Shown: positions 1-64,000 of the stretch, one piece after another
Layout of the letters: each line of letters starts with the position of its first letter
Position numbering within the stretch: position 1 is the first letter of the stretch
Source: an uncultured Candidatus Saccharibacteria bacterium
Lineage (GTDB): Bacteria > Patescibacteriota > Minisyncoccia > Phycocordibacterales > JABMNX01
NCBI GenBank assembly: GCA_964575755.1
Contig: CAZNRH010000003.1
Span: 2,303 to 66,302, forward strand
DNA: 64,000 nucleotides
Direction of reading: 5' to 3'
Made by a program: the position numbers and the translations under genes
The notes under the pieces: generated by a model
Databases searched by the model: none
Told to the model about the DNA's origin: nothing
What the model saw: only the letters and a program-made list of their open reading frames with translations

Positions 1-23
1 AACATATACATGGCAAGCGGTTT

Positions 24-635
24 TTGTGGAAACTATCTGGGAGGGAGAAAATCAATCGGGAGATATCTGAAGTGTTGTCATATACTCATACTAGGAAGAC
101 AGTACCAACTCCAAAGGAGCGGGTAATAGACTTTAGCGACACGCTTCGTATTGAATTGTTTTCTGGGTTAGGCGATATTGCTGGAGTAATTAAAGAGGCA
201 TTTCAGCTACATAAAACAGAGAGACTTCTTATTATAGAGAATGCGTCTGCAACTGCGAATATTATAAGAAAGCATTCTTCAGAGTATATTATATCTATTA
301 ATAAAATCTCAGAGAAACATCACGTAATTAGTGAAGGGATTATTACAGAAGGAGTACTGAAAGAATTGCAAGCCTTTAATAAGAAAAATCCACTATGGGG
401 GAAGAGTTTTTTAAAGCGTATGTTTGATGTACGTGTCGTTGAAAGTTCGATTCTAGATAACCTAAAAGGGAATCTTTCAATTTATCGTGACGTAGTATTG
501 ATTACTGATTGGGATAAAGAAACATTGATACGTATTAAAAATCGTGAGACAGTAGCATTAATTACCACAATGTTTCGTGCACTTCAAGAAACAGGAAAGA
601 AAGTAAACATACAAACTCTTTTTGAAAAATCATAA
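24..635 (+). CDS. Hypothetical protein. It appears to start with TTG at 24, and its frame stays open back to the window edge, so it may be 5'-truncated.
   Basis: Long ORF lying just upstream of pilB and co-oriented with it. No motif was recognised. Confidence 0.35.
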   Translation: MWKLSGREKINREISEVLSYTHTRKTVPTPKERVIDFSDTLRIELFSGLGDIAGVIKEAFQLHKTERLLIIENASATANIIRKHSSEYIISINKISEKHHVISEGIITEGVLKELQAFNKKNPLWGKSFLKRMFDVRVVESSILDNLKGNLSIYRDVVLITDWDKETLIRIKNRETVALITTMFRALQETGKKVNIQTLFEKS

Positions 636-703
636 TCACGTTTTCAACTGTGTAACGGTAAATCTATGCTAATAAACTGATATAATGTTTTATAAGTTGA
701 ACT

Positions 704-2452
704 ATGTATATAAATGAAAAACAATTAAAAGAATTTATTCTTGATTCTGGTTTGGTATCTAAGAAAGCTTTTAAGGAAGCTGAAAAGGAGGCCAAGAAAA
801 AAGACCAATCTGTGGGCGATATTCTTGTAAGTAATGGAGACTTCACAGAAGACGATTTGCGCAGAACACAGGCGTACATCCTCGGCATACCTTTTGTGAA
901 TCTTCAGAACAAGCGAATAGATACTGAGGTACTCTCTCTTATTCCTGAACCAATTGCTAGAAATCATAACATTATTGCGTATAAAAAAACCGAAGACAGT
1001 CTTGAGGTTGCCATGTTAAACACTGACAACTTAACTGCAATCGATTTTGTTAAAAAGAAAGTGCGTTTAAAGATATTGCCACGACTTACTGACGCAGGTT
1101 CTATTAAGTCGGCACTCAAGCAGTACCAGAAAAGTCTTAAAGACGAGTTTGGTGACATTATTATGCGTGAGACTGCGTCACTCAAAGGGTTTTCTGGTGA
1201 AGAAGAGAACATGTCTGGCGAGGATCTTAAAAAGCTCGCAGAAGATTTGCCCGTAGTACGTATTGTTGATTCACTTCTTCGCCATGCAGTGAATCAAAAT
1301 GCATCGGATATTCATATTGAGCCGATGGATGATCAGGTTTTGATTCGCTATCGTATTGATGGCATCTTGCATGACGCAATGACTCTCCCTAAAAGTGCGG
1401 CGCCATCTATAACTGCTCGAATTAAAGTTCTCTCAAGTTTAAAACTTGATGAGAAGAGACTGCCACAAGACGGTCGTTTTAAGATGGAGACTGGAAATGA
1501 ACGAGTATCATTTCGTGTTTCTGTATTACCAACATATTACGGAGAAAAGACAGTGATGAGACTTTTACGTGAAGATATTTCTGGATTCACGCTCGAAGGT
1601 TTAGGATTCCACGGTGAAGGACTCGAGAAGATTCATAAAGCAACACGTCGTAAGACAGGAATGATACTGACAACAGGTCCAACAGGCTCTGGTAAGACCA
1701 CAACCCTATATACAATATTAGATATTTTAAATACAACAGATGTAAATATTTCTACTATCGAAGATCCTATCGAATATCAAATGCCAAGGATAAACCAAAC
1801 GCAGGTTAAACCAGATATCGGTTTCACTTTTGCGACAGGGCTCCGTGCTCTTGTACGACAAGATCCAGATGTGATTATGGTGGGGGAGATACGAGACAAT
1901 GAGACAGCATCTCTTGCTATCAATGCAGCCTTGACTGGCCACTTAGTTCTCTCAACGCTCCACACAAACTCTGCAGCTGGAGCTATGCCACGTCTTATGG
2001 ATATGGATTCGGAACCATTTTTGATTGTTTCTACGATAGAAGTAATTATCGGACAGCGTTTGGTTCGACAACTTTGTGACTCAAAAAAAGAGTACATCTT
2101 AACTGATTCAGAAATAAAGAAGCTTGAGAAGGTAGTTGATTTAGACACGGTATTAAAGGCGCTTAAGGAAGAAAAAATAGTAGATAAAAAAGCAACATGG
2201 AAAAGTATTCCTTTTTATAAAGAAGTGTCATCACAAGAATGTGAGGACGGGTTTAGTGGAAGACTTGGTATCCATGAGATTTTGTACATGTCAGATACGA
2301 TTAAAGGTCTGATAATGAAGGGCGCAACTTCAGAGGAGATAGAAGCACAAGCAAAGAGTGATGGCATGATGACTATGATAGAAGATGGAATATTTAAAGC
2401 CGCAAGAGGTATTACGACTATTGAAGAGGTGCTGCGTGTTATTTCTGAATAG
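704..2452 (+). CDS. pilB: Type IV pilus assembly ATPase of the PilB/GspE family
   Basis: Walker A motif GPTGSGKTTT, Asp/His boxes, and a GspE N-terminal domain, all characteristic of T2SS/T4P secretion ATPases. Confidence 0.9.
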   Translation: MYINEKQLKEFILDSGLVSKKAFKEAEKEAKKKDQSVGDILVSNGDFTEDDLRRTQAYILGIPFVNLQNKRIDTEVLSLIPEPIARNHNIIAYKKTEDSLEVAMLNTDNLTAIDFVKKKVRLKILPRLTDAGSIKSALKQYQKSLKDEFGDIIMRETASLKGFSGEEENMSGEDLKKLAEDLPVVRIVDSLLRHAVNQNASDIHIEPMDDQVLIRYRIDGILHDAMTLPKSAAPSITARIKVLSSLKLDEKRLPQDGRFKMETGNERVSFRVSVLPTYYGEKTVMRLLREDISGFTLEGLGFHGEGLEKIHKATRRKTGMILTTGPTGSGKTTTLYTILDILNTTDVNISTIEDPIEYQMPRINQTQVKPDIGFTFATGLRALVRQDPDVIMVGEIRDNETASLAINAALTGHLVLSTLHTNSAAGAMPRLMDMDSEPFLIVSTIEVIIGQRLVRQLCDSKKEYILTDSEIKKLEKVVDLDTVLKALKEEKIVDKKATWKSIPFYKEVSSQECEDGFSGRLGIHEILYMSDTIKGLIMKGATSEEIEAQAKSDGMMTMIEDGIFKAARGITTIEEVLRVISE

Positions 2453-2683
2453 AACGTGCGTTATTGGCGGATTTCTTTGTCACACTTCACTGAATGTCAC
2501 TCGCAGTATGTCTATACAGCTTGCTCTACTTAGCTCGTGCTCCTCGAACTACACCAATGACGCACGTTCTAGATGATACACGTACACTGAATATATTGAA
2601 TGTAGTAAGTTACAAGTAAGAAATGTCAAGTAATGCTATAATTTTTAAATAACTTTCAACTTGATAACTTTTAACTATTTTCC

Positions 2684-3895
2684 ATGCGGTTTATATACAA
2701 AATAAAAAATAAAGACGGAGAGATAATAGAAAGCACTGCAACTGCTCGTGATAAGTTTGAATTGTACGATCAAATTAGAAAAGAAGGCTCGGAAGTAATT
2801 GAAGTGCGCGAACATGGCAAGAACAAATTCTCAATGGATAGGTTTAATGAGATTTTCGGCACAATTAAAGAGCATGAAAAAGTCATCTTAACTCGTAATC
2901 TAGGTGCAATGATAGGTGCAGGACTCTCACTGACAAGAGCTATTACGGTACTCGAGCGTCAAACTAAAAACCAAAAATTAAAAATGGTTCTCGCTGGAAT
3001 TAACAGTGATATAAAAAAGGGTGGCAATTTCCACACTGCATTAAAAAAGTTCCCCAAAGTATTTACACAACTTTTTGTATCCATGGTTCGCGCTGGTGAA
3101 GAGAGCGGTAAGTTATCGGGAGCACTTGATCTCATAGGCGCACAGTTAGAGCGCTCATACACGCTTAAAAAGAAAATAAAAGGAGCGATGATGTACCCGA
3201 GTATTATAATGGTTGCGATGATAATAATTGCCGTGTTGATGCTTATCTTTGTGGTACCAACTTTAACTCAAACATTTGGTGAGCTTGGTGCAGATTTACC
3301 TAAAAGTACGCAAACTATAATCATGGCAAGTGATTTCTTTATACAGCACACGATACTTGCAATAACAATACCAATCGCATTTGTCACTTTTATAATGTAT
3401 GTATTAAAGACAACAAGAGGACGAAGAGCATTTCATTTTATACTGTTGCATACTCCAATAATTGGTGGATTAGTAAAAGAGATTCAGTCAGCACGTACAG
3501 CCAGGACCCTAGCGTCACTCCTCTCGTCTGGAGTTGAGATAGTTACATCTATTTCTATTACTTCAGAGGTGATGCAAAACTCGTATTATAAAGATGTGCT
3601 CTCTCAAGCGCAAAATGACGTGCAAGAAGGCTCGCCTCTGTCGAGAGCATTTACAGAGAATGAACATCTCTATCCAATACTTGTGGGCGAGATGATTTCA
3701 GTTGGAGAGGAGACAGGTAAACTGCCAGATATGCTTCTGCGTGTTGCTGAGTTTTATGAATCAGAGGTTGAGCAAAAAACGAAAGACATGTCTACTATTA
3801 TTGAGCCGTTTCTGATGATTATTATAGGGGCGTTTGTTGGATTCTTTGCTTTGTCTATGATTTCTCCAATATATTCACTTTCAGAAAGTATTTAG
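2684..3895 (+). CDS. pilC: Type IV pilus inner-membrane platform protein of the PilC/GspF family
   Basis: About 400 aa with two GspF-like repeats and three transmembrane segments. It sits immediately downstream of pilB. Confidence 0.85.
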   Translation: MRFIYKIKNKDGEIIESTATARDKFELYDQIRKEGSEVIEVREHGKNKFSMDRFNEIFGTIKEHEKVILTRNLGAMIGAGLSLTRAITVLERQTKNQKLKMVLAGINSDIKKGGNFHTALKKFPKVFTQLFVSMVRAGEESGKLSGALDLIGAQLERSYTLKKKIKGAMMYPSIIMVAMIIIAVLMLIFVVPTLTQTFGELGADLPKSTQTIIMASDFFIQHTILAITIPIAFVTFIMYVLKTTRGRRAFHFILLHTPIIGGLVKEIQSARTARTLASLLSSGVEIVTSISITSEVMQNSYYKDVLSQAQNDVQEGSPLSRAFTENEHLYPILVGEMISVGEETGKLPDMLLRVAEFYESEVEQKTKDMSTIIEPFLMIIIGAFVGFFALSMISPIYSLSESI

Positions 3896-4035
3896 AAAAT
3901 ATTATGAACGTAGTGAATTAGATTTTCTTAACCCTGTTAAATCTTTTGCAAAGCAAAAGGAAAAATATGAAAGATTTTTCCTTAACGGGGTACAAGATTT
4001 CCTAACTTATTTTTGTTCAGTAGGCAAAACTTATA

Positions 4036-5364
4036 ATGTCACACATTCAAAACAAACAAAAAGGGACGACATTACTGGATGTTGTTTTTGGCACAGCATT
4101 ACTTCTGATTGTGTTTGTTGGGCTGTATGGAGTATTTCAGCTTACTCTCGAATTAGTGCAGAGTTCTAAATCTAAAACAGGTGCACTTACTCTTGCTAGT
4201 GAACGCATGGAGTTTATTCGTAGTCTCAATTATGATGACGTCGGTACGGTTGGCGGTATCCCGCAAGGAGTGCTCACTGCGGAAGAAAACAATACATTGA
4301 ATGGAATTCCATATACTAAAAAGACGTTTGTTCAATATGTCGACGCTGTAGAAGACGGAGTTGGTGGCTCTGATTCAAATGGAATAACAACAGACTATAA
4401 ACTCGTAAAAGTTACTATAGAATGGCTATTTCGAGGGGACGCACGTTCATTTTCTCTTGTAACAAATGTTACACCTCAAGGTATAGAATCGGTTGTTGGT
4501 GGCGGCACACTGCGCATTAATGTGCTTGATTCTTATGGTTCACCGGTGCCAAGCGCTCAAGTAAATCTTATAAATAACGCACTTAATCCATCTGTTTCTG
4601 TTTCGACATTTTCAAATATAAGTGGAGTTGTGGAGTTTCCTGGAGCCCCTTCGTCAAGTAGTTATGAGATTTCCATAAGTAAATCAGGGTTAAATAGCGC
4701 ACAGACATACTCTGTTGGAGGTCTAAACGTGAACCCAAATCCAGGACACTTAACAGTCGTAGAGGCACAGACAACATCTTCAACTTTTTACATAGACACT
4801 ACTGGCTCAGCAACAGTGCGCACTTTTGAAGCAGGTACAACAACACCACTTCAAAGTATTGACCTATCAATTGCTGGCAATAAAACGATAGGAACAGATG
4901 GAATAGATGATCCTATATATAAGTATAGCTCAGACATTAATACAGGCTCTTTAGGAAGCATTTTGCTAGAGGATCTTGAGTGGGATAATTACACAATCAC
5001 CATAGATAGTGGCGCAACAGGATACGAAATAGCACAGACGTGCGAACCTCAACCATTTGCACTTGCGCCATCAGAAAATAAGGTTGTAGATATGCATCTT
5101 ACTGACAGCTCCACGCATTATATTATTGTGGATGTTACCGATAGTATCGGTAACGATCTTGGTGGAGCAAATGTACGTTTGTATAATGGAGGATATAACA
5201 CTACGTTTTCAACTGATGACTGTGGACTGACTTCATTTAGTAATTCTTCTTCATGGGGTTCGTATTCGATAGATGTATCGCTTTCTGGATATACACCACA
5301 AACAGTGAATAGTGTTGACGCAAGTAGAATATCAAACTTGAGTATCGTGCTAAACAGTATCTAA
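4036..5364 (+). CDS. Large pseudopilin-like protein with an N-terminal hydrophobic helix and Ser/Thr-rich beta-domains
   Basis: The N-terminus reads KG-TTLLD-VVFGTALLLIVFVGL, a class-III signal-like motif with Asp at +5 instead of Glu. Long Thr/Ser/Gly-rich repeats follow. Confidence 0.5.
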   Translation: MSHIQNKQKGTTLLDVVFGTALLLIVFVGLYGVFQLTLELVQSSKSKTGALTLASERMEFIRSLNYDDVGTVGGIPQGVLTAEENNTLNGIPYTKKTFVQYVDAVEDGVGGSDSNGITTDYKLVKVTIEWLFRGDARSFSLVTNVTPQGIESVVGGGTLRINVLDSYGSPVPSAQVNLINNALNPSVSVSTFSNISGVVEFPGAPSSSSYEISISKSGLNSAQTYSVGGLNVNPNPGHLTVVEAQTTSSTFYIDTTGSATVRTFEAGTTTPLQSIDLSIAGNKTIGTDGIDDPIYKYSSDINTGSLGSILLEDLEWDNYTITIDSGATGYEIAQTCEPQPFALAPSENKVVDMHLTDSSTHYIIVDVTDSIGNDLGGANVRLYNGGYNTTFSTDDCGLTSFSNSSSWGSYSIDVSLSGYTPQTVNSVDASRISNLSIVLNSI

Positions 5365-5365
5365 A

Positions 5366-5983
5366 ATGAAACAATTAGTAACTAATAATTATAAACTGAG
5401 GACTAAATATGGGTTTACTCTTATAGAGACGCTCGTGGTCATCACCATCACCATCACCATTATTGGTGCACTCGTTTCATCAATTAGCTTTTTTTATAAA
5501 TCTAATACAAATGCACTTGAGCAATCTTTTGCTATTAACAGTGCTCGTATTGGAATAGAAAGGATAGTTAAAGATATTCGGGAAGCGTCTTTTTCTGATG
5601 AGGGAGCATATCCAGTTATTGCCATGGCTACATCATCGTTTAGTTTTTATAGTGATATAGACAGTGATATCTTTGTTGAAAAGGTAAGATATTTTATTGA
5701 TGGCACTAATTTAAATAAAGGGGTTATAAACTCTTCTGGAGATCCACTTATATATAATAGTAATAATGAAGTTGTTTCTCTTGTCTCAGACAATGTTCGA
5801 AATAATGTAGAGCTGATAGACCTCTTTGTGTTTTTTGATGAATCAGGTGTGGTGATGACAGACATGTCAGATGCGACAGCATTAAGGTTCGTGACAGTGA
5901 AAGTTTCCGTTGACGTTAATCTAGCACGTTTACCAGAGAGTTTTGTACTTAACTCAAGTGCAACACTACGTAATGTAAGATAG
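5366..5983 (+). CDS. Type IV prepilin with a long (16 aa) leader
   Basis: Canonical prepilin cleavage and N-methylation motif KYG-FTLIETLVV followed by a hydrophobic helix. The TM helix contains an in-frame (ATCACC)x3 repeat. Confidence 0.8.
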   Translation: MKQLVTNNYKLRTKYGFTLIETLVVITITITIIGALVSSISFFYKSNTNALEQSFAINSARIGIERIVKDIREASFSDEGAYPVIAMATSSFSFYSDIDSDIFVEKVRYFIDGTNLNKGVINSSGDPLIYNSNNEVVSLVSDNVRNNVELIDLFVFFDESGVVMTDMSDATALRFVTVKVSVDVNLARLPESFVLNSSATLRNVR

Positions 5984-6034
5984 GTATCATTTTTCAGAAA
6001 AAATGAAAACAAAAATGAAAACAAAAGAATTATG

Positions 6035-6183
6035 CTCCCTGTTTGCCCAAGCTTTGCTTGGATACAAACAGCAGTGCAGAGCCTCCCTGTTTGCCCAAGC
6101 TTTGCTTGGATACAAACAGCAGTGCAGAGCCTCCCTGTTTGCCCAAGAGCGAAGCGATTGGTTGGCAAACAGCAGTGCAGTGA
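6035..6183 (+). repeat. Tandem array of about 48-nt hairpin-forming repeats. There are two perfect copies plus a third divergent copy, preceded by a 2x12-nt AAATGAAAACAA repeat.
   Basis: The unit CTCCCTGTTTGCCCAAGCTTTGCTTGGATACAAACAGCAGTGCAGAGC occurs at 6035-6082 and 6083-6130. Each unit holds the nested inverted repeats CTGTTTG/CAAACAG and CCAAGC/GCTTGG. Confidence 0.9.
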
Positions 6184-6251
6184 GGTCTTCAGACCGAGTC
6201 GTGAATAAGGAATTAGGAATTAAAAAATATAAAAACAGAGGATACGTAACC

Positions 6252-7619
6252 ATGCTGGTTCTTGTTTTTGCTGGCGTCTTTTTTACAATAGTGTCGGCGC
6301 TTTCAGGTTTTGTTTTTTTACAAAATAAAGTGCAGATTGCAAAAGAAAATAGAGAAAAAGCTTTTCAGATAGCTGAAGCAGGGCTAGATTATTACAAATG
6401 GTTCTTGGCACATTTTCCTAACGACTTAAAAGACGGGACAGGGACGTCTGGTCCGTATGTGCATTCTTACTCAGACCCAGAAGGTGGTGTGGTGGGGAAT
6501 TTCTCTCTTGATATTACTGGTAATACACAGTGTGGAATAGTTACCTCAATAAACATAACCTCGACAGGGGTATCCGATAACGACACCACTCTAGAGAGAG
6601 AGCTATTCGCGAAATATTCCAGACCATCAGTAGCAGAGTACTCTTTCATCCTAAATACAAATGATTGGAAGAAAGACCAGACTATCCTTGGTAAGTATCA
6701 CTCGAACAATGGAGTTCGCATGGACGCAGATAATAAATCGTTAGTGAGTAGCTCGGTAGCAAGTTGGACATGTACATCATCTCGCGGATGTGACCCTGAC
6801 TCAACCGAGGACGGCATCTTTGGAATTGGTGACAGTGCTCTATGGCAGTTTCCTGTACCTCAGATTGACTTTAATGGTATTACTGCTGATTTATCTTCAA
6901 TGAAGAATTTGGCACAAAATAGTGGTGGGATTTATCTCGGTGATTCAGGTGCAGAGGGATATCATATTTATCTACAAAGCGATGGAACGTTTGATGTATA
7001 TAGAGTTGATACTGTTGGAGATGGTTATTGGGCATATAGCTCACAGTGGACGTGGGAGATAGAAAACAATAAAGTTCTTTCGGAGACATTTCTTCAAACA
7101 TACACACCACCAGCAGATTGTAGTTTAGTTTTTGTGGAGGATATGTTGTGGTTGGAGGGTACAGTGAAAGGTAAACTAACAATTGTGTCAGCAGACTTAG
7201 TTAATTCAAATATTGAAACAGATATATATTTAGTAAACAATATAGAATACTCAACTTTAGTTGGTACAGATGGGTTAACAGTAATTGCGGAAGAGGATAT
7301 ATTATTATCTCCTGTAGTTCCAGACGATATGTCCATTCGAGGTATTTTTATAGCTCAAACAGGTCATTTTGGAAGAAATTACTACCACCCTGACAATGGA
7401 TATAGTGTAAGTGAGTCGTATCAGAATTCTTTTACAATAAATGGCTCAATTATTTCAAATGGACGTTCGTCAACTAGGTGGGATTGCCCAGATTATTGTT
7501 CAGGGTTTAATACGCGTAATAACTCATATGATCAGACACAGGCAAATAATCCTCCACCCTTAACTCCGTATACTAGTGATGATTTTAGGTTTGTTCAGTG
7601 GAGAGAAGAAACTTTATAG
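6252..7619 (+). CDS. Membrane-anchored pilus-associated protein (minor-pilin or PilX-like). The ORF track extends it to 6003 through the repeat array, which is unlikely to be coding.
   Basis: An ATG at 6252 with a purine-rich stretch upstream, followed by the N-terminal TM helix MLVLVFAGVFFTIVSALSGFV and a large Cys-containing extracellular domain. Confidence 0.45.
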   Translation: MLVLVFAGVFFTIVSALSGFVFLQNKVQIAKENREKAFQIAEAGLDYYKWFLAHFPNDLKDGTGTSGPYVHSYSDPEGGVVGNFSLDITGNTQCGIVTSINITSTGVSDNDTTLERELFAKYSRPSVAEYSFILNTNDWKKDQTILGKYHSNNGVRMDADNKSLVSSSVASWTCTSSRGCDPDSTEDGIFGIGDSALWQFPVPQIDFNGITADLSSMKNLAQNSGGIYLGDSGAEGYHIYLQSDGTFDVYRVDTVGDGYWAYSSQWTWEIENNKVLSETFLQTYTPPADCSLVFVEDMLWLEGTVKGKLTIVSADLVNSNIETDIYLVNNIEYSTLVGTDGLTVIAEEDILLSPVVPDDMSIRGIFIAQTGHFGRNYYHPDNGYSVSESYQNSFTINGSIISNGRSSTRWDCPDYCSGFNTRNNSYDQTQANNPPPLTPYTSDDFRFVQWREETL

Positions 7620-7640
7620 TAGTGTGATACAATTCGAGAT

Positions 7641-7763
7641 GTATGAATCCCGAACGAAATCGCGGACACAAACATAATATATAATAAATAAGTCGATAAT
7701 TAACAAAAGATTTAATCTAGTGACAAGGATTGTTTAAGTCCGTGTCCTATTTTGTACGGGATG
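7641..7763 (+). promoter_or_regulatory. Structured 5' leader element, copy 1, upstream of tpiA. Long-range helix ATCCCG-A-ACGAAAT..GGACAC / GTGTCC..ATTTTGT-A-CGGGAT encloses an AT-rich loop of about 60 nt and engages the start codon.
   Basis: A near-identical copy lies upstream of pgk, with 3 mismatches over about 123 nt. The ATG is embedded in the 3' strand of the helix. Confidence 0.6.
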
Positions 7764-8525
7764 AAAAAGATAATCATAGCCAACTGGAAGATGAATCCTG
7801 AAAGTGCCACAAAGGCAAAGGAACTCTTTATTGGAGTGAAGCAGGTAGCAAGTAAGCTTTCAAACGTAAAGACTGTTATAGCTACTCCGTTTGTATATTT
7901 ATCAGAGATTAGCAAATTATATCGTGGACATAGAATCGAGTTTGCAGCACAAGATGTATTTTGGGAGAAAAGAGGCTCATTTACTGGAGAGGTAAGCAGT
8001 GCGATGCTTAAAGACAGTGGGGCGACGCATGTCATAGTTGGTCATTCAGAGCGTCGTCTACTTGGCGAAGCAGATGTAGAGGTAAATCAAAAAGTTCTCG
8101 CTTCTACTCAAGCAGGTTTGACTGTTATACTTTGTATTGGCGAATCAGATCGCGATCATAGAGACGGCACACATCTTTCTTTTTTAACCTCACAGTTAGA
8201 ATCAGCACTTAAGGGTATATCTAAAAATAGACTTTCAAAAATTATAATTGCATATGAACCAATTTGGGCAATAGGTAAAAGTGAAGCTGATGCCATGAAG
8301 GGAGATGAGCTTCACGAGACAGTACTTTTTATTAGGAAAGTATTAACAGGTATCTTTGGAAAGAATCTTGCATTCAAAGTTCCTATTTTATACGGCGGGT
8401 CAGCAGGAAAGAGTAATACAGAAGTGTTACTTACCGAAGGTATGGTGGATGGGTTATTGGTAGGGCATGCAAGTCTGAAAATAGCTGAGTTTAGTGATAT
8501 GTTGAAGATAGCGCAAAAAATTTAG
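7761..8525 (+). CDS. tpiA: Triosephosphate isomerase
   Basis: IIANWKMN N-terminus, VGHSERR catalytic motif and the YEPIWAIGTG-like region. The start is taken as the ATG at 7761, which matches the leader/start arrangement of pgk. Confidence 0.9.
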   Translation: MKKIIIANWKMNPESATKAKELFIGVKQVASKLSNVKTVIATPFVYLSEISKLYRGHRIEFAAQDVFWEKRGSFTGEVSSAMLKDSGATHVIVGHSERRLLGEADVEVNQKVLASTQAGLTVILCIGESDRDHRDGTHLSFLTSQLESALKGISKNRLSKIIIAYEPIWAIGKSEADAMKGDELHETVLFIRKVLTGIFGKNLAFKVPILYGGSAGKSNTEVLLTEGMVDGLLVGHASLKIAEFSDMLKIAQKI

Positions 8526-8534
8526 TAAAAAATA

Positions 8535-8657
8535 GTATGAATCCCGAACGAAATCGTGGACACAAACATAATATATGATAAATAAGTCGATAATTAACAA
8601 AAGATTTAATCTAGTGACAAGGATTGTTTAAGTCCGTGTCCTATTCTGTACGGGATG
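8535..8657 (+). promoter_or_regulatory. Structured 5' leader element, copy 2, upstream of pgk
   Basis: About 97% identical to 7641-7763. The helix again ends in gggATG. Confidence 0.6.
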
Positions 8658-9755
8658 AAAAGTATTAAAGATGCAGGAGACGTAAAAGGAAAGAGAGTAC
8701 TTGTTCGAATTGATATTGATGACTCTGGAGTGAGTGCACTCCCCACTAATGCGCTTAAACCAACACTTTCTTATCTTAAAATGGCAGGTGCACGCGTCAT
8801 CCTTTTAGGGCATGTAGGACGTGACGGCAGTGTGTCTTCACGTAAGATTTTTGAAATACTAAAGAAAGAAATAGAGATTAGTTTTATTCCAGACATCGTT
8901 GGAGAAGTAGCCAGAGCAAGCATTAATGAAATGAAAGATGGGGAAGTCGTCTTGTTAGAAAATGTACGTGGCGACACAAGAGAAATGGAAAATGACGAAA
9001 CTTTTTCAAAAGAACTCGCAAGCCTAGCTGACATATATGTAAATGATGCCTTTGCAGTTTCACACAGAGAGCATGCATCACTTACTGGTATAACAAAACA
9101 TTTACCCAGTTATGCAGGACTTCGTTTACTAGAAGAAATAGAGGAGCTCTCTAAAGCCATTAACCCAAAGTCTCCATCCATTTTTATTATCAGTGGAGCA
9201 AAGATAAAGACTAAATTGCCTCTAATAGAAAAATTTATAGAAGTATATGACTATGTATTTGTAGGAGGAGTTCTTGCAAATAACTTCTTTGAAGCTAAAG
9301 GGTTTGAGATTGGCACATCAGTTGTGTCAGATGAGAATATTGATATATCACACCTACTTAATAATGAAAAAGTTCTAATACCAACTGACGTTGTTGTAGA
9401 AGTTGATGGAAAGTCATTAATAAAAAAAGCAGACGGGGTATTAAAAGAAGAAAAAATAGTAGATGCCGGTCCAGAGACTGTCTTAATGCTTAAAGAAAAA
9501 ATTAAAGACATGAACAGTGTTGTATGGAATGGTCCGCTTGGAGAGTATGAGCGTGGTTTTGATACAGCCACCAAAGACTTAGCGCTTGGTATTGCAGAAA
9601 GCCACGCCTATTCAATCGCAGGTGGTGGAGACACTCTTAACGCAATCGCAGATCTCAATATAGAGGAGAAGTTCTCATTTGTCTCAACTGGCGGAGGTGC
9701 AATGCTTGCGTTTTTACTACATGGAACATTGTCTGCAATTGAAGCCTTAAAATAG
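8655..9755 (+). CDS. pgk: Phosphoglycerate kinase (short form)
   Basis: The C-terminal GGGDTLNAI...STGGGAMLAFL signature and an N-terminal substrate-binding region. Confidence 0.85.
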   Translation: MKSIKDAGDVKGKRVLVRIDIDDSGVSALPTNALKPTLSYLKMAGARVILLGHVGRDGSVSSRKIFEILKKEIEISFIPDIVGEVARASINEMKDGEVVLLENVRGDTREMENDETFSKELASLADIYVNDAFAVSHREHASLTGITKHLPSYAGLRLLEEIEELSKAINPKSPSIFIISGAKIKTKLPLIEKFIEVYDYVFVGGVLANNFFEAKGFEIGTSVVSDENIDISHLLNNEKVLIPTDVVVEVDGKSLIKKADGVLKEEKIVDAGPETVLMLKEKIKDMNSVVWNGPLGEYERGFDTATKDLALGIAESHAYSIAGGGDTLNAIADLNIEEKFSFVSTGGGAMLAFLLHGTLSAIEALK

Positions 9756-9827
9756 CATAAGATTTGTGCTCCAGTCTATATTTGTGTATTCTAAAAATAG
9801 GCAACGTCTTTTTGGAGGAGGATTGAA

Positions 9828-9962
9828 ATGGTCATAGGAAGAATGCATACATCTAAACCGTCTAAGAAATTAAATTCGTCGCAGTTCGTAATGATCTTTT
9901 TTGGTATTTGTGCAGTGCTTGTTTTTCTATTTATTATAGTTGTTGAATTCAGGGGAACGTAA
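9828..9962 (+). CDS. Small (44 aa) membrane protein
   Basis: Strong Shine-Dalgarno GGAGGAGG placed 7 nt upstream of the ATG. The protein has a single TM helix, and a bidirectional terminator follows. Confidence 0.45.
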   Translation: MVIGRMHTSKPSKKLNSSQFVMIFFGICAVLVFLFIIVVEFRGT

Positions 9963-9987
9963 ACACAAACTGATTTACCGAGTTCGA

Positions 9988-10022
9988 CAGTTGAAAGTTT
10001 AAAGACGACCTTAAAAAGGTCG
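9988..10022. terminator. Bidirectional intrinsic terminator
   Basis: AAAGACGACC-TTAAAAA-GGTCGTCTTTTTT. Confidence 0.7.
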
Positions 10023-10028
10023 TCTTTT

Positions 10029-10433
10029 TTATGTATAATCTCGAATCTTATCTCCAATTTTTTTCATTTCGCCGTCTTTATACGGAGCCCCTTTCCATGG
10101 AAGAAATCCATCTTCGTCGTGGCGAGGAATGATATGCACATGAGTATGGAATACTTCTTGAAACGCCGACGCTTCATTATTCATATATACGTTTACTCCA
10201 GTTGCTCCCATGGATTCTTTGATAACAGGAGCAAGTTTGCGTACAGTGTCCATAAGAGCTACCCAATCTTCTTCTTTAATATCGAGAATATTTCGTGAAT
10301 GCACCTTAGGAATTACGAGCGTATGCCCGGGGTTATTAGGGTTAATCTCAAGAAATGCATATGTTTTGTCATCCTCATATATTTTTTCAGAGGGGATGTC
10401 GCCCTTAATAATTTTTAAAAACAAATCATTCAT
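10029..10433 (-). CDS. HIT-family (histidine triad) nucleotide hydrolase
   Basis: HTHVHIIPR, the HxHxHxx histidine triad motif. Confidence 0.85.
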   Translation of the reverse strand: MNDLFLKIIKGDIPSEKIYEDDKTYAFLEINPNNPGHTLVIPKVHSRNILDIKEEDWVALMDTVRKLAPVIKESMGATGVNVYMNNEASAFQEVFHTHVHIIPRHDEDGFLPWKGAPYKDGEMKKIGDKIRDYT

Positions 10434-10491
10434 ATATATGATTGTATGCTAGAATTCGTGAAAACCCAAGATTTAAAAACATATAGATATA

Positions 10492-12213
10492 ATGAGCCCC
10501 TATACAATCAAAGAAACCTATAAAGAGAAAGACAAAAAAGAGTTGGAGATGTACCCAGAGTTACTTCAAGAGCTTTTAATAAATAAAGGAATAACAACGA
10601 AAAAAGAAGCTGATATATTTCTAAACCCAGATTATGTTAAACATCTTCACGATCCATTTCTTATAAAAGACATGGACAAGGTTGTGGATAGGATACTACA
10701 GGCAATTTCCAAAAAAGAAAAAATAGTAATCTATAGCGATTACGATTGTGATGGAATCCCAGGAGGGGTGTTACTACACGACTTCTTTAAGAAGATAGAA
10801 TACGAAAACTTTACAAATTATATTCCACACAGACATGATGAAGGGTATGGTCTTAATATCTCTGCAGTAGAAGAGTTTGGAAAAGATAACGCAAAGATTT
10901 TAATTACTGTAGATTGTGGTATCACAGACATAGTGCCAGTTGAAAAAGCGAACGAGTTTGGAATAGATGTAATAATCACAGATCACCACGTCCCTGGGGC
11001 AGACTTACCAAAAGCTTTTGCAATATTAAACTCAAAACAAAAGGGTGATACATACCCATACGACATGCTTTGCGGTACAAGTGTCGCATTTAAGTTAGTG
11101 CAGGCACTTATAGAAAAAGCTGGCAGAGTTAATAGCGGTGTAGGCTTTAATATAAAAGAAGGATGGGAAAAATGGCTCCTTGATATGGTTGGGCTCGCAA
11201 CAATAGCCGATATGGTTCCGCTCACAGGAGAGAACCGTGTTTTAGCCCACTATGGGTTACGTGTACTTCGTAAATCAAGGCGCCCAGGGCTTATGCAGTT
11301 ATGCAGAAAGATGTATATACAACAGAGGAATATAACAGAGGACGATGTTGGTTTTATGATAGTCCCGAGGATAAATGCAGCATCTCGCATGGGAATACCA
11401 ATGGACGCCTTTAACTTACTCTCCACTAAAGATGAAGTAGAGGCTGGAGCGCTTTCAACTCACTTAGATAAAATTAATAACAAGAGAAAGGGTGTGGTTG
11501 GAGCAATAACACGAGAAGTCAAAAAGCGGATAGACGAAGATAATCTAAAAGGTGTGATAGTTATGGGTAATCCAGACTGGAAGCCACCTCTACTTGGTAT
11601 TGTTGCGAACAATGTATCTGAGTTATATAAAAGACCAGTATTTTTATGGGGCAGAGATGGTGGAGAGCACCTTAAAGGGTCATGCAGGTCTGGAAACATA
11701 ATGGACGTTATGGAATTAATGTTAAAAGTAGAGAAAGGTTTGTTTTTGGAGTTTGGTGGGCATGCCTTTTCAGGAGGGTTCTCAGTTAAACACGAAAAGA
11801 TTCATGAACTAGAAGAAGGGCTTCTAAAAGCCTATAAGAAGATGGATAAGAACAAAGAGCCAGAACCAATGAGTGTAGACAAGAAGCTCTCGCTAGACGA
11901 CGTGAGCTGGGATACATACAGTGTGTTAGAGAAGCTAGCACCATTTGGACAAGGTAATAAGAAACCATTATTTCTTTTTGAGAACATAACGATAGAAGAC
12001 GTCAGAGATTTTGGTAAAGATAAAAACCATTTACAAATCGACTTTAAGAAGAAGTCAGGAGGTAAAGTATCAGCAATAGGTTTTTTCAAAACAATAAACG
12101 ACTTTGGCGATAAACTAAAAGAAAGGAATAAGATTGATCTTATAGCAACGATAGATAAATCAACCTTTAGAAACATCATAGAGCTCCGTCTACGTATAGT
12201 AGAAATACTTTAA
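10492..12213 (+). CDS. recJ: Single-stranded-DNA-specific exonuclease RecJ (DHH/DHHA1)
   Basis: DYDCDGI and DHH motifs, plus a DHHA1-like GGH region. Confidence 0.85.
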   Translation: MSPYTIKETYKEKDKKELEMYPELLQELLINKGITTKKEADIFLNPDYVKHLHDPFLIKDMDKVVDRILQAISKKEKIVIYSDYDCDGIPGGVLLHDFFKKIEYENFTNYIPHRHDEGYGLNISAVEEFGKDNAKILITVDCGITDIVPVEKANEFGIDVIITDHHVPGADLPKAFAILNSKQKGDTYPYDMLCGTSVAFKLVQALIEKAGRVNSGVGFNIKEGWEKWLLDMVGLATIADMVPLTGENRVLAHYGLRVLRKSRRPGLMQLCRKMYIQQRNITEDDVGFMIVPRINAASRMGIPMDAFNLLSTKDEVEAGALSTHLDKINNKRKGVVGAITREVKKRIDEDNLKGVIVMGNPDWKPPLLGIVANNVSELYKRPVFLWGRDGGEHLKGSCRSGNIMDVMELMLKVEKGLFLEFGGHAFSGGFSVKHEKIHELEEGLLKAYKKMDKNKEPEPMSVDKKLSLDDVSWDTYSVLEKLAPFGQGNKKPLFLFENITIEDVRDFGKDKNHLQIDFKKKSGGKVSAIGFFKTINDFGDKLKERNKIDLIATIDKSTFRNIIELRLRIVEIL

Positions 12214-12265
12214 AATAATTATCCTCCACATAAACACTTACCACAATAGCGCATCGACAACATGA

Positions 12266-12293
12266 CGAATAGTTCGGTTAACCGAACTATTCG
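12266..12293. promoter_or_regulatory. Perfect 28-bp palindrome CGAATAGTTCGGTTAACCGAACTATTCG, a putative operator, upstream of the yerC-like gene
   Basis: A second copy overlaps the stop codon of the same gene at 12713-12738. Confidence 0.55.
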
Positions 12294-12308
12294 TGGTAGT
12301 ATAAGAGC

Positions 12309-12719
12309 ATGACTTATGTGTCAAAAGGACCTCTTAAAAGTGATATAAAGAAACGCTTAGATAAACAATTTGTTAATACTATTGTATCGCTACGTACCAC
12401 TTCTGGTGGTAAGAACTTTATTTCAGAACTTTTAACAGAATCAGAACAAATAATGCTTGCAAAGCGTTTGATGATGATCTTTATGATTGCAGAAGGCGTG
12501 TCGCAATATAAAATAAAATATTTATTACAAGTCAGCTCTTCTACTGTCTCGCATATAGCGTCAAGGCTTGATTCAGGGGCATATAAACATATAAAGAAAG
12601 ATTGTAGAAGTAAAAGAAATCGTCAGACTTTTTGGGATGAGTTAGAGATTATAGTTAGGCTTGGCATGCCTTCTATGGGCAAGAGACGTTGGGATTGGCT
12701 TGATGGATTATACGAATAG
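12309..12719 (+). CDS. TrpR-like YerC/YecD-family DNA-binding protein
   Basis: The helix-turn-helix region LAKRLMMIFMIAEGVSQYKIKYLLQVSSSTVSHIASRL resembles the YerC/YecD Trp-repressor fold. Confidence 0.55.
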   Translation: MTYVSKGPLKSDIKKRLDKQFVNTIVSLRTTSGGKNFISELLTESEQIMLAKRLMMIFMIAEGVSQYKIKYLLQVSSSTVSHIASRLDSGAYKHIKKDCRSKRNRQTFWDELEIIVRLGMPSMGKRRWDWLDGLYE

Positions 12720-12738
12720 TTCGGTTAACCGAACTATT
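12713..12738. promoter_or_regulatory. Second copy of the 26/28-bp palindrome, overlapping the yerC-like stop codon and lying upstream of rnhA
   Basis: CGAATAGTTCGGTTAACCGAACTATT. Confidence 0.55.
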
Positions 12739-12765
12739 GGAGTGTGTGATATACTTTGCAATATT

Positions 12766-13179
12766 ATGCAGAAGATAATCATTTATACAGACGGTGGTGC
12801 ACGCAACAATCCTGGACCAGCTGGAGCTGGAGCCATTATTTTTGACGAAAGTGGTGAAGTGCTTAAAGAAGCATCGAGATATCTAGGGGAGAGGACGAAT
12901 AATTGGGCTGAATATGAGGCGGTTATTCTTGGTTTCGAAGAAGCAAAGAAGCTTGGGTTAAATGAAAGAGTAATCGAATTTAAAGTTGATAGTCAGTTGA
13001 TACAACAACAACTTTTAGGAAATTATAGGGTCAAAGAACCTGCTTTACGTGAACAATTTACCAAAGTAAGAAATTTTCAAGAGAAAGATTTCCCTAACAT
13101 AACCTTTACTCACATCCCTAGAGAAGAAAACAAAGATGCAGATCGCCTAGCAAACGAAGCAATGGATAGAGGGGAATAG
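12766..13179 (+). CDS. rnhA: Ribonuclease HI
   Basis: IIYTDGGARNNPGPAGAG N-terminus and the DEDD catalytic pattern. Start is placed at the ATG at 12766; the longer 12661 start would overlap the upstream gene. Confidence 0.85.
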   Translation: MQKIIIYTDGGARNNPGPAGAGAIIFDESGEVLKEASRYLGERTNNWAEYEAVILGFEEAKKLGLNERVIEFKVDSQLIQQQLLGNYRVKEPALREQFTKVRNFQEKDFPNITFTHIPREENKDADRLANEAMDRGE

Positions 13180-13202
13180 AAGCAAATATATATGGATAAT
13201 AT

Positions 13203-14684
13203 ATGAAGAATATCGTCTACCTTATTGTTGGTGGGTTTGTTACGGGAGTGTTTTGGCGCTCCTTTTTTGATTTCGGGGTGGAATTCTCCGTATTCGTACT
13301 TAGTTTAGGTGCTGTGGTTTTATTAATGTCGTTTATTTTAAAAAGTAGACGGAATGTGTTGCTTGTTGTTATTTTTATTATTTCCGCAGCATTTGGATTG
13401 TTACGATACGATGTTGCGAACATACATCAAGGTAGTGCGGTGGTAGATAGTTTTGTCAACAAAACTATTCTTGCAGAGGGTATTGTAATAGATGAGCCAG
13501 ATGTGCGAGAGAGAAGCACAAACTACACGATTAAGTTACAAAGTGTTTCTGGAGTAGAGGTTTCAGAGAAGGTGCGTATTGTAGCCAATTCATATCCTCA
13601 GCTTACGTATGGAGATAAAGTTGTGGTGTCAGGTGAACTGCAAAAACCAAAAGGCTTTACAACAGATACTGGGAAATATTTTGACTATGCATCTTTTCTA
13701 TCTAAAGATGATATTTTTTACCAGGTGTTATTCCCTGAATTAGAGTTTGTGTCAGGAGGTCATGGAAATGTTATAAAACAATATTTATTTAGTTTTAAAA
13801 ATGCTTTTCTTTCTAAAATTCAGAGATTGATTCCAGATCCGCAAGTAGCTTTGCTTGGAGGATTGGTAGTTGGCGCTAAACAGTCATTAGGGGAAGAACT
13901 TCAAGATAATTTCCGTACCACTGGAATTATTCATATCGTTGTGTTGTCTGGATACAATGTGACAATTGTTGCAGAAGCCATCATGAGAACTTTTGCATTT
14001 CTTCCAAGACTAGCTGGCATGTCGCTTGGTGTAGTATCGATAGTATTATTTGCTCTTATTACAGGAGCGTCGGCAACTATAGTGCGCGCGAGTATTATGG
14101 CACTGTTTGTAATTTTGGCGCGAGCTACTGGCAGAACTTATGGCATGACGCAAGCATTACTTGTTGCTGGCTTTCTAATGGTCTTACATAATCCAAAGAT
14201 TTTAGTTTATGATGCGTCGTTCCAGCTTTCTTTTCTAGCAACTATTGGTTTGATACATTTTTCTCCTCTTCTTGATAGATATGTATCGTTTGTTCCTTCA
14301 AAGTTGCAGTTTCGAGAGTTTGCAACAGCTACAATAGCAACACAGATTTTTGTACTACCTCTTTTGTTATATAAAATAGGCGAGCTGTCTTTGGTTGCGC
14401 TCCCTGTAAACTTACTGGTACTTATTACAGTGCCAATAACGATGCTTTTCGGATTTCTTGCTGGAATTATCTCATTCGTAAGTTTTTTTCTCGCAACCCC
14501 ATTTGCGTTTATTGCTTACGTATTACTTACATACCAACTCAAAGTGGTCGAGTTGTTTGCAAATGTACCTTTTGCTTCAGTTAAAATTAGCACATTCCCA
14601 CTGTGGCTTATGCTTTTATTTTACGCTGTATATGCAATCATTTTGTGGAAGATTTACAGGAAAACTATTAACTCAATAACATAA
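13203..14684 (+). CDS. comEC: ComEC/Rec2 DNA-uptake channel comprising the N-terminal OB/DUF4131 domain and the competence membrane domain, without a C-terminal MBL domain
   Basis: Multi-TM competence domain with HIVVLSGYN-like motifs. Confidence 0.75.
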   Translation: MKNIVYLIVGGFVTGVFWRSFFDFGVEFSVFVLSLGAVVLLMSFILKSRRNVLLVVIFIISAAFGLLRYDVANIHQGSAVVDSFVNKTILAEGIVIDEPDVRERSTNYTIKLQSVSGVEVSEKVRIVANSYPQLTYGDKVVVSGELQKPKGFTTDTGKYFDYASFLSKDDIFYQVLFPELEFVSGGHGNVIKQYLFSFKNAFLSKIQRLIPDPQVALLGGLVVGAKQSLGEELQDNFRTTGIIHIVVLSGYNVTIVAEAIMRTFAFLPRLAGMSLGVVSIVLFALITGASATIVRASIMALFVILARATGRTYGMTQALLVAGFLMVLHNPKILVYDASFQLSFLATIGLIHFSPLLDRYVSFVPSKLQFREFATATIATQIFVLPLLLYKIGELSLVALPVNLLVLITVPITMLFGFLAGIISFVSFFLATPFAFIAYVLLTYQLKVVELFANVPFASVKISTFPLWLMLLFYAVYAIILWKIYRKTINSIT

Positions 14685-14758
14685 TACATAGATTGTTTTC
14701 CACGCACTACGCAGGTTTTTCTTTAAGAACGCTAGTATACTATGTATACAGGTCGTAA

Positions 14759-15037
14759 TTGTTACTTTTTATGTTAAACAATATGTCAACACAGACGATA
14801 GCTATCGGAGGAGTTGTTGCGATTGCACTTGCGGGTACTGGGATGTACATGGCGCAAAATAGAATCGAAATTTGCCATGTGACTAGTGATTCTAGTAAAC
14901 CTTGGAATATAATTACTGTAAGTGAGCGTGCGTGGGAATCAAAACACGAAGCTCATGGTGATAAATATCCTGTTCCAGCAGGAGGCTGTGATGCAGACAC
15001 AGGAGTAGGTCCACCACCACCAGGAGGAGAGAGTTAA
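14759..15037 (+). CDS. Small membrane-anchored protein with a Pro/Gly-rich tail
   Basis: ORF with an N-terminal TM helix and no recognisable family. Confidence 0.35.
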   Translation: MLLFMLNNMSTQTIAIGGVVAIALAGTGMYMAQNRIEICHVTSDSSKPWNIITVSERAWESKHEAHGDKYPVPAGGCDADTGVGPPPPGGES

Positions 15038-15043
15038 GATTTC

Positions 15044-15082
15044 TTACAAAAAAACACCACGGGTTACTGTGGTGTTTTTTTG
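15044..15082. terminator. Bidirectional intrinsic terminator
   Basis: AAAAAAACACCAC-GGGTTACT-GTGGTGTTTTTTTG. Confidence 0.75.
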
Positions 15083-15092
15083 TATATATTTT

Positions 15093-15677
15093 TTACTTTG
15101 CTTTACTAAACCCCTTTTCAACGACACTCCAATTTAGGTTTGAAAGAAAGACGTCGATGTATTTTCCTTTATCTGCTGGTACGTAGTCCACCATAAATGC
15201 GTGTTCCCACATATCCATAGCAATAAGTATAGGAAGTCCTGAAAGCGTGCCAACTTCATGGTTTCCAACCCATGTTACGTGAGGAGTCTTTGCTTTGTTG
15301 TCCCAATACAAAACAGTCCACCCGATACCGCGACTCATTCCAACAGCTTTGAAGTGTGAAATAAAATCCTCAAAACTTCCGTACTTTGCACTGAGTACGC
15401 TTTTTAAATCTTCGTCCTGGATTTCCTTAGAGCCGTTTTCTAGTCCCTCAAAGTAGTATTCATGCATACGCATGCCGTCAAACTCAAAACTAAATCGTCG
15501 GCGTAGCTCTGCAATGATGTACGCGTTTTTTTCTTTGCCTGTTTCTAATTCGTGAATTTTTTCTTGGATAAGATTTACATGTTTCACGTACCCTGAGTAG
15601 AGCCCAAGATGCACCTCTATTTGTTTTTCTGATATACCAGAGAGGTTCTCAAGACTAAATTGTTTTTCTTTATACAT
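15093..15677 (-). CDS. sodA: Fe/Mn superoxide dismutase
   Basis: DMWEHAFMVDY and GIGWTVL motifs with the N-terminal His ligands. Confidence 0.85.
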   Translation of the reverse strand: MYKEKQFSLENLSGISEKQIEVHLGLYSGYVKHVNLIQEKIHELETGKEKNAYIIAELRRRFSFEFDGMRMHEYYFEGLENGSKEIQDEDLKSVLSAKYGSFEDFISHFKAVGMSRGIGWTVLYWDNKAKTPHVTWVGNHEVGTLSGLPILIAMDMWEHAFMVDYVPADKGKYIDVFLSNLNWSVVEKGFSKAK

Positions 15678-15748
15678 AATATATTTTGTTAGTTATTTAT
15701 TTTTAGTATACCAAATTAATATTTTTATGTTTATGATATGATTTTTAC

Positions 15749-16606
15749 ATGAAGTTTTTTCGTACATTTATGGGACCGATAATTGTTGGTCTTTTTGTTT
15801 TCATAAATATTTTTATTTGGTCTTCTGTATTTGCTAGTGAACACGATAGGCTACTTACTATTGCATTTCTTGATGTGGGACAAGGTGACGCCATCTACAT
15901 CGAGGCTCCAAATGGCAATCAGATACTTGTAGATGGTGGCTCTAACTCTGCTGTAATAAGAGAGCTTGGTAAGGTTATGTCGTTTTCTGATCGTACTATT
16001 GATGTAATTGTGGCGACACACCCTGACAAAGACCATATAGCTGGACTTATAGATGTATTTAAGCGCTTTGAAGTTAGTATGTATTTTGACCCTGGAGTTA
16101 ATCCTAGTACTGGAGAATATAAAACGCTTCTAGATATGGTTGAAAGAGAGGGAGTCCGAACGACGATTGCGCGTCGTGGCACAAAGATAGTATTAGGCGA
16201 CGGAGTGTACGCAGAAATATTATTTCCTGATAGAAATGTAAGTAATGTAGAGAGTAACCTAGCTTCGATTGTACTAAAGGTGGTGTATGGAGAGACAGAG
16301 GTGATGCTTACAGGTGACTCCCCAAAAAGTATTGAGAAATATTTAGTATCAATCGATGGAAATAATTTAGAGAGCAATTTATTAAAAGCAGGTCATCATG
16401 GTTCTAAAACTTCCAGCGCGGAGAGTTTTATTGGCTTTGTAAATCCTAAGTATGTAATTATCTCGGCTGGTAAAGATAATAGGTATGGGCATCCACACAA
16501 AGAAGTTTTAGATATATTTAAAAGGTTTGGTATTGAGACGGTAAGTACAGCAGAGCACGGAACTATCATTTTTACATCAAATGGTGATAAATTCACTATA
16601 GAATAG
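15749..16606 (+). CDS. Membrane-anchored metallo-beta-lactamase-fold protein of the ComEC C-terminal domain type
   Basis: HPDKDHIAG and GHHGSKTSS motifs, with an N-terminal TM/signal segment. Confidence 0.75.
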   Translation: MKFFRTFMGPIIVGLFVFINIFIWSSVFASEHDRLLTIAFLDVGQGDAIYIEAPNGNQILVDGGSNSAVIRELGKVMSFSDRTIDVIVATHPDKDHIAGLIDVFKRFEVSMYFDPGVNPSTGEYKTLLDMVEREGVRTTIARRGTKIVLGDGVYAEILFPDRNVSNVESNLASIVLKVVYGETEVMLTGDSPKSIEKYLVSIDGNNLESNLLKAGHHGSKTSSAESFIGFVNPKYVIISAGKDNRYGHPHKEVLDIFKRFGIETVSTAEHGTIIFTSNGDKFTIE

Positions 16607-16780
16607 GTTTCAAAAAACTCGCATAGAGTGTGCTAAACGCAACTAGAGTCAGCAAGACTAGAACTTACAAAGTTAGATGCAATTCAAGGAGTAAACAAAA
16701 AATCCTACGAGTTGAACGTATTGGTTCATCGAGTAGGATTTTTTGTGCAACGACAAAGTAGTGCGCTAACTATGAATGTT

Positions 16781-17023
16781 CTAGATGAGGCCGGCTTTTT
16801 TGAGGGTCTTATAGGCCCCATTTTTGTTAATAGTCCTTATTGCTTTGGTTGAGAGCGTAAGAATCATTTTCTTACCTAACTCTGGTATAAAAATAGTTTT
16901 CTTTTGTAGGTTTGCGTAGCGACGGAACTTCTTACCTGGTATGTAAAAGTTAGCACGAAAACGGTTAACTCGTGTCTGAGCCATTTTTGAACTTTTACCT
17001 GTTATTGGACATACTTTTACCAT
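16781..17023 (-). CDS. rpmB: 50S ribosomal protein L28
   Basis: MVKVCPITGKS...RFRANF...TLSTKAIRTINKNG. The start is the internal ATG at 17023. Confidence 0.8.
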   Translation of the reverse strand: MVKVCPITGKSSKMAQTRVNRFRANFYIPGKKFRRYANLQKKTIFIPELGKKMILTLSTKAIRTINKNGAYKTLKKAGLI

Positions 17024-17120
17024 ATTTATTTGAGTCGTTGCTATGGTATCATTACTGAACTGTCTATGCAAATACTTTTTTTATCTTTCAGTTATTAATG
17101 AACAACTTAACAACTAACTC

Positions 17121-17768
17121 ATGTCTATAGAAATTCTTTTTGTTATTTTAATACTTATTATGTCTGTCGTAATCCATGAAGTAGCACATGGGTACACCGC
17201 TAATATACTTGGCGACCCTACTGCACGCATGGCAGGGCGTTTAACACTTAATCCCCTAAAGCACATTGATCTTATGGGCTCTATTATAATCCCAGGACTT
17301 CTCGTGCTCACAAGTTCACCATTTTTATTTGGATACGCTAAACCTGTTCCATACAATCCATATAATTTACGGAAATATGCATTAGGTCAAAGGTGGGGGG
17401 AAGCAATAGTCTCGCTAGCTGGTCCTGCCAGCAACATGTTCATTGCACTTGTTTTTGGGTTAATTATTAGATTTGGCTCAAATCTTAGTTTTGTAAACTC
17501 TGCATTTATTGAAATAAGTTCAATAGTTGTATTTATTAATATTCTTTTGGCTGTTATTAATATGATTCCAATCCCACCACTTGATGGTTCAAAGGTTTTG
17601 GAGTCACTGCTTCCATTCCCTTTATCACAATCATATGCACGCATTCGTGCCGTTCTAGAACAAAATATATTTATGGCGTTTGGAATTGTGATTCTATTTA
17701 TTTATTTATTTGGCGGAGTGTTTGCTCGATTCGTGTATTATTTGTCATCTCTTATTATTGGATTCTAA
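17121..17768 (+). CDS. Site-2 protease family zinc metalloprotease (peptidase M50)
   Basis: HEVAHG (HExxH) motif inside a TM helix, on a multi-TM protein. Confidence 0.75.
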   Translation: MSIEILFVILILIMSVVIHEVAHGYTANILGDPTARMAGRLTLNPLKHIDLMGSIIIPGLLVLTSSPFLFGYAKPVPYNPYNLRKYALGQRWGEAIVSLAGPASNMFIALVFGLIIRFGSNLSFVNSAFIEISSIVVFINILLAVINMIPIPPLDGSKVLESLLPFPLSQSYARIRAVLEQNIFMAFGIVILFIYLFGGVFARFVYYLSSLIIGF

Positions 17769-17864
17769 ATACAAAAAACGAATCATTTTAAGGTAAGTAT
17801 TGCTTTTTCTCTAACAAAATAGTAAAGTATTGGCACTGCGAATAGCAGTTTTTTGTTAAAAGAC

Positions 17865-18272
17865 ATGTCAACAATTAACCAGTTAGTTAGAAAAGCAAGA
17901 AAGCGACCAACCACTAAATCAAAAGCGGTGGCACTTACTCGTGGTTTTAATACATTAAAAAACAGACCTACTAAATACCCTTCACCATTTAAAAGAGGAG
18001 TATGTACTAAAGTAACAACAAAGACACCTAGAAAACCAAACTCAGCTATCAGGAAGATTGCTCGAGTTCGGCTTACCAACGGTATTGAAGTAACTGCGTA
18101 TATTCCAGGAGTAGGACATAATCTTCAAGAGCACGCCGTTGTACTACTGCGGGGTGGACGAGTGAAAGATATTAACGTTAGATATACCATTGTTCGAGGT
18201 AAGCTTGATGCTGAAGGAGTACAAGGGCGAAAGAGAAGCCGAAGCCGTTATGGTACTAAGAAAGAGAATTAA
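17865..18272 (+). CDS. rpsL: 30S ribosomal protein S12
   Basis: N-terminus [13 protein letters not shown] with PNSA.RK motifs. Confidence 0.95.
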
Positions 18273-18275
18273 AAT

Positions 18276-18737
18276 ATGCGACGACCACTTAAGAAAAAAA
18301 GAGAACTACAACCAGATCGTGTATACGATTCTGTTAATGTGTCAAAATTTATTAACTACGTAATGGAACGTGGTAAGAAAAATACAGCACGAAAGGTTGT
18401 ATACAATACATTCTTAGAGCTAAAGAAAAATGGAGACCCTGTTGAGATATTTGAAACAGCTTTGCGTAATGTAGAGCCTTCAATGGAAGTACGTTCAAGG
18501 CGAGTTGGTGGTGCAAACTATCAAGTTCCACGAGAGGTTCGTGCAGAAAGACGTTTGTCACTTTCAATGCGTTGGATACTTGCAGCTGCTAAATCACGCA
18601 AAGGTTCACCGATGCACAAGAGACTTGCAGAGGAGTTACTACTTGCAAGCAATAAAGAAGGAGAAGCAGTGAAGCGTAAGGTTAATACTCATAAGATGGC
18701 TGAGGCTAATAAGGCCTTTGCCCACTTCGCTTGGTAG
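18276..18737 (+). CDS. rpsG: 30S ribosomal protein S7
   Basis: [14 protein letters not shown]...[11 protein letters not shown]. Confidence 0.95.
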
Positions 18738-18923
18738 CAAACTTTCAGATTTGGCGCATTTCGTTGTTGCTCTACTAAAAAAGACGCTCGTCGTATTTTC
18801 AATACGTCTCGTGTCTTTTTTCTTGCGCGCCTAGAACTGCACTTAAATCTGAATGCTTGCTCTATGATTACTTCTAGAGATTTTTTATTTTATACATAAA
18901 ACTCATTGACCCTATTAAAGACT

Positions 18924-18952
18924 TGACGTGGGTATATTTATTTAGTATAAAT
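18924..18952 (+). promoter_or_regulatory. Sigma70-like promoter with -35 TTGACG and -10 TATAAAT separated by about 16 nt
   Basis: Near-consensus hexamers lying upstream of the gene at 18987. Confidence 0.5.
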
Positions 18953-18986
18953 TATTTAGATATTTCAACTCTGGGGAGTAAGAACA

Positions 18987-19484
18987 ATGCTTCAGTTCGC
19001 AGAAAATTGGTCTTGGGACATTAAGGCTTTGGTTGCTGTTGGGTTGGTATTTTCATTACCCATCCTACTAATCTTCTTTGGAAAACAATACGGAATGAGA
19101 AGCGAGGTGTTTCTCTTGGCGTGGATTGTTGGAGTAAGTGTAGCTTTTATTTTTCTAACTGCGATTTCCGAGACAATGGAAATTATAGAACTGGTTAACC
19201 CTTTTGTGCCTTTCTTGTGCGTTGTCTTATTTGGAGTAATCCTCGGCGGAGTGAGTAACATCCTTATTGCTCAATCAATTGCACAGGCACCTAATCCAGG
19301 ATTACCATGGGCAATATTTTCCATCAGTACACCGCTCGCTTATCTTTTGGCTTATGCTCTTGGAAAGGTATCTCCAACAATGTTTCCTGTGTTTGAATTT
19401 AACTGGGTTAACTTTGCTGGAGTCATTGTACTTGGCATTGGACTTATAATGGTAATGTACCAAACAAATCCATCTACCAATTAA
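18987..19484 (+). CDS. Integral membrane protein
   Basis: Five hydrophobic segments. It is inserted between rpsG and fusA. Confidence 0.5.
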   Translation: MLQFAENWSWDIKALVAVGLVFSLPILLIFFGKQYGMRSEVFLLAWIVGVSVAFIFLTAISETMEIIELVNPFVPFLCVVLFGVILGGVSNILIAQSIAQAPNPGLPWAIFSISTPLAYLLAYALGKVSPTMFPVFEFNWVNFAGVIVLGIGLIMVMYQTNPSTN

Positions 19485-19505
19485 CTCAGGAAATCTTTCA
19501 GCTAA

Positions 19506-19549
19506 CTGGGACTCGAACGATTTGTCGTTTGAGCCCCAGTTTTTCTTTT
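19506..19549 (+). terminator. Intrinsic terminator
   Basis: CTGGGACTC-(nested AACGA/TCGTT)-GAGCCCCAG followed by TTTTTCTTTT. Confidence 0.75.
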
Positions 19550-19682
19550 ATTATTTACTAAATTTTAATTTAATTTTTCAAAACAGGAGTTCTTTAAATG
19601 ACTACTTTCTATTTTCATATAAAAGTGATAGAACTAATACTAGATTAAGATGTAATTTATAAGACAAGGAAGGAGAATACTC

Positions 19683-20339
19683 ATGACTAGATTGAGCCTG
19701 TTCGCACCACTTTTCTTATTTGTATTCACTGCGTGCGCAGTAGTGACACAATACACTGACCCAAAAAAACAAACAGTAGTTGATACAGATCAAGCTCTCG
19801 ATCATTTAACATACGAAGATTGTTTACCTGAGGTGCGTAAAGTTAAAGGCCACAAAAGATTCCCCCCAGAGTTTTCTTTTGTGCGCAGTATAAGCACTAG
19901 AATAATTCTTTGTGATTTTTCTGGCGGAGAAAAGATAAGATTTTTTGGAAAAGTCATAAAAGTTCGTGGCAAGCCAGTATCCTCTGGAAACGGTCTTATC
20001 ATTTTTGACAGGCTGTCGAGAAAAATATCTGCTGACGGTTTAGTCAATGCGTACGCCGACTCAAGCAATAGGTTTAAAATTAATGTCAAAAAGAAACTTA
20101 TTCCTATAGAGAGGTATGGATTACTTCCAGTATTCATTATTTCTGGGAAAATGAAGTTTATTCCAAAGATAGTGATCGGAATGATCGTCGTCATAGACTT
20201 TGAGATAGAAGAAGGGGAGTTCACTGCGCTTATATGGGAATACGGAAACAGGATATCGCAAAGTGAAGTATCAAATCCATTTCAAGAGTTATTGTTAGAC
20301 ACCGTGGCACCTTCTCTTGGCGATGGGTCTGCTACATAA
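19683..20339 (+). CDS. Putative lipoprotein
   Basis: Signal peptide with lipobox LFVFTAC. Confidence 0.5.
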   Translation: MTRLSLFAPLFLFVFTACAVVTQYTDPKKQTVVDTDQALDHLTYEDCLPEVRKVKGHKRFPPEFSFVRSISTRIILCDFSGGEKIRFFGKVIKVRGKPVSSGNGLIIFDRLSRKISADGLVNAYADSSNRFKINVKKKLIPIERYGLLPVFIISGKMKFIPKIVIGMIVVIDFEIEEGEFTALIWEYGNRISQSEVSNPFQELLLDTVAPSLGDGSAT

Positions 20340-20362
20340 AAAGTTAAGTCTTTTTAGATTGT

Positions 20363-20394
20363 ATCCCCCAAAACACTTTAGTGTTTTGGGGGAT
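20363..20394 (+). terminator. Hairpin terminator
   Basis: Perfect 14-bp stem ATCCCCCAAAACAC-TTTA-GTGTTTTGGGGGAT. Confidence 0.6.
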
Positions 20395-20488
20395 GGTTGT
20401 TTCGCATTGCACTCATTGAATTTATACTGTATTCTACTTGCAACTGTGGCGTTTGAGCCACTTTTTAATTTAAAATATCTATTTATAT

Positions 20489-22633
20489 ATGGAACGAGAA
20501 TATCCACTAGAAAGAGTCCGTAACTTCGGAATTATAGCCCACATCGATGCGGGTAAGACCACTGTGTCTGAGCGCATACTTTTCTATACAGGAGAAAGTC
20601 ATAAGATAGGTGAAGTTCACGACGGAGAGACTGTAACCGACTGGATGGAACAAGAGCGAGAGCGAGGTATCACTATTACCGCCGCCGCTATTTCCTGCTT
20701 GTGGAATAAGACAGATGAAGACCCTGATGATAATTCCAAAAAATACAGTTTTAACATTATTGATACTCCAGGACACATCGACTTCACAGTAGAGGTAAAA
20801 CGCTCAATGAGCGTGCTCGACGGAGCTATTGTTGTATTCGACGGTGTTTCAGGAGTAGAACCACAGTCAGAAACTAACTGGCGATATGCAGACGAAGCCG
20901 GAGTGCCTAGAATATGTTTTATTAACAAGCTTGACCGAACAGGAGCAAGTTTTGAGCGTTCATACGCAAGTATTCTCGATAGACTTTCACCAAATGCAGT
21001 ACGACTTCAGATTCCAATAGGCGAGGAGACAGACCATAAAGGAGTAATAGACCTGCTTGCCATGAAAGGATATACATTTGACGGAGTAATGGGAAAGGAT
21101 GTCATAAAAGGAGAGGTTCCAGAAAACCTTAAAGCAGATGCAGAGAAATATCGAGCAGAGCTTATAGAAAAAATAGTTGAACATGATGATGATCTTATGA
21201 ATCTATACCTTGAAGGTAAAGAGATACCATATGAAGATTTAAAAAGAGTTCTGAGAGTAGCAATTCTTAAGAACGCTATCTTTCCAGTATATGCTGGTTC
21301 AGCACTAAAGAACAAAGGAGTTCAGTTGGTGCTCGACGGCGTTGTTGATTACTTACCGTCACCAATGGACCTTCCGCCAGTAAAAGGAACAGACCCAAAA
21401 ACAGGAGAAGAAATATTACGAAAGCCTTCAGATGATGAACCGTTTGCAGCGCTAGCATTCAAGCTACAAACAGATCCATTTGTTGGTCAGCTTACATTCT
21501 TCCGTGTGTATTCAGGTACAGCAGAAGCTGGTTCATACATTTACAATGCATCAACGAAGAGTAAAGAACGACTCGGGCGAATTGTTCGCTTACAGGCTGA
21601 TAAACGAGAAGAAATAAAGAAAGTATTTGCAGGAGAGATTGCAGCTGCAGTTGGACTTAAAGATACAAAGACATCACACACACTTTGTGACGTAGATAAT
21701 CCAATTATTCTTGAAGAAATTACATTCCCAGAGCCAGTTATATCTCTGCGTATTGAACCTAAGACAAAAGCAGACCAAGAGAAGATGGGAATCGCACTCA
21801 ATAAACTTTCTGACGAGGATCCAACATTTAAAGTGAGTTCAGATTCTGAAACCATGGAGACAGTAATATCAGGAATGGGAGAGCTTCACCTTGAGATTCT
21901 TGTTGACCGTATGAAGAGAGAGTTTAATGTAGAGGCAGATGTAGGAACACCACAAGTGTCTTACAAAGAAACAATCCAAGGAGCGTCAGAAGCTGAAATA
22001 AAATACATAAAACAATCTGGTGGGCGTGGTCAATATGGTCATGTAAAGATTCGAATCAAACCACTTGAAGAGATTGAAGAAGGCGCAAAGATTGCAAAGA
22101 ACATAAAGAGAAGCGACCACTTCGAGTTTGTAAACTCAATTAAAGGAGGCGTTATTCCCCAGGAGTATATTCCAGCAGTTGAGAAGGGTGTTAAAGAAGC
22201 AATGGACAGAGGTATTCTTGCAGGATACAAAGCAGTTGATATTTCAGTAGAGCTTTACGATGGTTCATACCACGATGTTGACTCATCAGAAATTGCTTTC
22301 AAGATTGCAGGTTCACAAGCATTTAAAGATGCAGCAAGTAGAGCAAAGCCAGTACTTCTTGAGCCGATTATGAAAGTAGAAGTAGTAACCCCTGAGAAAT
22401 TCATGGGAGACATCAATGGAAACCTAAGTTCAAAGCGTGGACAGGTTGAAAGCATGGAAGACAGAGGAGGAAACAAGGTAATTAACGCTAAAGTACCTCT
22501 TTCAGAAATGTTTGGATACACCACAACACTACGCTCTATGACAGAAGGGCGAGCAAGTTCAACTATGGAGTTTGACCACTACGCAGTCGTACCTCAAAAT
22601 GTTGCAAAGGATATAATAGATGCAAGGAATTAA
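20489..22633 (+). CDS. fusA: Elongation factor G
   Basis: [10 protein letters not shown]-loop, DTPGHIDF, and domain IV/V motifs. Confidence 0.97.
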
Positions 22634-22719
22634 GTTTCTATTGAAAACCTATATTATATAAATTAGGAATGCCTGCCCCGTAGCTGGACGACTTAAAGGA
22701 GGACGTGGTGACTTAGGTA

Positions 22720-22760
22720 GCAAAAGACATTATCGACGCAAGGAACTAGAGTTTCTATTG
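22720..22760 (+). repeat. Displaced duplicate of the last 10 codons of fusA ([10 protein letters not shown]), carrying only synonymous substitutions
   Basis: Compare 22604-22643 with 22720-22760. Seven codons differ and all encode the same residues. An 85-bp insert separates the two copies. Confidence 0.8.
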
Positions 22761-22772
22761 TAAAATATACAT

Positions 22773-22806
22773 AAATAAATGCCCCAGGTACCTGGGGCAT
22801 TTATTT
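22773..22806. terminator. Perfect palindromic terminator AAATAAATGCCCCAGGTACCTGGGGCATTTATTT (family A)
   Basis: 16-bp stem between fusA and tuf. Related copies occur at 33491, 40024 and 50589. Confidence 0.75.
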
Positions 22807-23016
22807 ATGTATATTTTACGCCAGAATACTTGACTTATACATTCATTTCTTGCTATTATAGCGTCATCGCAATGGGCGCCTTTTTGTATGGGGATTCTTT
22901 TCTCTTGTATATTTAGATGTCTGTAGCTTATTATCAATAAGTATTTTTAAGAAGTAAATCACTTGTTCTCGCGCGTTTACTTTTCAAAAATACTAAATAT
23001 TTTAAATAAAATTATT

Positions 23017-24216
23017 ATGGCAGAAGAATTTGATCGTTCAAAACCACACGTAAACGTAGGAACAATTGGTCACGTTGACCACGGAAAGACTACACTTACA
23101 GCTAGTATCCTTCACGTCCTTAACTTGATGGGAGGAGAGTATGGCTCAAACCTTAAAAACGTTGACCAAATTGATAGCGCACCAGAAGAAAAAGAGCGAG
23201 GTATTACAATCGCGCTTTCTCACAATGAGTACTGGACACCAACACGTCACTATGCTCACATTGATGCTCCTGGCCACGCAGATTACATTAAAAACATGAT
23301 TACTGGTGCAGCACAGATGGACGGCGCAGTATTAGTTGTAGCAGCTTCAGATGGAGTTATGCCACAGACACAAGAGCACATCCTTCTTGCAAAGCAAGTC
23401 GGAGTACCTAAGATCATCGTATTCCTAAACAAGGTAGACCAAGTTGATGACAATGACCTTATTGATCTTGTAGAAGAAGAAGTTCGAGAACTTCTTACAA
23501 AATACGAATTCGACGGTGAAAATGCACCAATTATACGAGGTTCAGGACTTAAAGCTCTAGATGCAACATCAGTTGATGATGAATGGGCAAAGAAAATTAT
23601 TGAGCTTATCAAAGCTATGGACGAATACTTCCCAGTTCCAAAGCGAGATACTGATAAAGATTTCTTAATGCCAATTGAAGATGTCTTCTCAATTGAAGGC
23701 CGCGGCACAGTAGTTACAGGACGAATCGAGAGAGGAATAGTTAAGGTTGGAGAGGAAGTTGAAATCGTTGGTATTAAAGACACAGTGAAGACAACAGTTA
23801 CTGGAGTTGAGATGTTTAACAAACAACTTCAAGAAGGACAAGCTGGAGACAATGCAGGAATTCTTATTCGAGGAATCAAGAAAGAAGATATTCATCGAGG
23901 ACAAGTACTTGCTAAAGTAGGTTCAGTTACTCCTCATACAGAGTTTGAGGCTGAAGTATTTATCCTTAAAAAAGAAGAAGGTGGACGTCACACTCCATTC
24001 TTCACTGGATACAAGCCACAGTTCTACCTTGGAACAACAGACGTTACAGGGGATGTAACACTTGCTGAGGGAACAGAGATGGTTATGCCAGGAGACACAG
24101 TAACATTTAAAGTAAAGCTCGTAGGACCTATCGCACTTGAAGAACAGCAACACTTTGCTATTCGAGAAGGAGGTAAGACTGTTGGAGCTGGAGTTGTTAC
24201 AAAAATAGTCGCATAA
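23017..24216 (+). CDS. tuf: Elongation factor Tu
   Basis: [28 protein letters not shown]. The start is the internal ATG at 23017. Confidence 0.97.
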
Positions 24217-24293
24217 TAATTTATACGACTGCATAACGTACTCTAATAAAGTAAGCGTGTGTGGTACAGTGTACCCACAAGAAAAACAGAACC

Positions 24294-24710
24294 ATGACAA
24301 CCAAAGATACAAAGAAAGAAAAAGTAGTAAAGAAATCTACCAAGAAAAAAGTAGCCAAGAAGGTTGCACCTAAGAAGGCAACTAAAAAAGCTGCTGGAGA
24401 GGGAATTTCAAGATTACGTATTCGTGTGCGAGCATACGAACATAAACTTCTTGATACGTCTGTAAAACAGATTATTGATACTGCACTTCGGTATGATGCT
24501 GAAGTTGTCGGACCAACACCTCTTCCTACAGAAAGGAAGTTATACACTGTTAATCGTTCCAGTTTCGTACACAAAGATGCGCGAGAACAATTTGAAATGC
24601 GTGTACATAAGAGAATGATTGATATCCTCAACCCAAATCAAAAAGTTGTAGAGTCTTTGACTAATCTTTCTTTGCCGTCTGGTGTGAACATCGACGTAAA
24701 AATGCTCTAG
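24294..24710 (+). CDS. rpsJ: 30S ribosomal protein S10 with a Lys-rich N-terminal extension of about 40 aa
   Basis: S10 core RIRVRAYEHKLLD...VVGPTPLPT, preceded by KKEKVVKKSTKKKVAKKVAPKKATKKAAGE. Confidence 0.9.
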   Translation: MTTKDTKKEKVVKKSTKKKVAKKVAPKKATKKAAGEGISRLRIRVRAYEHKLLDTSVKQIIDTALRYDAEVVGPTPLPTERKLYTVNRSSFVHKDAREQFEMRVHKRMIDILNPNQKVVESLTNLSLPSGVNIDVKML

Positions 24711-24838
24711 TCGCAATCTCAAAAGCACTTCATCTGCGTTATTGTGGTTTAGAAAATCTCTTTCGCCGTATTGATTACGTCTCTAGAGATTTTCCTTCCA
24801 CACTTCGCATCTAAAGCACTTTTGAAATTGCTTAACAA

Positions 24839-24871
24839 AACACGCCATGTATGGCGTGTTTTGTGTTTTTT
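24839..24871 (+). terminator. Intrinsic terminator AACACGCCAT-GT-ATGGCGTGTT followed by TTGTGTTTTTT (family B)
   Basis: 10-bp GC-rich stem plus a U-tract. A related copy lies at 42236. Confidence 0.85.
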
Positions 24872-24921
24872 ACTGTGAAATGCGGTACTATTAATGTAGA
24901 GGTGTTAGACTTGTAATAAGT

Positions 24922-25203
24922 ATGGAGGAGAAAGAAATGGTGAATAATACTTTAGGAATTGACGTTCTGGAGGCTCTCGAACAAGCTGCTGTGGAACAGA
25001 CACCGAACGATGACGGCAGTTGTAAGACCGAAGGATGTAAAGGGAAAATAACCAAACAAGTTAGAGGAAAATCGAGTTACGGATATTTTTTTGATCCTGC
25101 TAAATGCGAAAATTGCTCGAGAGCTTATTTAAATTACGAATACGCTCAACCTATAGGCATAGCAGAATTTGAAGAGTCATTAAATCAACCCATGACGATT
25201 TAA
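24922..25203 (+). CDS. Small Cys4 zinc-ribbon protein, inserted between rpsJ and rplC
   Basis: CKTEGC...C-x2-C pattern (CENCS) with an acidic N-terminus. The gene is preceded by its own terminator. Confidence 0.45.
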   Translation: MEEKEMVNNTLGIDVLEALEQAAVEQTPNDDGSCKTEGCKGKITKQVRGKSSYGYFFDPAKCENCSRAYLNYEYAQPIGIAEFEESLNQPMTI

Positions 25204-25357
25204 GTGGTTCGAATACTTTAATAGGTCATATGTAATCTTTGTATATGGCCTATACTTTTTCTTGCATTATTTAATGACTTCTATATACTCTTCCCTAGAA
25301 ATGTATTGAATCGTTGACTCGATACATACACAATATTATAAAGAAAGGAATTGAAAG

Positions 25358-25630
25358 ATGTCCGATCTAGATGTTGCCATGAACGCTTTGCTTGATTGGG
25401 AAGCAATGTTAGCGAGCTTGGGCATGCAAAGAAATGCTGATGCAATAGGTATTTTGTGGCATGTCCGCAACTTGGGAAAAAGCCATAGAAGAAATTTCTT
25501 GCTTGTTCTGAAGGGAACAGGTCACTGCTCTGACGAATTTATCGTCGATTCAAGTATAGGTGAGCAAGCTGCTATAAGTCTTAAAAGACTTTTCAAAGCT
25601 GCTGGCGAACCTCAGTTCGACGAAGAATAA
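25358..25630 (+). CDS. Hypothetical 90-aa protein, inserted in the S10 operon
   Basis: ORF with the upstream AG-rich sequence AAAGAAAGGAATTGAAAG. Confidence 0.4.
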   Translation: MSDLDVAMNALLDWEAMLASLGMQRNADAIGILWHVRNLGKSHRRNFLLVLKGTGHCSDEFIVDSSIGEQAAISLKRLFKAAGEPQFDEE

Positions 25631-25828
25631 AATTGAACCTTTGTTCGATTAACCTGCCCTACGCAATCTGGCGTAGGGTTTTCTTTTTCTTGCAATATTT
25701 AGCTACTCCTGTATACTCTCTTTTGTACCTATTTAGTTTAGGTAGCTATGTTCTCTCAAGTGGGAACCTATGGCATATTCCATTGTTTGGATGCGCCATT
25801 ACGGCGCCTTTTTTGTACATATTTTTAA

Positions 25829-26458
25829 ATGAAATTTATTCTAGGAACAAAGCAATACATGACACAAGTCTTTGATAAAAAAGGCGTGGCTTATCCTGCT
25901 ACTGTTTTAGCTGCTGGTCCTGTTACTGTTACTCAAGTAAAAAATACTGAAAAAGATGGATATGATTCTGTTCAGGTTGGATACGGAGACAGACACGAGA
26001 AAAACATTAACAAAGCACAAAAAGGTCATTTTAAAGATTTAGGGCTATTTAGATATTTAAAAGAGTTCCGAGCAAAAAGCATCGGCAACGATGAATACAA
26101 AAGAGGAGATATTATTGATGTTTCAAAGTTTGAAGTGGGAGATATTGTAGAGGTTTCAGCAATTTCAAAAGGTAAAGGATTCCAAGGTGTTGTTAAACGA
26201 CACGGGTTTGCTGGAGGTCCACGTACTCACGGTAACAAACACCACGAACGTACCCCAGGTTCTATTGGAGCTCAGGGTCCACAGCGTGTACTTAAAGGAG
26301 TGAGAATGGCAGGACGAATGGGTTCAGACCGTGTTACGGTGAAAAACCTTAAAGTTCTTCAGGTTGATAAGGAAAACAATCAACTTGTAATCAAGGGAGC
26401 TGTACCAGGACACAGAGGGACTTTTGTTGAGGTTAGGGTAATGCAAAAGGCAAAATAA
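25829..26458 (+). CDS. rplC: 50S ribosomal protein L3
   Basis: MKFILGTKQYMTQVFD...GKGFQGVVKRHGF. Confidence 0.95.
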   Translation: MKFILGTKQYMTQVFDKKGVAYPATVLAAGPVTVTQVKNTEKDGYDSVQVGYGDRHEKNINKAQKGHFKDLGLFRYLKEFRAKSIGNDEYKRGDIIDVSKFEVGDIVEVSAISKGKGFQGVVKRHGFAGGPRTHGNKHHERTPGSIGAQGPQRVLKGVRMAGRMGSDRVTVKNLKVLQVDKENNQLVIKGAVPGHRGTFVEVRVMQKAK

Positions 26459-26468
26459 TTAAATAATT

Positions 26469-27380
26469 ATGGCCCCGTTAGAAGTTACGAAAATTAATAT
26501 GACAACAGAAACCAATACAAAAGAATACAAAAAGAAAGATAATCAAACGTCAAATTCGATGAGAAAGACTGGAGGGGTTTCTACTTCTAACGGGGTGGAA
26601 ACTAACGTATACAACCAAGAAGGAAAAACTGTTGGAAAGGTAAATCTACCAGAAGCTATTTTCGGACTTAAGTGGAATGCTGATCTAGTACATCAGGTTG
26701 TTGTTGGTTTGGAAGCTAATAAACGAACTCCAGTAGCCCACACAAAAGACAGAGGCGAGGTTCGCGGTGGAGGTAGAAAGCCATGGCAACAGAAAGGAAC
26801 TGGTCGCGCTCGTGTTGGCTCTTCACGTTCTCCTATTTGGAGAGGTGGTGGAATAACATTCGGTCCACGAAAAGATAAAGACTATTCAAAGAAGATTAAC
26901 AAGAAAATGAAGATTAAAGCACTCTACGTAGCGCTCTCACAGAAGATGCGTGACGGAGAAATAATCTTTATAGACTCACTTTCATTCTCAAGCCCAAAGA
27001 CAGCACAGGCAAAAAAAGTTCTTTCTGCACTTGCGTCAGTCAAAGGTTTTGATACTCTGGCAACAAAGAAGAAAAACAGTGCACTTATCGCTACAAATGA
27101 GAAAAATGTTGCTGTAGAAAAAAGTTTTAATAATATGGGCAATATTGAGGTGGACGAAGTGAGGAATATAAACGCTCGAGATCTGCTTCTACATAAATAC
27201 ATCATCATCACTAATCCAGAAGAAGCTGTTACATTTTTTGGTAGTAAGTTGAAGTCTGTTTCAAGGACCATGAAAGATGTGACAGAGAAGACAGCAACAA
27301 CAAAGAAAGAGTCAGACAAGAAGGAGGTAGTAAAGAAGACGCCTGTGAAAAAAGCTGTAAGTAAAGTAGTGAAAAAATAA
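26469..27380 (+). CDS. rplD: 50S ribosomal protein L4 with N- and C-terminal Lys-rich extensions
   Basis: GGGRKPWQQKGTGRAR core. Confidence 0.9.
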   Translation: MAPLEVTKINMTTETNTKEYKKKDNQTSNSMRKTGGVSTSNGVETNVYNQEGKTVGKVNLPEAIFGLKWNADLVHQVVVGLEANKRTPVAHTKDRGEVRGGGRKPWQQKGTGRARVGSSRSPIWRGGGITFGPRKDKDYSKKINKKMKIKALYVALSQKMRDGEIIFIDSLSFSSPKTAQAKKVLSALASVKGFDTLATKKKNSALIATNEKNVAVEKSFNNMGNIEVDEVRNINARDLLLHKYIIITNPEEAVTFFGSKLKSVSRTMKDVTEKTATTKKESDKKEVVKKTPVKKAVSKVVKK

Positions 27381-27381
27381 C

Positions 27382-27843
27382 ATGGCATTATTTCGATTAA
27401 AAAAAGAAAATGTTGAGAAAGAGAAAATCTCTGATGAGAAAGTAGTTTCTGATACTAAAGCAACCCAGACTGTAAAAAAGACGGATGTTGTTAAAAAAAG
27501 TACTGAAACTAAGGTAGTAAAAAAATCTTCTTCAGATGTCCTTTCTCTTAATTACAGAAAAGACATAGCGTCAGTACTTAAGAATCCTCGAGTGACTGAG
27601 AAGGCAACTATTATGTCTGAAAGAGGTGTGTACGTGTTTGATGTATCTACACGAGCAACCAAGGCAGATGTTGCAGAAGCCGTTAAAGAACTTTACAAAG
27701 TGACTCCACGAAAGATAAACATGGTAAAGGTTCCTTCAAAACGAACAAGGGTACGTGGACAGCAAAATAAGTTTGGGGTAAAGTCAGGAGGAAAGAAGGC
27801 GTATGTATACGTAAAGAAGGGTGACACTATTGATATAGTTTAG
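27382..27843 (+). CDS. rplW: 50S ribosomal protein L23 with an N-terminal extension
   Basis: YVFDVSTRATKADVAEAVKELYKV. Confidence 0.9.
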   Translation: MALFRLKKENVEKEKISDEKVVSDTKATQTVKKTDVVKKSTETKVVKKSSSDVLSLNYRKDIASVLKNPRVTEKATIMSERGVYVFDVSTRATKADVAEAVKELYKVTPRKINMVKVPSKRTRVRGQQNKFGVKSGGKKAYVYVKKGDTIDIV

Positions 27844-27860
27844 TTATATTATTTTGAAGT

Positions 27861-28700
27861 ATGAAAACATATAAACCAACATCACCAGGGCAAAGAGGAA
27901 TGACACGAGTAAGTTTTAAAAAACTTACGGTTTCTAGCCCGTTCAAAAAACTGACCAAAGGCAAGAAGCGTCATGTGGGGCGAAACAGTCAAGGACGTAT
28001 TACTACAAGGCATAAAGGTGGTGGTCACAAGAGACTTTATCGTGATATAGACTTCCTTTTTAATAAAAGAGATATACCTGCAAAGATTGAGACAATCGAG
28101 TATGATCCAAACAGAACAGCATTTATTGCACTTGTATTATACGCTGACGGAGAGCGTCGTTACATGCTCTTGCCACAATCACTTGAGGTTGGGGATAGTA
28201 TTATAACTTCAGAAAAGGCTCCACTTAAGGCTGGAAATAGGCTTAGATTGAAGAATATCCCCGTAGGTACGTTTGTATATAGTATTGAATTAAAACCAGA
28301 AGGTGGGTCTAAATTAGCTCGCTCTGCAGGAAATTACGCTGAGGTTATTGGACAAGATGCTGGGTATACTCTACTTAAGATGCCTTCAAGTGAAGTTCGA
28401 AAAGTTCTTGAGAATTCTTGGGCATCAGTCGGAGAAGTTTCAAATGAGGAACATAAGTTAGTAAATATAGGAAAGGCTGGAAGAAACAGATGGCTCGGTA
28501 AACGACCTACTGTACGTGGAGCGGCTATGAACGCCGTTGATCACCCACATGGAGGTGGAGAAGGTAAAGCTGGGCGAGGGCACCGAAGACAGCGTACTAA
28601 GTGGGGTAAGCCAGCAGGAAAAGGCCAGAAGACAAGAAAGATAAAGAAATATTCAAACACACTTATTGTACGTAGGCGAAAAGTCGGAAAGAGACGATAA
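27861..28700 (+). CDS. rplB: 50S ribosomal protein L2
   Basis: GRNSQGRITTRHKGGGHKR ... HPHGGGEGK. Confidence 0.97.
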   Translation: MKTYKPTSPGQRGMTRVSFKKLTVSSPFKKLTKGKKRHVGRNSQGRITTRHKGGGHKRLYRDIDFLFNKRDIPAKIETIEYDPNRTAFIALVLYADGERRYMLLPQSLEVGDSIITSEKAPLKAGNRLRLKNIPVGTFVYSIELKPEGGSKLARSAGNYAEVIGQDAGYTLLKMPSSEVRKVLENSWASVGEVSNEEHKLVNIGKAGRNRWLGKRPTVRGAAMNAVDHPHGGGEGKAGRGHRRQRTKWGKPAGKGQKTRKIKKYSNTLIVRRRKVGKRR

Positions 28701-28703
28701 ATA

Positions 28704-28731
28704 AAAAACCAAGGGCAGTCCTTGGTTTTTT
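28704..28731 (+). terminator. Intrinsic terminator
   Basis: AAAAAACCAAGG-GCAGT-CCTTGGTTTTTT. Confidence 0.85.
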
Positions 28732-28801
28732 ATTACCTTGTTTTTTTGTGGATGATGTGTTTTATTTATTATAGTAAAGGCTTTATAGATATAAGGAGGA
28801 T

Positions 28802-29128
28802 ATGGTAATGGAAGATTCACCTATAGCATGTTTGTGGACTGGTCATTTTACTGACTTACAGAAGAACTCCGGTGGCGGCTTTGATTATGAGGTACGGGAA
28901 ATTAGCAAGAGGTATATCTCAAAATATGCTAGAAAAGCACTCGTATTTCATTCAAATGACAAGGTGTCAATTAGTTACTCTAACGGCTCTAATGTTGTAG
29001 TTAAAGTTCATGAGTCTAATGGTAAAATACTCTTAGATGTTATGGATAAAAAAGGAAATCGAATCAAGAGACTGTTTATTGAGATTAATGGTCGCCGTAC
29101 ATATATTTATAAAAAAAGAAAGGTTTAA
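28802..29128 (+). CDS. Hypothetical basic protein of 108 aa, inserted between rplB and rpsS
   Basis: The ORF is flanked by terminators and has no recognisable family. Confidence 0.4.
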   Translation: MVMEDSPIACLWTGHFTDLQKNSGGGFDYEVREISKRYISKYARKALVFHSNDKVSISYSNGSNVVVKVHESNGKILLDVMDKKGNRIKRLFIEINGRRTYIYKKRKV

Positions 29129-29297
29129 AGTGACGTCAGGAATCATCCAAGCGTCATTTTTTTTGGCAATAATTCATCTTTAAAATACATTTAACCGTTG
29201 GTATTCGATTGTACTCACTCTCTTCTTTTGTGATTTGACACCGGCCTTCGTTTTAGCTATTATGTACGCCAAGCTCGAGAGAGCTTTTTAATTTGAA

Positions 29298-29633
29298 ATG
29301 GCACGATCTATTAAAAAAGGACCATACGTAGACCCAAGACTTCAAAGGAAGATCGAAGGTAAAAAGCCAAATGATACTGGCGTTGTTAAGACGTGGGCAC
29401 GAAGAAGCCAAATCTCTCCTGATATGGTTGGATTTACTTTCGGTGTTCATAACGGCAGAGACCATATTGAGGTTTTTGTTACTGATGAGATGGTTGGACA
29501 TCGTCTAGGAGAGTTTTCTCCTACTAAGAAGTTCCATCGCCATGGAGGTAAAATGCAGAAAGAATTAGAGCAACGACAGAAAGAAGCTGAGATTACAGCA
29601 GCTAAGGCAGCTAAAGTAGCAGCCGATAAATAA
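29298..29633 (+). CDS. rpsS: 30S ribosomal protein S19 with a C-terminal extension
   Basis: [15 protein letters not shown]...[10 protein letters not shown]. Confidence 0.95.
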
Positions 29634-29645
29634 ACATAAATATTC

Positions 29646-29975
29646 ATGAAAGCACGACTTAAAAATTATCGACAATCTCCACGCAAGGTTAGACTTGTTG
29701 CTAATCTTGTACGCGGTAAGAGTGTTGTTAGAGCACTGACAGCTCTCTCATTTTTAGACAAGAAGTCAGCAGCCCCAATTAAGAAATTAATTGAGTCAGC
29801 AGTTTCAAATGCAGAAAACAAAGGGTCGAAAAAGGAAGACTTAGCTGTTTCAGATATTCAAGTAGACGAAGGGGTTTCATTTACACGCTTTCGTCCTCGA
29901 GCACGTGGGCGAGCAGCTCCTATAAAACGTCGCTCGAGTCACATAAATATAAATCTAACTAATTCAAAAAACTAA
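29646..29975 (+). CDS. rplV: 50S ribosomal protein L22
   Basis: MKARLKNYRQSPRKVRLVANLVRGKSV. Confidence 0.95.
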   Translation: MKARLKNYRQSPRKVRLVANLVRGKSVVRALTALSFLDKKSAAPIKKLIESAVSNAENKGSKKEDLAVSDIQVDEGVSFTRFRPRARGRAAPIKRRSSHININLTNSKN

Positions 29976-29999
29976 AACCTAGAATCTAACGCTTTAAAC

Positions 30000-30665
30000 A
30001 TGACACATAACGTACACCCATATTCACATAGACTCGGAATACTTCGCGACTGGAAATCTCGGTGGTTTTCTTCAAACCCACAAGAATATCGTGAGGGTAT
30101 TAAGCTCGATGTAAGTATTCGGGAGTTTTTAACAAAACAACTACGTGGTAAATACGTTAGTTCTATTGAGATGGAACGAAACCAGAAAACACTTCGAGTT
30201 ATTATCAAAACCACCCGACCTGGAATTATTATTGGCAGAAGTGGCGAAGGTAGCGCGAAGATAAAAGCTGACGTTGAAAAGATGACCAAGAAGCTCAGGA
30301 TAGAAGAGCTTCCAGAAATTAAGATTGATATTGAAGAAGTACGATCACCAGAATCAAATGCAGCAATCGTATCTCAAATGATCGCAGAAGGCTTAGAAAA
30401 GCGAATGCCGTTTCGTCGAGTGTTAAAACAGACAGTAGACAAAGTAATGGCAAATCGAGACGTTGAAGGAGTCAGGATTTCTGTAGCAGGACGACTTGGA
30501 GGAACTGAGATGGCGCGACAAGAGCAAATAAAGAAGGGGCGTATTCCACTTCAGACATTTAGGGCAGATATTGATTTTGCACGAGAAAAGGCGTATCTTC
30601 CATACGGTGTAATAGGTATTAAAGTATGGATATATAAGGGTGACGTATTTGATACTAATGAATAA
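30000..30665 (+). CDS. rpsC: 30S ribosomal protein S3
   Basis: HPYSHRLGILRDWKSRWF with KH domain. Confidence 0.95.
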   Translation: MTHNVHPYSHRLGILRDWKSRWFSSNPQEYREGIKLDVSIREFLTKQLRGKYVSSIEMERNQKTLRVIIKTTRPGIIIGRSGEGSAKIKADVEKMTKKLRIEELPEIKIDIEEVRSPESNAAIVSQMIAEGLEKRMPFRRVLKQTVDKVMANRDVEGVRISVAGRLGGTEMARQEQIKKGRIPLQTFRADIDFAREKAYLPYGVIGIKVWIYKGDVFDTNE

Positions 30666-30670
30666 GGCTT

Positions 30671-31093
30671 ATGTTATTTCCAAAGAAAGTAAAATACAGA
30701 AAATGGCAGACACGCCGTTCAAATAAAAACAAAGTGCACAATGCAACAAGGGGTGTAACCGTAGCATTTGGTTCACACGGTCTTAAAGCTGTTGCTATGA
30801 AGCGGGTTACATCAAACCAAATAGAGGCAGCAAGACGTGTTATTAGCCGAACGTTAGGAAAGACAGGAAAGACGTGGATTCGTATTTTTCCAGACCGACC
30901 AATCACAGCTAAGGCAGCTGAGGTAGGTATGGGTAAAGGAAAAGGAGACTTAAAGCACTATGTTGCTGAAGTACTTCCTGGTCGTATTCTATTTGAAATA
31001 GACGGAGTTGAAGACGATGTGGCTAAAGAAGCTCTTCGAAAAGCTGGAGCAAAACTTCCTCTTAAGACCAAGATAGTAACTAGGCAGGCATAA
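30671..31093 (+). CDS. rplP: 50S ribosomal protein L16
   Basis: MLFPKKVKYRKWQ. Confidence 0.95.
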   Translation: MLFPKKVKYRKWQTRRSNKNKVHNATRGVTVAFGSHGLKAVAMKRVTSNQIEAARRVISRTLGKTGKTWIRIFPDRPITAKAAEVGMGKGKGDLKHYVAEVLPGRILFEIDGVEDDVAKEALRKAGAKLPLKTKIVTRQA

Positions 31094-31103
31094 TAAAAAA
31101 ATT

Positions 31104-31292
31104 ATGAAAAAAGAACCAGTAATTAAAAGCAAGAGCAGTAAAGATTTAATAAAAACACTTAACGAAAAACGTGAAGAGTTAAGGAAGTTTCGTTTTGGTA
31201 TCTCAGGAAGTAAGACTCGTAATGTAAAAGAAGGAAGAAACACACGAAAAGAGGTCGCAAAGGTTCTCACTGAGTTAAACTCAAGAGTATAA
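31104..31292 (+). CDS. rpmC: 50S ribosomal protein L29
   Basis: Position between rplP and rpsQ, a size of 62 aa, and a coiled-coil composition. Confidence 0.8.
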
Positions 31293-31300
31293 ATAAAAAT

Positions 31301-31582
31301 ATGACTGACAAACAAACAACAAATAAAGAAGTTGAAAGCTCTACTCCAAAAGCTAAGAAAGTATTTAGTGGTACGGTGGTATCTAACAAAATGAAAGACA
31401 CAATAGTTGTCTTGGTATCTAGGTACACAAAGCATCCAAAGTACAAGAAGTTTTTAAAGCGTTCAAAGAAGTTTATGGCGCACGATGCAGGGAACACCAA
31501 GGAGATTGGAGACAAAGTAAATATAGAAGAAGCGCGGCCAATGTCGAAAAACAAGAAGTTCAAACTAGTCGACAGTAAGTAA
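31301..31582 (+). CDS. rpsQ: 30S ribosomal protein S17
   Basis: [30 protein letters not shown]. Confidence 0.9.
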
Positions 31583-31645
31583 CTATTAGTTTATAGTAAC
31601 CACTCATTACCTTAAAGCTGACACCTGTAACCTAAAACCTAGAAC

Positions 31646-32017
31646 ATGATTCAACCACAAACAACAGTAAAAATAACCGACAACTCAGGCGCAAAGATAG
31701 GCGTTGTGTTTAAGGTTCTTGGTGGATCTAAGCGTAGGTATGCTCGTATTGGAGACTTGGTAGTTCTTTCCATAAAATCAGTTGAGCCACGAAAGATGAT
31801 AAAAAAGAAAGAAGTTGTTCGAGGTATTGTAGTACGCCAAAAGCAACCATTCAGACGCAAGGATGGTTCTTATATAAGATTCGACGAGAATGCAGTCGTT
31901 TTAGTTGAAAAGGAGAAGAAAGAACCTAGAGCAGGACGAATCTTTGGTCCAATTCCACGAGAGATTGCAGAAGCTGGATACCAGAAGATTGTTTCTCTTG
32001 CACCAGAGGTTGTATAA
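31646..32017 (+). CDS. rplN: 50S ribosomal protein L14
   Basis: MIQPQTTVKITDNSGAK. Confidence 0.95.
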   Translation: MIQPQTTVKITDNSGAKIGVVFKVLGGSKRRYARIGDLVVLSIKSVEPRKMIKKKEVVRGIVVRQKQPFRRKDGSYIRFDENAVVLVEKEKKEPRAGRIFGPIPREIAEAGYQKIVSLAPEVV

Positions 32018-32027
32018 AGATATACAT

Positions 32028-32336
32028 ATGAAAATCAAAAAGGATGACAAAGTAATAGTGATTGCAGGGAAAGACCGAGGAAAGAAAGGTAAGGTTCTTC
32101 GAGCACTTCCAAGGGAAGACCGTGTGATAGTCGAAGGTGTTAATGTTGTTAAACGACACCAGAAGGCAACTTCACAGCGCCAGAATGGACAGATTATAGA
32201 CAAGACTCTTCCTATTCATGTTTCAAATGTAATGATTGTTGACCCAAAGACAGGCAAGAGAACACGGATTGGCATCAAAAGAGTAAATGGTAAGTACACA
32301 CGTATCGCAAAAAAGAGTAATACAAAGATTTCATAA
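32028..32336 (+). CDS. rplX: 50S ribosomal protein L24
   Basis: MKIKKDDKVIVIAGKDRGKKGKV. The start is the internal ATG at 32028; the 5' extension in the ORF track overlaps rplN and was rejected. Confidence 0.9.
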   Translation: MKIKKDDKVIVIAGKDRGKKGKVLRALPREDRVIVEGVNVVKRHQKATSQRQNGQIIDKTLPIHVSNVMIVDPKTGKRTRIGIKRVNGKYTRIAKKSNTKIS

Positions 32337-32341
32337 CACGT

Positions 32342-32875
32342 ATGTCATTAACAAAAGAAAAACAAAATAGTATTTTTGGCTCTATTAAAGAGAAGTTAAA
32401 CTACACAAACGTTTCTCAGTCACCAAAGATTGAAAAAGTCTCCGTGTCTGTTGGAGTTGGCTCAATAAAGGATAAAAAGAAAATAGAGACAATTATAGAT
32501 CGACTTACAAAAATAACAGGACAAAAGCCTTCTGCCTGCCCTGCAAAGAAGTCAATCGCTACATTTAAGCTTCGAGAAGGAGACGTTATTGGATACCAGG
32601 TGACACTGCGTGGTTCACGTATGTATGATTTTCTTGATAAGCTCATCCATGTTGCACTTCCAAGAACTCGTGACTTTAGGGGAATTAAACTTTCATCAAT
32701 AGATGAGATGGGTAATATTTCTATCGGGATTAAAGAGCATACAATATTCCCAGAGACTTCAGATGAAGAGCTAAGGAATGTATTTGGAATGAGTATTACT
32801 ATTACAACTTCATCTAGTACGAGAGAAGAGACTGAGGCTTTGTTACGCGGCATACAATTCCCACTTCAGAAATAA
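32342..32875 (+). CDS. rplE: 50S ribosomal protein L5
   Basis: KLREGDVIGYQVTLRGSRMYDFLDKLI...PRTRDFRG. Confidence 0.95.
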   Translation: MSLTKEKQNSIFGSIKEKLNYTNVSQSPKIEKVSVSVGVGSIKDKKKIETIIDRLTKITGQKPSACPAKKSIATFKLREGDVIGYQVTLRGSRMYDFLDKLIHVALPRTRDFRGIKLSSIDEMGNISIGIKEHTIFPETSDEELRNVFGMSITITTSSSTREETEALLRGIQFPLQK

Positions 32876-32992
32876 AACCCCATTTTAAGCGAATTACTTC
32901 GTTGTGTTCGCGAAAATATTGTTCACAATACGCTTGTATTGCTCTCAATATTTTCGCTCCACAGCCTCGTACTTCATCTTAAAATGGGGTTT
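32875..32992. repeat. 118-nt nested hairpin element with 15-bp perfect terminal inverted repeats AAACCCCATTTTAAG/CTTAAAATGGGGTTT, an inner 12-bp stem GCGAAAATATTG/CAATATTTTCGC and a core hairpin CAATAC-GCTT-GTATTG
   Basis: It fills the entire rplE-to-next-gene spacer. Its left arm begins inside the rplE stop codon and its right arm ends 5 nt before the ATG at 32998. Confidence 0.8.
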
Positions 32993-32997
32993 CTGGG

Positions 32998-33453
32998 ATG
33001 TTTGATAAAGCGATTCGTGCTCTTTCAAAAGAAGAAAATGATTCAAGTTATATATCAGATGTACACGTTGTATTTTGGGGTGATATAAAAAATGAGGGAT
33101 ATAATCACTTAAGAGAAATATTAGAAAAGGAGTATAAAATAAATAAAAAATTTAAAGAAAAGATTCTTTACTTTGTAAATAAATACGTTGAATTTAGAGA
33201 GGCTGAAGTCTCTGAAGGAGACAAAGATAAGCTCGCTGGTTATATCATAAGCGAACTACCGACTCTGTTAGGTGGAGTTTTGTGGAACAACACTTTATAT
33301 GATCTTGTTCTTTATCCAACATATGTAGATAGTGGAATGAGTCAATTCGTTTTAGATATACGAGGAGGTAAATATTTCGATTCTTCAAAACTTCTCTTGA
33401 GACAGCTCAATACTCTTGTGGAAGATTATCTGGAAAAGCCCAAGTTATCCTGA
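32998..33453 (+). CDS. Hypothetical 151-aa protein, inserted between rplE and rpsN
   Basis: The ORF is bracketed by the nested hairpin element upstream and a 19-bp-stem terminator downstream. Confidence 0.45.
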   Translation: MFDKAIRALSKEENDSSYISDVHVVFWGDIKNEGYNHLREILEKEYKINKKFKEKILYFVNKYVEFREAEVSEGDKDKLAGYIISELPTLLGGVLWNNTLYDLVLYPTYVDSGMSQFVLDIRGGKYFDSSKLLLRQLNTLVEDYLEKPKLS

Positions 33454-33490
33454 AAAATAAGTCTATATAGACTAGTAAACAACCATTTCA

Positions 33491-33541
33491 AGCCATTTTA
33501 AATGCCCCAGGTGGTTGGGGCATTTAAAATGGCTTGTTTTG
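33491..33541. terminator. Terminator of family A: AGCCATTTTAAATGCCCCA-GGTGGT-TGGGGCATTTAAAATGGCT followed by TGTTTTG
   Basis: 19-bp perfect stem. Confidence 0.85.
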
Positions 33542-33658
33542 TGGCAAAAGTTGCTTAAAACCCTTTTAGAACAAGAGTTTTATTTGACTTTAGGCGCTTC
33601 AACTGATAATATGTGCCAAGCGTTTCAAAGCGCTTTTTTAATTAGCTATATATAATTC

Positions 33659-33844
33659 ATGGCAAAGAAATCAGTAATAGCTCGGTCACAAAAGACCCCA
33701 AAGTTTAAGTCACGTGTTGTGCGGCGATGTTTTCGTTGTGGGCGTACTCATGGGTATATGAGAGATTTCGACCTTTGTCGTATATGTTTTAGAGAACAAG
33801 CAAATGACGGAAATTTACCAGGAATCAAAAAAGCATCATGGTAA
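33659..33844 (+). CDS. rpsZ: 30S ribosomal protein S14, type Z (zinc-binding)
   Basis: [23 protein letters not shown] Cys4 motif on a 61-aa protein. Confidence 0.95.
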
Positions 33845-34233
33845 CAGACACAGTAGGAGATTTCATAATAAGACTTAAAAATGCATCCATAATGAAAAAG
33901 GATGTTGTGAGTACTCCGTATTCAAAATTACGATTTGCAGTTGCTCAGTCATTACAGAAAAATGGATATATCAAATCAGTAAACAAAAAAGGTAAAAAAA
34001 TAGAAAAAACTATTGAGGTTGAATTAGCCTACGATAAAGACAACAAATCAGTCATTACTGATGTTAAGCGTGTGTCTAGTCCAGGACGCCGAACATACTA
34101 CGGTACTAAAGATATACAGCCAGTAAAGTATGGAAGAGGCTCTCTTATCCTTTCAACACCAAAGGGTATTTTGACAGACAAGGAGGCTAAGAAAGAAAAC
34201 GTTGGAGGTGAAGCGTTGTTTAAAATTTGGTAA
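33838..34233 (+). CDS. rpsH: 30S ribosomal protein S8
   Basis: [18 protein letters not shown]. Confidence 0.95.
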
Positions 34234-34239
34234 ACAGAT

Positions 34240-34776
34240 ATGTCACGTATAGGTAAACAAAAAATAAGTATTCCAGAAAAGACAGAAGTAACTGTTTCTG
34301 GTAATTCTGTTTCTGTGAAGGGTCCTCTTGGAGAACTTACAAAAGATCTTCATGAAGCTATTACAGTGAGCGTTGATAACAACGAAGTAGTAGTTTCCCC
34401 TGTTAGTAATACGATACAAGCAAGAGCTTTGTGGGGAACATATGCTTCTCACATAAAGAGCATGATAGAGGGAGTAAACAAGGTATTCGAAAAAAAGCTT
34501 ATCGTAGAAGGAATTGGATATAAAGTAAATCTTTCCGGAAAGAATCTAGAGCTTATAGTAGGTTTTTCTCATCCAGTAATTCTTACTCTTCCAGAAGGAA
34601 TCAATGTTGTTGTTGAAAAAAACAACATATCAATATCAGGTTCTGATAAACAAATAGTTGGACAATTTACTGCAGAGATTCGAGACGTAAAGAGACCAGA
34701 GCCTTACAAAGGTAAGGGAATACGATATGAAGATGAAATAGTTCGCCGAAAACAAGGTAAGAAGACTGTAGGATAA
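34240..34776 (+). CDS. rplF: 50S ribosomal protein L6
   Basis: [33 protein letters not shown]. Confidence 0.95.
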
Positions 34777-34795
34777 GAATAGTAGAATAAAAAAT

Positions 34796-35143
34796 ATGTT
34801 AAGTAATATAAAAAAAATAAGACGACAAAGGAGACATAATCGCGTACGAGCGAAGATTTCCGGCACAGATACCACTCCACGGTTGTCTGTATTCAAGTCT
34901 AATACACGTATTACTGCGCAGGTTATTAATGATGAAAAGGGTGAGACTATCGCATCTTCTTCCACTACAGATTTTAAAAAAGGAACTCTTAAAGACAAAG
35001 CAGTAGAGGTGGGAAAGAAGATTGCACAAGACGTAAAAGGTAAAAAAATAGAGAAGGTCGTATTTGATAGAGGAGGATTTCTATACACAGGGAACATTAA
35101 AGCACTTGCTGACAGCGCAAGAGAAGGCGGGTTAAAGTTTTAA
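34796..35143 (+). CDS. rplR: 50S ribosomal protein L18
   Basis: [34 protein letters not shown]. Confidence 0.95.
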
Positions 35144-35160
35144 TATAATTTTTAATACAT

Positions 35161-35766
35161 ATGACAGAAGAAACACTACAAAAGAAAACGACTGAACCAA
35201 AGAGCGATGTAACACCAAAGACACCAGCAACATCTACGAGTACAGATAAGCCTCCTGCAAGTACTCCTGCAAGAAACACAGGCTTCAGGAAAAATACTCG
35301 TAGAATAGTTCGTAGACAAGATAGAGCTCGTTCAGAGTTCACTCAAAAGATCATCAGTATCCGCCGAGTTACTCGTGTTATGGCAGGTGGGCGACGTTTT
35401 GGTTTTTCAGTAGCAATGGTTCTAGGAGATCAGAAGGGGCGTGTTGGAATAGGTACTGGCAAGGCAACAGACACAGCACTTGCGATTGAGAAGGCTATCC
35501 GACAAGCAAAGAAAAACATGATTAAGATAAATACTACGAAAGAAATGAGTATTGCTCATGACGTAAACATGAAGTACGGTGCATCTGTTATTCAGATAAT
35601 TCCGGCGAAAGGACGAGGTCTTGTTGCAGGTAGTTCAGTAAGGACAATTCTCGAGCTTGCAGGAATCAAAGATGTAACAGCAAAGATTTTCTCACGAAGC
35701 AAGAACAAGCTTAATAATGCACAAGCTACCATCAATGCGCTTAAACAATTGAAAGTTGAAAACTAA
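35161..35766 (+). CDS. rpsE: 30S ribosomal protein S5 with an N-terminal Thr/Pro/Lys-rich extension
   Basis: RRVTRVMAGGRRFGFSVAMVLGDQKGRVGIGTGKA. Confidence 0.95.
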   Translation: MTEETLQKKTTEPKSDVTPKTPATSTSTDKPPASTPARNTGFRKNTRRIVRRQDRARSEFTQKIISIRRVTRVMAGGRRFGFSVAMVLGDQKGRVGIGTGKATDTALAIEKAIRQAKKNMIKINTTKEMSIAHDVNMKYGASVIQIIPAKGRGLVAGSSVRTILELAGIKDVTAKIFSRSKNKLNNAQATINALKQLKVEN

Positions 35767-35770
35767 AAAC

Positions 35771-36220
35771 ATGCAATTAAACGATTTAAAACAAAAGACA
35801 AAACGAATAACAAAAAAGCGAATTGGTCGCGGTGGTCTTCGAGGTAAAACATCTGGACGTGGACACAAGGGTCAAAAAGCGCGTGCCGGACATTCACTTC
35901 GCCCAGAATGGCGAGATATAATCAAAAGGCTTCCAAAGCTACGTGGACACGGCAAGAACAGAGCTCGAACAATTAATAGTTCTGTTGTTAAACCTACACC
36001 AGTAAATCTAGCTATTTTAGAGGCGACATTCTCAGACGGTGAGGTAGTTACCCCAACTGTTTTGTTTGATAAGAACATTGTTTCTCGTGTAGATGGTAAG
36101 ATGCCTAAAGTAAAAATTCTTGGTCTAGGATCTATTTCCAAGAAAGTATCAATTGAAGAGTGTCTTGTCTCAAAGACTGCAAAAGAGGCGATAGAAAAAG
36201 CAGGTGGAAGTATAAAATAA
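35771..36220 (+). CDS. rplO: 50S ribosomal protein L15. It follows rpsE directly with no rpmD (L30) between them.
   Basis: MQLNDLKQKTKRITKKRIGRGGLRGKTSGRGHKGQKAR. The start is the ATG at 35771; the 35756 start in the ORF track overlaps rpsE. Confidence 0.9.
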   Translation: MQLNDLKQKTKRITKKRIGRGGLRGKTSGRGHKGQKARAGHSLRPEWRDIIKRLPKLRGHGKNRARTINSSVVKPTPVNLAILEATFSDGEVVTPTVLFDKNIVSRVDGKMPKVKILGLGSISKKVSIEECLVSKTAKEAIEKAGGSIK

Positions 36221-36233
36221 AGATATAAAAATC

Positions 36234-37508
36234 ATGTTTTCTTCATTTTTAAATAAAGTAAGACTAGTTATAAAAGACAGCACCCTACGTAAGAGATTAC
36301 TTTTTGTAATTTTTGCACTTCTAATATTCCGAGCACTTGCTGCAATCCCAATTCCAGGTGTTGATATTCTTCAACTTGAAAACTTTTTTGCAAACAATCA
36401 GTTTTTAGGACTTCTTAATATTTTCTCAGGAGGTGGGTTGGCAAACCTTTCTATCGTTATGCTTGGAGTAGGGCCATATATTACAGCGTCCATTATTATG
36501 CAATTACTTACTATTATGTCACCTAAGCTTAAGGCGATGTATCAAGAAGACGGTGAGGCAGGGCGGAAGAAATTTTCACAATATTCACGATTACTGACAA
36601 TACCACTTGCCTTTGTTCAAGGGTTTAGTTTCTACGTATTATTACAACGACAAGGTATTATTATTGACTCTGGTCTTATAAGCACTGTAACCAACGTTAT
36701 GGTTATCGCAGCTGGTTCTATATTCTTAATGTGGATTGGTGAGCTTATTTCAGAGTTTGGTATAGGCAACGGAGTCTCACTTATTATATTTGCAGGTATT
36801 GTAGCAAGTCTACCAACGACCATAAGCCAGTTGGCATTTTCATTTGATATCGTTCAACTTCCTTTGTATATAGGATTTATTCTCGTGGGTATATTGATTA
36901 CAGCAGGTGTTGTAGTTGTCACAGAAGCAGAGAGGCCGATACCGATTACGTATGCTCGTCGTGTACGAGGAGCAAAAGTATATGGCGGCATCTCAACATA
37001 CCTTCCTATTCGAGTTAATCAGGCTGGTGTTATTCCAATTATCTTCGCACTATCAATACTCCTATTTCCACAGATGATTTTTACATTCTTAGCTAACCTT
37101 AATATAGCAATAGTAAGCTCAGTATCTTCTGCAATAGTCACGGGGCTTTCAAATCAGCTTGTCTACGCGATACTGTATTTCTTACTCGTATTCATGTTTA
37201 CATATTTTTATACAGCAGTTACGTTTGATCCAGACACAATTTCTAAAAATCTTCAAAAGAGTGGAGCGTTTATTCCAGGTGTTCGTCCAGGTAATATGAC
37301 CTCAACATATATAGCTAAAATACTCACTCGGTTAACATTAGTAGGCGCTTTATTCTTAGGATGTATCGCAGTATTACCTCTTGGTATGCAAGCAATTACG
37401 GGCATAACAGCGCTTGCTATTGGTGGTACAGCGCTTTTGATTGCGGTATCAGTAGTTCTCGACTTGGTTAAAAAGATTGATGCACAGATTGCAATGCGTG
37501 AATATTAA
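36234..37508 (+). CDS. secY: Preprotein translocase SecY
   Basis: Ten TM segments with the GIMPYITASIIMQLL-like motif. Confidence 0.95.
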   Translation: MFSSFLNKVRLVIKDSTLRKRLLFVIFALLIFRALAAIPIPGVDILQLENFFANNQFLGLLNIFSGGGLANLSIVMLGVGPYITASIIMQLLTIMSPKLKAMYQEDGEAGRKKFSQYSRLLTIPLAFVQGFSFYVLLQRQGIIIDSGLISTVTNVMVIAAGSIFLMWIGELISEFGIGNGVSLIIFAGIVASLPTTISQLAFSFDIVQLPLYIGFILVGILITAGVVVVTEAERPIPITYARRVRGAKVYGGISTYLPIRVNQAGVIPIIFALSILLFPQMIFTFLANLNIAIVSSVSSAIVTGLSNQLVYAILYFLLVFMFTYFYTAVTFDPDTISKNLQKSGAFIPGVRPGNMTSTYIAKILTRLTLVGALFLGCIAVLPLGMQAITGITALAIGGTALLIAVSVVLDLVKKIDAQIAMREY

Positions 37509-37705
37509 GACTCCAAAATTTGCTAAAACTCCTAAAATTGACCCAGAGCTTCGTCAGTTACGAAAAAAGTTTTCTCACCGTATGTTCATACGGCTCAAAA
37601 ACTTTTTTCTTACTTTCTCGCCCTGAATCAATTTAATGAGTTTATGTCCCTTCGTTTGGCGTTCAATTTTTAAACAGTGGAGATGAATAAGGTATACTAG
37701 ATATC

Positions 37706-38272
37706 ATGTTAAATACATTTGTCATAACAGGGCGTCCTGGTTCAGGGAAGTCCGCACAAGCAAAATTACTTTCTAAAAAAACAGGTTTTAGATTTTTTTC
37801 TCCTGGGAACCGATACCGTGAGATAGCTACACAGGAGAACATATTTGGTAAAAAGATAAAAGAAATCATAGATGGAGGGCACCTAGGTCCCTATTGGCTC
37901 TCGGCCTATTTATTTCAAGAAGTAATTTTAAATATAGATGATACAGAGGGGATAATTTTTGAAGGAATTGGGAGAAAAGAAGAGGAAGCAAAAATGTTTG
38001 ACGAAGTTATGGGATGGCTTGATCGTGACTACAAAGTTCTCGATGTTTCGGTGGATGAAGAAGAAATCACTAAACGGCTGACACTCCGTCGCAATACAGA
38101 ATCTAGAGAAGATGATGACCCTGAAGATATTCCGGTGCGTATTAAAGAATATGACGCACATACATTACCAGCAATAAATTTTTTCAAATCAGTTGGAAAG
38201 TATACTGAAATCAATGGAGAGCAAAGTATAGATGAGGTACACCAAGAAATTTTACAAAGACTAAGCATTTAA
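37706..38272 (+). CDS. adk: Adenylate kinase
   Basis: GRPGSGKSAQA P-loop, with the expected position after secY. Confidence 0.85.
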   Translation: MLNTFVITGRPGSGKSAQAKLLSKKTGFRFFSPGNRYREIATQENIFGKKIKEIIDGGHLGPYWLSAYLFQEVILNIDDTEGIIFEGIGRKEEEAKMFDEVMGWLDRDYKVLDVSVDEEEITKRLTLRRNTESREDDDPEDIPVRIKEYDAHTLPAINFFKSVGKYTEINGEQSIDEVHQEILQRLSI

Positions 38273-38330
38273 TTTTTCAATTTTTGCTTAATTCTTAATT
38301 CTTAATTCATTATTCCTAATTCATAACAGT

Positions 38331-39095
38331 ATGTTAGCACATGAGGAAGATAAAGAAGCATTACGCACAGCAGGAGAACACTTAGGAACAATACTTAAAA
38401 CACTTGCGGGTTTAGCAAAACCAGGAGTGTCAGTTGCGTCGTTAGATGAAAAAGCAAAAGAGATGATGGACGAATATGGAGACAAGCCAGCCCTTTTAGG
38501 ATACAAGCCACAGGGAGCACCTCGAGCATATCCAGCCACATTGTGCATAGCGGTTAACGATATTGTTGTGCACGGTATTCCGACTGAGCAAAACACCGTA
38601 CTTCAAGAGGGGGATATTATAGGTCTTGATACTACGCTAGTTCATGGCAAATATATAGTAGACAGTGGCATAACCGTACCTGTTGGTAATGTAAGCAAAG
38701 AAGCCACAAAGCTCATACAAGTGACCAGAGAGGCCTTATATATAGGTATAGAGCAGGCGAGGATAGGGAATACCGTAGGAGATATAGGGCACGCAATAGA
38801 AACATATGTAAAACCATATAAATATGGGATAGTGCGCGAGCTGTGTGGGCACGGAGTGGGTAATAAAGTTCATGAAGAGCCATCTATCCCAAACTACGGC
38901 AAGGCTGGAGAGGGGGATGTCTTAAAAGAAGGTATGGTTATCGCGATAGAGCCAATGTTTAACATAGGAAGCGAAGAAGTTATTTTTGAGGATGACGGGT
39001 TTACTGTCAGAACAGCAGACGGGTCATTAAGTGCGCACTTTGAACACACTCTTGTTATAACTAAAGACGGACCGGAAATTTTTACGGAAGTTTAA
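38331..39095 (+). CDS. map: Methionine aminopeptidase type I
   Basis: Pita-bread fold with the metal-ligand pattern H...D...D...H...E...E (HGIP, DIIGLD, GHGVG, IEPM). Confidence 0.9.
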   Translation: MLAHEEDKEALRTAGEHLGTILKTLAGLAKPGVSVASLDEKAKEMMDEYGDKPALLGYKPQGAPRAYPATLCIAVNDIVVHGIPTEQNTVLQEGDIIGLDTTLVHGKYIVDSGITVPVGNVSKEATKLIQVTREALYIGIEQARIGNTVGDIGHAIETYVKPYKYGIVRELCGHGVGNKVHEEPSIPNYGKAGEGDVLKEGMVIAIEPMFNIGSEEVIFEDDGFTVRTADGSLSAHFEHTLVITKDGPEIFTEV

Positions 39096-39139
39096 AGCGA
39101 GCTAGAAAGTTAGAAGTTTATAAAATAGAAAGAAAAGAT

Positions 39140-39172
39140 TAGGCCATATAATCCCTTCGAGGAATTATATGG
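39140..39172. terminator. Hairpin terminator candidate GGCCATATAATCCCT-TCG-AGGAATTATATGGCC
   Basis: A 14-15-bp stem. A T-rich tract is present only on the minus side, so orientation is ambiguous. Confidence 0.4.
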
Positions 39173-39393
39173 CCGTTGTAACTAGTCGCTTTTATATGGA
39201 TTGATATCAAGCGATCCGCAACCAATGTTGTTTAGTTTCATTAAAATCACCTCCTTTTCCATTTTCATATTAGCTTATATAAAGCGTTTATTCAAGAAGA
39301 TTGCGCCATAATACTAATAGCGTATAATTGTGCGTACTAATCTTTTAATTATTTAGTAATTTATTAATAGCTTTCGGCTAAAATCTATTTATT

Positions 39394-39999
39394 ATGTCAA
39401 AACACAGCAAAGAGAGGACTCTTGTTATTATCAAACCAGATGGAGTGCAACGCTCACTTATTGGAGAAGTAATAGCACGGCACGAGAGAGTTGGATTAAA
39501 ACTTGTAGGTCTCAAAATACAAGTTCCTGAGGCTGGTCATGTAGAAGAACACTATACACTTGATCCGCAGTGGCGTACTGTGACAGGTGAGAAGTCAATT
39601 GAGGCATATAAAAAAAGGGGGCTTACACCTCCATCAACTGACCCCCTTGAAGTTACAGCAAAGATTCTAGAAAATTTAAAGAAATATATGACGTCCGGCC
39701 CTGTAATTATTATGGTGTGGCAAGGAGCACATAGTGTTGAGTTAGTGAGAAAACTTGTTGGTGGCACAGAACCGCTTACGTCAGATGTAGGTACTATTAG
39801 AGGGGATTATGTTTTAGACTCATATCGTATGGCAGACGAAGATGGGCGAGCTGTACGAAATGTTATCCACGCATCAGGCTCAGTTAGTGAAGCGGAGAAT
39901 GAAATTAAACATTGGTTTGAAGACAGTGAATTGATTAATTATCGTCTTGTTCAAGAAGAAATTATATACAATGTAGAATTGGATGGGATTCTTGAGTAA
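39394..39999 (+). CDS. ndk: Nucleoside diphosphate kinase (long form with an insertion)
   Basis: RTLVIIKPDGVQR...NVIHASGS, with the active-site His in the NxxH.SD context. Confidence 0.8.
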   Translation: MSKHSKERTLVIIKPDGVQRSLIGEVIARHERVGLKLVGLKIQVPEAGHVEEHYTLDPQWRTVTGEKSIEAYKKRGLTPPSTDPLEVTAKILENLKKYMTSGPVIIMVWQGAHSVELVRKLVGGTEPLTSDVGTIRGDYVLDSYRMADEDGRAVRNVIHASGSVSEAENEIKHWFEDSELINYRLVQEEIIYNVELDGILE

Positions 40000-40393
40000 A
40001 AATTAAACTTAATATAAGCCATAAAAAATGCCCAAGTACCTGTGGTATTTTTTATTAGCGACGTAGAGCGAGAGAAACGGGAAAGCGTAGCTTTTGCATT
40101 TCCGAGCCGAGGAGCTAATATGGGTTCAATACTTCGTGCTTTTAGGCTGAGGATCCTTTATATTGCGAACGTCTTATTGCAGGAGTATAATACAAGCAAG
40201 GTAACGAAAGTATTGTTCACTTAGTTACTTGTTCAGGGAAGTTTGAATGTATTAAGTATACACACAACACGGTGTATCGCTGAAAACACCCACCTTCATT
40301 TACTGAGCGAGTACTTTCGTTCCCTTATCAAAGGATCACTCAATTTGCTTGAGTGGTTTTTTGATTATGTATATTTGATATACTGAGACTGTT

Positions 40394-40804
40394 ATGCACA
40401 AGCATCCATTATTCATTTCATGGGCAATACTTCTAGCATGTATCGCGGTACTTCATATTATTGCGTTGGAGTTTTTCTTGTATTGGTTGTATCCGTGGTT
40501 TGACATCATGATGCATTTTCTAGGGGGTATCTTCGTTGGACTTATGTCCCTGTGGTTCTTTTTTGAATCAGGATATATAAGAGTAGACAAAAGTATACAA
40601 AACATAGTTATTATTGCAGGCGGGGCATTTGTATTTATTGGAGTTGGTTGGGAAGTGTTTGAAGTCCTTGCAGGAATACCAATTGAAGAAAATTATGTTA
40701 GCGATACTATAACTGATTTAGGTATGGGTTTCTTAGGAACATCAACAGCAGTATTTATATTTATAAAATTATTTTTATCTAAAGAAAAAGATCATGGAGA
40801 ATAA
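40394..40804 (+). CDS. Small integral membrane protein
   Basis: Four hydrophobic helices. It overlaps the start of the next gene. Confidence 0.45.
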   Translation: MHKHPLFISWAILLACIAVLHIIALEFFLYWLYPWFDIMMHFLGGIFVGLMSLWFFFESGYIRVDKSIQNIVIIAGGAFVFIGVGWEVFEVLAGIPIEENYVSDTITDLGMGFLGTSTAVFIFIKLFLSKEKDHGE

Positions 40805-42161
40805 AAACACAATTACATTTTACGGTGGGGCGGGTACAGTAACAGGGTCTAACTTCCTTTTAGTATTAGGTGGCACAAAGATACTTATAGACTGCGGACT
40901 AACGCAGGGGGAGAAATATAGTAGTGAGTTTAACCATGAACCATTTGTATATGACGCATCGAGTGTAGATTATTTATTTGCAACACATGCACATGCTGAC
41001 CATATAGGACTTATACCAAAGTTAGTAAAAGAAGGTTTTAATGGAATTATATATTCAACACCTGCCACGAAAGATTTGTCAGAGACTATGTTTGCAGACT
41101 CTGTAAGGATTCTTGCTCGTGAGGCTAAAAACAGCGGGACAGAGCCATTATACAGCGCAGATGATGTAGCAAAAGCCCTATCTCTATGGAGAGAGATAGA
41201 CTATCACAAAGACGAATCGCTTACCTCAGACATCTCAGTTTTTCTTAAGGATGCTGGACATATTCTCGGCTCAGCGATGATTGAGTTTACATATAAAGGG
41301 AGAAAAATAGTGTTTACAGGGGACTTGGGTAATTCACCAGCGCCCTTGCTTCGCGATACAGAAGTAGTAGACGATGCAGACTACATTGTTATCGAGAGTG
41401 TCTATGGAGACAGAAATCACGAAAACAGAGAACAACGGGAAGAGTTGTTAAAGAAAGCTATCGAAGATGTGTCAGCAAGAGGAGGTACTCTTATGATCCC
41501 TGCTTTCTCAATGGAGCGTACACAGCTGTTGTTGTACTTAATAAATAATTTTGTCGAAGACAAGGTACTGCCGAAAATTCCTGTGTTCCTTGATTCACCA
41601 CTCGCTATTAAAGTGACTGACATTTTCAAGAGATATACTCATTTGTTTAATAAAGAAGTTCGAGCAGAAATTAAAGCAGGGGACGATATTTTTGATTTCC
41701 CTCTATTTAAAGACACAAAAAACGTCTCAGAGTCGAAAGCGATATTAAAAGCGCCAGACCCGAAGATAATTATTGCCGGCTCGGGGATGTCTTCTGGTGG
41801 CAGAATTCTTCATCATGAGAAACATTATTTAGGTAATGCAAAAAACATGTTACTTCTTGTAGGATATCAAGCTGTCGGTACGTTAGGCAGATTAATCCAA
41901 GATGGCGCTAAAGAAGTGATTATTAATGATGAGACGGTAAAGATTAAAGCAGAGGTGAGAATGATATATGGTTTCTCTGCACATAAGGACTCAGACAATT
42001 TAATTGAGTTTGTTGAAAGCTCGCAGAGTTCTCTAAAGAAAGTTTTTGTAGCAATGGGTGAACCAAAATCATCTTTATTCTTAGTACAAAGACTCCGCGA
42101 TTATCTTGAAGTAGATGCCTACGCGCCAGAGCGCGGGGAAGTAGCAGATCTTGATATTTAA
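40794..42161 (+). CDS. Beta-CASP metallo-beta-lactamase-fold nuclease (RNA-metabolising MBL family)
   Basis: HAHADHIG motif 2, beta-CASP motifs A-C, and a C-terminal RMMBL-like region. Confidence 0.75.
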   Translation: MENKNTITFYGGAGTVTGSNFLLVLGGTKILIDCGLTQGEKYSSEFNHEPFVYDASSVDYLFATHAHADHIGLIPKLVKEGFNGIIYSTPATKDLSETMFADSVRILAREAKNSGTEPLYSADDVAKALSLWREIDYHKDESLTSDISVFLKDAGHILGSAMIEFTYKGRKIVFTGDLGNSPAPLLRDTEVVDDADYIVIESVYGDRNHENREQREELLKKAIEDVSARGGTLMIPAFSMERTQLLLYLINNFVEDKVLPKIPVFLDSPLAIKVTDIFKRYTHLFNKEVRAEIKAGDDIFDFPLFKDTKNVSESKAILKAPDPKIIIAGSGMSSGGRILHHEKHYLGNAKNMLLLVGYQAVGTLGRLIQDGAKEVIINDETVKIKAEVRMIYGFSAHKDSDNLIEFVESSQSSLKKVFVAMGEPKSSLFLVQRLRDYLEVDAYAPERGEVADLDI

Positions 42162-42230
42162 CCTACTTAGGTGTTGGACACCTAAGTAATATTACGTATA
42201 TTTAGGTTTGCAAGACATTCAGATTTAAAC

Positions 42231-42258
42231 AAAAACACACGCCGTATGGCGTGTTTTT
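42231..42258. terminator. Bidirectional terminator of family B: AAAAACACACGCC-GTAT-GGCGTGTTTTT
   Basis: Lies between the convergent beta-CASP and rplT genes. Confidence 0.8.
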
Positions 42259-42403
42259 CAATAATATATTGTTTGTTTCTATTAAAACTTACACACTTGG
42301 ATGCAATTCAAGGCGCAAGTGGAAAATAGAAGAAATCATATGCACAATATGGTGACTGATATTTTTCACGCAGTAACGAAGAAGTGCGCCTAGTGTGTAA
42401 GTT

Positions 42404-42751
42404 TTACTTAGCTTGTTCAACGATTCGAGAGAAAGTCTCAGGTCGATCCTTTGCAATCTGTGAAAGTACTTTTCGATCAAGTCCGATTTCTTTCTTACCA
42501 AGTGCATATATAAACCTACTGTAAGAAGGGAAGTTGAGCGCTCGAACCGCAGCGTTGATACGCACAGTCCAAAGTCGTCTGAAGTCTCCTTTCTTGTCTT
42601 TTCTATGACCAAAAGCATTTTCTCCAGCATGCTTGATAGCATCGTATGCCATGCTCTTTTTTGTAGAACGTCCAAAACGATATCCTTTTGTTTGCTCTAA
42701 GGTGTACCCTCTGCTTTTTGATTTAGTTGTTCCTCGTTTAACTCGTGCCAT
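42404..42751 (-). CDS. rplT: 50S ribosomal protein L20
   Basis: MARVKRGTTKSKSRGYTLEQTKGYRFGRS. Confidence 0.95.
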   Translation of the reverse strand: MARVKRGTTKSKSRGYTLEQTKGYRFGRSTKKSMAYDAIKHAGENAFGHRKDKKGDFRRLWTVRINAAVRALNFPSYSRFIYALGKKEIGLDRKVLSQIAKDRPETFSRIVEQAK

Positions 42752-42770
42752 GATATTTAGTAATTAAGTA

Positions 42771-42956
42771 TTATGCGTGTGGCATAAATTGACTTTTAAT
42801 TTTTGCTGAAATCTTAATAAGGTTAGTTCTCTTCTTTTTAAGTCGTCGTTTTGAAGATTCTTTAGCATTAAAATGGTTCTGACCAGGGGTACGCGCAAGA
42901 ACCTTACCGTTCTTGGTTACCTTTAATCGTTTTGTAAATGATTTGTTTGTCTTCAT
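42771..42956 (-). CDS. rpmI: 50S ribosomal protein L35
   Basis: MKTNKSFTKRLKVTKNGKVLAR. Confidence 0.9.
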   Translation of the reverse strand: MKTNKSFTKRLKVTKNGKVLARTPGQNHFNAKESSKRRLKKKRTNLIKISAKIKSQFMPHA

Positions 42957-42957
42957 A

Positions 42958-43530
42958 TTATTTTTTTTCGCCAGTTGTCGGACTCTTTATCTCTTTTTGG
43001 TCTACATCTTTACTGCCTCCTTTGTTTCTCTCTAGTACCACAGTAAGACCTTTTGGGCTCTTTCGTATTTTATCGGCTACCTTATAATCTTCTGTTATAA
43101 GGTTAAGGAACCTTTCTAGTCTTTCCTTTAGAAAGCTAAACTCCATGTATTTATAGCGTCCCCATAAGAAGAGGTCTATCTTCACACGATGTCCTTCATT
43201 GAGCCATCCTGATACTCTACGAGCCTTTAGATTAAGGTCATTTTCTCCAGTTCCAATCTTTACTTGAGCTGACTTAGTCTCAGTAGTGTGAGATTTAGCC
43301 TTTATTTCCTTCTGCTTCTTTTTAAGCTCGTACTGAAACTTACCATAGTCCATTATTTTTGCAACTGGTGGCTTTGCCATTGGGGATATTTCGATTAAAT
43401 CGAGCCCCAACTCATTTGTCTTGGAAAGCGCATCTTCAAGAGATAGAACACCTAAAGCGGCGCCATCGGCGCCTAACACTCTAAGCTCTTTAGCTCTTAT
43501 ATTCTCATTAATACGTATGTACTTATTCAA
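42958..43530 (-). CDS. infC: Translation initiation factor IF-3 (apparent TTG start)
   Basis: INENIRAKELRVLGADG...GLDLIEISPMAKPPVAKIMDYGKFQYE. Confidence 0.9.
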   Translation of the reverse strand: MNKYIRINENIRAKELRVLGADGAALGVLSLEDALSKTNELGLDLIEISPMAKPPVAKIMDYGKFQYELKKKQKEIKAKSHTTETKSAQVKIGTGENDLNLKARRVSGWLNEGHRVKIDLFLWGRYKYMEFSFLKERLERFLNLITEDYKVADKIRKSPKGLTVVLERNKGGSKDVDQKEIKSPTTGEKK

Positions 43531-43566
43531 AACTTATGTTAGTTACAGGGCGCAGTATACCATATT

Positions 43567-44700
43567 CTACCCCTGTATTTCAAGGTCTTCTCTATAATCT
43601 ACCTCAAATATCTTCCACATAGAAAGGAAGAATCCAGCGATGATTGGACCTATAATAAATCCAGTTATTCCAAACAAAGTAAGCCCACCAAGCGTGGAAA
43701 TGAGAACAATAGCGTCAGGAATCTTAGCATCACGACCAACTAGTATTGGACGTAATATGTTGTCTATCAAGCTTATAATAATAAAGCCTCCAGCCAGCAC
43801 AAGAACTCCTTGCCATACCGCGCCTGTGAGCAAAAGTACAACTCCAGCAGGAAACCAAATAATAGTTGGACCAATGGCAGGTATAATTGAAAACATCATC
43901 ATAACGACAGTCCAAAGCAGGACTCCTTCTATTCCAGCAATCCAAAACAACACCCCGCCAATGGATCCTTGCAGTACAGCTATCACAAGAGTGCCTTTAA
44001 ATATTGACCGGATGATAATCTCAAAGTTTTTAAATAGACCTTGTTCTCGTTCATCGCCAAGCGGAAGAATGTGGGAAATCGTACGTCCTATCGACGGACC
44101 ATCACGAAGTAAGAAAAATAAAATATAAATCATCAAGAAAAAACTAATAAGTACGGAAAATGTTGCCTGTCCAAATACAACAGCCTGCCTAGCGAACCAG
44201 CCACTTGTGGATTGAACTAGGGAAGTAAGTTTTTCCTTAACAGTATCCTGCTGTATCCCATAACGCTCAAAGTAGCTAAGGGCTATAACAGTCTTATTTA
44301 CTAGGTTAGTTTGTGAAGATTCAATAGATTCGTTTGATATGCGGTTGTAGACTTGCAGAGATTCTTGAACTACGAGCCCCCCAACAGTCCAGAGAGGTAT
44401 AAATAAGACAACGATAATAGTAAGCAGTGAAAGAAGAGAAGAGAGTGTTTTATTTTTAAAAACAGTTAACCACTTCTTTTGTACAGGGTTAAATACAATA
44501 GCTAGTATAACAGCCCAGAAAATAGGCATAATAAAATCTTGGATAAGCCAAACGAATACTATCGTGGCAAAAGATAAAAGCCCAAAGAAAAGTACATTTT
44601 GTACTGTAAGGAATTTAGCTAAATGTGAGTGTTCCATTAGAATGTATTGTATCACGAAGCTTAAAAATATTAAAAAAAATAAAAAACGCCCTGCATACAT
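43567..44700 (-). CDS. AI-2E family transporter / UPF0118 permease
   Basis: Eight TM segments on a PerM-like protein. Confidence 0.7.
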   Translation of the reverse strand: MYAGRFLFFLIFLSFVIQYILMEHSHLAKFLTVQNVLFFGLLSFATIVFVWLIQDFIMPIFWAVILAIVFNPVQKKWLTVFKNKTLSSLLSLLTIIVVLFIPLWTVGGLVVQESLQVYNRISNESIESSQTNLVNKTVIALSYFERYGIQQDTVKEKLTSLVQSTSGWFARQAVVFGQATFSVLISFFLMIYILFFLLRDGPSIGRTISHILPLGDEREQGLFKNFEIIIRSIFKGTLVIAVLQGSIGGVLFWIAGIEGVLLWTVVMMMFSIIPAIGPTIIWFPAGVVLLLTGAVWQGVLVLAGGFIIISLIDNILRPILVGRDAKIPDAIVLISTLGGLTLFGITGFIIGPIIAGFFLSMWKIFEVDYREDLEIQG

Positions 44701-44933
44701 GTGTAGGACGTTTTCCTATTTTGTAAAGGAGGGATATAGACACTTTAGATTAGGTGTTTAGATTATAGAAATGTTTACGTCAAATTAGTTTGCTTAAAAA
44801 CAGAAACAGCTTACAAAAGTGAACCTTTACAGGTTGCTTTTGCAGGCTGATGCGTTCAAGTAAAAAACACATGAATGATTACTAAAAAGACGATCAAAAA
44901 AGCACCAATCCGTTGAAAGACTCAGCTTTACAT

Positions 44934-45974
44934 TTATTTTCTATCAGTAGAGCTTTTTAATTTGAGCACAGTTTTAAAGATTTCCCCTGCTTCATCAGAC
45001 TTAAAAGTAAATATCTTATTTTGATTAATTAAGAGAGTTATCTTATCAGTGATTATTTCTCTTAAATATGTGTTGTTTGCTCCTATCCCACCAGAAAATA
45101 CTAGAGCATCACAGCCTTGTAGGACACCATAGTAAGCAAAGATTTGTTTAATAATTTGGTGTACAAAGATGTCGAAGGCTAGTCTTTCAGGTCCATCTTC
45201 ATGTTGAGCTTTTTCAATTATATCTTTTATATCACCACTATCTGTAATACCAAAGAATCCAGACTGCGTATTTAAAATATCTGATATTTCATCAATATTT
45301 TTACCTGTAAGTTTAGTTAAAATCTTTGGTAAGTCGGGGTCAACACTACCGCTTCTTGTCTTCATCATTATTCCATCTAGAGGAGTTAGTCCCATTGTGG
45401 TGTCTAGACTGACTCCATCTTGTACAGCAGCTATAGTAGATCCACCTCCAAGGTGTGCAAGTATTACCCGTCTAGGTTTAGTAGCACCACTTTTTTCGAA
45501 TTCATTATCTACTTGCTCTAAGACTGATTTCAATGCGATACCATGAAAACCATATTTACGTATACTATATTTCTTTGTTAGATTATGAGGGATTGGATAC
45601 GTGCTCGCATATTTTGGTATCTGTGTATGGAAAGCCGTATCAAATACTGTCACCATTGGTACATCTTTTAGGATTTCTCTTATAAGAGATATTACTTCTA
45701 AAGCTATTTTGTTATGTATAGGAGCAAATTGTTTAAATGTAGTAATTTGTTTGATAACTTTCTCATCAATCATGGTAGGTTTTGTAAGATTGCCGGCGTG
45801 AACAATACGGATACCGATTTTCCCTACGTTTGTTAATTTAGACAGCCATTCCTTCTGTTCATTAAATTGTTCGTCTAAGTTTTCAAACTTTTTTTTATCT
45901 AAAACTACTCCTGATTCATCAAATAGTGTGTATTTAACTGCGGTAGATCCGGGATTTATAATTAATATTGACAT
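44934..45974 (-). CDS. ackA: Acetate kinase (short form)
   Basis: N-terminal ILIINPGSTAVKY, followed by GFHGIA and HLGGGSTIAAV...TPLDGIMMKTRSGSVDP. Confidence 0.8.
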   Translation of the reverse strand: MSILIINPGSTAVKYTLFDESGVVLDKKKFENLDEQFNEQKEWLSKLTNVGKIGIRIVHAGNLTKPTMIDEKVIKQITTFKQFAPIHNKIALEVISLIREILKDVPMVTVFDTAFHTQIPKYASTYPIPHNLTKKYSIRKYGFHGIALKSVLEQVDNEFEKSGATKPRRVILAHLGGGSTIAAVQDGVSLDTTMGLTPLDGIMMKTRSGSVDPDLPKILTKLTGKNIDEISDILNTQSGFFGITDSGDIKDIIEKAQHEDGPERLAFDIFVHQIIKQIFAYYGVLQGCDALVFSGGIGANNTYLREIITDKITLLINQNKIFTFKSDEAGEIFKTVLKLKSSTDRK

Positions 45975-45992
45975 ATTATCTTTATTTACAGA

Positions 45993-48350
45993 TTAAATTT
46001 CCCAGTTACGGATTTCATCCGGGTCCACTGAGTGTTCTTTTATATATTCTTTTTCCCATGCAAGCTTAGCATCCATTTTGCCTGTGATGTCATGAAGTTG
46101 CTCAGCTGATATTAATTTTTCTGAATGAGCTAGCAAAGACAGGTCTTTTACAAGATGAAAACGTGACAAGCCATTACGAGATTTCATATCAAATGGAGAA
46201 GTCGTAGAACCCTCTTCTTCGTAACCATTTATAATAATTCTTTTAGAAACATGATGATTAAACAAAAGCTTTTTAATAGTAGCTGGGTATCCATGAAAAT
46301 TAAATACAATAGGTTTATCTTTGGTTATGTATTCTTCAAATTTATCTTTCTTATTCAAATTTTCACCAGCTTCAGCTAGCATATCAAGACGAAGTATATT
46401 TACGAATCTAATCTTTATATTTGAAATATATTCTCGGAAAAGTTTTACTCCTATTACTGCTTCTTCTGTTACATAATCTCCACACGTAACTACAACTAAA
46501 TCTGGATTATCATCTGATAAAAAATTCCAAGTCATAATTCCTTCTCGAGTTTGTTTTAGCACTTCTTCTAGTGAAAGCCAATTTCGTTTCATTTTTTTAC
46601 CACAAACAATTACATTTAAAGAATTCTTTGATTTTAATGTTTCATTAACTGAAGCTAGCATTAAATTTTTATCTGCTGGAAAGTATAAATTTACAATATC
46701 TAAGTCACGGTCTAGCATACTTGCGATGAAAGATGGGTTTTGGTGTGAGAACCCATTATGGTCTTGTCTTTCTAGAAGGGAAGACAGTATAACAGTAAGT
46801 CCTGGCAGGGGTTTACGAAATTTTACTCGTTTTGCAATCTTTATAAATTTTGCATATTGATCAGCCATTGAAGCGACAATTTGAGCGAACGCTTCATATG
46901 TTGCAAAGATTCCATATCTTCCTGTCATAGTGTATCCCCAAAGCATCCCGAATAATGTATGTTCAGAAAGTAATTCTATTACTCTCCCGTCTCGTGACAT
47001 ATCCTTGTCCCATTCTTCTATAGGCCACTGCCATACGCGTGATGTTTCCTTAAAAACTGGATGTAAATGATTAGAGTAAGTTTCATCAGGGCTGAATAGT
47101 CTAAAATTCTTTTCATTCTTATTTTTATCAAATACTTGTGCTATATATTCACCAGCGGTTTGCATTGAATCTGTTGTAATACAACTTTTCTTTTCAAAAT
47201 CACAGAATGACTCTGATATATTAGGTGAATTTAATTCTTTTACACTACTGCCGTTTGCGTGTGTAGATACACCAACAGCACGACCTTCTTTTGGAATAAG
47301 TTCAGTTATTTCTTTATCCAGTACGATACTGCCGTCTTTTTTAAAAGAAATTAATTCATCTATATTATACGATTTCATCCAATCTTCGAGCATCTTCATT
47401 TGTTCTAGATTATTATGTAAATCATTAAATACTATTTGATGTGAAAGATGATTTCCTACTATTTTTTCACCATCAATTTCTTTAGGAGCACCGATTCCTT
47501 TTTGAGTCTTTAATATTATTATAGGCCACATAGGAGGAGCTGAATCGTTGGTCTTTTTTATTGATTGTATATGTTTGTAAGCTTCGTCAAATACTCTTAT
47601 ACCTTGTTTGTAAATATCCTCATCTATTGTGTAATCAATAAAGTATGGATGATAGCCAAGCCCTTCAAAAAACTTTCGTATTTCCGTGTCTTTCATTCTG
47701 CCAAACACTGTTGGGCCAGAGATTTTATAACCATTTAGATGTAATACTGGGAGCACTACTCCATCACCATTATTTGACGGGTTTATAAACCGATTCGCAT
47801 TCCAGCTTGCTGCGAGTGGTCCTGTTTCAGCTTCTCCGTCCCCTATAATACATACAGTTATCAAGTTTGGATTATCTAACACTGTGCCGTACGAAACGGA
47901 TAGAGAGTAGCCTAATTCTCCACCTTCTAGCACTATACCTGGAGCTTGTGGGTTTAGGTGTGATGGGTAACCATACGGTATTGAAAAATCTCTACACATA
48001 TCCTCAATTCCTTCAAGCGTGTATGGGTTTTTGTCAGGATATACTTTAGTGAGTGATCTCTCAACAAATAAGTTTGCTTGAAATGCTGGAAATCCATGTC
48101 CAGGACCTACAACAAAAAGGAAATCATTTTCTGTTTTGTTTATTAATCGGTTAATGTTTGCATACACAAAATTAATACCAGGACATGTACCCCAATGTCC
48201 CAAAAGTCTGTGTTTTATATGTTCTTTAGTCAGTTCTTCATTAAGGAAGAAATTATTGCGTAAAAAAATTTGTGCCACCGAAAGATAGTCGGTTAAACGT
48301 ACATATTTAGTCAGCGCTGATGCTTCTTTTTTAAGGACAGTTTCGGTCAT
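45993..48350 (-). CDS. xfp: Xylulose-5-phosphate/fructose-6-phosphate phosphoketolase
   Basis: LLGHWGTCPG and GPGHGFPAF motifs, 785 aa, and TPP-binding GDGEAETG. Confidence 0.9.
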   Translation of the reverse strand: MTETVLKKEASALTKYVRLTDYLSVAQIFLRNNFFLNEELTKEHIKHRLLGHWGTCPGINFVYANINRLINKTENDFLFVVGPGHGFPAFQANLFVERSLTKVYPDKNPYTLEGIEDMCRDFSIPYGYPSHLNPQAPGIVLEGGELGYSLSVSYGTVLDNPNLITVCIIGDGEAETGPLAASWNANRFINPSNNGDGVVLPVLHLNGYKISGPTVFGRMKDTEIRKFFEGLGYHPYFIDYTIDEDIYKQGIRVFDEAYKHIQSIKKTNDSAPPMWPIIILKTQKGIGAPKEIDGEKIVGNHLSHQIVFNDLHNNLEQMKMLEDWMKSYNIDELISFKKDGSIVLDKEITELIPKEGRAVGVSTHANGSSVKELNSPNISESFCDFEKKSCITTDSMQTAGEYIAQVFDKNKNEKNFRLFSPDETYSNHLHPVFKETSRVWQWPIEEWDKDMSRDGRVIELLSEHTLFGMLWGYTMTGRYGIFATYEAFAQIVASMADQYAKFIKIAKRVKFRKPLPGLTVILSSLLERQDHNGFSHQNPSFIASMLDRDLDIVNLYFPADKNLMLASVNETLKSKNSLNVIVCGKKMKRNWLSLEEVLKQTREGIMTWNFLSDDNPDLVVVTCGDYVTEEAVIGVKLFREYISNIKIRFVNILRLDMLAEAGENLNKKDKFEEYITKDKPIVFNFHGYPATIKKLLFNHHVSKRIIINGYEEEGSTTSPFDMKSRNGLSRFHLVKDLSLLAHSEKLISAEQLHDITGKMDAKLAWEKEYIKEHSVDPDEIRNWEI

Positions 48351-48417
48351 TGATATGAGTATACCATTACATCAACCACAATATGACCTATAACTTATTT
48401 AAGTAAATTGAAAAAAA

Positions 48418-48452
48418 AGAAGCCCCGAGAGAAGAAGGACTCCTTCGGGACT
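48418..48452 (-). terminator. Minus-strand intrinsic terminator (hairpin followed by T8)
   Basis: On the minus strand: AAGTCCCG-loop-CGGGGCTT followed by CTTTTTTTT. Confidence 0.6.
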
Positions 48453-48464
48453 TGTGATTATTAG

Positions 48465-49103
48465 TCGTTACGTGCAAGCTCGCAGAGCTTTGCGATACCA
48501 GCAATAAGCGTTATTTGTTGTGCTGCGGAATCTAGATTATGACAAGCAAACCGCACTGACTTTGTTCCGAGTGCATCACCATAAATTTGGTCAGGATAAA
48601 TAGAAACATCACATGCATCTCCAGGGCACATGAGGCAAAACCGTCCATCGGGACCATTGGAAAACCCTAGTTTCTAAGTGGTTCGGATTGGTATGTATCG
48701 GTGTAAATATTAAAAAAAAGAAGCACGTGCTGTGCAGAGGTACGACTAAGTTCGATATATTGTGACTTCACGATCAAAATATACCAAGAGATACAACTTG
48801 GGCTTCAAGGAGTATCAAGATTTCATCCACGAGGAATTTAATAGTTGTTTCAATGTCACCACAGGACTCTTTTGGTGAGTCGACGCCCATTTTAACCCAA
48901 CCCAATGCTTGCCCTGTCTTTTTATGCAGACAGAGTCTGGCGTCAACCATGACAGAATACTTTTTTCCTGTCCAATCAGTAATCTTAACCGAAATAAGTA
49001 AGGGGTAAAAGTGCTCCCAAAATATTTAAACTACTATAATACTGAGAGAACTCACATGGGTATTAACTACAAGACTCCTCTGGAAGTGTTTCAAAGGTGT
49101 TGA
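48465..49103. mobile_element. Decayed insertion-sequence remnant holding fragments of a DDE transposase or integrase ORF
   Basis: The plus-strand C-terminal fragment ...VLPKYLNYYNTERTHMGINYKTPLEVFQRC* matches the conserved C-terminus of rve-type transposases. It is broken by stops upstream. A minus-strand 50-60-aa fragment lies at 48465-48644. Confidence 0.55.
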
Positions 49104-49158
49104 TTCTTTTGCGGTGTAGTGTCCAAGATTGGACTTTGAACAGGGGAGCGTTCTCGGG

Positions 49159-50460
49159 TTACGTATTTGATTTAGATGCACGTGCTCCTATGTCTGAACC
49201 GGCGACGAATCCAGTTGTCCAACACAGCTGTAAAGAGAAGCCTCCAGAGGGTCGGTTTATATTTAAAACATCCCCAAGCAGGTATAGGTTTGGGTGTAAT
49301 TTAGAGCTCATGTTTTTAAAGTTCACTTCATTAAGATCAACTCCACCGTCGGTTAATACAGCTTTATCGAAACCAAGTGCTCCACTTATCTCAAAGGTTA
49401 AATCCTTCATTCTTTTAACGAGCCTTTTTCGTTCTTCCTTAGTAATCGAATTAACACTTGTTTCAAGAAGCCTTATTTTCCTAAAAGAGAGAACAATTTC
49501 AGCAACGTTTGCAGGAATAAGCTCTGGTAGGATGTTTTTTGCTTTCTTATTTTTATTCTTTTCGAATAGATCTAAGAGTGTTTTATCGAGCTCTCCTTCG
49601 TTTGTGTCAGGGAAGAGGTCAATAGACGCAATCACGGACCCTCCGAGTAACAGGTCTTTCACTTCATGAGAAGAGTTTAAAATGAGTGGCCCCGAGACTC
49701 CAAAGTGAGTGAATAGGACGGTGCCGATCTTTTTAATTTTTACTTTATCATCTTGAGAAAAGCTAATTTTCATGTGAGGTAGCGAGGTTCCAGATAGAGA
49801 GTGTACCCATTTTTCTTTTGTTTTTAGTGGTACCACATTTGAACTCGGCTTGCTCACATTATGTCCAAGTTCTTTAAGGAACCTAAACCCGTCACCAGTA
49901 GAGCCTGTCTTAGGTGAAGCAAGTCCGCCAGTGGCTATAACGACATTTTCTGCTTCAAATGTCCCGTTGTTTGTTTCGATAGAAAAAAATACGTCATTTT
50001 TAACTCTTTTCTTATTTACAGATTCAACCTCTGTATTTGTCTTTATTTTTACTCCACCGCTCTTCACATATTCTTTCATCACGTTCATTACATCAGTTGC
50101 TTTCTGACTTTTAGGGAAGACTTTGTTTTTTTCTTCAATAACCAAAGGAAGACCTCTTTCTTCAAAGAAGGTAAAAGTGTCTTTTGCAGAGAACTCTGAG
50201 AAAGGGGAGTGAAGATATTTCTGTGATTCAGGGAAATTACTTAGAAATTTTCTAACATCAAGTTCAGCATTGGTGATATTGCACCTACCGCCACCAGTAA
50301 TACTTAGTTTTTTACCAAGTTCTTTGTTTTTTTCAAGCAATATAACCCTAGCTCCTAGTTCACCAGCTCTTCCTGCAGCCATCATACCACTCGGCCCTCC
50401 TCCTATTACAATAAGGTCGTATGTATATCGAGTTTTCATGTTAGTGAGCATACCATACAT
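49159..50460 (-). CDS. HI0933-family FAD-dependent oxidoreductase
   Basis: DLIVIGGGPSGMMAA Rossmann motif and ITGGGRCNITN. Confidence 0.8.
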   Translation of the reverse strand: MYGMLTNMKTRYTYDLIVIGGGPSGMMAAGRAGELGARVILLEKNKELGKKLSITGGGRCNITNAELDVRKFLSNFPESQKYLHSPFSEFSAKDTFTFFEERGLPLVIEEKNKVFPKSQKATDVMNVMKEYVKSGGVKIKTNTEVESVNKKRVKNDVFFSIETNNGTFEAENVVIATGGLASPKTGSTGDGFRFLKELGHNVSKPSSNVVPLKTKEKWVHSLSGTSLPHMKISFSQDDKVKIKKIGTVLFTHFGVSGPLILNSSHEVKDLLLGGSVIASIDLFPDTNEGELDKTLLDLFEKNKNKKAKNILPELIPANVAEIVLSFRKIRLLETSVNSITKEERKRLVKRMKDLTFEISGALGFDKAVLTDGGVDLNEVNFKNMSSKLHPNLYLLGDVLNINRPSGGFSLQLCWTTGFVAGSDIGARASKSNT

Positions 50461-50816
50461 ATAAATAGTGTCAGTTTTTTGTAAAAAAGTTTCATTAAGT
50501 TTAAGAATACAGCTCTCTGTGGAAGTTACGAAGAAATAGGGTTAAGTATCCACTTTTGATTTTATAGATGGCTTGAATAAGCTAAAATAAATGCCCCAGG
50601 TGGGTGGGGTGAGAGGCGAATACATGGAGCTTCGCAAGAGGTTGTCGATATTCTGACGGAGGAAGGATATAGTACAACCTGAACAGTTCCTGTAAGGAAT
50701 CGGCGCAGGTTTCTAATCTCCTGCCTCGCTAAGCACCTCCTGTCCTAGTTCAGCACTCTTTCGTGCTTTTGCACACGTGCTATAAAATAAAAGAATGGTG
50801 GGGAAAAAATCAAATG

Positions 50817-51053
50817 TTACAAAATGACCGTAACTACATCGTTTTTAATATAGCACTCTCCATTTATATTTTGTATAATTTCACTTTCTTTGTTTGATTG
50901 TCGCAAGGAAATATTCCCTTTTTGCAATAAAATAAAAGATTCAGCATGACCGGGTAATATTTGCATCTGGCCAGAAAGTGCCGGTAGCGTGATGCTCTGC
51001 ACATTTTTATAAACTGTTGTTTTTTGAGGTGATGTAATCGTGCAACTAATCAT
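50817..51053 (-). CDS. atpC: F1 ATP synthase epsilon subunit (beta-sandwich only, 78 aa)
   Basis: LSGQMQILPGHAESFILLQKG, with the expected position after atpD. The C-terminal helical domain is absent. Confidence 0.75.
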   Translation of the reverse strand: MISCTITSPQKTTVYKNVQSITLPALSGQMQILPGHAESFILLQKGNISLRQSNKESEIIQNINGECYIKNDVVTVIL

Positions 51054-51054
51054 A

Positions 51055-53257
<2,203 letters not shown>

Positions 53258-53261
<4 letters not shown>

Positions 53262-54739
53262 GGTTGTTGCTTTTCTTTGGTTAACAAAAATTCTTGTTTA
53301 AAATCCTTTACGATTTCTTGAATCTTTATTTGTATTTTTTCATCAAATACTCCACTTTTAATCTTTTGCAGCACATCGGGATAGCGATTTCTTACTAATT
53401 CCATCAAAAGTATTTCAAAATAGCTCCATTTCTTTTTCTCAATGTCATCAAAGAAACCTTCCTCAACCGTGTAAAACAAAATTGTCTGTTCCGGCCATTC
53501 AATGTTTGTATGTTTTTCTTGCTTTAAAAGTTCCAGCATTAAATCTCCTCTATGAATCTTTTTTTGGGCCTCATTACTTACAACCGTTTCCAGCTGGGAT
53601 AATTTTTGGAGCTCCTTGTGTTGGGCAAGAGCTAGGCGAATACCGCCCACTACTTCTTTAAGAATACTCGGTTGCGCTTGCGATCCTACGCGAGAAACGG
53701 AAAGTCCCACATTCACCGCCGGCAAAAATCCTTTCTGGAAAAGTCCATTTTCCAAGTAAATTTGCCCATCAGTAATTGAGATAAGATTAGTGGGAATAAA
53801 AGATGTGATGTCGCTTTCTTGCGTTTCAATAATCGGCAACGCGGTAAGCGTTCCGCCACCTTTTTCTTTTGAAAGTTTAGCGGCTCGTTCCAAAAGTCCA
53901 GCATGTAATGAAAAAATATCGCCCGGATATGCTTCTCTTCCCGGTGCTCGTTCAAACAAAAGTGAAATGTCCCGGTATGCCTTGGCGTGTTTTGAGAGGT
54001 CGTCATAGACAACTAAAGCATCTTTGCCATTATCGCGAAAATACTCCCCTATAGCGCATCCGACAAAAGGAGCGAGATACTGTTCCGCAAATGAAGCGCC
54101 CGCGGAAGCGGCGACAATTGCTGTGTATAAAAATGCATTATGTTCTTCAAAAAGAGAGATGAGTTCGCGAACTTTTTGTTCTTTTTGTCCGCAAATTACA
54201 TATACGCACTGTACGGGCGATTTGGCATATTTTTGATTTAATACCGTATCTATGGCAATCGTGCTTTTGCCAAGTTTTCGGTCGCCAATTATAAGTTCCC
54301 GCTGGCCTCTGCCTAATGGAAGATTGGTATCAATAATTTTTATTCCCGTAGAGAGTGGCGTTGAAACGGGTTCCCGATCAATAATTGGAGGCGCTTGCCG
54401 AAAAACAGACGTCATTTTTCCCTGAAGGCTTCCAAGTTCATCCATAGGCACACCTAAACCATCAACAACTCTACCTATAAGACTTTCTGAAATTGGTATT
54501 GAAAAAGGATGAAAACTGCGAAAGATTGGTTTTTTCAGATTAAATTTTTCATCAAAAAACAGCGCTTCAACAAAATTCTCATCAAAACCGATGACAATAG
54601 CTACCGGCATACCAACTTCATCTAAAAGTACCTCATGTAAAAATATATGGGGCAACCCTTGAATTCGGGCAACTCCAGAAAAAAAAGAAACTATATACCC
54701 GGCTTCATTATTTTTTTTAGTGATTAGATTTTTCCGCAT
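53258..54739 (-). CDS. atpA: F1 ATP synthase alpha subunit
   Basis: GDRKLGKSTIAIDTVLNQ P-loop and YDDLSKHAKAYRDISLL. Confidence 0.95.
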
Positions 54740-55100
54740 ATTTTATTTCAGATAAACGAGATTTAATTTGTTTTATAACTGCTCGTTTTTCTTGTTCCGT
54801 CTCTTGTTGGACTTGTTTTTTTATCTCTTTAGCCATATTCTTTGCCTCTTTTATAATTTCTCGCGCTCGTTTCTTTGCTTCGGCTATTTCTTTCTTTTTT
54901 TGCTCCGCAAAAGTATTTCTTTGTCGCTCCAATTTTCCATTTTGTATTTGAGCTTGTTTTAATTCATTCTCGTCTTTTTCAATCCGCTTAATAATAGGTT
55001 TATACAAAAACTTTGAAAGTAGCCATAAAAGCAACCCGAAGTTAATTATTTGAGCGATTAAAAGTTTAATATCTATACCAAGATTGCCTAAAAATTCCAT
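54717..55100 (-). CDS. atpF: Fo ATP synthase subunit b (127 aa)
   Basis: N-terminal TM helix followed by a long charged coiled coil. Confidence 0.75.
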   Translation of the reverse strand: MEFLGNLGIDIKLLIAQIINFGLLLWLLSKFLYKPIIKRIEKDENELKQAQIQNGKLERQRNTFAEQKKKEIAEAKKRAREIIKEAKNMAKEIKKQVQQETEQEKRAVIKQIKSRLSEIKYAEKSNH

Positions 55101-55103
55101 AAT

Positions 55104-55304
55104 TTAAAACCCACTAAGGGTTGAAGTATACACGCTTAGAAACTTTGGTATAACAAAAAGCATCCCTATAAGGGGTAAAACAAACACAACCAGCGAGATA
55201 ATAAGCGTCCAGAGAAAGTACTTTCGCGTCTTTTCAACCGATTTATAAATTTTCACAAGCAACTCGTCCTGTGCGTCAAACCGCTTTTTTGTTTCTTCTT
55301 CCAT
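55104..55304 (-). CDS. Small 66-aa membrane protein within the atp operon, possibly a b' stub or an accessory protein
   Basis: A single TM helix, with the expected position between atpE and atpF. Confidence 0.4.
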   Translation of the reverse strand: MEEETKKRFDAQDELLVKIYKSVEKTRKYFLWTLIISLVVFVLPLIGMLFVIPKFLSVYTSTLSGF

Positions 55305-55319
55305 AATTTCTTGTATTAT

Positions 55320-55532
55320 TTAAACAAACTTTAAGATAAGCGCGACTACCAATGCGTAAATGGCAATGGCTTCGGCAAATGCAATGGCAATAATCATTGC
55401 GAGCATAATCTTTTCAGAATTTTCTGGGTTGCGCGCCATACCTATTACTGCCGCCGCGCCAATCATACCAATGGCCAACGCAGGACCGATAGTCCCTATA
55501 GCCATCGTAAATGCTGATGAATCTTGAATCAT
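55320..55532 (-). CDS. atpE: Fo ATP synthase subunit c
   Basis: Two-helix hairpin GPALAIGMIGAAA...FAEAIAIYALVVAL, with the carboxylate being Glu. Confidence 0.9.
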   Translation of the reverse strand: MIQDSSAFTMAIGTIGPALAIGMIGAAAVIGMARNPENSEKIMLAMIIAIAFAEAIAIYALVVALILKFV

Positions 55533-55552
55533 ATTTTTATTTTAATTAGTTA

Positions 55553-56302
55553 CTAATTTTGCGCCACCGACCCTATATGGCGCATTGTGCTTGTTTTAAT
55601 AAATGTTAATGTAAGTATAGCAAAAATAAATGCCTGAATGATACCAACAAATACCTCTAAAATCATAAAAGGCAAAGGAATAATATAAGGAACTAAAAAA
55701 GCAATAACCAAGAGCAATACTTCTCCTGCAAAAATATTTCCAAATAATCGGAAAGAAAAAGAAAGAATTTTAACACTTTCAGAAATCAGTTCAAAAAAAC
55801 CAATGATAAATTTAATTGGGTTTGTGAAATTGAGGAATCGTCCTATATACTTTTTTGTTCCCAACACTTGCAAGGAAAAAAATTGAATAGCAAGAACTGA
55901 AAATAACGCCAGTGCCACTGTTATTGTCAAATCGCTATTAGGGGATCGTAAAACAGAAAATTCTCCTGCTGGGGTGTTTATAAAGAATGAACCTAAGAAA
56001 CCGGGAATAAGAGCCAAGAGATTAGCAGTAACGATAAACATAAAGAAAGTAGCTATCAATGGAAGAATTTTTTTAGACAGTTTTCTATCCTGTGTCACCA
56101 TATCAGCAAGTTTTAACAATTCAAAAACCAAAACCCTCATTCCATTGATAAAAATGTTTTTGTGATTCTGTTTTTTTAGATAGAAAACTATTCCTAAAAT
56201 ACCAAGAAGTACCGTAACTAAAATAGAGGTTAAAAAAGTATTAGTTAGAGACATGCCAGAAACAGACAAAATATATTCTGGTTGTAAGCCAATGTTAATC
56301 AT
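55553..56302 (-). CDS. atpB: Fo ATP synthase subunit a
   Basis: LSFSFRLFGNIFAGEVLL, carrying the conserved Arg. Confidence 0.9.
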   Translation of the reverse strand: MINIGLQPEYILSVSGMSLTNTFLTSILVTVLLGILGIVFYLKKQNHKNIFINGMRVLVFELLKLADMVTQDRKLSKKILPLIATFFMFIVTANLLALIPGFLGSFFINTPAGEFSVLRSPNSDLTITVALALFSVLAIQFFSLQVLGTKKYIGRFLNFTNPIKFIIGFFELISESVKILSFSFRLFGNIFAGEVLLLVIAFLVPYIIPLPFMILEVFVGIIQAFIFAILTLTFIKTSTMRHIGSVAQN

Positions 56303-56570
56303 TTTTTTCTTTATCTTTAATTAAAGGAATAAGCAAGTGATACACTTCATAAATCGTAATAACAATACCGACAACAAGACCGAGAAGCAAAAAAAATGGC
56401 TGGGTTTTAAAAAATTTATCACCCAAAACTCCTAGAAAAAGAAAACCGCCGATGGGGATAGAAATTAGAAACCCTAATTGCCACGCAATGGATAACGCGT
56501 AAAATGTTTTAAAATTATTTTTTTGGGACATAGCTTTTGTCTTTTTTATAGGAAAAAACCATAATGGCAA
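56295..56570 (-). CDS. AtpZ/AtpI-like small membrane protein
   Basis: Two TM helices, lying upstream of atpB. Confidence 0.5.
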   Translation of the reverse strand: MPLWFFPIKKTKAMSQKNNFKTFYALSIAWQLGFLISIPIGGFLFLGVLGDKFFKTQPFFLLLGLVVGIVITIYEVYHLLIPLIKDKEKND

Positions 56571-56868
56571 GTATTACCACAAGAGCGAGTAAATACAAAT
56601 ACGCCGTTTGTGATTGCGCTTTTACGGCATCATCTAGAAATTTAATAATAAAAAGAGGTAAAGCAAGAATGATACTGATTGTTAAATGCGAGCGGATAAG
56701 TGAAAATTGCCTGAGTTCTTCAATGGTATCTTCTTGCTTCTTCCTTTTTGTTTCATACTGAATAAATTCCCACAGCGTTTTTATTGCTCCGCTTACAATA
56801 ATGAGAACGCCTATAACGACGAGCACATTAACAAGTATGAAATCGACAGAAGATAGAAAATTAATCAT
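56515..56868 (-). CDS. Membrane protein (possibly AtpI-like)
   Basis: Three TM helices. It overlaps the next ORF. Confidence 0.4.
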   Translation of the reverse strand: MINFLSSVDFILVNVLVVIGVLIIVSGAIKTLWEFIQYETKRKKQEDTIEELRQFSLIRSHLTISIILALPLFIIKFLDDAVKAQSQTAYLYLLALVVILAIMVFSYKKDKSYVPKK

Positions 56869-56879
56869 ATGTTTATATT

Positions 56880-57086
56880 TTAACGCAGAAGATCATCAAT
56901 GGAAACATCAAGCGTTATTGAAATCTTCTGCAAAGTTTCTAATGTCGGGTTTTTGTTTTCCCCGGATTCGATTTTAATAATTGTATTATTAGCAACATCG
57001 GCCATTCTTGCCAATTTTTCTTGGGAAAAGTTATTTCTTTTCCTTAATTTTTTTATATTCTTTGATAATTTTGAACTATTTGACAT
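56880..57086 (-). CDS. XRE-family helix-turn-helix transcriptional regulator, the first gene of the atp operon
   Basis: NIKKLRKRNNFSQEKLARMADVANNTIIKIESGENKNPTLETLQKISITLDVSIDDLL. Confidence 0.8.
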   Translation of the reverse strand: MSNSSKLSKNIKKLRKRNNFSQEKLARMADVANNTIIKIESGENKNPTLETLQKISITLDVSIDDLLR

Positions 57087-57146
57087 ACTTATAACAGAGT
57101 AGTAATACTAAAGTAGAGGTATACATAATTATCTTCTACCAATTTA

Positions 57147-57175
57147 ATAGTACACCATTATTATATCACAGTCAA
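57147..57175 (-). promoter_or_regulatory. Sigma70-like promoter on the minus strand, with -35 TTGACT, a 17-nt spacer and -10 TACTAT
   Basis: Near-consensus hexamers located 55-90 nt upstream of the XRE gene ATG. Confidence 0.55.
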
Positions 57176-57180
57176 ATTTA

Positions 57181-57540
57181 AATAGGGAGCTGTCGCCCGC
57201 GCACGGGAAGGGTTGGGCAAGGGCGACTGTAAATATAAATAGCTCGTCCGAAAAAAATCGGTCGAAGCCCGAAAAGCAAGCGGACAAAAAGGAAGTGGGT
57301 CTGGGGGAAGGAATTTTTGCCCGCTTGCGCTTTCCGCGCCGAAGGCGCGGTTGGGGTGGAAACGCTGGGCGGGAATTGACCACTAGTCACTAAATGAAAT
57401 CATCGTCCTATGGATTCAATTTCACTAAGTGCTCCTGATCTGGACTCGCGCCCCTGCCTACGCTTCGCTACGTCAGGGAACCCGCGTTCCGTCTTTCAAT
57501 TTCTGACATCGCTCACAAAATGCACAACCCCCAGACGAAG
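57181..57540 (-). ncRNA. GC-rich (about 55%) structured block of unknown identity, a candidate ncRNA or long structured leader
   Basis: Multiple GC helices. Read on the minus strand these include a C(UUCG)G tetraloop hairpin CCGCGCC-TTCG-GGCGCGG, GGAAC-GCGG-GTTCC, and the 7-bp stem GTCGCCC...GGGCGAC. Strand is assigned on the basis of the UUCG loop. Confidence 0.35.
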
Positions 57541-57560
57541 TCTGAGGGTTGTGCATTTTG

Positions 57561-57962
57561 TGGAGATGGGGGGTATCGAACCCCCGTTCAATGAAGGGCT
57601 TATGAATGAATCTACAAAGGTGTAGTCTATTTTTTTCTGCACAAAGTGAACAGATTTAAACTTTATATGTATAAAACAAACAAAATCATATAAAGTCGAG
57701 TTTCTTGAGTTCGGTTGTAAGTCGAAACATTCTTACTTCCTAGACCGATGTTTATGACATCAAGCAAATCGTATCGGACGTCTGATTTGTTGATGGTCGC
57801 TTAGGCCTGAGCGTAAGCGAACTGGAAGTCTTTCATCTGAAAAGGTGAAAGCATTCCGAGTGCAGATTTTTTTGCATCTACATGTTCCAGCTTTTTAAGA
57901 AGTTCTGGTCTTCTACCTTGCACATACATATGCTAACGACACTGTCGAAGCCGATCATCCCC
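57561..57962 (-). ncRNA. ssrA: tmRNA (SsrA), about 402 nt
   Basis: - The 5' end GGGGATGATCGGCTTCGACAG resembles the tmRNA 5' consensus GGGGCUGAUUCUGGAUUCGACGG.
- The 3' end GGGGGTTCGATACCCCC-CATCTCC-A forms a T-arm plus acceptor strand.
- The acceptor helix carries a G3.U70 pair.
- The 3' end is followed by a 15-bp processing hairpin.
- smpB is adjacent.
- A candidate tag ORF GCA AAA ... GCC TAA begins about 88 nt from the 5' end. Confidence 0.8.
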
Positions 57963-58089
57963 CGCCTTTAATCTCGCCGGAGCCAGATTAAAGGCGGGGA
58001 AGGACCCACATATACCAGTACCGAAAAGTGTGGGCAAAGCAAGCTTTGCCCAGTTAGTGGTTTAGAAAGTCCAACCTAGTTGAACGTCT

Positions 58090-58341
58090 TTAAAATTCTA
58101 GTTGATGAATTTCCTCATCCTCATCAAATATTTTCCCAGAGGGATCTTCGTCGGTATCTTTTCCGAACTTAACACCAGAGGAAACTTCATCCTCATCGTC
58201 ATCGGTTCTTAATACAAGAAGTTCTTTGTCAGGATCTTCAGCTTCCAATTGTGCTTCTCTGTTCCTAGCAAGGAAATCTTCCCGTACTTCTTCAATCGGT
58301 ATTTCTATCATCCCAACCGGTATTTTTTTTGTAGCACTCAT
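58090..58341 (-). CDS. Highly acidic 83-aa protein lying between smpB and ssrA
   Basis: Acidic C-terminal half DDDEDEVSSGVKFGKDTDEDPSGKIFDEDEE. Confidence 0.45.
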   Translation of the reverse strand: MSATKKIPVGMIEIPIEEVREDFLARNREAQLEAEDPDKELLVLRTDDDEDEVSSGVKFGKDTDEDPSGKIFDEDEEIHQLEF

Positions 58342-58410
58342 CGCTCATCCCCTTTTTCTAATTCAACATATACTCAAACCACTTTTCGATACTTGTATAT
58401 TATTTAATTC

Positions 58411-58857
58411 TCAACGTGCTTGCTTCATTTGTCGTTCGATATCTTTCTTTGAATCACGGTCTTTGATTGTTTGTCGTTTATCACTTTTTTTCTTTCCACG
58501 AGCTATTGCAATTTCGAGCTTCAAATTTCGACCTTTATTATACACTGAAATAGGCACTATTGTCAATCCTTTTTGCAACTCTGCGCTTGAGAGCTCACTA
58601 AGCTCCTTTTTATTTAACAGCAGTTTACGCGTGCGTTCAGGGTCATAGTTTTTTGGTGTATTTGATGGTTGGTATGGTGGTATGGTTGCACCAACAAGGA
58701 AAGCCTCATTTCCACGTACAACAACATGGGACCCCTCCAAAGAGCCTTGTTTATTCCGAATGGATTTCACTTCATACCCTAAAAGCTCAAGCCCTGCTTC
58801 AAAGGTCTCTAAGATTTCGAAATCGAAATGAACTTTTTTGTTTTTTATTAATGTCAT
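58411..58857 (-). CDS. smpB: SsrA-binding protein SmpB
   Basis: HFDFEILETFEAGLELLGYEVKSIR...GATIPPY, with a basic C-terminal tail. Confidence 0.9.
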   Translation of the reverse strand: MTLIKNKKVHFDFEILETFEAGLELLGYEVKSIRNKQGSLEGSHVVVRGNEAFLVGATIPPYQPSNTPKNYDPERTRKLLLNKKELSELSSAELQKGLTIVPISVYNKGRNLKLEIAIARGKKKSDKRQTIKDRDSKKDIERQMKQAR

Positions 58858-58873
58858 AATTTTATAGATATAT

Positions 58874-59715
58874 TTACAGGAACAACGACTTCAATTTTTC
58901 ACTTGATACCATGTCACTGTAACCCATTTGATATTTTTTCTTGAGCCTCTTCCTGCTGTTGTTAAACATATTCGCATACAGTTCGCGTTTAGGTCTTATA
59001 TATATTATGTCTTCATCCTCTACGACAACATTGTTCTTTATATCATTATATAGATAGTTTCTTAAAATATCTCTCATGTGACCTGGAGTGAGTAGTGCGT
59101 ATATTCGTACGAATAAGAATTCTGTTTTTGATTTAATTTTCGAAGAATTATCTATCAATATTATTACGTCCGCACCTTCGTCTCTAGCTTTTTTTATACT
59201 ATTATTAGTATCCATAAAACCATCCACGTATCTGTTTCCATTTATATGTACTGTTCGATTAGATATCAAAGGCATGGTCTTTGACGCTCTTAATATTTTA
59301 TAGGGGTACTTTTTAACAAATTTATATCGAGCTTAGCTTTATCCTTAAAGATAGTATTAATTAAATAGTACAGGTCCATAATGTTACAAATACGCCATGG
59401 TGATATAAATCCTTTTGTTAATAGTAAGTTAAGCCAAGCGTTTTTTATATGCTCGTATTGTTTTGATACAAAATAAGCAACTGTTCCCGCACTTCCTGAA
59501 CTACCTATTACAACATGTGGTTCAGTTAGGTCATACTTATCGACAAGCGCCATGAGGGCTCCTGCACTATAAGCACATTTCATACCACCACCAGAACATA
59601 TGATTGCTATTTTCGTATCTTTTTTTGCTCCCATCTTCAGCACTATAACACAATAAAGCTTTTGTTTAAGCTGTATTCGTGTATAATGACTCAATATTAC
59701 AGACTTATATAGCAA
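58874..59715 (-). pseudogene. Patatin-like phospholipase split into two ORFs by a frameshift
   Basis: The upstream part (59290-59715) carries GGGMKCAYSAGAL and GSSGS (the oxyanion Gly motif and the GxSxG Ser). The downstream part (58874-59275) carries the catalytic VDGF Asp motif. They are in different frames and join at the A/C homopolymer stretch ACCCCTATAAAATATT. Confidence 0.6.
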
Positions 59716-59752
59716 GCAGATATAGAAAAAACACTAAAAAATTAAAAAGAAT

Positions 59753-61879
59753 ATGAAAAACAAAAAAAGTCCTAGAAATACTTATTTTAAAGGGAAAATA
59801 GGTATCAAGAAGAAAACAACTAAAGGTGCACCTAAGTTACCAGAAGGTCAGCAATTTTTTGCAAATATAATCAGTACAGTAATTATTTTCTTTATTCTTG
59901 TTACCGCATACTCTTTTATTGTTGGTAGTAATCAAAAACCAGAAGAAATTCCAATTTCTCAACTAGCACTAGATATAGAAGCGGGGATAGTCTCTTCTAT
60001 ATCTGTAAGCGGTGAGGAAATAGAGATTACATATGTAGTTGTTGAAGACGATTTTGATGTCTCGCAAGACATCATGTCCACAGACCAAGCAAAAATCGCG
60101 TCCGAAGACGTTGTGCAAGAAAGCACAGGCTCGGAGACTCCCGAAGATGCCTCCAAAGAAGAGGGTATTGCTACATCGACTACTCAATCCGAATCAGAAG
60201 AAAAAGAGGTTATCGGAGTAGTCAAAAAATCAAAGAAAGAAATCGACACTGCTCTTTCGGAGACACTCGTTAACTATGGTGTTACGAGAGAACAATTGAG
60301 TTCAGTAAGTATTGAAATAAAAAGTCCAAGTGGATTTCGTTTCTGGTTCTTAGCTCTTGTACCGTTCTTGCTACCACTTCTGCTTATTGTATTTTTAATT
60401 TGGTTCCTTTCACGACAAGTTAAAGGCTCTGGGATGCAAGCATTTTCTTTTGGTAAATCTAAAGCACGTATCATTGATCCAAATGATAAAAGTCAAAAGA
60501 TAACTTTCAAGGATGTTGCTGGAGCAAAGGAGGCAAAAGAAGAACTTATTGAAATAGTAGATTTTTTAAAGAACCCTAAGAAGTTTCTAAGTATTGGAGC
60601 GCAAATTCCTAAAGGAATAATGCTTATGGGCGCACCTGGCACAGGCAAGACTTTACTTGCTCGCGCCGTTGCAGGTGAGGCACAGGTTCCATTTTTTTCA
60701 ATCTCAGGTTCAGAGTTTGTTGAGATGTTTGTTGGAGTTGGTGCGTCACGTGTACGTGATTTATTTGAACTTGCAAAGAAAGCTGCACCAGCAATTATTT
60801 TTGTTGATGAGATAGATGCAGTTGGACGCGTGCGTGGCACAGGAGTTGGTGGAGGAAATGATGAACGAGAGCAAACTCTCAACCAAATCCTCGTTGAGAT
60901 GGATGGCTTTGAGCCAAATGAAAAAGTTATTGTTATGGCAGCAACCAACAGGCCAGACGTACTTGACCCTGCGCTACTTCGTCCGGGGCGATTCGACAGG
61001 CGTGTAACTATTGACCTACCAGACAGGAAAGATAGAGAAGACATTCTTGATATTCACGCTCGTAAAAAACCACTTCACGATGACGTTAGTCTTGAAGTAA
61101 TAGCAGAGCGTACTCCAGGGTTCTCTGGAGCGGACCTGTATTCACTTATGAATGAGGGGGCTATTTTAGCGGCACGAGAAGATCGTAAAAAGGTGACGCA
61201 GTACGACCTAATTCGTTCAATCGAAAAAGTGATGCTCGGTCCAGAGAGAAAGAGTCATGTTCTTAACAAAAAAGAAAAGAAAATTACAGCGTATCATGAA
61301 GCAGGTCATGCGCTTGTTTCAAGTGTACTTCCTTATGCTGACCCAGTTCACAAGATATCAATAATTTCACGTGGTAGTGCTGCAGGGTATACGCTAAAAT
61401 TACCGTTTGAAGACAAGAGAATGCAAACAAAAAAAGAATTTCTTGATGATATTGCGATGACGCTCGGTGGGTACATAGCAGAAAAGATGGTATTTGGTGA
61501 TATAACTACAGGTGCTTCGAGCGACCTTCAGGTTCTGACTGCATTAGCAAGAAATATGGTAACGAAATATGGTATGTCAGATGATATTGGCCCAGTTGCT
61601 TTAGAAGGAGAAAGTGGGCGTGCTCTTATGGGGTCAGGGTTAGACGGAAAAGGGTATTCAGAGAAGGTATCATCTGAAATCGACAAAGAAGTGCATGCGA
61701 TTATTGACGGAGCGTATAAAAAAGCTGAAGATATTCTTATTAAACATCGTGTTGTTCTTGATGCGATAGCTAATAGACTAATCGAGGTTGAGACTATTGA
61801 AAGGGAAGAGTTTGAGCTACTTCTAATAGCTAATGGTATTACCCCAAAGAAAAAAGAAGATATAGAGCATAGTGAGTAG
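59753..61879 (+). CDS. ftsH: ATP-dependent zinc metalloprotease FtsH with a long periplasmic N-terminal region bearing an acidic insert
   Basis: Walker [12 protein letters not shown] motif, and HEAGHAL zinc site. Confidence 0.95.
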
Positions 61880-61974
61880 GTTCAATAGTTGGCGATATTT
61901 TATTTTCACTTGAGTCATGAAGAATACACAAAACTCCAATGCATTACACTGGGGTTTTGTGTTGTAAATGTGTG

Positions 61975-62048
61975 TCCGCCCTCCAGGACTTGAACCTGGA
62001 ACCTCCAAGATATAAGCTTGGTGCTCTAACCAATTGAGCTAAGAGCGG
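61975..62048 (-). tRNA. tRNA-Ile with anticodon UAU
   Basis: Cloverleaf on the minus strand:
- acceptor CCGCTCT/AGGGCGG;
- D-arm GCTC-AATTGGTTA-GAGC;
- anticodon stem CCAAG/CTTGG with loop CTTATAT;
- T-arm CCAGG-TTCAAGT-CCTGG;
- discriminator A, with CCA not encoded. Confidence 0.8.
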
Positions 62049-62143
62049 TAATGTACAAAACTATACCGCAATTAAGCTTCTTATTCAAAGTGTAGTAGCT
62101 TTCGCATATAGAGCATGATAGTCTTTTTTATAGATAAAGTATT

Positions 62144-62482
62144 TTGGAGATAATTATGCAAATATACCTTGGACGACCAATCCCTCTATCTCTTCCTATT
62201 CATCACATTTTACTTGCGTTGAAGTTTGCAACAATCTTGTTGATACAGTGGGTGCTCTGGTTTATACCTGCTGTCTCAGATGCTTTTGATGAGTATTCTG
62301 GAGATGAATATCGAGGCATCATAGTACTCATCCTTTCGTCTGCCTGTTTATTTTCGTTTGCCATGCCATGGTTGCTATACTCCGACCAAGTAGTCACAGT
62401 TAGTATAAGTGTTAATATAGGCATTACGATGTATCTTTTCTTTGGTATACTCTATTTTTTACATGAACGTAAGTGGAGTTAA
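62144..62482 (+). CDS. Small integral membrane protein
   Basis: Three or four hydrophobic helices. Confidence 0.4.
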   Translation: MEIIMQIYLGRPIPLSLPIHHILLALKFATILLIQWVLWFIPAVSDAFDEYSGDEYRGIIVLILSSACLFSFAMPWLLYSDQVVTVSISVNIGITMYLFFGILYFLHERKWS

Positions 62483-62599
62483 ATAAGGCGAGTAAGTGCC
62501 CGACAGATTTTATCTGCGGGCACTTTTTCTATTCAAAAGTGTACGGTTTTTTTGTTTTTTTATCAAATCATTAAACCCGTGCGCACACGCACGGGTTTT

Positions 62600-62896
62600 T
62601 TAAGGTCCTCCATTCTTTTTTTCATATTTCTTTACAAGGACACGTGCCCTTTGCTTTTCTGAATTAAATGTTTCTGATAACACTTCGAACCCTATCAATG
62701 AGAAGAAGCGCTCAGTACATCTTAGAGAACAAAATTTAAATTCATCTCCGTTTAAATATACTACCCATTCCCACTTATTTGAAATAAAAGGTTCGACAAC
62801 ACATTCTTCAGGTGATGAATTGTACTGACAGAACCCTTGGTTTAATCCAGTCTCTGCTAAGTGACATAGAAACTTTTTTTCGCTCGCATCATTCAC
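62600..62896 (-). CDS. Hypothetical Cys-containing 98-aa protein
   Basis: ORF only. Confidence 0.3.
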   Translation of the reverse strand: MNDASEKKFLCHLAETGLNQGFCQYNSSPEECVVEPFISNKWEWVVYLNGDEFKFCSLRCTERFFSLIGFEVLSETFNSEKQRARVLVKKYEKKNGGP

Positions 62897-62930
62897 CTAC
62901 TTTCCTTTCTTGATAGTATAGAAAAATCAT

Positions 62931-64000
62931 CTACTCGAAATGTAGCACATTTTGCTTATGTTTAACAACACTTGCTAATTCTGGGTGCTTTTTGAGTGTC
63001 GCGTCTTTTTTAATCAGGTTTTCTGCTTCATTTCGTGCAGCTTCTACCATTTTTACATTTTTAATAGCTTCCATGCCGAGGTCTGTTAAGCCCCATTGCT
63101 TCTTTCCATACAATTCTCCAGACCCACGTAGTGTTAGGTCAAACTCTGCGAGTTCGAAACCATTCTTTGCTGTTTTTATAGCTTTGAGTCTCTCGGTTGT
63201 TTGTTTGCTCTTGCTGTCAGAGAATATAAAACAATATGCTTGGTGATTGCTTCGTATAACACGACCACGGAGTTGGTGAAGTTGGGCTAGTCCAAAGCGT
63301 TCAGCACCTTCGATAACAATCATTGTTGCATTAGGTACATTTACTCCCACTTCAACTACTGAAGTAGCGACAAGTATGTCAGTTTCTCCTTTTTCAAATC
63401 TCTCCATAGCATCTCCCTTGTCTTTCGGTGTCATTTTGCTGTGCAGAATATCAATTTCAAACTCTGAAAATATTTCTTCCTTAAGACGTTTAGCTTCTGC
63501 TGTGACAGAAGTCACATTAAGAGCAAGAGCTTTCTTAGGATCTGGTTCGTTAATACGTGGACATATTACATAAGACTGCCGTCCGCCTTTAATCTCTTTT
63601 CGTATATGTTCATACGTTTTCTTTCGTTCTATTGGTAAAACAATCTCTGTGATGATAGGTTTTCGCCCGTGTGGCATCTGGTCAAGAAGCGTTAAGTCGA
63701 GGTCTCCGTATATAGTGAGTGCGAGTGTACGAGGTATTGGGGTAGCTGTCATAGAGAGAAGGTGAGGAGCAAACTCGTCTTTACGTGCAAGCTTTTGTCG
63801 TTGAAGCGTACCAAAACGATGTTGTTCGTCGATAATTATATACGCAAGATTTTGAAACTCAACAGATTTTTGAATAAGAGAGTGTGTACCGATAACTATG
63901 GAAATCTCACCACTTTTAACCCACTTTAAGAGCTGTGCTCTTGAAATATTTGTAGACTCACCTTTGTTTACTTTAGAAGGGAATTTATTACAACCACTTG
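62931..64000 (-). CDS. recG: ATP-dependent DNA helicase RecG (3' portion; the gene continues past the window end)
   Basis: DEQHRFG (DEAH-type box II), SATPIPRTL, and the helicase C motifs QLHQLRGRVIR. The frame stays open beyond 63752 to position 64000. Confidence 0.8.
   Translation of the reverse strand, partial: SGCNKFPSKVNKGESTNISRAQLLKWVKSGEISIVIGTHSLIQKSVEFQNLAYIIIDEQHRFGTLQRQKLARKDEFAPHLLSMTATPIPRTLALTIYGDLDLTLLDQMPHGRKPIITEIVLPIERKKTYEHIRKEIKGGRQSYVICPRINEPDPKKALALNVTSVTAEAKRLKEEIFSEFEIDILHSKMTPKDKGDAMERFEKGETDILVATSVVEVGVNVPNATMIVIEGAERFGLAQLHQLRGRVIRSNHQAYCFIFSDSKSKQTTERLKAIKTAKNGFELAEFDLTLRGSGELYGKKQWGLTDLGMEAIKNVKMVEAARNEAENLIKKDATLKKHPELASVVKHKQNVLHFE

Follow-up and report, generated by a model that had tools for sequence, protein, structure and literature searches.

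Probable passenger genes in the gaps between putative transcription blocks of the str/S10/spc ribosomal gene cluster in a Paceibacteria genome

The canonical S10 and spc operons of E. coli (rpsJ...rpsQ and rplN...rpmJ) are composed of ribosomal protein genes. The Paceibacteria (CPR) genome considered here keeps the same gene order from rpsJ to secY, with most genes tightly packed, but the cluster is broken by four small ORFs at the S10|L3, L2|S19 and L5|S14 junctions. What are these ORFs, and what are they doing among ribosomal genes? The window, which is the whole stretch of 64,000 nt that was analyzed, carries all features given below on the forward strand. A first-pass annotation had described the ORFs as lineage-specific inserts with their own terminators. 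All four ORFs and the flanking terminators were found where it had placed them, hairpins with T-runs were recovered by folding, and each insert has a terminator-like hairpin downstream. The interruptions are not an assembly artefact, since the closest relative, L081, is interrupted at the identical three junctions; the products of the small ORFs also recur on two to three contigs. We give a probability of roughly 70% to the reading that the str/S10/spc cluster consists of successive short blocks, each transcribed independently, with passenger genes in the gaps between them. The limits of the transcription units are drawn solely from consensus promoter and terminator patterns. The four ORFs, orfA to orfD, would be the present-day passengers of the spacers and none would be a ribosomal component.

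The proposed blocks are ...rpsL-rpsG, fusA, tuf-rpsJ, rplC-rplD-rplW-rplB, rpsS...rplE, and rpsN...secY. At block ends there is an intrinsic terminator, a palindromic hairpin of ~120 nt directly adjoining the stop codon, or the two together. Block starts have sigma-70-like promoters followed by short 5' stem-loops. There are 24 terminator-like sites in positions 22000-38000, compared with 8.9 +/- 2.5 in shuffled sequences. The last gene of the tuf-rpsJ block is rpsJ (S10; 24261..24710), whose product has a Lys-rich N-terminal extension and is 90% identical in amino acids to its L081 orthologue (Pfam Ribosomal_S10). A terminator-like hairpin and T-run (24835..24864; 13-bp stem, -19.8 kcal/mol) would close this unit, and L081 has an equivalent. 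The next block, rplC-rplD-rplW-rplB (L3, L4, L23, and L2; 25829..28700), was identified from its ORFs and the Pfam families of the L081 orthologues. Its internal junctions are tight in 79-80 relatives, and a terminator with a 15-16-bp stem plus T-run follows rplB (28700..28734). The rpsS...rplE block (S19, L22, S3, L16, L29, S17, L14, L24, and L5; 29298..32875), of which every internal junction is tight in relatives, is preceded by a putative promoter, TTGACA-17-TATTAT, with 11 of 12 matches and a 5' stem-loop at 29271-29286 (29235..29286 in all). The region of this promoter (29233-29293) is 93% identical to L081 6120-6180, while the adjacent coding DNA is about 84% identical. The first gene of the following block is the ORF of rpsN (S14, zinc type; 33659..33844). 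Its putative promoter, TTGACT-17-TAATAT with an upstream TG and a 5' stem-loop at 33618-33635 (33584..33635 in all), falls within a block that is 89% identical to L081.

The same junctions were explored in 80 related species with the best L2 matches, which are a biased sample of one class. The gap exceeds 150 bp at L2|S19 in 52/61 species (85%; median 774 bp), at L5|S14 in 37/52 (71%), at S10|L3 in 22/63 (35%), and at fusA|tuf in 38/39. Elsewhere within S10…L6 the median gap of a junction never exceeds 17 bp, and that of tuf|S10 is 40 bp. Compared with the canonical operons, the unit boundaries in the window lie at S10|L3, L2|S19, and L5|S14 rather than at S17|L14, and they carry terminators, promoters, and variable non-ribosomal cargo. 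This is true of most of the 80 Paceibacteria-type species sampled. Variation of the S10-spc-alpha cluster has been documented, for example, in Leptospira (PMC2481283), and a further example is an operon-cluster reconstruction (PMC8046335). The absence of L30 seen here is a CPR trait (PMC9297842).

The hairpins at the block ends turned out to be an unexpected repeat family of ~120-nt palindromes abutting the stop codons of block-terminal genes. The "nested hairpin element" that had been noted beside rplE is real. It occupies 32871..32994, overlaps the rplE stop codon, folds at -51 kcal/mol (z = -9.05), and has an R2 match of 113 bits; a homologous copy also follows rplE in L081. Another copy (24711..24832) starts directly after the rpsJ stop codon, folds at -41.3 kcal/mol (z = -8.1), matches R1 and R2 with 122 and 91 bits, and is conserved in L081. 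The 64-kb window has seven copies, and further copies occur in 12 relatives; no transposase that would go with them was identified.

Correia/NEMIS in Neisseria and ERIC/IRU in enterobacteria are imperfect palindromic MITE-like repeats of ~100-155 bp that are co-transcribed with flanking genes. The ~120-nt hairpins are similar in that they are rod-like, have terminal inverted repeats with TA...TA termini, and are dispersed in intergenic regions on the transcribed side of genes. They differ in lying mostly at stop codons, mainly those of translation genes: 24 of 28 copies start -7 to +14 nt from the stop codon in sense orientation, and the stop codon falls inside the 5' terminal repeat. They also differ in that copies are only 50-60% identical to one another, and that compensatory pair changes are numerous while G-U pairs are nearly absent.

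The ORF between rplE and rpsN, orfD (ORF 32998..33453, 151 aa, homology from 32986), had been listed as having no recognizable family. This does not hold, as a 5'-truncated gene has left here the C-terminal 151 of the ~237 aa of a tRNA-dependent cyclodipeptide synthase (CDPS). It has 99 homologues of ~240 aa, most with PF16715, and shares 85% identity with residues 87-237 of the complete CDPS that occupies the same slot in L081. orfD itself scores below both curated family cut-offs (PF16715 and TIGR04539). The L081 orthologue passes that of TIGR04539. It also hits ParcuCDPS (E about 1e-15), the CDPS of Parcubacteria bacterium RAAC4_OD1_1, which is the nearest one with a solved structure (PDB 7QB8 and variants) and yields cyclo(His-Pro). 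orfD still has the Tyr and the Glu of the conserved motif ...GYIISELP.... The locus is missing the promoter and CDPS codons 1-82, including the catalytic serine, and orfD has neither a promoter nor a ribosome-binding site of its own. The ORF is without residues 1-86, and therefore without the serine equivalent to S26 and the region around D58. The catalytic serine of ParcuCDPS is S26, and the D58 region also lies beyond the span of orfD (PMC7613923). The promoter and codons 1-82 would have been lost in a deletion that reached from the base of the rplE hairpin into the CDPS gene. By its sequence, orfD is a decaying gene remnant and not an enzyme, and it is predicted to be unable to make cyclodipeptides because the acyl-enzyme serine is lost. 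The dN/dS of the CDPS between the window and L081 is 0.21, and the surviving half is without visible decay. Either the truncation would be very recent or the fragment would keep some use. The terminator after orfD (33489..33536; 20-22-bp stem) is conserved in L081 and belongs to a small family of terminator repeats (D4), the copies of which lie at 22767, 33490, and 50579.

The ORF between rplB and rpsS, orfC (28802..29128; 108 aa), is a basic orphan. Its start is probably the ATG at 28808 (106 aa), which is favored by AAGGAGG 8 nt upstream, and the 106-aa form occurs in another assembly (P0004, with the same sequence from M3). A terminator follows (29127..29160; -13.8 kcal/mol, then T8). Beyond its own representative, P0004, orfC matches only two large repeat proteins, P0132 and P0157, among 1.84 billion representatives, and it is weakly similar to the PepSY repeat (hhalign probability 76%). 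These features raise an alternative that is rather unlikely but carries some weight, namely that part of the set, above all orfC and the truncated orfD, consists of chance or decaying frames in non-coding spacers between transcription units. The lack of a close homologue of orfC is consistent with this, as is the L2|S19 slot, which holds a different, unrelated ORF in every close relative. The codon scores of the small ORFs (0.065-0.235 bits per codon) overlap those of spurious antisense ORFs (95th percentile 0.155), and codon usage does not tell the two groups apart. The promoter, start codon, and catalytic serine are gone from orfD. However, orfC does have the AAGGAGG before its ATG and its own terminator, and the non-homologous 93-aa ORF in its place in L081 shows the same gene-like layout. 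In addition, orfA and orfB have conserved homologues and confident folds, so the alternative does not apply to either of them. orfC may or may not be functional; its coding status is read from the ribosome-binding site and the terminator only. An 80-aa ORF at 25633-25875 is probably spurious, since it overlies the rplC promoter and leader and its codon score is negative.

The S10|L3 gap contains two ORFs. The second, orfB (25358..25630), encodes a small four-helix protein of 90 aa (AlphaFold2 pLDDT 86). It has four distant homologues among 1.84 billion representatives (E 3e-8 to 5e-4), which are free-standing in unrelated contexts elsewhere. A structure search with the model gave no fold match. 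It is not present in L081. The terminator after orfB (25656..25679) is homologous to the L081 terminator downstream of the orfA orthologue, and window 25664-26472 aligns with L081 2720-3552. The rplC promoter is found twice, as a 37-nt direct repeat (D14) that brackets the orfB cassette. Copy 1 (25255..25291; TTGCAT-17-TATACT), now before orfB, is 84% identical to 25683-25719 and 94% identical to the single L081 copy at 2741-2775. Copy 2 (25690-25717) and its ~110-nt leader, with a terminator-like hairpin at 25793-25807 (25683..25828 in all), are conserved in L081. This bracketing by the duplicated promoter indicates that orfB is a recent insertion, and it would have arrived with the duplicate.

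An insertion of this kind could also suggest that the inserts are small selfish or defence cassettes exploiting a highly expressed locus, as the first-pass annotation had proposed, for instance toxin-antitoxin, anti-phage, or mobile-element cargo in an undeletable place. The slots do turn over fast, as the passenger reading would also have it. The gap ORFs of relatives are heterogeneous: 155 of 194 are singletons, and by Pfam the set includes pilin-like proteins, DUF3298, DAG kinase, and SAICAR synthetase as well as, sometimes, an IS200-type transposase, a reverse transcriptase, and the MazF toxin. None of orfA, orfB, orfC, and orfD is found at the three junctions of the 80 related species. 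L081, the single closest relative, shares only orfA and the CDPS gene, with flanking ribosomal proteins that are 83-99% identical to those of the window (dS 0.3-1.1). The slot edges are marked by the MITE-like palindromes, orfA diverges as if by allele replacement (saturated dS between otherwise close genomes), and a T4SS pilin/SLT gene lies downstream of one orfA homologue. However, PADLOC-DB and PHROGs gave no match for orfA, orfB, or orfC, and only weak ones for orfD. No toxin-antitoxin-like pairing was seen, the gene upstream of an orfB homologue not being orfA-like, and the ORF list holds no integrase or transposase in the slots of the window. The GC and GC3 of the small ORFs are within the host range, and the cargo in relatives is mostly ordinary metabolic or envelope genes. 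Selfish or defence cassettes are thus improbable.

The remaining ORF, orfA (24922..25203; 93 aa), follows the rpsJ terminator. Its likely start is ATG 24937 (88 aa), favored by a GGAGGAG Shine-Dalgarno at 24924-24930, and a terminator-like hairpin lies downstream (25221..25253). The protein belongs to a real but uncharacterized Cys4 zinc-ribbon family with homologues, yet without a Pfam, PDB, or BFVD assignment. There are 43 homologous cluster representatives besides itself among 1.84 billion (E down to 1e-13), and the named members come from Patescibacteria. The invariant residues are C34, C39, C62, C65, and Y69. The AlphaFold2 model (pLDDT 90) had no significant Foldseek match in PDB or BFVD. 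It can be compared with the adenylate kinase LID (PF05191), as a beta-hairpin lies between the two Cys pairs, CxxxxC and CxxC, and the CxxCGRxY motif resembles one ADK-lid knuckle. PF05191 is matched by 4 of the 45 family members (best E = 8e-6), but orfA of the window has no such match, its knuckle order differs, and it has additional N- and C-terminal helices. orfA is a real gene, the product of which, judging by the fold class of the model only, would most likely bind nucleic acid or a partner protein.

Zinc ribbons are frequent among ribosomal proteins, and orfA had been considered the best candidate for a ribosome-associated protein. It is conserved, small, and basic, with a confident model, and its position directly after tuf-rpsJ is kept in L081. 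A convincing promoter was sought in the sequence and not found, and transcription may reach orfA by read-through from tuf-rpsJ, in which case its tie to the translation genes would be closer. One family member elsewhere lies after the translation operon rpsP-khpA-trmD. However, the family is rare (~45 clusters at 50% identity among the 1.84 billion representatives), and no member of it lies in the ribosomal-protein loci of the 80 relatives sampled. Its members occur in at least five unrelated contexts, such as next to ligA-gatCA and a hypothetical gene, the T4SS pilin/SLT gene, or small hypothetical genes. The L081 orthologue in the same slot is only 37% identical, and orfA evolves 7-170x faster than the neighboring ribosomal proteins (dN 0.68 versus 0.004-0.11). 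No family member matches a ribosomal Pfam family and orfA matches no ribosomal PDB fold, orfB and orfC are not even shared with L081, and orfD belongs to a known non-ribosomal family. It is therefore very improbable that orfA, perhaps along with orfB or orfC, encodes a new ribosomal or ribosome-associated protein of this lineage that was placed here for co-expression with ribosomal proteins.

The preferred reading is thus that of independently transcribed blocks with passengers in the gaps. If each block has its own promoter and terminator, no downstream gene would depend on read-through, and the spacers between blocks would be selectively permissive. Unrelated stand-alone genes could then be rapidly gained, swapped, and lost within the ribosomal cluster.

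The genes rpsL, rpsG, fusA, tuf, rpsJ and the S10/spc genes to secY and adk are all on the plus strand, at about 17.8-38.3 kb of the window. The window has a GC content of about 38%, and the best matches to its L2 are from Kaiserbacteria, Parcubacteria and Paceibacterota MAGs, at no more than 84% identity. The window therefore comes from a CPR genome (Patescibacteria, of a Paceibacteria-like class). Four small ORFs interrupt the cluster where the first-pass annotation had placed them: orfA (24922-25203) and orfB (25358-25630) between rpsJ and rplC (S10|L3), orfC (28802-29128) between rplB and rpsS (L2|S19), and orfD (32998-33453) between rplE and rpsN (L5|S14). A stem-loop and T-run lie downstream of each ORF. 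Terminator-like sites are enriched between 22 and 38 kb (24 compared with 8.9 ± 2.5 in shuffled sequence). A Shine-Dalgarno sequence before an internal ATG favors 24937 as the start of orfA, and another favors 28808 as the start of orfC. Codon-usage log-likelihood had no discriminating power as a coding test for ORFs this short. An 80-aa ORF at 25633-25875 was rejected as spurious.

The search for orfD homologues led to the closest relative, L081, a locus on contig CAZVBS010000001.1 of GCA_964625905.1. Its ribosomal proteins are 83-99% identical to those of the window. It is interrupted at the same three junctions, and the contents are different. At S10|L3 there is a zinc-ribbon ORF of 85 aa with 37% identity to orfA, and orfB is absent. 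The L2|S19 junction holds a 93-aa ORF that is unrelated to orfC and has its own ribosome-binding site and terminator. The L5|S14 junction holds a full-length, 237-aa tRNA-dependent cyclodipeptide synthase (CDPS). Thus, only orfA of the three ORFs orfA, orfB and orfC is shared with the nearest relative.

The same junctions are widely interrupted in the 80 related species with the best L2 matches. Gaps were measured from the stop codon to the start of the next gene for each adjacent pair. They exceed 150 bp at L2|S19 in 52 of 61 cases (median 774 bp, maximum 7.3 kb), at L5|S14 in 37 of 52, at S10|L3 in 22 of 63, and at fusA|tuf in 38 of 39. The remaining junctions from S10 to L6 have median gaps of 17 bp or less and almost never exceed 150 bp. 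Non-overlapping ORFs of at least 60 aa in these gaps are mostly singletons (155 of 194). Their Pfam matches are pilin-like N_methyl (10), DUF3298 (5), DAG kinase (4), SAICAR synthetase, IS200 transposases, reverse transcriptase, MazF and many single families. These junctions are probably transcription-unit boundaries that accept arbitrary genes. Since they are so widely interrupted, with such varied contents, the inserts of the window are one case of a general property. A literature search found no account of these break points or of the hairpin repeats that follow rpsJ and rplE.

Sigma-70-like promoters were identified upstream of rplC (25690-25717), rpsS (29235-29263, with 11 of 12 matches) and rpsN (33584-33612). 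Downstream of the -10 box and ahead of the start codon, rpsS (29271-29286) and rpsN (33618-33635) have near-identical short stem-loops, AAGC-N-GCTT followed by four to six T residues, and neither gene has an obvious Shine-Dalgarno sequence. The leader of rplC is about 110 nt long (25720-25828). Toward its 3' end, some 15 nt ahead of the start codon, are a GC-rich hairpin and its T-run (25793-25807), and the leader is also kept in the closest relative (L081, equivalent region 2776-2938). By analogy with the control of the E. coli S10 leader by L4, it may be an attenuator of the L3-L4-L23-L2 unit. Rfam matches were limited to generic hairpins and scored far under the threshold, both in a run at gathering thresholds and in E-value runs on the three gaps. 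Judged by Rfam, the leaders and hairpins, including the palindromic repeats described below, fall outside every described RNA family.

Other features of the region were observed as well. Long-stem terminators at 22753-22826, 33489-33536 and 50576-50609 have a common core, AAATGCCCCAGGT..GGGGCATTT, and make up a small family of terminator repeats. The one between fusA and tuf (22753-22826) is a perfect-type palindrome with 37-nt arms. The rpsG|fusA junction is likewise interrupted, by two plus-strand ORFs that have no Pfam match: a 165-aa hydrophobic, membrane-like ORF (18987-19484) and one of 218 aa that carries a lipoprotein-type signal, …FVFTAC (19683-20339). S5 has an N-terminal extension of about 60 aa and overlaps the start of L15 (35161-36220). 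The gene for L30 is absent between them, and a missing L30 is a known trait of CPR bacteria. Lys/Thr-rich extensions are present on S10, L4, L23 and S5. Outside the cluster, there is an exact 48-nt tandem duplication at 6035-6130. A 127-nt direct repeat (7641-7767 and 8535-8661, 98% identical, 894 nt apart) lies around an ORF at 7752-8525, and identical 27-nt palindromes (12265-12291 and 12712-12738) lie on both sides of an ORF at 12309-12719.

The first-pass annotation had assigned the inserts to no recognizable family, which does not hold for orfD. It has 99 homologues of about 240 aa, at 48-85% identity and E-values down to 1e-79. Most of these match PF16715, and several are named tRNA-dependent cyclodipeptide synthase. 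orfD aligns over its full length, but only to the C-terminal 150 or so residues of its homologues. When the full-length CDPS of the closest relative (P0011) was searched against the window with tblastn, 84.5% identity was found over residues 83-237. The N-terminal 82 residues are encoded nowhere in the 64 kb. Window 32986-34587 aligns with L081 10247-11848 at 89%. The CDPS gene of L081 starts at 10001, and therefore the window lacks the promoter region and codons 1-82. In L081, a TATACT box lies about 8 nt before the ATG of this gene, which has no Shine-Dalgarno sequence (9980-10003), and its mRNA may be leaderless.

At 151 aa, orfD does not contain a complete Rossmann-like CDPS domain (about 220-240 aa). 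It scores under the curated cut-offs of both Pfam (16.4 bits, cut-off 27) and TIGR04539 (21.4 bits, cut-off 45); P0011 reaches 54.2 bits with TIGR04539. P0011 also matches the solved structure of ParcuCDPS (E about 1e-15). In ParcuCDPS, residues S26, D58, Y167 and E171 are essential, and the catalytic serine S26, in the motif ...ISLGNK..., forms the aminoacyl-enzyme intermediate (PMC7613923). S26 aligns with S23 of P0011. orfD lacks the catalytic serine because its first residue corresponds to M87 of P0011, downstream of S23. The motif KLAGYIISELP is kept in orfD and aligns through P0011 with kfgrYileElp of ParcuCDPS, which contains Y167 and E171. From these alignments, orfD is a gene remnant of a CDPS. 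The deletion is probably recent, since the pairwise dN/dS between the window and L081 is 0.21. It ends at the 3' foot of the hairpin copy that follows rplE. In another Patescibacterium (L082), the CDPS gene is distant from the ribosomal-protein genes, and its placement at L5|S14 is therefore lineage-specific.

For proteins of 90-108 aa, word-indexed search was unreliable and did not return their own entries in the collection, and an exhaustive search with concatenated orfA, orfB and orfC was used instead. For orfA, it returned 43 other cluster representatives of 67-128 aa, at 30-48% identity and E-values down to 1e-13. All members that carry names are from Patescibacteria or Paceibacterota. 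Four cysteines (C34, C39, C62 and C65) and one tyrosine are invariant in 46 sequences of the family, and the C-terminus is conserved as ...VG..EF......P.TI. An AlphaFold2 model from the family alignment (pLDDT 90, pTM 0.72) has zinc-ribbon beta-hairpins between two helices, with strands at 42-51, 54-57 and 60-62. With two conserved Cys pairs on the predicted beta-hairpin knuckles, orfA is a putative Cys4 zinc ribbon. It matches no family in Pfam, NCBIfam, PHROGs (E ≤ 0.01) or PADLOC (E ≤ 0.01). One homologue (P0117) has weak PHROGs matches, only to families without an assigned function (E = 0.0016). The family profile gave only chance zinc-finger matches to solved structures (E ≥ 0.18), and Foldseek with the model found nothing significant in the PDB (E ≥ 3) or BFVD. 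An origin from the lid of adenylate kinase was rejected: 4 of 45 members match it weakly and the order of the knuckles is different. We regard the likeness as a motif resemblance only.

Genes of the orfA family are found in various contexts. They occur after rpsP-khpA-trmD, amid small hypothetical genes and before a T4SS pilin/SLT gene. Two divergent organisms have one near ligA-gatCA, with a TSP3-like gene on one side and a convergent hypothetical gene of 410 aa on the other. In one subclade, the family gene is always convergent with a hypothetical gene of about 410 aa (L085 6001-7582, L093 6001-7665 and L094 287-1951). This pairing persists between organisms with orfA homologues from separate 50% clusters, and the two products may be functional partners. 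The gene of about 410 aa has no Pfam match, and neither the 410-aa nor the 461-aa neighbor of orfA homologues has a counterpart in the window. Between the window and L081, orfA has a dN of 0.68 and a saturated dS; the flanking genes have a dS of 0.3-1.1. These values fit the exchange of orfA for a divergent allele better than evolution in place, although dS is unreliable at 37% identity.

There are four distant homologues of orfB (31-36% identity), which are free-standing genes in other contexts. Its AlphaFold2 model has four helices (pLDDT 86), and no fold match was found in the PDB with Foldseek (E ≥ 3). orfB has no NCBIfam match, and no PADLOC-DB or PHROGs match at E ≤ 0.01. The rplC promoter brackets it as a 37-nt direct repeat (25255-25291 and 25683-25719) and is present as a single copy in L081. 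In addition, the terminator 3' of orfB is homologous to the terminator 3' of the orfA orthologue in L081. The bracketing repeat, the single copy in L081 and the homologous terminator show that about 460 bp, consisting of a terminator, a promoter copy and orfB, were inserted between orfA and its original terminator. A two-gene module of orfA and orfB was rejected; the gene 5' of an orfB homologue does not resemble orfA, and the two families never co-occur elsewhere.

Among 1.84 billion representatives, orfC matched only its own cluster and two large repeat proteins. A 106-aa form in another assembly is identical from M3 on. orfC has no Pfam or NCBIfam match and no PADLOC-DB or PHROGs match at E ≤ 0.01. 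It has a phmmer match to a protein with five PepSY repeats, for which the E-value of 6e-6 is summed over the repeats. The likeness to PepSY (PF03413, a domain of about 60 aa) is weak, both by BLASTP (36% identity over 50 aa) and by hhalign (probability 76% over 34 columns). orfC has gene-like signals and no evolutionary support.

The first-pass annotation had offered two explanations for the inserts. One, small selfish or defense cassettes in a highly expressed locus, was right in spirit about a permissive locus, and no evidence of a defense function was found for orfA, orfB or orfC in PADLOC or PHROGs. The other, novel ribosome-associated proteins, is unsupported: tblastn with orfA, orfB and orfC against the 80 related ribosomal-protein loci found no homologue at E ≤ 1e-3, the orfA-family profile had one marginal match there (L032, E = 0.005) outside the S10|L3 junction, Pfam places none of the 45 orfA-family members in a ribosomal family, and no ribosomal family match (orfA to orfC) or fold match (orfA and orfB only) was obtained. 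orfA is a real gene and is not a ribosomal component found throughout the clade. All four ORFs are ordinary passengers: one is the dead gene of a known enzyme, two belong to small uncharacterized families and one is an orphan.

The hairpins that follow rpsJ (24711-24832, plus strand, fold z of -8 against shuffles) and rplE (32871-32994, plus strand, fold z of -9) are alike, and both are kept in L081. They belong to a family of rod-like palindromic repeats of about 120 nt with strong covariation. Five other copies are present in the window, at 2449-2570, 18736-18859 and 37523-37645 on the plus strand and at 16660-16784 and 42284-42407 on the minus strand. Covariance models (R1 and R2) gave 28 sense-strand matches in the window (seven copies) and 12 relatives. 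Copies outside the window are in L005, L007, L011, L012, L018, L045, L057, L065, L068, L079 and L081. In an alignment of 12 copies with 35 pairs, 86.9% of the cells are paired (shuffles, 63.5%; slid controls, 32-47%). Double changes are present at 29 pairs, and G-U pairs are almost absent.

In sense orientation, the seven copies of the window start at a stop codon or at most 16 nt after it. The preceding genes encode a pilB-like ATPase, L28, S7, S10, L5, SecY and L20. Overall, 24 of 28 copies, in sense orientation, have their start between -7 and +14 nt relative to the stop codon of a gene that encodes 90 aa or more. The host genes are those for S10 (5), L5, L23, S7 and SecY (3 each), tuf (2), L2, L28, L20, and adk-like and pilB-like genes; outside the window this bias is partly due to sampling, because the choice of loci centered on ribosomal-protein genes. 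In the best-preserved copies the sequence is TA(G/A)AAC...GTT(C/T)TA, and the stop codon is therefore inside the terminal repeat. The TA termini fit a TA target-site duplication and equally fit TA as part of the repeat. No empty site that lacks the repeat was found.

With dispersed copies, terminal inverted repeats and a long hairpin, the repeats are MITE-like in structure. The closest analogues are MITEs of the Correia/ERIC type, from which they differ in their stop-codon register and in their divergence with compensation. A more speculative reading is that the hairpins are a functional, lineage-specific 3'-end module of Paceibacteria translation-gene transcription units and not inert MITEs. 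We consider this unlikely, at a little under one chance in five. The basal helix starts no more than about 3 nt from the stop codon, so a terminating ribosome would need to melt it. If the hairpins were such a module, this melting would tie translation of the final cistron to how the transcript is terminated, processed or stabilized. The repeats would also set the boundaries of the blocks, and recombination between copies could be what causes cargo genes to be gained, swapped and truncated. The CDPS deletion ends at the foot of one copy. In a lesser variant, the zinc-ribbon family of orfA may be a trans-acting partner of these RNA or DNA structures.

For the original finding, the result is deflationary: nothing points to additional ribosomal proteins. 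The mildly new elements are the constant set of break points across this class and the family of repeats abutting stop codons. orfA defines a compact zinc-ribbon family whose confident predicted fold has no structural neighbor, which makes it a tractable target. The repeat family is a candidate regulatory element of 3'-UTRs or, alternatively, a candidate MITE of unusual site specificity; gene regulation in these organisms is almost unstudied. CPR genomes are binned and placed phylogenetically with the ribosomal-protein cluster as a marker. In this class, variable inserts regularly break the cluster at three fixed junctions, which has consequences for annotation, concatenated-marker pipelines and operon models.

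Follow-up and report, generated by a model that had tools for sequence, protein, structure and literature searches.

What is the long hairpin that fills the spacer between the ribosomal protein gene rplE and the next open reading frame, ORF151, in a Patescibacteria genome? Few known genomes are as streamlined as those of the ultra-small Patescibacteria (CPR), which as a rule are said to contain little repetitive or mobile DNA, and full-text literature searches revealed no publication on MITE- or REP-like families in this group. The original prediction considered both a MITE-like mobile insertion and a regulatory RNA, either an attenuator or thermosensor governing readthrough from rplE or an S8-type site. 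The rplE hairpin turned out to be one of seven copies of an apparently undescribed MITE-like palindromic repeat in the 64-kb window (the whole stretch of DNA that was analysed).

The hairpin downstream of rplE

The 128-nt stretch at this site folds into a single hairpin of -51 kcal/mol, as compared to -18.9 +/- 3.3 kcal/mol for 200 shuffled sequences, none of which matched its energy (z = -9.8). The terminal repeats, predicted to be perfect, are complementary at all 15 positions. The predicted 12-bp stem GCGAAAATATTG/CAATATTTTCGC (32910-32921 and 32946-32957) and the apical hairpin CAATAC-GCTT-GTATTG (32926-32941) are both present as described, and the predicted ends are correct as well: the left arm begins on the final A of the rplE stop codon TAA (32873-32875), and the right arm stops 5 nt short of the next ATG. 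The match to the covariance models extends over positions 32869-32998. The usual TA flank is missing on the right side of this copy. The only open reading frames overlapping it encode 44-49 aa and pass through the arms. A promoter-like match inside the element (32958-32985) was rejected, as it was no better than expected from shuffling.

Table 1. Copies of the element in the window and features of the rplE-rpsN region. Scores of covariance models R1 and R2 are in bits.
Feature	Positions	Strand	R1	R2	Evidence or comment
Copy after pilB (T2SSE ATPase)	2447..2576	+	111	99.5	Pfam
Copy after rpmB (L28)	16655..16786	-	76 (non-training)	122	Pfam
Copy after rpsG (S7)	18734..18864	+	79 (non-training)	114	Pfam
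Copy after rpsJ (S10)	24708..24837	+	33 (non-training)	88	more degenerate
rplE (ribosomal protein L5), gene upstream of the element	32342..32875	+			Pfam Ribosomal_L5 and L5_C
Copy after rplE, 118-nt nested hairpin	32875..32992	+	105	96	fold and covariance-model match
Left outer arm AAACCCCATTTTAAG	32875-32889	+			begins with the final A of the rplE stop codon
Left core motif CGAATTACTTCGTTGTGTTC	32890..32909	+			family-conserved part GCGCAyTaCTTCGTT; alignments A1-A3
Distal hairpin	32910..32957	+			12-bp stem, 4x4 internal loop, 6-bp stem, GCTT loop
Right core motif TCCACAGCCTCGTACTTCAT	32958..32977	+			family-conserved part GCCTCGwAyTGCAT
Right outer arm CTTAAAATGGGGTTT	32978-32992	+			reaches to 5 nt upstream of the ATG at 32998
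ORF151, 5'-truncated tRNA-dependent cyclodipeptide synthase gene	32998..33453	+			homologues
Intrinsic terminator after the synthase remnant	33489..33536	+			21-bp stem, then TTTTG; not part of the element
Promoter-like TTGACT-17-TAATAT (with TG), leader hairpin and U-run upstream of rpsN	33584..33641	+
Copy between secY and adk	37521..37649	+	55 (non-training)	91	Pfam
Copy after rplT (L20)	42278..42409	-	125	119	Pfam

Copies of the element in the window

Model R1, trained on five copies, recovered four non-training copies in the window with E-values from 5e-16 to 3e-5. The seven copies of the window lie on both strands (Table 1); model R2 confirmed all of them and added none. They are non-coding, 118-135 nt long (about 130), have a GC content of 36-46% and stand singly rather than in arrays. 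At 130 nt, the element takes about 1.4% of the window. All seven copies are in sense with the upstream gene and six start on its TAA or TAG stop codon, TAG in the case of pilB, rpmB and rpsG and TAA in the case of rplT. The remaining copy starts 16 nt past the stop codon of secY. The flanks of the pilB copy read TA/GAAC...GTTC/TA/G. The GC skew in the window does not separate gene orientation from replication direction. Non-ribosomal ORFs lie downstream of the rpsG, rpsJ and rplE copies.

The search with the 15-bp arms that had been proposed for detecting a family would have missed it: with up to three mismatches allowed, the arms match only the element itself in the window. The arms are copy-specific, and what the copies share is the structure and the core motif.

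Copies in other genomes

Scans of GTDB genomes and JGI metagenomes anchored on L5 produced 160 loci (L006-L165), the closest of which have 66-69% L5 identity. At least 13 further copies, counted in regions rich in ribosomal protein genes, were found at varied gene junctions in ten other Patescibacteria loci. Copies lie in L004, L165, L021, L014 (two), L012, L009, L061, L120 (two), L117, L137 and L166. The preceding genes are rplE, rplN, rplX, rpsN, rplF and rpmB. Copies after rplE occur also in L004, L165 and L021; among the 160 anchored loci, the element follows rplE in three (L021, L165 and, further downstream, L117). The two copies of L120 bracket the core genes rpsH-rplF. The family belongs to a Patescibacteria subgroup (Paceibacteria / Kaiser-Campbellbacteria-like). 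Overall, 18 of 20 copies have the sense orientation relative to the upstream or flanking genes.

The element had no blastn match in phages, plasmids or 5,426 complete E. coli genomes, and the exact pattern of the core motif had none in viral contigs. No Rfam family matched within 32875-32992 at gathering thresholds or at E up to 10. No transposase, integrase or HUH transposase is listed beside any copy in the gene tables examined, nor was an autonomous element with matching ends found in these loci.

Structure, termini and covariation

The general layout of the element is TA/RAAC-outer stem (15-18 bp)/GCGCAyTaCTTCGTT/~60-nt distal hairpin/GCCTCGwAyTGCAT/outer stem-GTTY/TA. The outer stems have 15-18 bp in the best copies. 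The arms show little conservation of their letters, an unusual trait in a MITE; they diverge between copies far more than classical MITE inverted repeats do. In the distal hairpin the letters are copy-specific and the length is kept: the span from TAC to GTAC is 78 nt in the rplE copy of the window, 77 nt in L004 and 78 nt in L165. The left-core 14-mer of the rplE copy has the same letters in L165. The core contains a conserved 3x3 bubble and one conserved mismatch. The idea of an 88-nt unit inserted in the stem of a pre-existing terminator was dropped, since the outer arms and the RAAC/GTTY termini are features of the family.

Sixteen copies were aligned with MAFFT; the paired fraction of cells is 84.9%, as compared to 61% in shuffles and 38-51% with slid partners. 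Double (compensatory) changes were observed at 38 of 39 stem pairs, and none of 500 shuffles reached any of these measures. The stems remain paired through compensatory change in copies that are only 45-50% identical. The mismatches are strongly asymmetric: on the gene-sense strand there are 182 pyrimidine-pyrimidine versus 39 purine-purine mismatches, and A.C (55) exceeds G.U (23). The antisense strand folds better, by 1-26 kcal/mol, in all 17 copies tested. Simple selection on an RNA hairpin of the sense strand would predict the reverse asymmetry.

The typical termini are TA/RAAC...GTTY/TA, with A or G as the next base, a pattern that agrees with insertion into the TA of a stop codon. The flanks TA/R...Y/TA occur in roughly half of the copies, the other half having no clean TA flanks; as TA is itself palindromic, a duplication cannot be told from an inverted repeat that is 2 bp longer. 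In nine of nine sense copies checked, a purine (A or G) follows the right-hand TA, as expected of a remnant stop codon.

Filled and empty sites

Orthologous sites were compared in relatives with 83-90% EF-G identity. The L28 site is filled in the window and L166 and empty in L167, where it reads ATA TAG ACT, and L170. The S7 site has a copy in the window and none in L166, in which 35 nt separate the S7 gene from fusA. The L5 site is filled in the window and L004 and empty in L167 and L168; the comparison of the rplE-rpsN spacer with relatives, suggested at the outset, gave in L167 a spacer with neither the element nor ORF151. The S10 site is filled in the window, empty in L167 and occupied by a short form of ~90 nt in L166. 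No copy was found in ~76 kb of L167, L168, L169, L170 and L171. The dispersed copies, the TA...TA flanks of many of them and the filled and empty sites in close relatives support the predicted MITE-like mobile insertion. As with bacterial MITEs in general, the element is small and non-coding, has terminal inverted repeats and dispersed copies, and is present or absent at orthologous sites.

Between the window and L004, the rplE copies have 43% identity (~33% outside the core), with 66% at four-fold degenerate sites, which points to replacement or independent insertion. At the L28 site, identity between the window and L166 is 84% for the orthologous copies, 57% at four-fold sites and 38% in the next 100 nt. 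The family appears to be kept by selection. However, the conservation at the L28 site could instead mean a younger or a transferred insertion, since recombination between these lineages does occur: there is a 360-nt tract of 100% identity.

The synthase remnant and the signals of rpsN

ORF151 had been described as an inserted gene. The reading frame is there, and the description was incomplete: it encodes the C-terminal 151 aa of a cyclodipeptide synthase of ~240 aa, about 86 N-terminal residues being missing. The Pfam match to this family is weak (E = 0.008) and becomes convincing only via the 111 homologues, mostly of 230-260 aa and with PF16715. In L004, a full-length gene of 237 aa is situated at the same place. 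The blastn homology to L004 ends at 32872 and restarts at 32986 (position 4247 of L004), so that the last 7 nt of the right arm (32986-32992) double as the start of the remnant. The in-frame codons GGG GTT TCT GGG before the ATG of ORF151 encode G-V-S-G, matching the G(I/V)SG of the homologues just ahead of MFDK. These alignments identify the right arm of the hairpin as the putative deletion junction of the synthase gene. A later deletion of ~290 bp would have fused the right arm (GGGGTTT) to codon 84, probably through GGGGTTT microhomology, and left the truncated ORF151.

The rpsN gene has its own terminator, promoter and leader (Table 1), the promoter-like site being at 33584-33612 and the leader hairpin at 33618-33635. 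This arrangement is shared by L167, where element and synthase gene are both missing, and many relatives show similar signals. A terminator scan called the neighbouring hairpins 33489-33536 and 33618-33635 and did not call the element. No U-tract follows the stem in the rplE copy or in most other copies. Beyond three copies there is a separate simple terminator (24835-24864 after the rpsJ copy, 42229-42257 after the rplT copy, and about 3975-3995 in L004). The element is unlikely to be an intrinsic terminator.

Origin and possible role of the element

The explanation that we prefer, with a probability of about 0.6, is a dispersed ~130-nt non-coding MITE-like family that enters the TA of stop codons and is retained as an mRNA 3'-end or intercistronic hairpin. 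A copy would insert into the TA of a TAA or TAG codon with duplication of TA, and the first purine of the element would rebuild the stop codon, leaving the upstream protein unchanged. The copy would then be transcribed together with the upstream gene, and the hairpin may be retained as a structure that blocks exonucleases or directs processing. By analogy with ERIC, Correia and REP elements, such a hairpin at mRNA 3'-ends or between cistrons is the most likely role. More tentatively, the element may be a domesticated structured RNA module, spreading by transposition onto stop codons and subject to purifying selection afterwards, with the core as a site for a protein or ribonuclease. This core would be a 3x3 pyrimidine loop flanked by UAC/GUA and GCA/UGC helices, and the bound protein or ribonuclease would determine what becomes of the mRNAs for ribosomal proteins and other highly expressed genes.

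The stop-codon sites and the orientation bias might also simply reflect where a compact genome tolerates insertion. The element would then be a purely selfish MITE with no host function, and the hairpin would stem from the inverted repeats or from a hairpin transposition intermediate. The patchy distribution among close relatives with their empty sites, the turnover at the rplE site between the window and L004, and the existence of degenerate or short copies (24708, at 33 bits; the S10 site of L166) are all consistent with this, and a rebuilt stop codon would make insertion there neutral. However, the L28-site copies are much more similar than the four-fold sites and the adjacent spacer, and the stems of highly diverged copies are still paired via compensatory changes. 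Moreover, both ends begin with R and either orientation rebuilds the stop, yet nearly all copies are in sense, and the rplT and rpmB copies are exactly on the stop codon despite free downstream space at the operon ends. We thus consider a purely selfish element unlikely, though by no means negligible. An unusually long intrinsic terminator, closing the upstream transcription unit of S10-spc after rplE, is improbable. Many relatives do have a hairpin with a T-run right after rplE and a promoter before rpsN, long perfect hairpins are used as terminators in this genome (e.g. 22753-22826 and 33489-33536), and the outer stems finish in GTTT or GTTTTA. Against this stand the lack of a U-tract in most copies, the outcome of the scan, the canonical terminators that follow three copies, and the copies between the normally co-transcribed genes pilB-pilC, secY-adk, rplN-rplX and rpsN-rpsH; besides, termination requires neither a conserved core nor a fixed length.

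The better folding of the antisense strand, the excess of pyrimidine-pyrimidine mismatches on the sense strand, the conserved bubble and single mismatch of the core, the ..AAC/GTT.. termini and the non-ribosomal ORFs after the rpsG, rpsJ and rplE copies would suit a folded bottom-strand ssDNA site of recombination or transposition, similar to attC or IS200/IS605 and perhaps inserting accessory genes in ribosomal operons. We regard this as very improbable, as the termini misfit RYYYAAC/GTTRRRY (the right end is GTTTTAG), there are no element-ORF arrays, the L120 copies bracket rpsH-rplF, the cyclodipeptide synthase gene of L005 stands without the element, and no integrase or HUH transposase occurs beside any copy in the gene tables examined. 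The narrower idea of an attC-like cassette was dropped in view of the termini TARAAC...GTTYTAR, the lack of arrays and the copies between core ribosomal genes. There remains the dedicated cis-regulatory RNA of the rplE-rpsN junction, the attenuator, thermosensor or S8-type site of the original prediction. In its favour, the hairpin between rplE and the following ORF is stable, its right arm is close enough to the ATG to occlude any ribosome-binding site, and copies follow rplE in L004, L165 and L021 too. Nevertheless, this reading is largely refuted by the distribution of the element and can hardly be maintained: the element follows also unrelated genes such as pilB, secY, rplT and rpmB, and further rpsG, rpsJ, rplN, rpsN and rplF, and is absent after rplE in all but three of the 160 anchored relatives and in L167 and L168. 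The downstream ORF is a truncated gene brought alongside by deletion, no Rfam leader family matches, and the attenuator and S8 readings are unsupported since rpsN has a terminator, a promoter and a leader of its own.

The element occurs even at junctions of ribosomal genes whose usual distance is 4-20 nt. Apparently built for silent insertion into stop codons, it provides an example for studying the persistence of selfish or domesticated DNA in extremely reduced genomes. A role at the RNA level, if true, would offer a starting point for work on mRNA processing and stability in these organisms, which are difficult to cultivate, and a domesticated module, if true, would be a new class of 3'-UTR or intercistronic regulators where little other post-transcriptional control is known. 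The covariance model can be used to flag such elements in metagenome-assembled genomes; they mark hotspots for the entry and decay of accessory genes, such as the cyclodipeptide synthase gene, in ribosomal operons.

Comparison with known systems

The element resembles integron attC sites, being an imperfect palindrome directly after an ORF (57-141 nt in attC), asymmetric between strands, with a centre that varies and with ends and unpaired positions that are conserved. It differs from them in the core-site consensus RYYYAAC/GTTRRRY, which its ends do not follow, and in its occurrence between essential ribosomal genes with neither integrase nor cassette arrays. REP elements are hypothesised to increase mRNA stability and also to have a role at the level of DNA (PMC3733652). 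As REP and BIME, the element is an extragenic palindrome at gene 3'-ends and between cistrons; however, those are 20-40 nt long, G+C-rich, tagged by GTAG/CGTC and associated with RAYT transposases, whereas the element is ~130 nt long, A+T-rich, untagged and unarrayed.

RUP of Streptococcus pneumoniae (107 bp) has TA as its insertion site and is presumably mobilised by IS630-Spn1, and RNase III processing has been proposed for the RNA hairpins of the Correia/NEMIS elements of Neisseria (PMC2229807). The element is likewise small, non-coding, multi-copy and bounded by inverted repeats, and its TA/.../TA flanks, present in about half of the copies, are compatible with a RUP-like MITE derived from IS630/Tc1-mariner. 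Unlike in RUP and Correia, the termini are conserved as structure plus the short RAAC/GTTY rather than as a sequence of 20-30 nt. No cognate IS630-type element or transposase came to light in the loci examined. The same review describes no stop-codon preference, sense orientation or stop regeneration for either of the two.

Another parallel is ERIC/IRU of the enterobacteria, imperfect palindromes of 127 bp from intergenic regions that are transcribed, with a proposed effect on mRNA stability (PMC2229807). Both ERIC and the element are single long imperfect hairpins of ~125-130 nt, situated inside operons and at gene ends and varying in presence at a given site; ERIC is co-transcribed with the flanking genes, and we propose the same for the element. 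The two share no sequence similarity (blastn against the 5,426 E. coli genomes), and their hosts are different, being Patescibacteria in the present case. The element also differs from ERIC in that its left end falls on the stop codon and its arms keep pairing while diverging strongly from copy to copy.

The hairpin downstream of rplE

The sequence following rplE agrees with the original prediction of a nested hairpin with 15-bp perfect terminal inverted repeats. The outer arms, AAACCCCATTTTAAG (32875-32889) and CTTAAAATGGGGTTT (32978-32992), are perfectly complementary; the final base of the rplE stop codon is also the first of the left one, and the right one ends 5 nt before an ATG at 32998. 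Between them lie the predicted 12-bp inner stem (32910-32921 / 32946-32957) and, at the apex, 6 bp closed by a GCTT loop. Folded as RNA, the stretch of 128 nt forms a single hairpin of -51 kcal/mol (shuffled sequences, -18.9 +/- 3.3; z = -9.8). The host is a Patescibacterium with a GC content of 38%, and the best matches of its L5 protein in GTDB genomes and metagenomes (66-69% identity) are labelled Campbell-, Kaiser- or Paceibacteria. The element has no match in Rfam, in phages, plasmids and E. coli genomes, or in viral contigs.

A nested hairpin occurs at the same place after rplE in L004, the locus of the closest relative available (GCA_964625905.1; ribosomal proteins 86-98% identical). 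Its arms and stems are entirely different, and only ...CTACTTCGTTGT... and ...CCTCGTAC... are common to both. A third hairpin lies directly 3' of rplE in L165, a marine metagenome contig with 56% identical L5; its core 14-mers CGAATTACTTCGTT and GCCTCGTACTTCAT are identical to those of the window, and its stems differ. The motifs span 78 nt in the window and in L165, and 77 nt in L004.

A dispersed repeat family

Two further window hairpins, at 2447-2576 and 42278-42409 (minus strand), align to these three nearly without gaps. A covariance model built from these five copies (R1), applied to the window without filters, recovered four copies outside its training set, and a second model from 16 copies (R2) found the same seven and none additional. 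The seven copies follow pilB, rpmB (L28), rpsG (S7), rpsJ (S10), rplE (L5), secY and rplT (L20). The family is also dispersed over junctions of relatives that are normally tiny: the median rplN-rplX gap is 10 nt in about 150 loci. A search for the arms, as proposed in the original prediction, found no second occurrence in the window.

Repeat copies and other features (window coordinates unless a locus is named)
Feature	Location	Strand	Remark
Family copy	2447-2576
Family copy	16655-16786	-	R1 76 bits, non-training
Family copy	18734-18864		R1 79 bits, non-training
Family copy	24708-24837		R1 33 bits, non-training
Family copy	37524-37647		R1 55 bits, non-training
Family copy	42278-42409	-
Copies after rplN	L009, L012, L014
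Copies between rplX and rplE	L137, L014		reversed in L014
Copy after rplE	L021
Copy before rpsN	L061		reversed
Copies after rpsN and after rplF	L120
Copy after gene downstream of rplE	L117
Copy after rpmB	L166
Short form after rpsJ	L166 ~14245-14300		orthologous to 24708 site
Copy-adjacent simple terminators	24835-24864, 42229-42257
Similar terminator after short form	L166 ~14305-14340
ORF151	32998-33453		synthase remnant
Full-length synthase	L004 4001-4714		237 aa
Called terminators	33489-33536, 33618-33635
Promoter-like site and leader hairpin	33584-33641		just before rpsN start
Equivalent leader	L167 ~21180-21260
fusA-tuf palindrome	22753-22826		z = -11.5
Tract identical to L004	33346-33705		360/360
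Insertion hotspots	18865-20488, 24838-25828		also loci L006-L171
Reverse transcriptase	L166 415-2172

The left half of the family reads TA / RAAC + outer stem / C / GCA / U / UAC / UUC / GU, followed by a distal hairpin, and the right half GC / CUC / GUA / C / UGC / AU / outer stem + GTTY / TA. In the core, a U.C mismatch thus lies between two 3-bp helices, and next comes a 3x3 internal loop made up entirely of pyrimidines. Apical hairpins follow the loose consensus TC(A/G)CCGTA...TACGGC. Pairwise identity of copies is merely 43-50%, and the stems covary: in a MAFFT alignment, not fitted to structure, 84.9% of cells are paired, compared to 61% in shuffles and 38-51% with partners slid; 38 of 39 pairs have compensatory double changes, and none of 500 shuffles reached any of the five measures.

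Further Patescibacteria (L061, L079, L100, L066, L112/L026 and L132) carry other palindromic inserts, 120-180 nt long, at the rplN-rplX junction after the stop codon of rplN, some starting with ...AACGAGCGCAGCG, which resembles the family outer arm and core. They are not detected by R2 and thus are probably further subfamilies.

Probable insertion at stop codons

All seven window copies have the orientation of the upstream gene (sense orientation in 18 of 20 overall), and six start exactly on its stop codon. TA flanks about half of the copies on both sides. The right-hand TA is followed by A or G in 9/9 sense copies checked, reconstituting TAG or TAA, and the first base of the element, A or G, pairs with its last base and rebuilds the left-hand stop. 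These purines are expected if copies insert at the TA within a stop codon and duplicate it, which would leave the upstream protein unaltered. TA being itself palindromic, the flanks might instead belong to an inverted repeat 2 bp longer, and the duplication is inferred.

Mobility and possible constraint

A search for EF-G homologues yielded larger loci of close relatives (83-90% EF-G identity). No copies were found in L167, L168, L169, L170 and L171 within about 76 kb. Filled and empty sites together with copy-free relatives are typical of an element that is mobile or has recently expanded, and the MITE-like reading originally offered was right in kind.

Occupancy of four sites
Site	Window	L004	L166	L167	L168	L170
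L28	filled	n/a	filled	empty (..ATA TAG ACT..)	no copy	empty (12-nt gap)
S7	filled	n/a	empty (35-nt gap to fusA)	no copy; different insert	no copy	no copy
S10	filled	n/a	~90-nt short form	empty	no copy	no copy
L5	filled	filled	n/a	empty (terminator, promoter, rpsN)	no copy	n/a

In the L166 short form the cores abut as CTACTTCGTCGC-TAG-CTCGTATCT without the distal hairpin. The same locus encodes a reverse transcriptase (RVT_1 and DnaG-type zinc ribbon) adjoining an RNase H gene, ~6 kb from a family copy.

Two comparisons point in different directions. After rplE, the copies in the window and in L004 share 43% identity (~33% outside the core), as opposed to 66% at four-fold degenerate sites, and thus appear to result from replacement or independent insertion. 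At the L28 site, on the other hand, the window and L166 have copies with 84% identity (interior ~91%) and one clean T-A to G-C compensation, whereas identity is 57% at four-fold sites and 38% in the next 100 nt. Conservation like that of coding sequence suggests host-level selection on this copy; a younger or transferred insertion might also account for the similarity.

Three ribosomal-operon junctions, rplE-rpsN, rpsG-fusA and rpsJ-rplC, are hotspots of insertion. At the first of them the gap varies from 20 to 2365 nt across relatives, and the S7-fusA and S10-L3 gaps of close relatives contain differing unannotated or accessory ORFs, e.g. a sigma70_r4 protein and an HD-domain protein.

The ORF151 remnant and a deletion junction

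ORF151, initially taken for an inserted gene, is not intact. The 111 proteins homologous to it are tRNA-dependent cyclodipeptide synthases (PF16715), mostly of 230-260 aa, and it aligns only to their C-terminal 151 residues. A synthase gene does lie between rplE and rpsN: L004 has it at full length, the window has it without its 5' end, and L167 and L168 lack it. The homologue in L005 has an unrelated genomic context. In AlbC-type enzymes the catalytic serine lies in the N-terminal part that is missing here, and thus ORF151 very probably encodes no active enzyme.

At the nucleotide level, homology to L004 ends at 32872 of the window and resumes at 32986. The four codons preceding the ORF151 ATG, GGG GTT TCT GGG, encode G-V-S-G, the sequence immediately N-terminal of MFDK in the homologues. 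Thus the right arm overlaps the remnant, which begins with the last 7 nt of the arm, and a deletion junction lies at this arm. The loss relative to L004 is ~290 bp, comprising spacer and 82 codons, and the right end of the copy lacks the usual TA flank. A deletion between GGGGTTT of the arm end and GGGGTTT of synthase codons 84-85 would have truncated the gene; the shared 7 nt and the absent TA then need no coincidence.

The identical tract shared with L004 has flanking bins of 77-92% identity. From the 3' end of the remnant it runs through the terminator, promoter-like site and leader hairpin into the first ~45 nt of rpsN, and it has the appearance of a recent exchange by recombination between these lineages.

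Candidate functions

The element is not a canonical terminator: it has no U-tract, and a terminator scan passes over it while calling two sites further downstream. Moreover, family copies sit between normally co-transcribed genes, and three of them (at 24708, at 42409 and in L004) have a separate simple terminator behind them. The attenuator or S8-type reading of the original prediction is likewise unsupported, as the element occurs at other junctions too, and rpsN comes with a terminator, promoter and leader of its own, an arrangement also seen in L167, where the element is missing. The better leader or attenuator candidate at this junction is the small hairpin with a U-run (AAGCGTTTCAAAGCGCTTTTTT) that follows promoter-like TTGACT-17-TAATAT upstream of rpsN; an equivalent, ACGCTCYTCGGAGCTTTATTTTT, occurs at the corresponding place in L167 and many Kaiserbacteria loci.

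The simple terminators just 3' of two window copies have a common core AAAACACGCC..GGCGTGTTTT and might represent another small repeat or a linked module. The 37-bp near-perfect loopless palindrome in the fusA-tuf gap shares AAATGCCCCAGGT with the terminator at 33489 and is probably a bidirectional terminator.

The family is asymmetric between strands. Unpaired or mismatched positions on the gene-sense strand are pyrimidine-pyrimidine in 182 cases and purine-purine in 39, and A.C (55) exceeds G.U (23); hence the antisense strand folds better, by 1-26 kcal/mol in 17/17 copies tested. Coding strands of the window are purine-rich, so that the pyrimidine excess is not a local compositional bias. 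One possibility is that pyrimidine loops are needed in the mRNA. Alternatively, purine-rich, Shine-Dalgarno-like or start-codon loops past stop codons may be counter-selected, or the bottom strand may function as DNA or RNA.

The element is best explained as a member of a new family of structured, MITE-like repeats in Paceibacteria, which land on stop codons. We suggest a role at the RNA level, the copies probably being retained as an mRNA hairpin module, as has been proposed for the ERIC, Correia and REP elements (PMC2229807).

Follow-up and report, generated by a model that had tools for sequence, protein, structure and literature searches.

Genetic elements that integrate into tRNA and tmRNA genes leave behind a complete gene copy and a partial one, and the repeats that result are commonly 20 to 25 bp long, extending from the T-loop to the 3' end (10.1101/2020.11.02.365908; PMC9897764). 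The T-loop is one sublocation of such integration (Williams 2002, PMC100330, as represented in PMC9897764 and 10.1101/2020.11.02.365908). Our analysis concerns a junction of this kind downstream of the tmRNA gene in a 64,000-nt stretch of bacterial DNA (hereafter, the window). We consider it probable, at roughly 0.6, that a conserved structured core found there, together with the hairpin and the inverse tail copy ("anti-tail") that precede it and the decayed tail that follows it, is one copy of a family of protein-less insertions of about 200 nt that occupy the T-loop of tRNA and tmRNA genes in Patescibacteria.

The region had first drawn attention as a structured block at positions 57181 to 57540 with a G+C content of about 55%. 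That composition was borne out by measurement. Over 57200-57599, G+C was 0.54 to 0.555 in 200-nt segments, compared with 0.285 to 0.355 to the left (56400-57199) and 0.33 to 0.385 to the right. In addition, the sequence from 57175 to 57560 gave more stable folds than its dinucleotide shuffles, with z = -7.45 for the minus strand and z = -4.46 for the plus strand; a 23-bp terminator hairpin at 57514-57562 contributes part of this signal. The preliminary description had also placed the block correctly, between the tmRNA 3' end (57558/57560) and a promoter-like site of the XRE-atp operon (57175-57147), and the hairpin that it reported, CCGCGCC-UUCG-GGCGCGG, is found at 57334-57350 when the minus strand is read. 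It had seen no signatures of RNase P or SRP RNA and had suggested an Infernal scan against Rfam. The scan agreed with it: no Rfam 15 family matched within the block at the gathering threshold or even at E <= 10, RNase P, SRP, and 6S RNA included. Three open reading frames of 79, 70, and 71 amino acids overlap the block. We set them aside because the conservation takes the form of compensatory changes in paired columns, not of codons.

The block is a patchwork of five juxtaposed parts and not one RNA. Along the minus strand, these are the terminator hairpin (57562-57514), the element (57507-57370), a tail copy (57378-57356), two hairpins (57350-57272), and the atp upstream region (57272-57087). 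The features to which we refer are the following:

57558-57962, minus strand: tmRNA gene (ssrA), full-length match to Rfam RF00023 at 115.4 bits
End of 57558-57962, minus strand: 3' tail of the tmRNA, from T-loop to 3' end (copy 1)
57514-57562, minus strand: 23-bp hairpin with arms 57562-57540 and 57536-57514, an inverted repeat of 96% complementarity with a 3-nt loop
57497-57516, minus strand: anti-tail segment (IR), GUGAGCGAUGUCAGAAAUUG, which is the inverse complement of the tmRNA tail in decayed form and pairs in register with copies 1 and 2
57370-57507, minus strand: conserved structured element, the "type A" core of 138 nt, from covariance model R1
57503-57497 with 57378-57372, minus strand: helix P1
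57497-57493, minus strand: junction GAAAG
57493-57443, minus strand: hairpin P2
57440-57378, minus strand: long hairpin P3/P4, with conserved GCACUUAGU at 57432-57424 and UUAGUGAC at 57393-57386
57356-57378, minus strand: copy 2, CAAUUCCCGCCCAGCGUUUCCAC, a displaced and decayed second tmRNA tail, from reading the sequence against the tmRNA ends of relatives
57334-57350, minus strand: 7-bp hairpin capped by UUCG, from sequence and folds, outside the conserved element
57272-57328, minus strand: 15-bp hairpin whose stem pairs 57328-57314 with 57290-57276 and whose C/U-rich loop has 23 nt, with UUUU behind it at 57275-57272, from folds
57087-57272, minus strand: native XRE-atp upstream region, including a GC-rich hairpin at 57190-57229, outside the element
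57175-57147, minus strand: sigma-70-like site, TTGACT-17-TACTAT, conserved upstream of XRE-atp in relatives

Covariance model R1, which was built from a seed alignment of 57 distinct related copies, matched the window core with 82.2 bits (E = 8.6e-23) over model positions 1-131/131, and this was its sole hit in 64 kb. By this model, a score of that size (E of about 1e-22) puts the structure of the block beyond chance. In the consensus fold of the 57 copies, a closing helix, P1, encloses hairpin P2, which has a 3-bp helix at its base with conserved GGA/GA purines on either side, and the long hairpin P3/P4, whose stem contains the conserved CACUUAGU/ACUUAGUG with a U-U mismatch. The window aligns to R1 with a few non-standard pairs, at positions that vary family-wide, and P3/P4 is also present in the minimum-free-energy fold of its minus strand. 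The family motif pattern, with the conserved motifs GAAAGNCG, GCACUUAGU, and UUAGUGAC, occurs once in the window against 0.01 matches expected by chance. When the rest of the block (57100-57375) was searched with the covariance model and filters turned off, nothing resembling a second type A copy or half-copy exceeded 3 bits.

Evidence that the fold is maintained comes from compensatory change. Across the 57 seed sequences, 90.7% of the cells assigned to pairs were paired, compared with 29 to 40% when partners were slid, and the covariation score of 0.394 (at most 0.11 in slid controls) was reached by 0 of 500 shuffles. With 84 distinct sequences, including members that the search pattern had missed, changes on both sides were seen in 32 of 35 pairs. 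One isolated pair, between N in GAAAGNCG and N' in GAGN'CG, takes all four Watson-Crick forms (AU 31, GC 25, CG 15, UA 3). Furthermore, G-U cells exceeded A-C cells (110 versus 34), which places the fold on the strand of the gene. The core is most likely an RNA on that strand. RNase P RNA was considered and rejected as its identity, since the P4-like strings GAAAGACGG and GGGAACCCGCGUUCC are the family junction and P2, and no model matched at E <= 10.

The same core is found behind tRNA and tmRNA genes in many other genomes. Behind the tmRNA of locus L084 lies a diverged counterpart of window positions 57373-57504 with compensating changes in its stems, as judged by eye, and nhmmer located a third directly behind the tmRNA of L011. 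A search pattern that joined three motifs in common (GAAAGNCG...GCACTTAGT...TTAGTGAC) had matches in 64 metagenome contigs, and in nearly all instances ARAGORN called a tRNA or tmRNA gene a short way upstream of the motif on its strand. R1 recovered many copies that this pattern missed, bringing the total to 79 distinct copies. Of these, 61 have a tRNA or tmRNA gene that ends within 400 nt on their upstream side, at a median distance of 57 nt and always on the strand of the element; the host genes comprise 16 tRNA isotypes and seven tmRNAs. Members outside the seed that the pattern had missed were likewise adjacent to a tRNA or tmRNA gene (17 of 21). The exceptions were mostly at contig ends or next to genes that ARAGORN missed, such as the tmRNA of L011, which Rfam detected, and the tRNA of L114, which has as its neighbor a group I intron that Rfam detected. 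Among the tRNA and tmRNA genes of the sampled loci, which were chosen for having at least one copy, 62 of 95 were occupied. The window copy has the placement typical of the family, with the tmRNA ending at 57558/57560, the hairpin at 57562-57514, and the element starting at 57507.

The family is widespread in Patescibacteria and has no Rfam entry. R1 had no hit in 45 SmpB loci of other phyla or in XRE loci, and a screen of the canonical member L112 and 19 further loci with Rfam gave no family match to the element, including Y RNA/YrlA, HEARO, and self-cleaving ribozymes. A phage origin was also rejected. A loose version of the pattern hit 27 IMG/VR contigs, none of them adjoining a tRNA in the expected manner; R1 turned down all but one partial match of 15.9 bits, and no type A elements were found in IMG/VR, phage, or plasmid collections. 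We found no published description of the family in the full-text literature, a body that does not take in subscription journals, where an earlier description is possible.

The members share an architecture that is built from the tail of the host gene. In a typical copy, the gene runs to T55 and is completed, from C56 to the 3' end, by a replacement tail; a terminator hairpin, the inverse tail or anti-tail segment, AG and the three-helix core, the original tail starting again from C56, and a second terminator then follow in that order. The anti-tail segment is the complement of the 3' part of the T-loop, the 3' strand of the T-stem, and sometimes the acceptor strand, and it ends in UCGAA. The direct repeat after the core starts at C56 of the T-loop and is exact over 12 to 27 nt, up to 63 nt. 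On their two sides, most copies have repeats of the gene segment from T-loop to 3' end, one inverted and one direct. Covariation links position 8 of the element to position 59 of the T-loop (AU 22, CG 21, UA 19, GC 4), and positions G57-66 of the gene pair with the anti-tail segment in the minimum-free-energy folds of 35 of 44 members, forming one long hairpin around the terminator. Pairing of the anti-tail segment often extends over only 7 to 12 nt. Where the two tail copies differ (24 diverged cases), the anti-tail segment matches the functional copy 1 better in 14 and copy 2 better in 6. Tandem arrays occur in L127, L136, L141, L117, and L089. The junction itself is used by more than one module: a type B module occupies the same T-loop position in L089 and L105, further subfamilies have different P4 cores, and another module lies as a tandem array behind the tmRNA of a gammaproteobacterial MAG (L069), with the same junction and repeats.

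In the window, the direct and inverse tail copies are recognizable but decayed. The tmRNA, called by ARAGORN at 57560-57962 with the tag peptide AKKSALGMLSPFQMKDFQFAYAQA, is followed by the hairpin at 57514-57562, which starts within the last bases of the tmRNA and appears in minimum-free-energy folds of both strands. Equivalent hairpins lie between gene and element throughout the family, and this one forms the tip of the long hairpin made by the gene tail and the anti-tail segment. From its fold, we describe it as terminator-like on both strands. By eye, GGGUUGUGC is followed here by AUUUUGUG, and UUUU follows the 15-bp stem of the hairpin at 57276-57328; a consensus terminator scan listed neither hairpin, both of which fall outside its stem and loop limits. 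The anti-tail segment has 11 to 12 of 22 positions paired in register, and its inner 7 nt (57503-57497) are the 5' strand of P1. Copy 2 is made up of the 3' part of the T-loop, the T-stem 3' strand of relatives (CCCGC), and the terminal UCCAC, with a stretch inserted between them. It is closer to the tmRNA tail of relatives (UUCGAUUCCCGCCAUCUCCAC) than to the window's own tail (UUCGAUACCCCCCAUCUCCAC), with which it shares 8 of 22 positions in register. No direct repeat of the present tmRNA tail was found in the window at up to 3 mismatches, and copy 2 is visible only against the tails of relatives. Because the anti-tail segment and copy 2 are both decayed, the window copy may no longer be mobile.

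An argument can be made from this layout that the fold acts as single-stranded DNA, that is, as a recombination substrate in which the hairpin of tail and anti-tail mimics a double-stranded target and is inserted by a host tyrosine recombinase. Direct repeats at both ends, with an inverted arm a short loop away from one of them, fit the integration of a folded hairpin att site; the element encodes no protein; and a fixed orientation with a strand-specific wobble bias is also expected of a single-stranded DNA fold. Yet RNA tertiary motifs typically have features like those conserved here: unpaired, purine-rich junctions (GAAAG, and GGA/GAG by the 3-bp helix) and a U-U mismatch. Moreover, the anti-tail pairing is often just 7 to 12 nt long, a gene-less DNA of about 200 nt has no obvious route of replication or transfer, and no such element was found in the IMG/VR, phage, and plasmid collections. 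We regard this alternative as unlikely.

The remainder of the block lies outside the conserved element. Judging by position only, the UUCG hairpin at 57334-57350 is probably part of the displaced old trailer of the tmRNA. The hairpin at 57272-57328, likewise assigned by its position, is probably the displaced original tmRNA terminator, and its loop resembles CTTTCCCCCACCCATC, which follows the terminator at the unoccupied site of L086. In other family members, a trailer and a terminator occupy the corresponding places after copy 2. No homologs of the hairpins at 57276-57350 were found in 189 loci, phages, or plasmids, and a comparison of 57176-57372 with all fetched loci (nhmmer and blastn) yielded nothing beyond a weak, opposite-strand match to L020. 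Farther left, positions 56872-57204 are 86 to 87% identical to L183-L189, and the alignment reaches about 57272. In relatives, the atp operon opens with a conserved gene, XRE (56880-57086 in the window), and in L183-L189 the gene upstream of XRE-atp is DUF763, not a tmRNA. Since relatives share 57087-57272, the left quarter of the block is ordinary operon upstream sequence.

Taken together, these observations redraw the unit that the preliminary description had outlined. It had treated the block as a whole, but the left 90 nt or so (57181-57272) are the XRE-atp upstream region, which is present in relatives without a nearby tmRNA, and the UUCG hairpin that had been counted among the parts of the candidate RNA lies outside the conserved element. 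Its proposal of an unrecognized, lineage-specific structured RNA survives in the form of a minus-strand element outside Rfam, although only 138 nt (57370-57507), rather than about 360 nt, are conserved. The other options that it raised, a 6S-like RNA and a leader of XRE-atp, bear no resemblance to an element that elsewhere follows tRNA genes of 16 isotypes. A single noncoding RNA of about 360 nt, whether 6S-like or lineage-specific, or a long structured XRE-atp leader would suit a GC-rich block that folds well on both strands directly upstream of an operon. Nevertheless, such a reading is highly improbable given that the conserved unit is 138 nt long and that family members stand behind tRNA and tmRNA genes irrespective of the downstream sequence. 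Rfam gave no 6S match, the upstream region of XRE-atp is present in relatives that lack the element, and on the minus strand the promoter-like site (57175-57147) lies downstream of the element. The element belongs with the upstream tmRNA and not with the downstream operon, given that it is also found behind tRNA genes of 16 isotypes.

Comparison of the sequence downstream of ssrA in relatives, which had been put forward as a further check, gave a divided answer: the block as a whole is absent, with homology ending at the tmRNA 3' end, but the core is kept at analogous sites in many genomes. The window belongs to a low-GC genome of the Patescibacteria. Its SmpB is at most 88% identical to proteins named Kaiserbacteria or Paceibacterota, and in relatives anchored on SmpB, the tmRNA is 85 to 95% identical and BLAST homology stops exactly at its 3' end (57559/57560). 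The sequence behind the tmRNA varies from genome to genome and includes a serine-recombinase island in L089 and L090. The element occupies the tmRNA site in the window and in L084, and the site is empty in L083 and L086-88. The same contrast is seen at the tRNA-Ile site (occupied in L089, empty in the window) and the tRNA-Cys site (occupied in L128, empty in L098). These differences could all be losses by repeat-mediated deletion, not gains. Within 3 kb of the copies, there was no enrichment of integrases, transposases, or reverse transcriptases, and no recombinase family recurred; the neighbors are housekeeping genes such as LepA, RbfA, aminoacyl-tRNA synthetases, TsaD, ClpB, and SmpB. Copies on the same contig had a mean identity of 53% (range, 32 to 73%), compared with 56 to 58% between contigs. 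As copies within a contig are no more alike than copies between contigs, there is no sign of recent transposition bursts, and the hypothesis of recent intragenomic spread is not supported. The pattern of divergence suggests long residence under purifying selection on the fold.

The tmRNA gene is a classical target of genomic islands, and the serine-recombinase island of L089 and L090 sits at the very site that the element occupies in the window. It is conceivable, then, that the element is a functionless remnant, namely, the att arms that fused when ordinary integrase-bearing islands or prophages, once resident at the tmRNA gene, were stripped of their interior. Integration of this type normally leaves direct repeats of the tail as its scar (PMC9897764). 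However, a remnant would not keep 32 of 35 pairs by compensatory change in 84 diverged copies, nor would it recur at about 200 nt behind 16 tRNA isotypes, and no copy stands beside integrase or cargo genes. For these reasons, we find this explanation very unlikely.

Selection on the fold could also mean that the element is a small RNA that benefits its host and is linked to tRNA and tmRNA genes without being mobile. Such an RNA would be made by read-through or from its own transcription, and its anti-tail would pair with the 3' half of the neighboring RNA or, in cis, with the tail copy, with a role in maturation, quality control, guidance of modification, or regulation; the repeats would be pairing partners and not scars. 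Purifying selection on the core in deeply diverged copies, even within one genome, is what this alternative expects, as are the occupancy of 62 of 95 genes (in loci chosen for at least one copy), the housekeeping contexts with no mobility gene, the tracking of the functional tail by the anti-tail (14 versus 6 of 24 diverged cases), and the single long hairpin of gene tail and anti-tail in 35 of 44 folds. What it does not lead one to expect is that the element should be missing at orthologous tmRNA and tRNA sites of close relatives, or that the tRNA-Ile of the window should lack it, leaving a single copy in 64 kb. Tandem arrays and the decay of copy 2 would be unexpected for a required pairing partner. 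Finally, unrelated modules (type B in L089 and L105 and the module of L069) lie in the same junction with the same repeats, which argues for a shared insertion process and against a single function as RNA. A host RNA of this sort is possible but, on balance, doubtful.

Under the reading that we favor, a protein-less insertion in the T-loop, the element would enter by site-specific recombination within the T-loop in the manner of genomic islands that target tRNA genes. Its own tail and terminator would make the gene whole, the old tail would stay behind as a direct repeat, and recombination between the two tails could remove the element again. In the window, the core RNA is predicted to run from about 57516 to the end of the terminator-like hairpin at 57272, or roughly 245 nt. 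The core would be kept by selection, either through recognition by the machinery that moves the element or through service of the processed RNA to the cell. What is left of the block would be the displaced old trailer and the ordinary atp upstream region.

An ordinary integrase model does not explain how the anti-tail comes to match at least 16 different tRNAs, and there is a real chance that the insertion mechanism is new. We tentatively raise the possibility that these are a class of gene-less elements in which a structured RNA or a folded DNA strand carries the targeting information through its anti-T-arm and is inserted at T-loop position 55/56 in a way so far undescribed in bacteria; a host enzyme might carry out hairpin-att recombination, for example, or an RNA whose 3' end is tRNA-like might be copied by target priming. 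The other possibility is that they are tRNA-specific guide RNAs, each encoded beside its target.

If our interpretation is correct, then in many Patescibacteria a substantial share of the tRNA genes, and the tmRNA gene as well, have a small structured passenger that goes unrecognized by annotation pipelines and by Rfam. It would explain GC-rich "mystery" blocks and fragments of tRNA tails beside tRNA genes in AT-rich, reduced genomes, and it would add a protein-less extreme to the elements that land in tRNA T-loops. How a gene-less element of 200 nt keeps a target-matched segment for at least 16 tRNAs would then become a testable question. The strongly conserved fold makes the core a candidate for a new class of functional RNA, whether it serves as a processing signal, a guide, or a recombination substrate.

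The element shares traits with several known systems. As with the tRNA-like domain of tmRNA and Y RNA/YrlA, part of it derives from or resembles tRNA: its closing helix comes from a real T-stem and sometimes the acceptor stem, and in some copies (e.g., L112), the helix amounts to an acceptor-plus-T minihelix in which the core replaces the T-loop. Unlike these tRNA mimics, type A has no T-loop, no mimic of a D-arm, and no Rfam match to Y RNA, YrlA, or tRNA, and many copies pair over the T-stem part only. The omega RNAs of TnpB (IS200/IS605) and IscB and the bridge RNA of IS110 are likewise structured noncoding RNAs at the boundary of a mobile element with a segment that matches the target. However, no TnpB, IscB, or IS110 recombinase lies near type A, Rfam gave no hit to HEARO or related families, and omega and bridge RNA elements neither duplicate their target nor rebuild the tail of a gene.

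A closer parallel in layout is found in attP(+) of CTX-phi, other elements that exploit Xer, and the attC sites of integrons. In these systems, inverted arms fold into a mimic of a double-stranded target, and the order of repeat, loop, inverted arm, body, and repeat, the fixed orientation, and the strand-specific fold are the same as in type A. The two inverted, target-like arms of a folded att site correspond to the gene tail and anti-tail that pair in 35 of 44 members, and the arms of the window copy are decayed. The target of type A is the T-loop of a tRNA, not dif or attI, and the element has no phage or cassette gene and no recombinase tied to it. Type A also resembles non-autonomous derivatives of integrative elements (cis-mobilizable elements and satellites) and MITEs in being short, protein-less, and presumably moved in trans, and no helper element was identified for it. 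MITEs have terminal inverted repeats of their own, short target duplications of fixed length, and many near-identical copies, whereas the inverted repeat of type A is target sequence, and its repeat is fixed on the left, at C56, and ends at varying points on the right (12 to 63 nt). A MITE was rejected on account of the single copy in 64 kb, the intra-contig identity of 32 to 73%, and the variable repeat length.

Genomic islands, prophages, and integrative and conjugative elements that insert at the T-loop differ from type A mainly in scale and content. Islands span 3 to 130 kb, compared with about 200 nt for type A, which has neither an integrase of its own nor cargo. Furthermore, type A has a core supported by covariation and an inverse tail copy next to the gene. 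Islands of one family normally share a single target, while type A follows tRNA genes of 16 isotypes as well as tmRNA genes. In other respects, the correspondence is close. Islands and type A alike take the 3' part of the gene as their insertion point, supply a new tail that keeps the gene intact, and leave the old tail as a direct repeat of about 20 to 25 nt from the T-loop, with tandem insertions and a presence that varies among relatives. Type A copies lie in the 3' part of their gene with a partial copy at the far end, decayed in the window. The nearest known kind is, in sum, the tRNA- or tmRNA-integrating island with a crossover in the T-loop.

The type A element, a 138-nt structured core (window 57370-57507, minus strand) found behind tRNA and tmRNA genes of Patescibacteria, falls into subfamilies among loci fetched from other genomes (L numbers). 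In L128, L141, L108, L117, and L136, the overall fold is kept but the core sequences of P4, part of the long P3/P4 hairpin, differ. Variants there include GCGCTTAGCGA...GCTTAGCGAC and GTTCTTA...TTTAGAA, and R1, our covariance model of the family, scores these subfamilies at only 31 to 63 bits.

Occupancy of a given tRNA gene varies between genomes, and one host tRNA gene probably carries an insertion of another kind.

Window 61975-62048, minus strand: tRNA-Ile, anticodon UAU
L114 777-1067: group I intron (Rfam, 83.5 bits)

The position of the tRNA-Ile gene is conserved in the relatives L086, L089, L009, and L012; the element is present behind it in L089 and absent in the window. In L114, the intron lies directly upstream of a tRNA-like T-arm and 3' end, which are followed by a type A copy. 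The intron probably interrupts the tRNA preceding this copy, a tRNA that ARAGORN did not call.

Other features lie around the tmRNA gene.

L089 4882-6456 and L090 4078-5661: large serine recombinase genes (Resolvase and Recombinase domains)
L006 8964-9081: LOOT RNA (Rfam RF03000, 82 bits)
L086, about 5350-5366: CTTTCCCCCACCCATC, after the tmRNA terminator of an unoccupied site

Both recombinase genes overlap the tmRNA 3' end. These insertions are ordinary islands, and their site is that of the small element in the window. In L006, a Kaiserbacteria MAG, the tmRNA lies about 2 kb upstream of the LOOT RNA. The C/U-rich loop of the terminator-like 15-bp hairpin in the window (UUCCUUCCCCCAGACCCACUUCC, 57291-57313, minus strand) resembles CTTTCCCCCACCCATC; this likeness may be left over from the original trailer. 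Between smpB and the window tmRNA gene is a very acidic ORF of 83 aa (58090-58341, minus strand); L082, L083, and L088 each have a similarly sized gene call in the matching position. In this lineage, the ATP synthase operon opens with a conserved gene for a 68-aa XRE-type HTH protein (56880-57086, minus strand), with counterparts in L183-L189; homologs of this protein number >1400 at E <= 1e-8, many of them ~70% identical.

A second module family, type B, is smaller than type A and carries the motifs TCGAAAAGGTTGCCAGATATTTT...AAATATCGACAAC...GTACTGATTNTGTAANAAT.

L089 500-590 and 742-830: type B modules
L105, after the type A copy there: type B module

As with type A, tRNA-tail direct repeats flank type B in both loci, and behind tRNA-Ile in L089 type B and one type A copy together form an array. 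Another array, of tandem units, lies 3' of the tmRNA in L069 (7790-8100), a MAG labelled Gammaproteobacteria. Each unit joins a terminator and a GC-rich module of ~90 nt to the tail CGAAACCCGCCGCCTCCACCA; R1 gives no match to this module. The L069 array and type A differ in module, yet they share the junction at C56, the T-loop position where the direct repeats begin.
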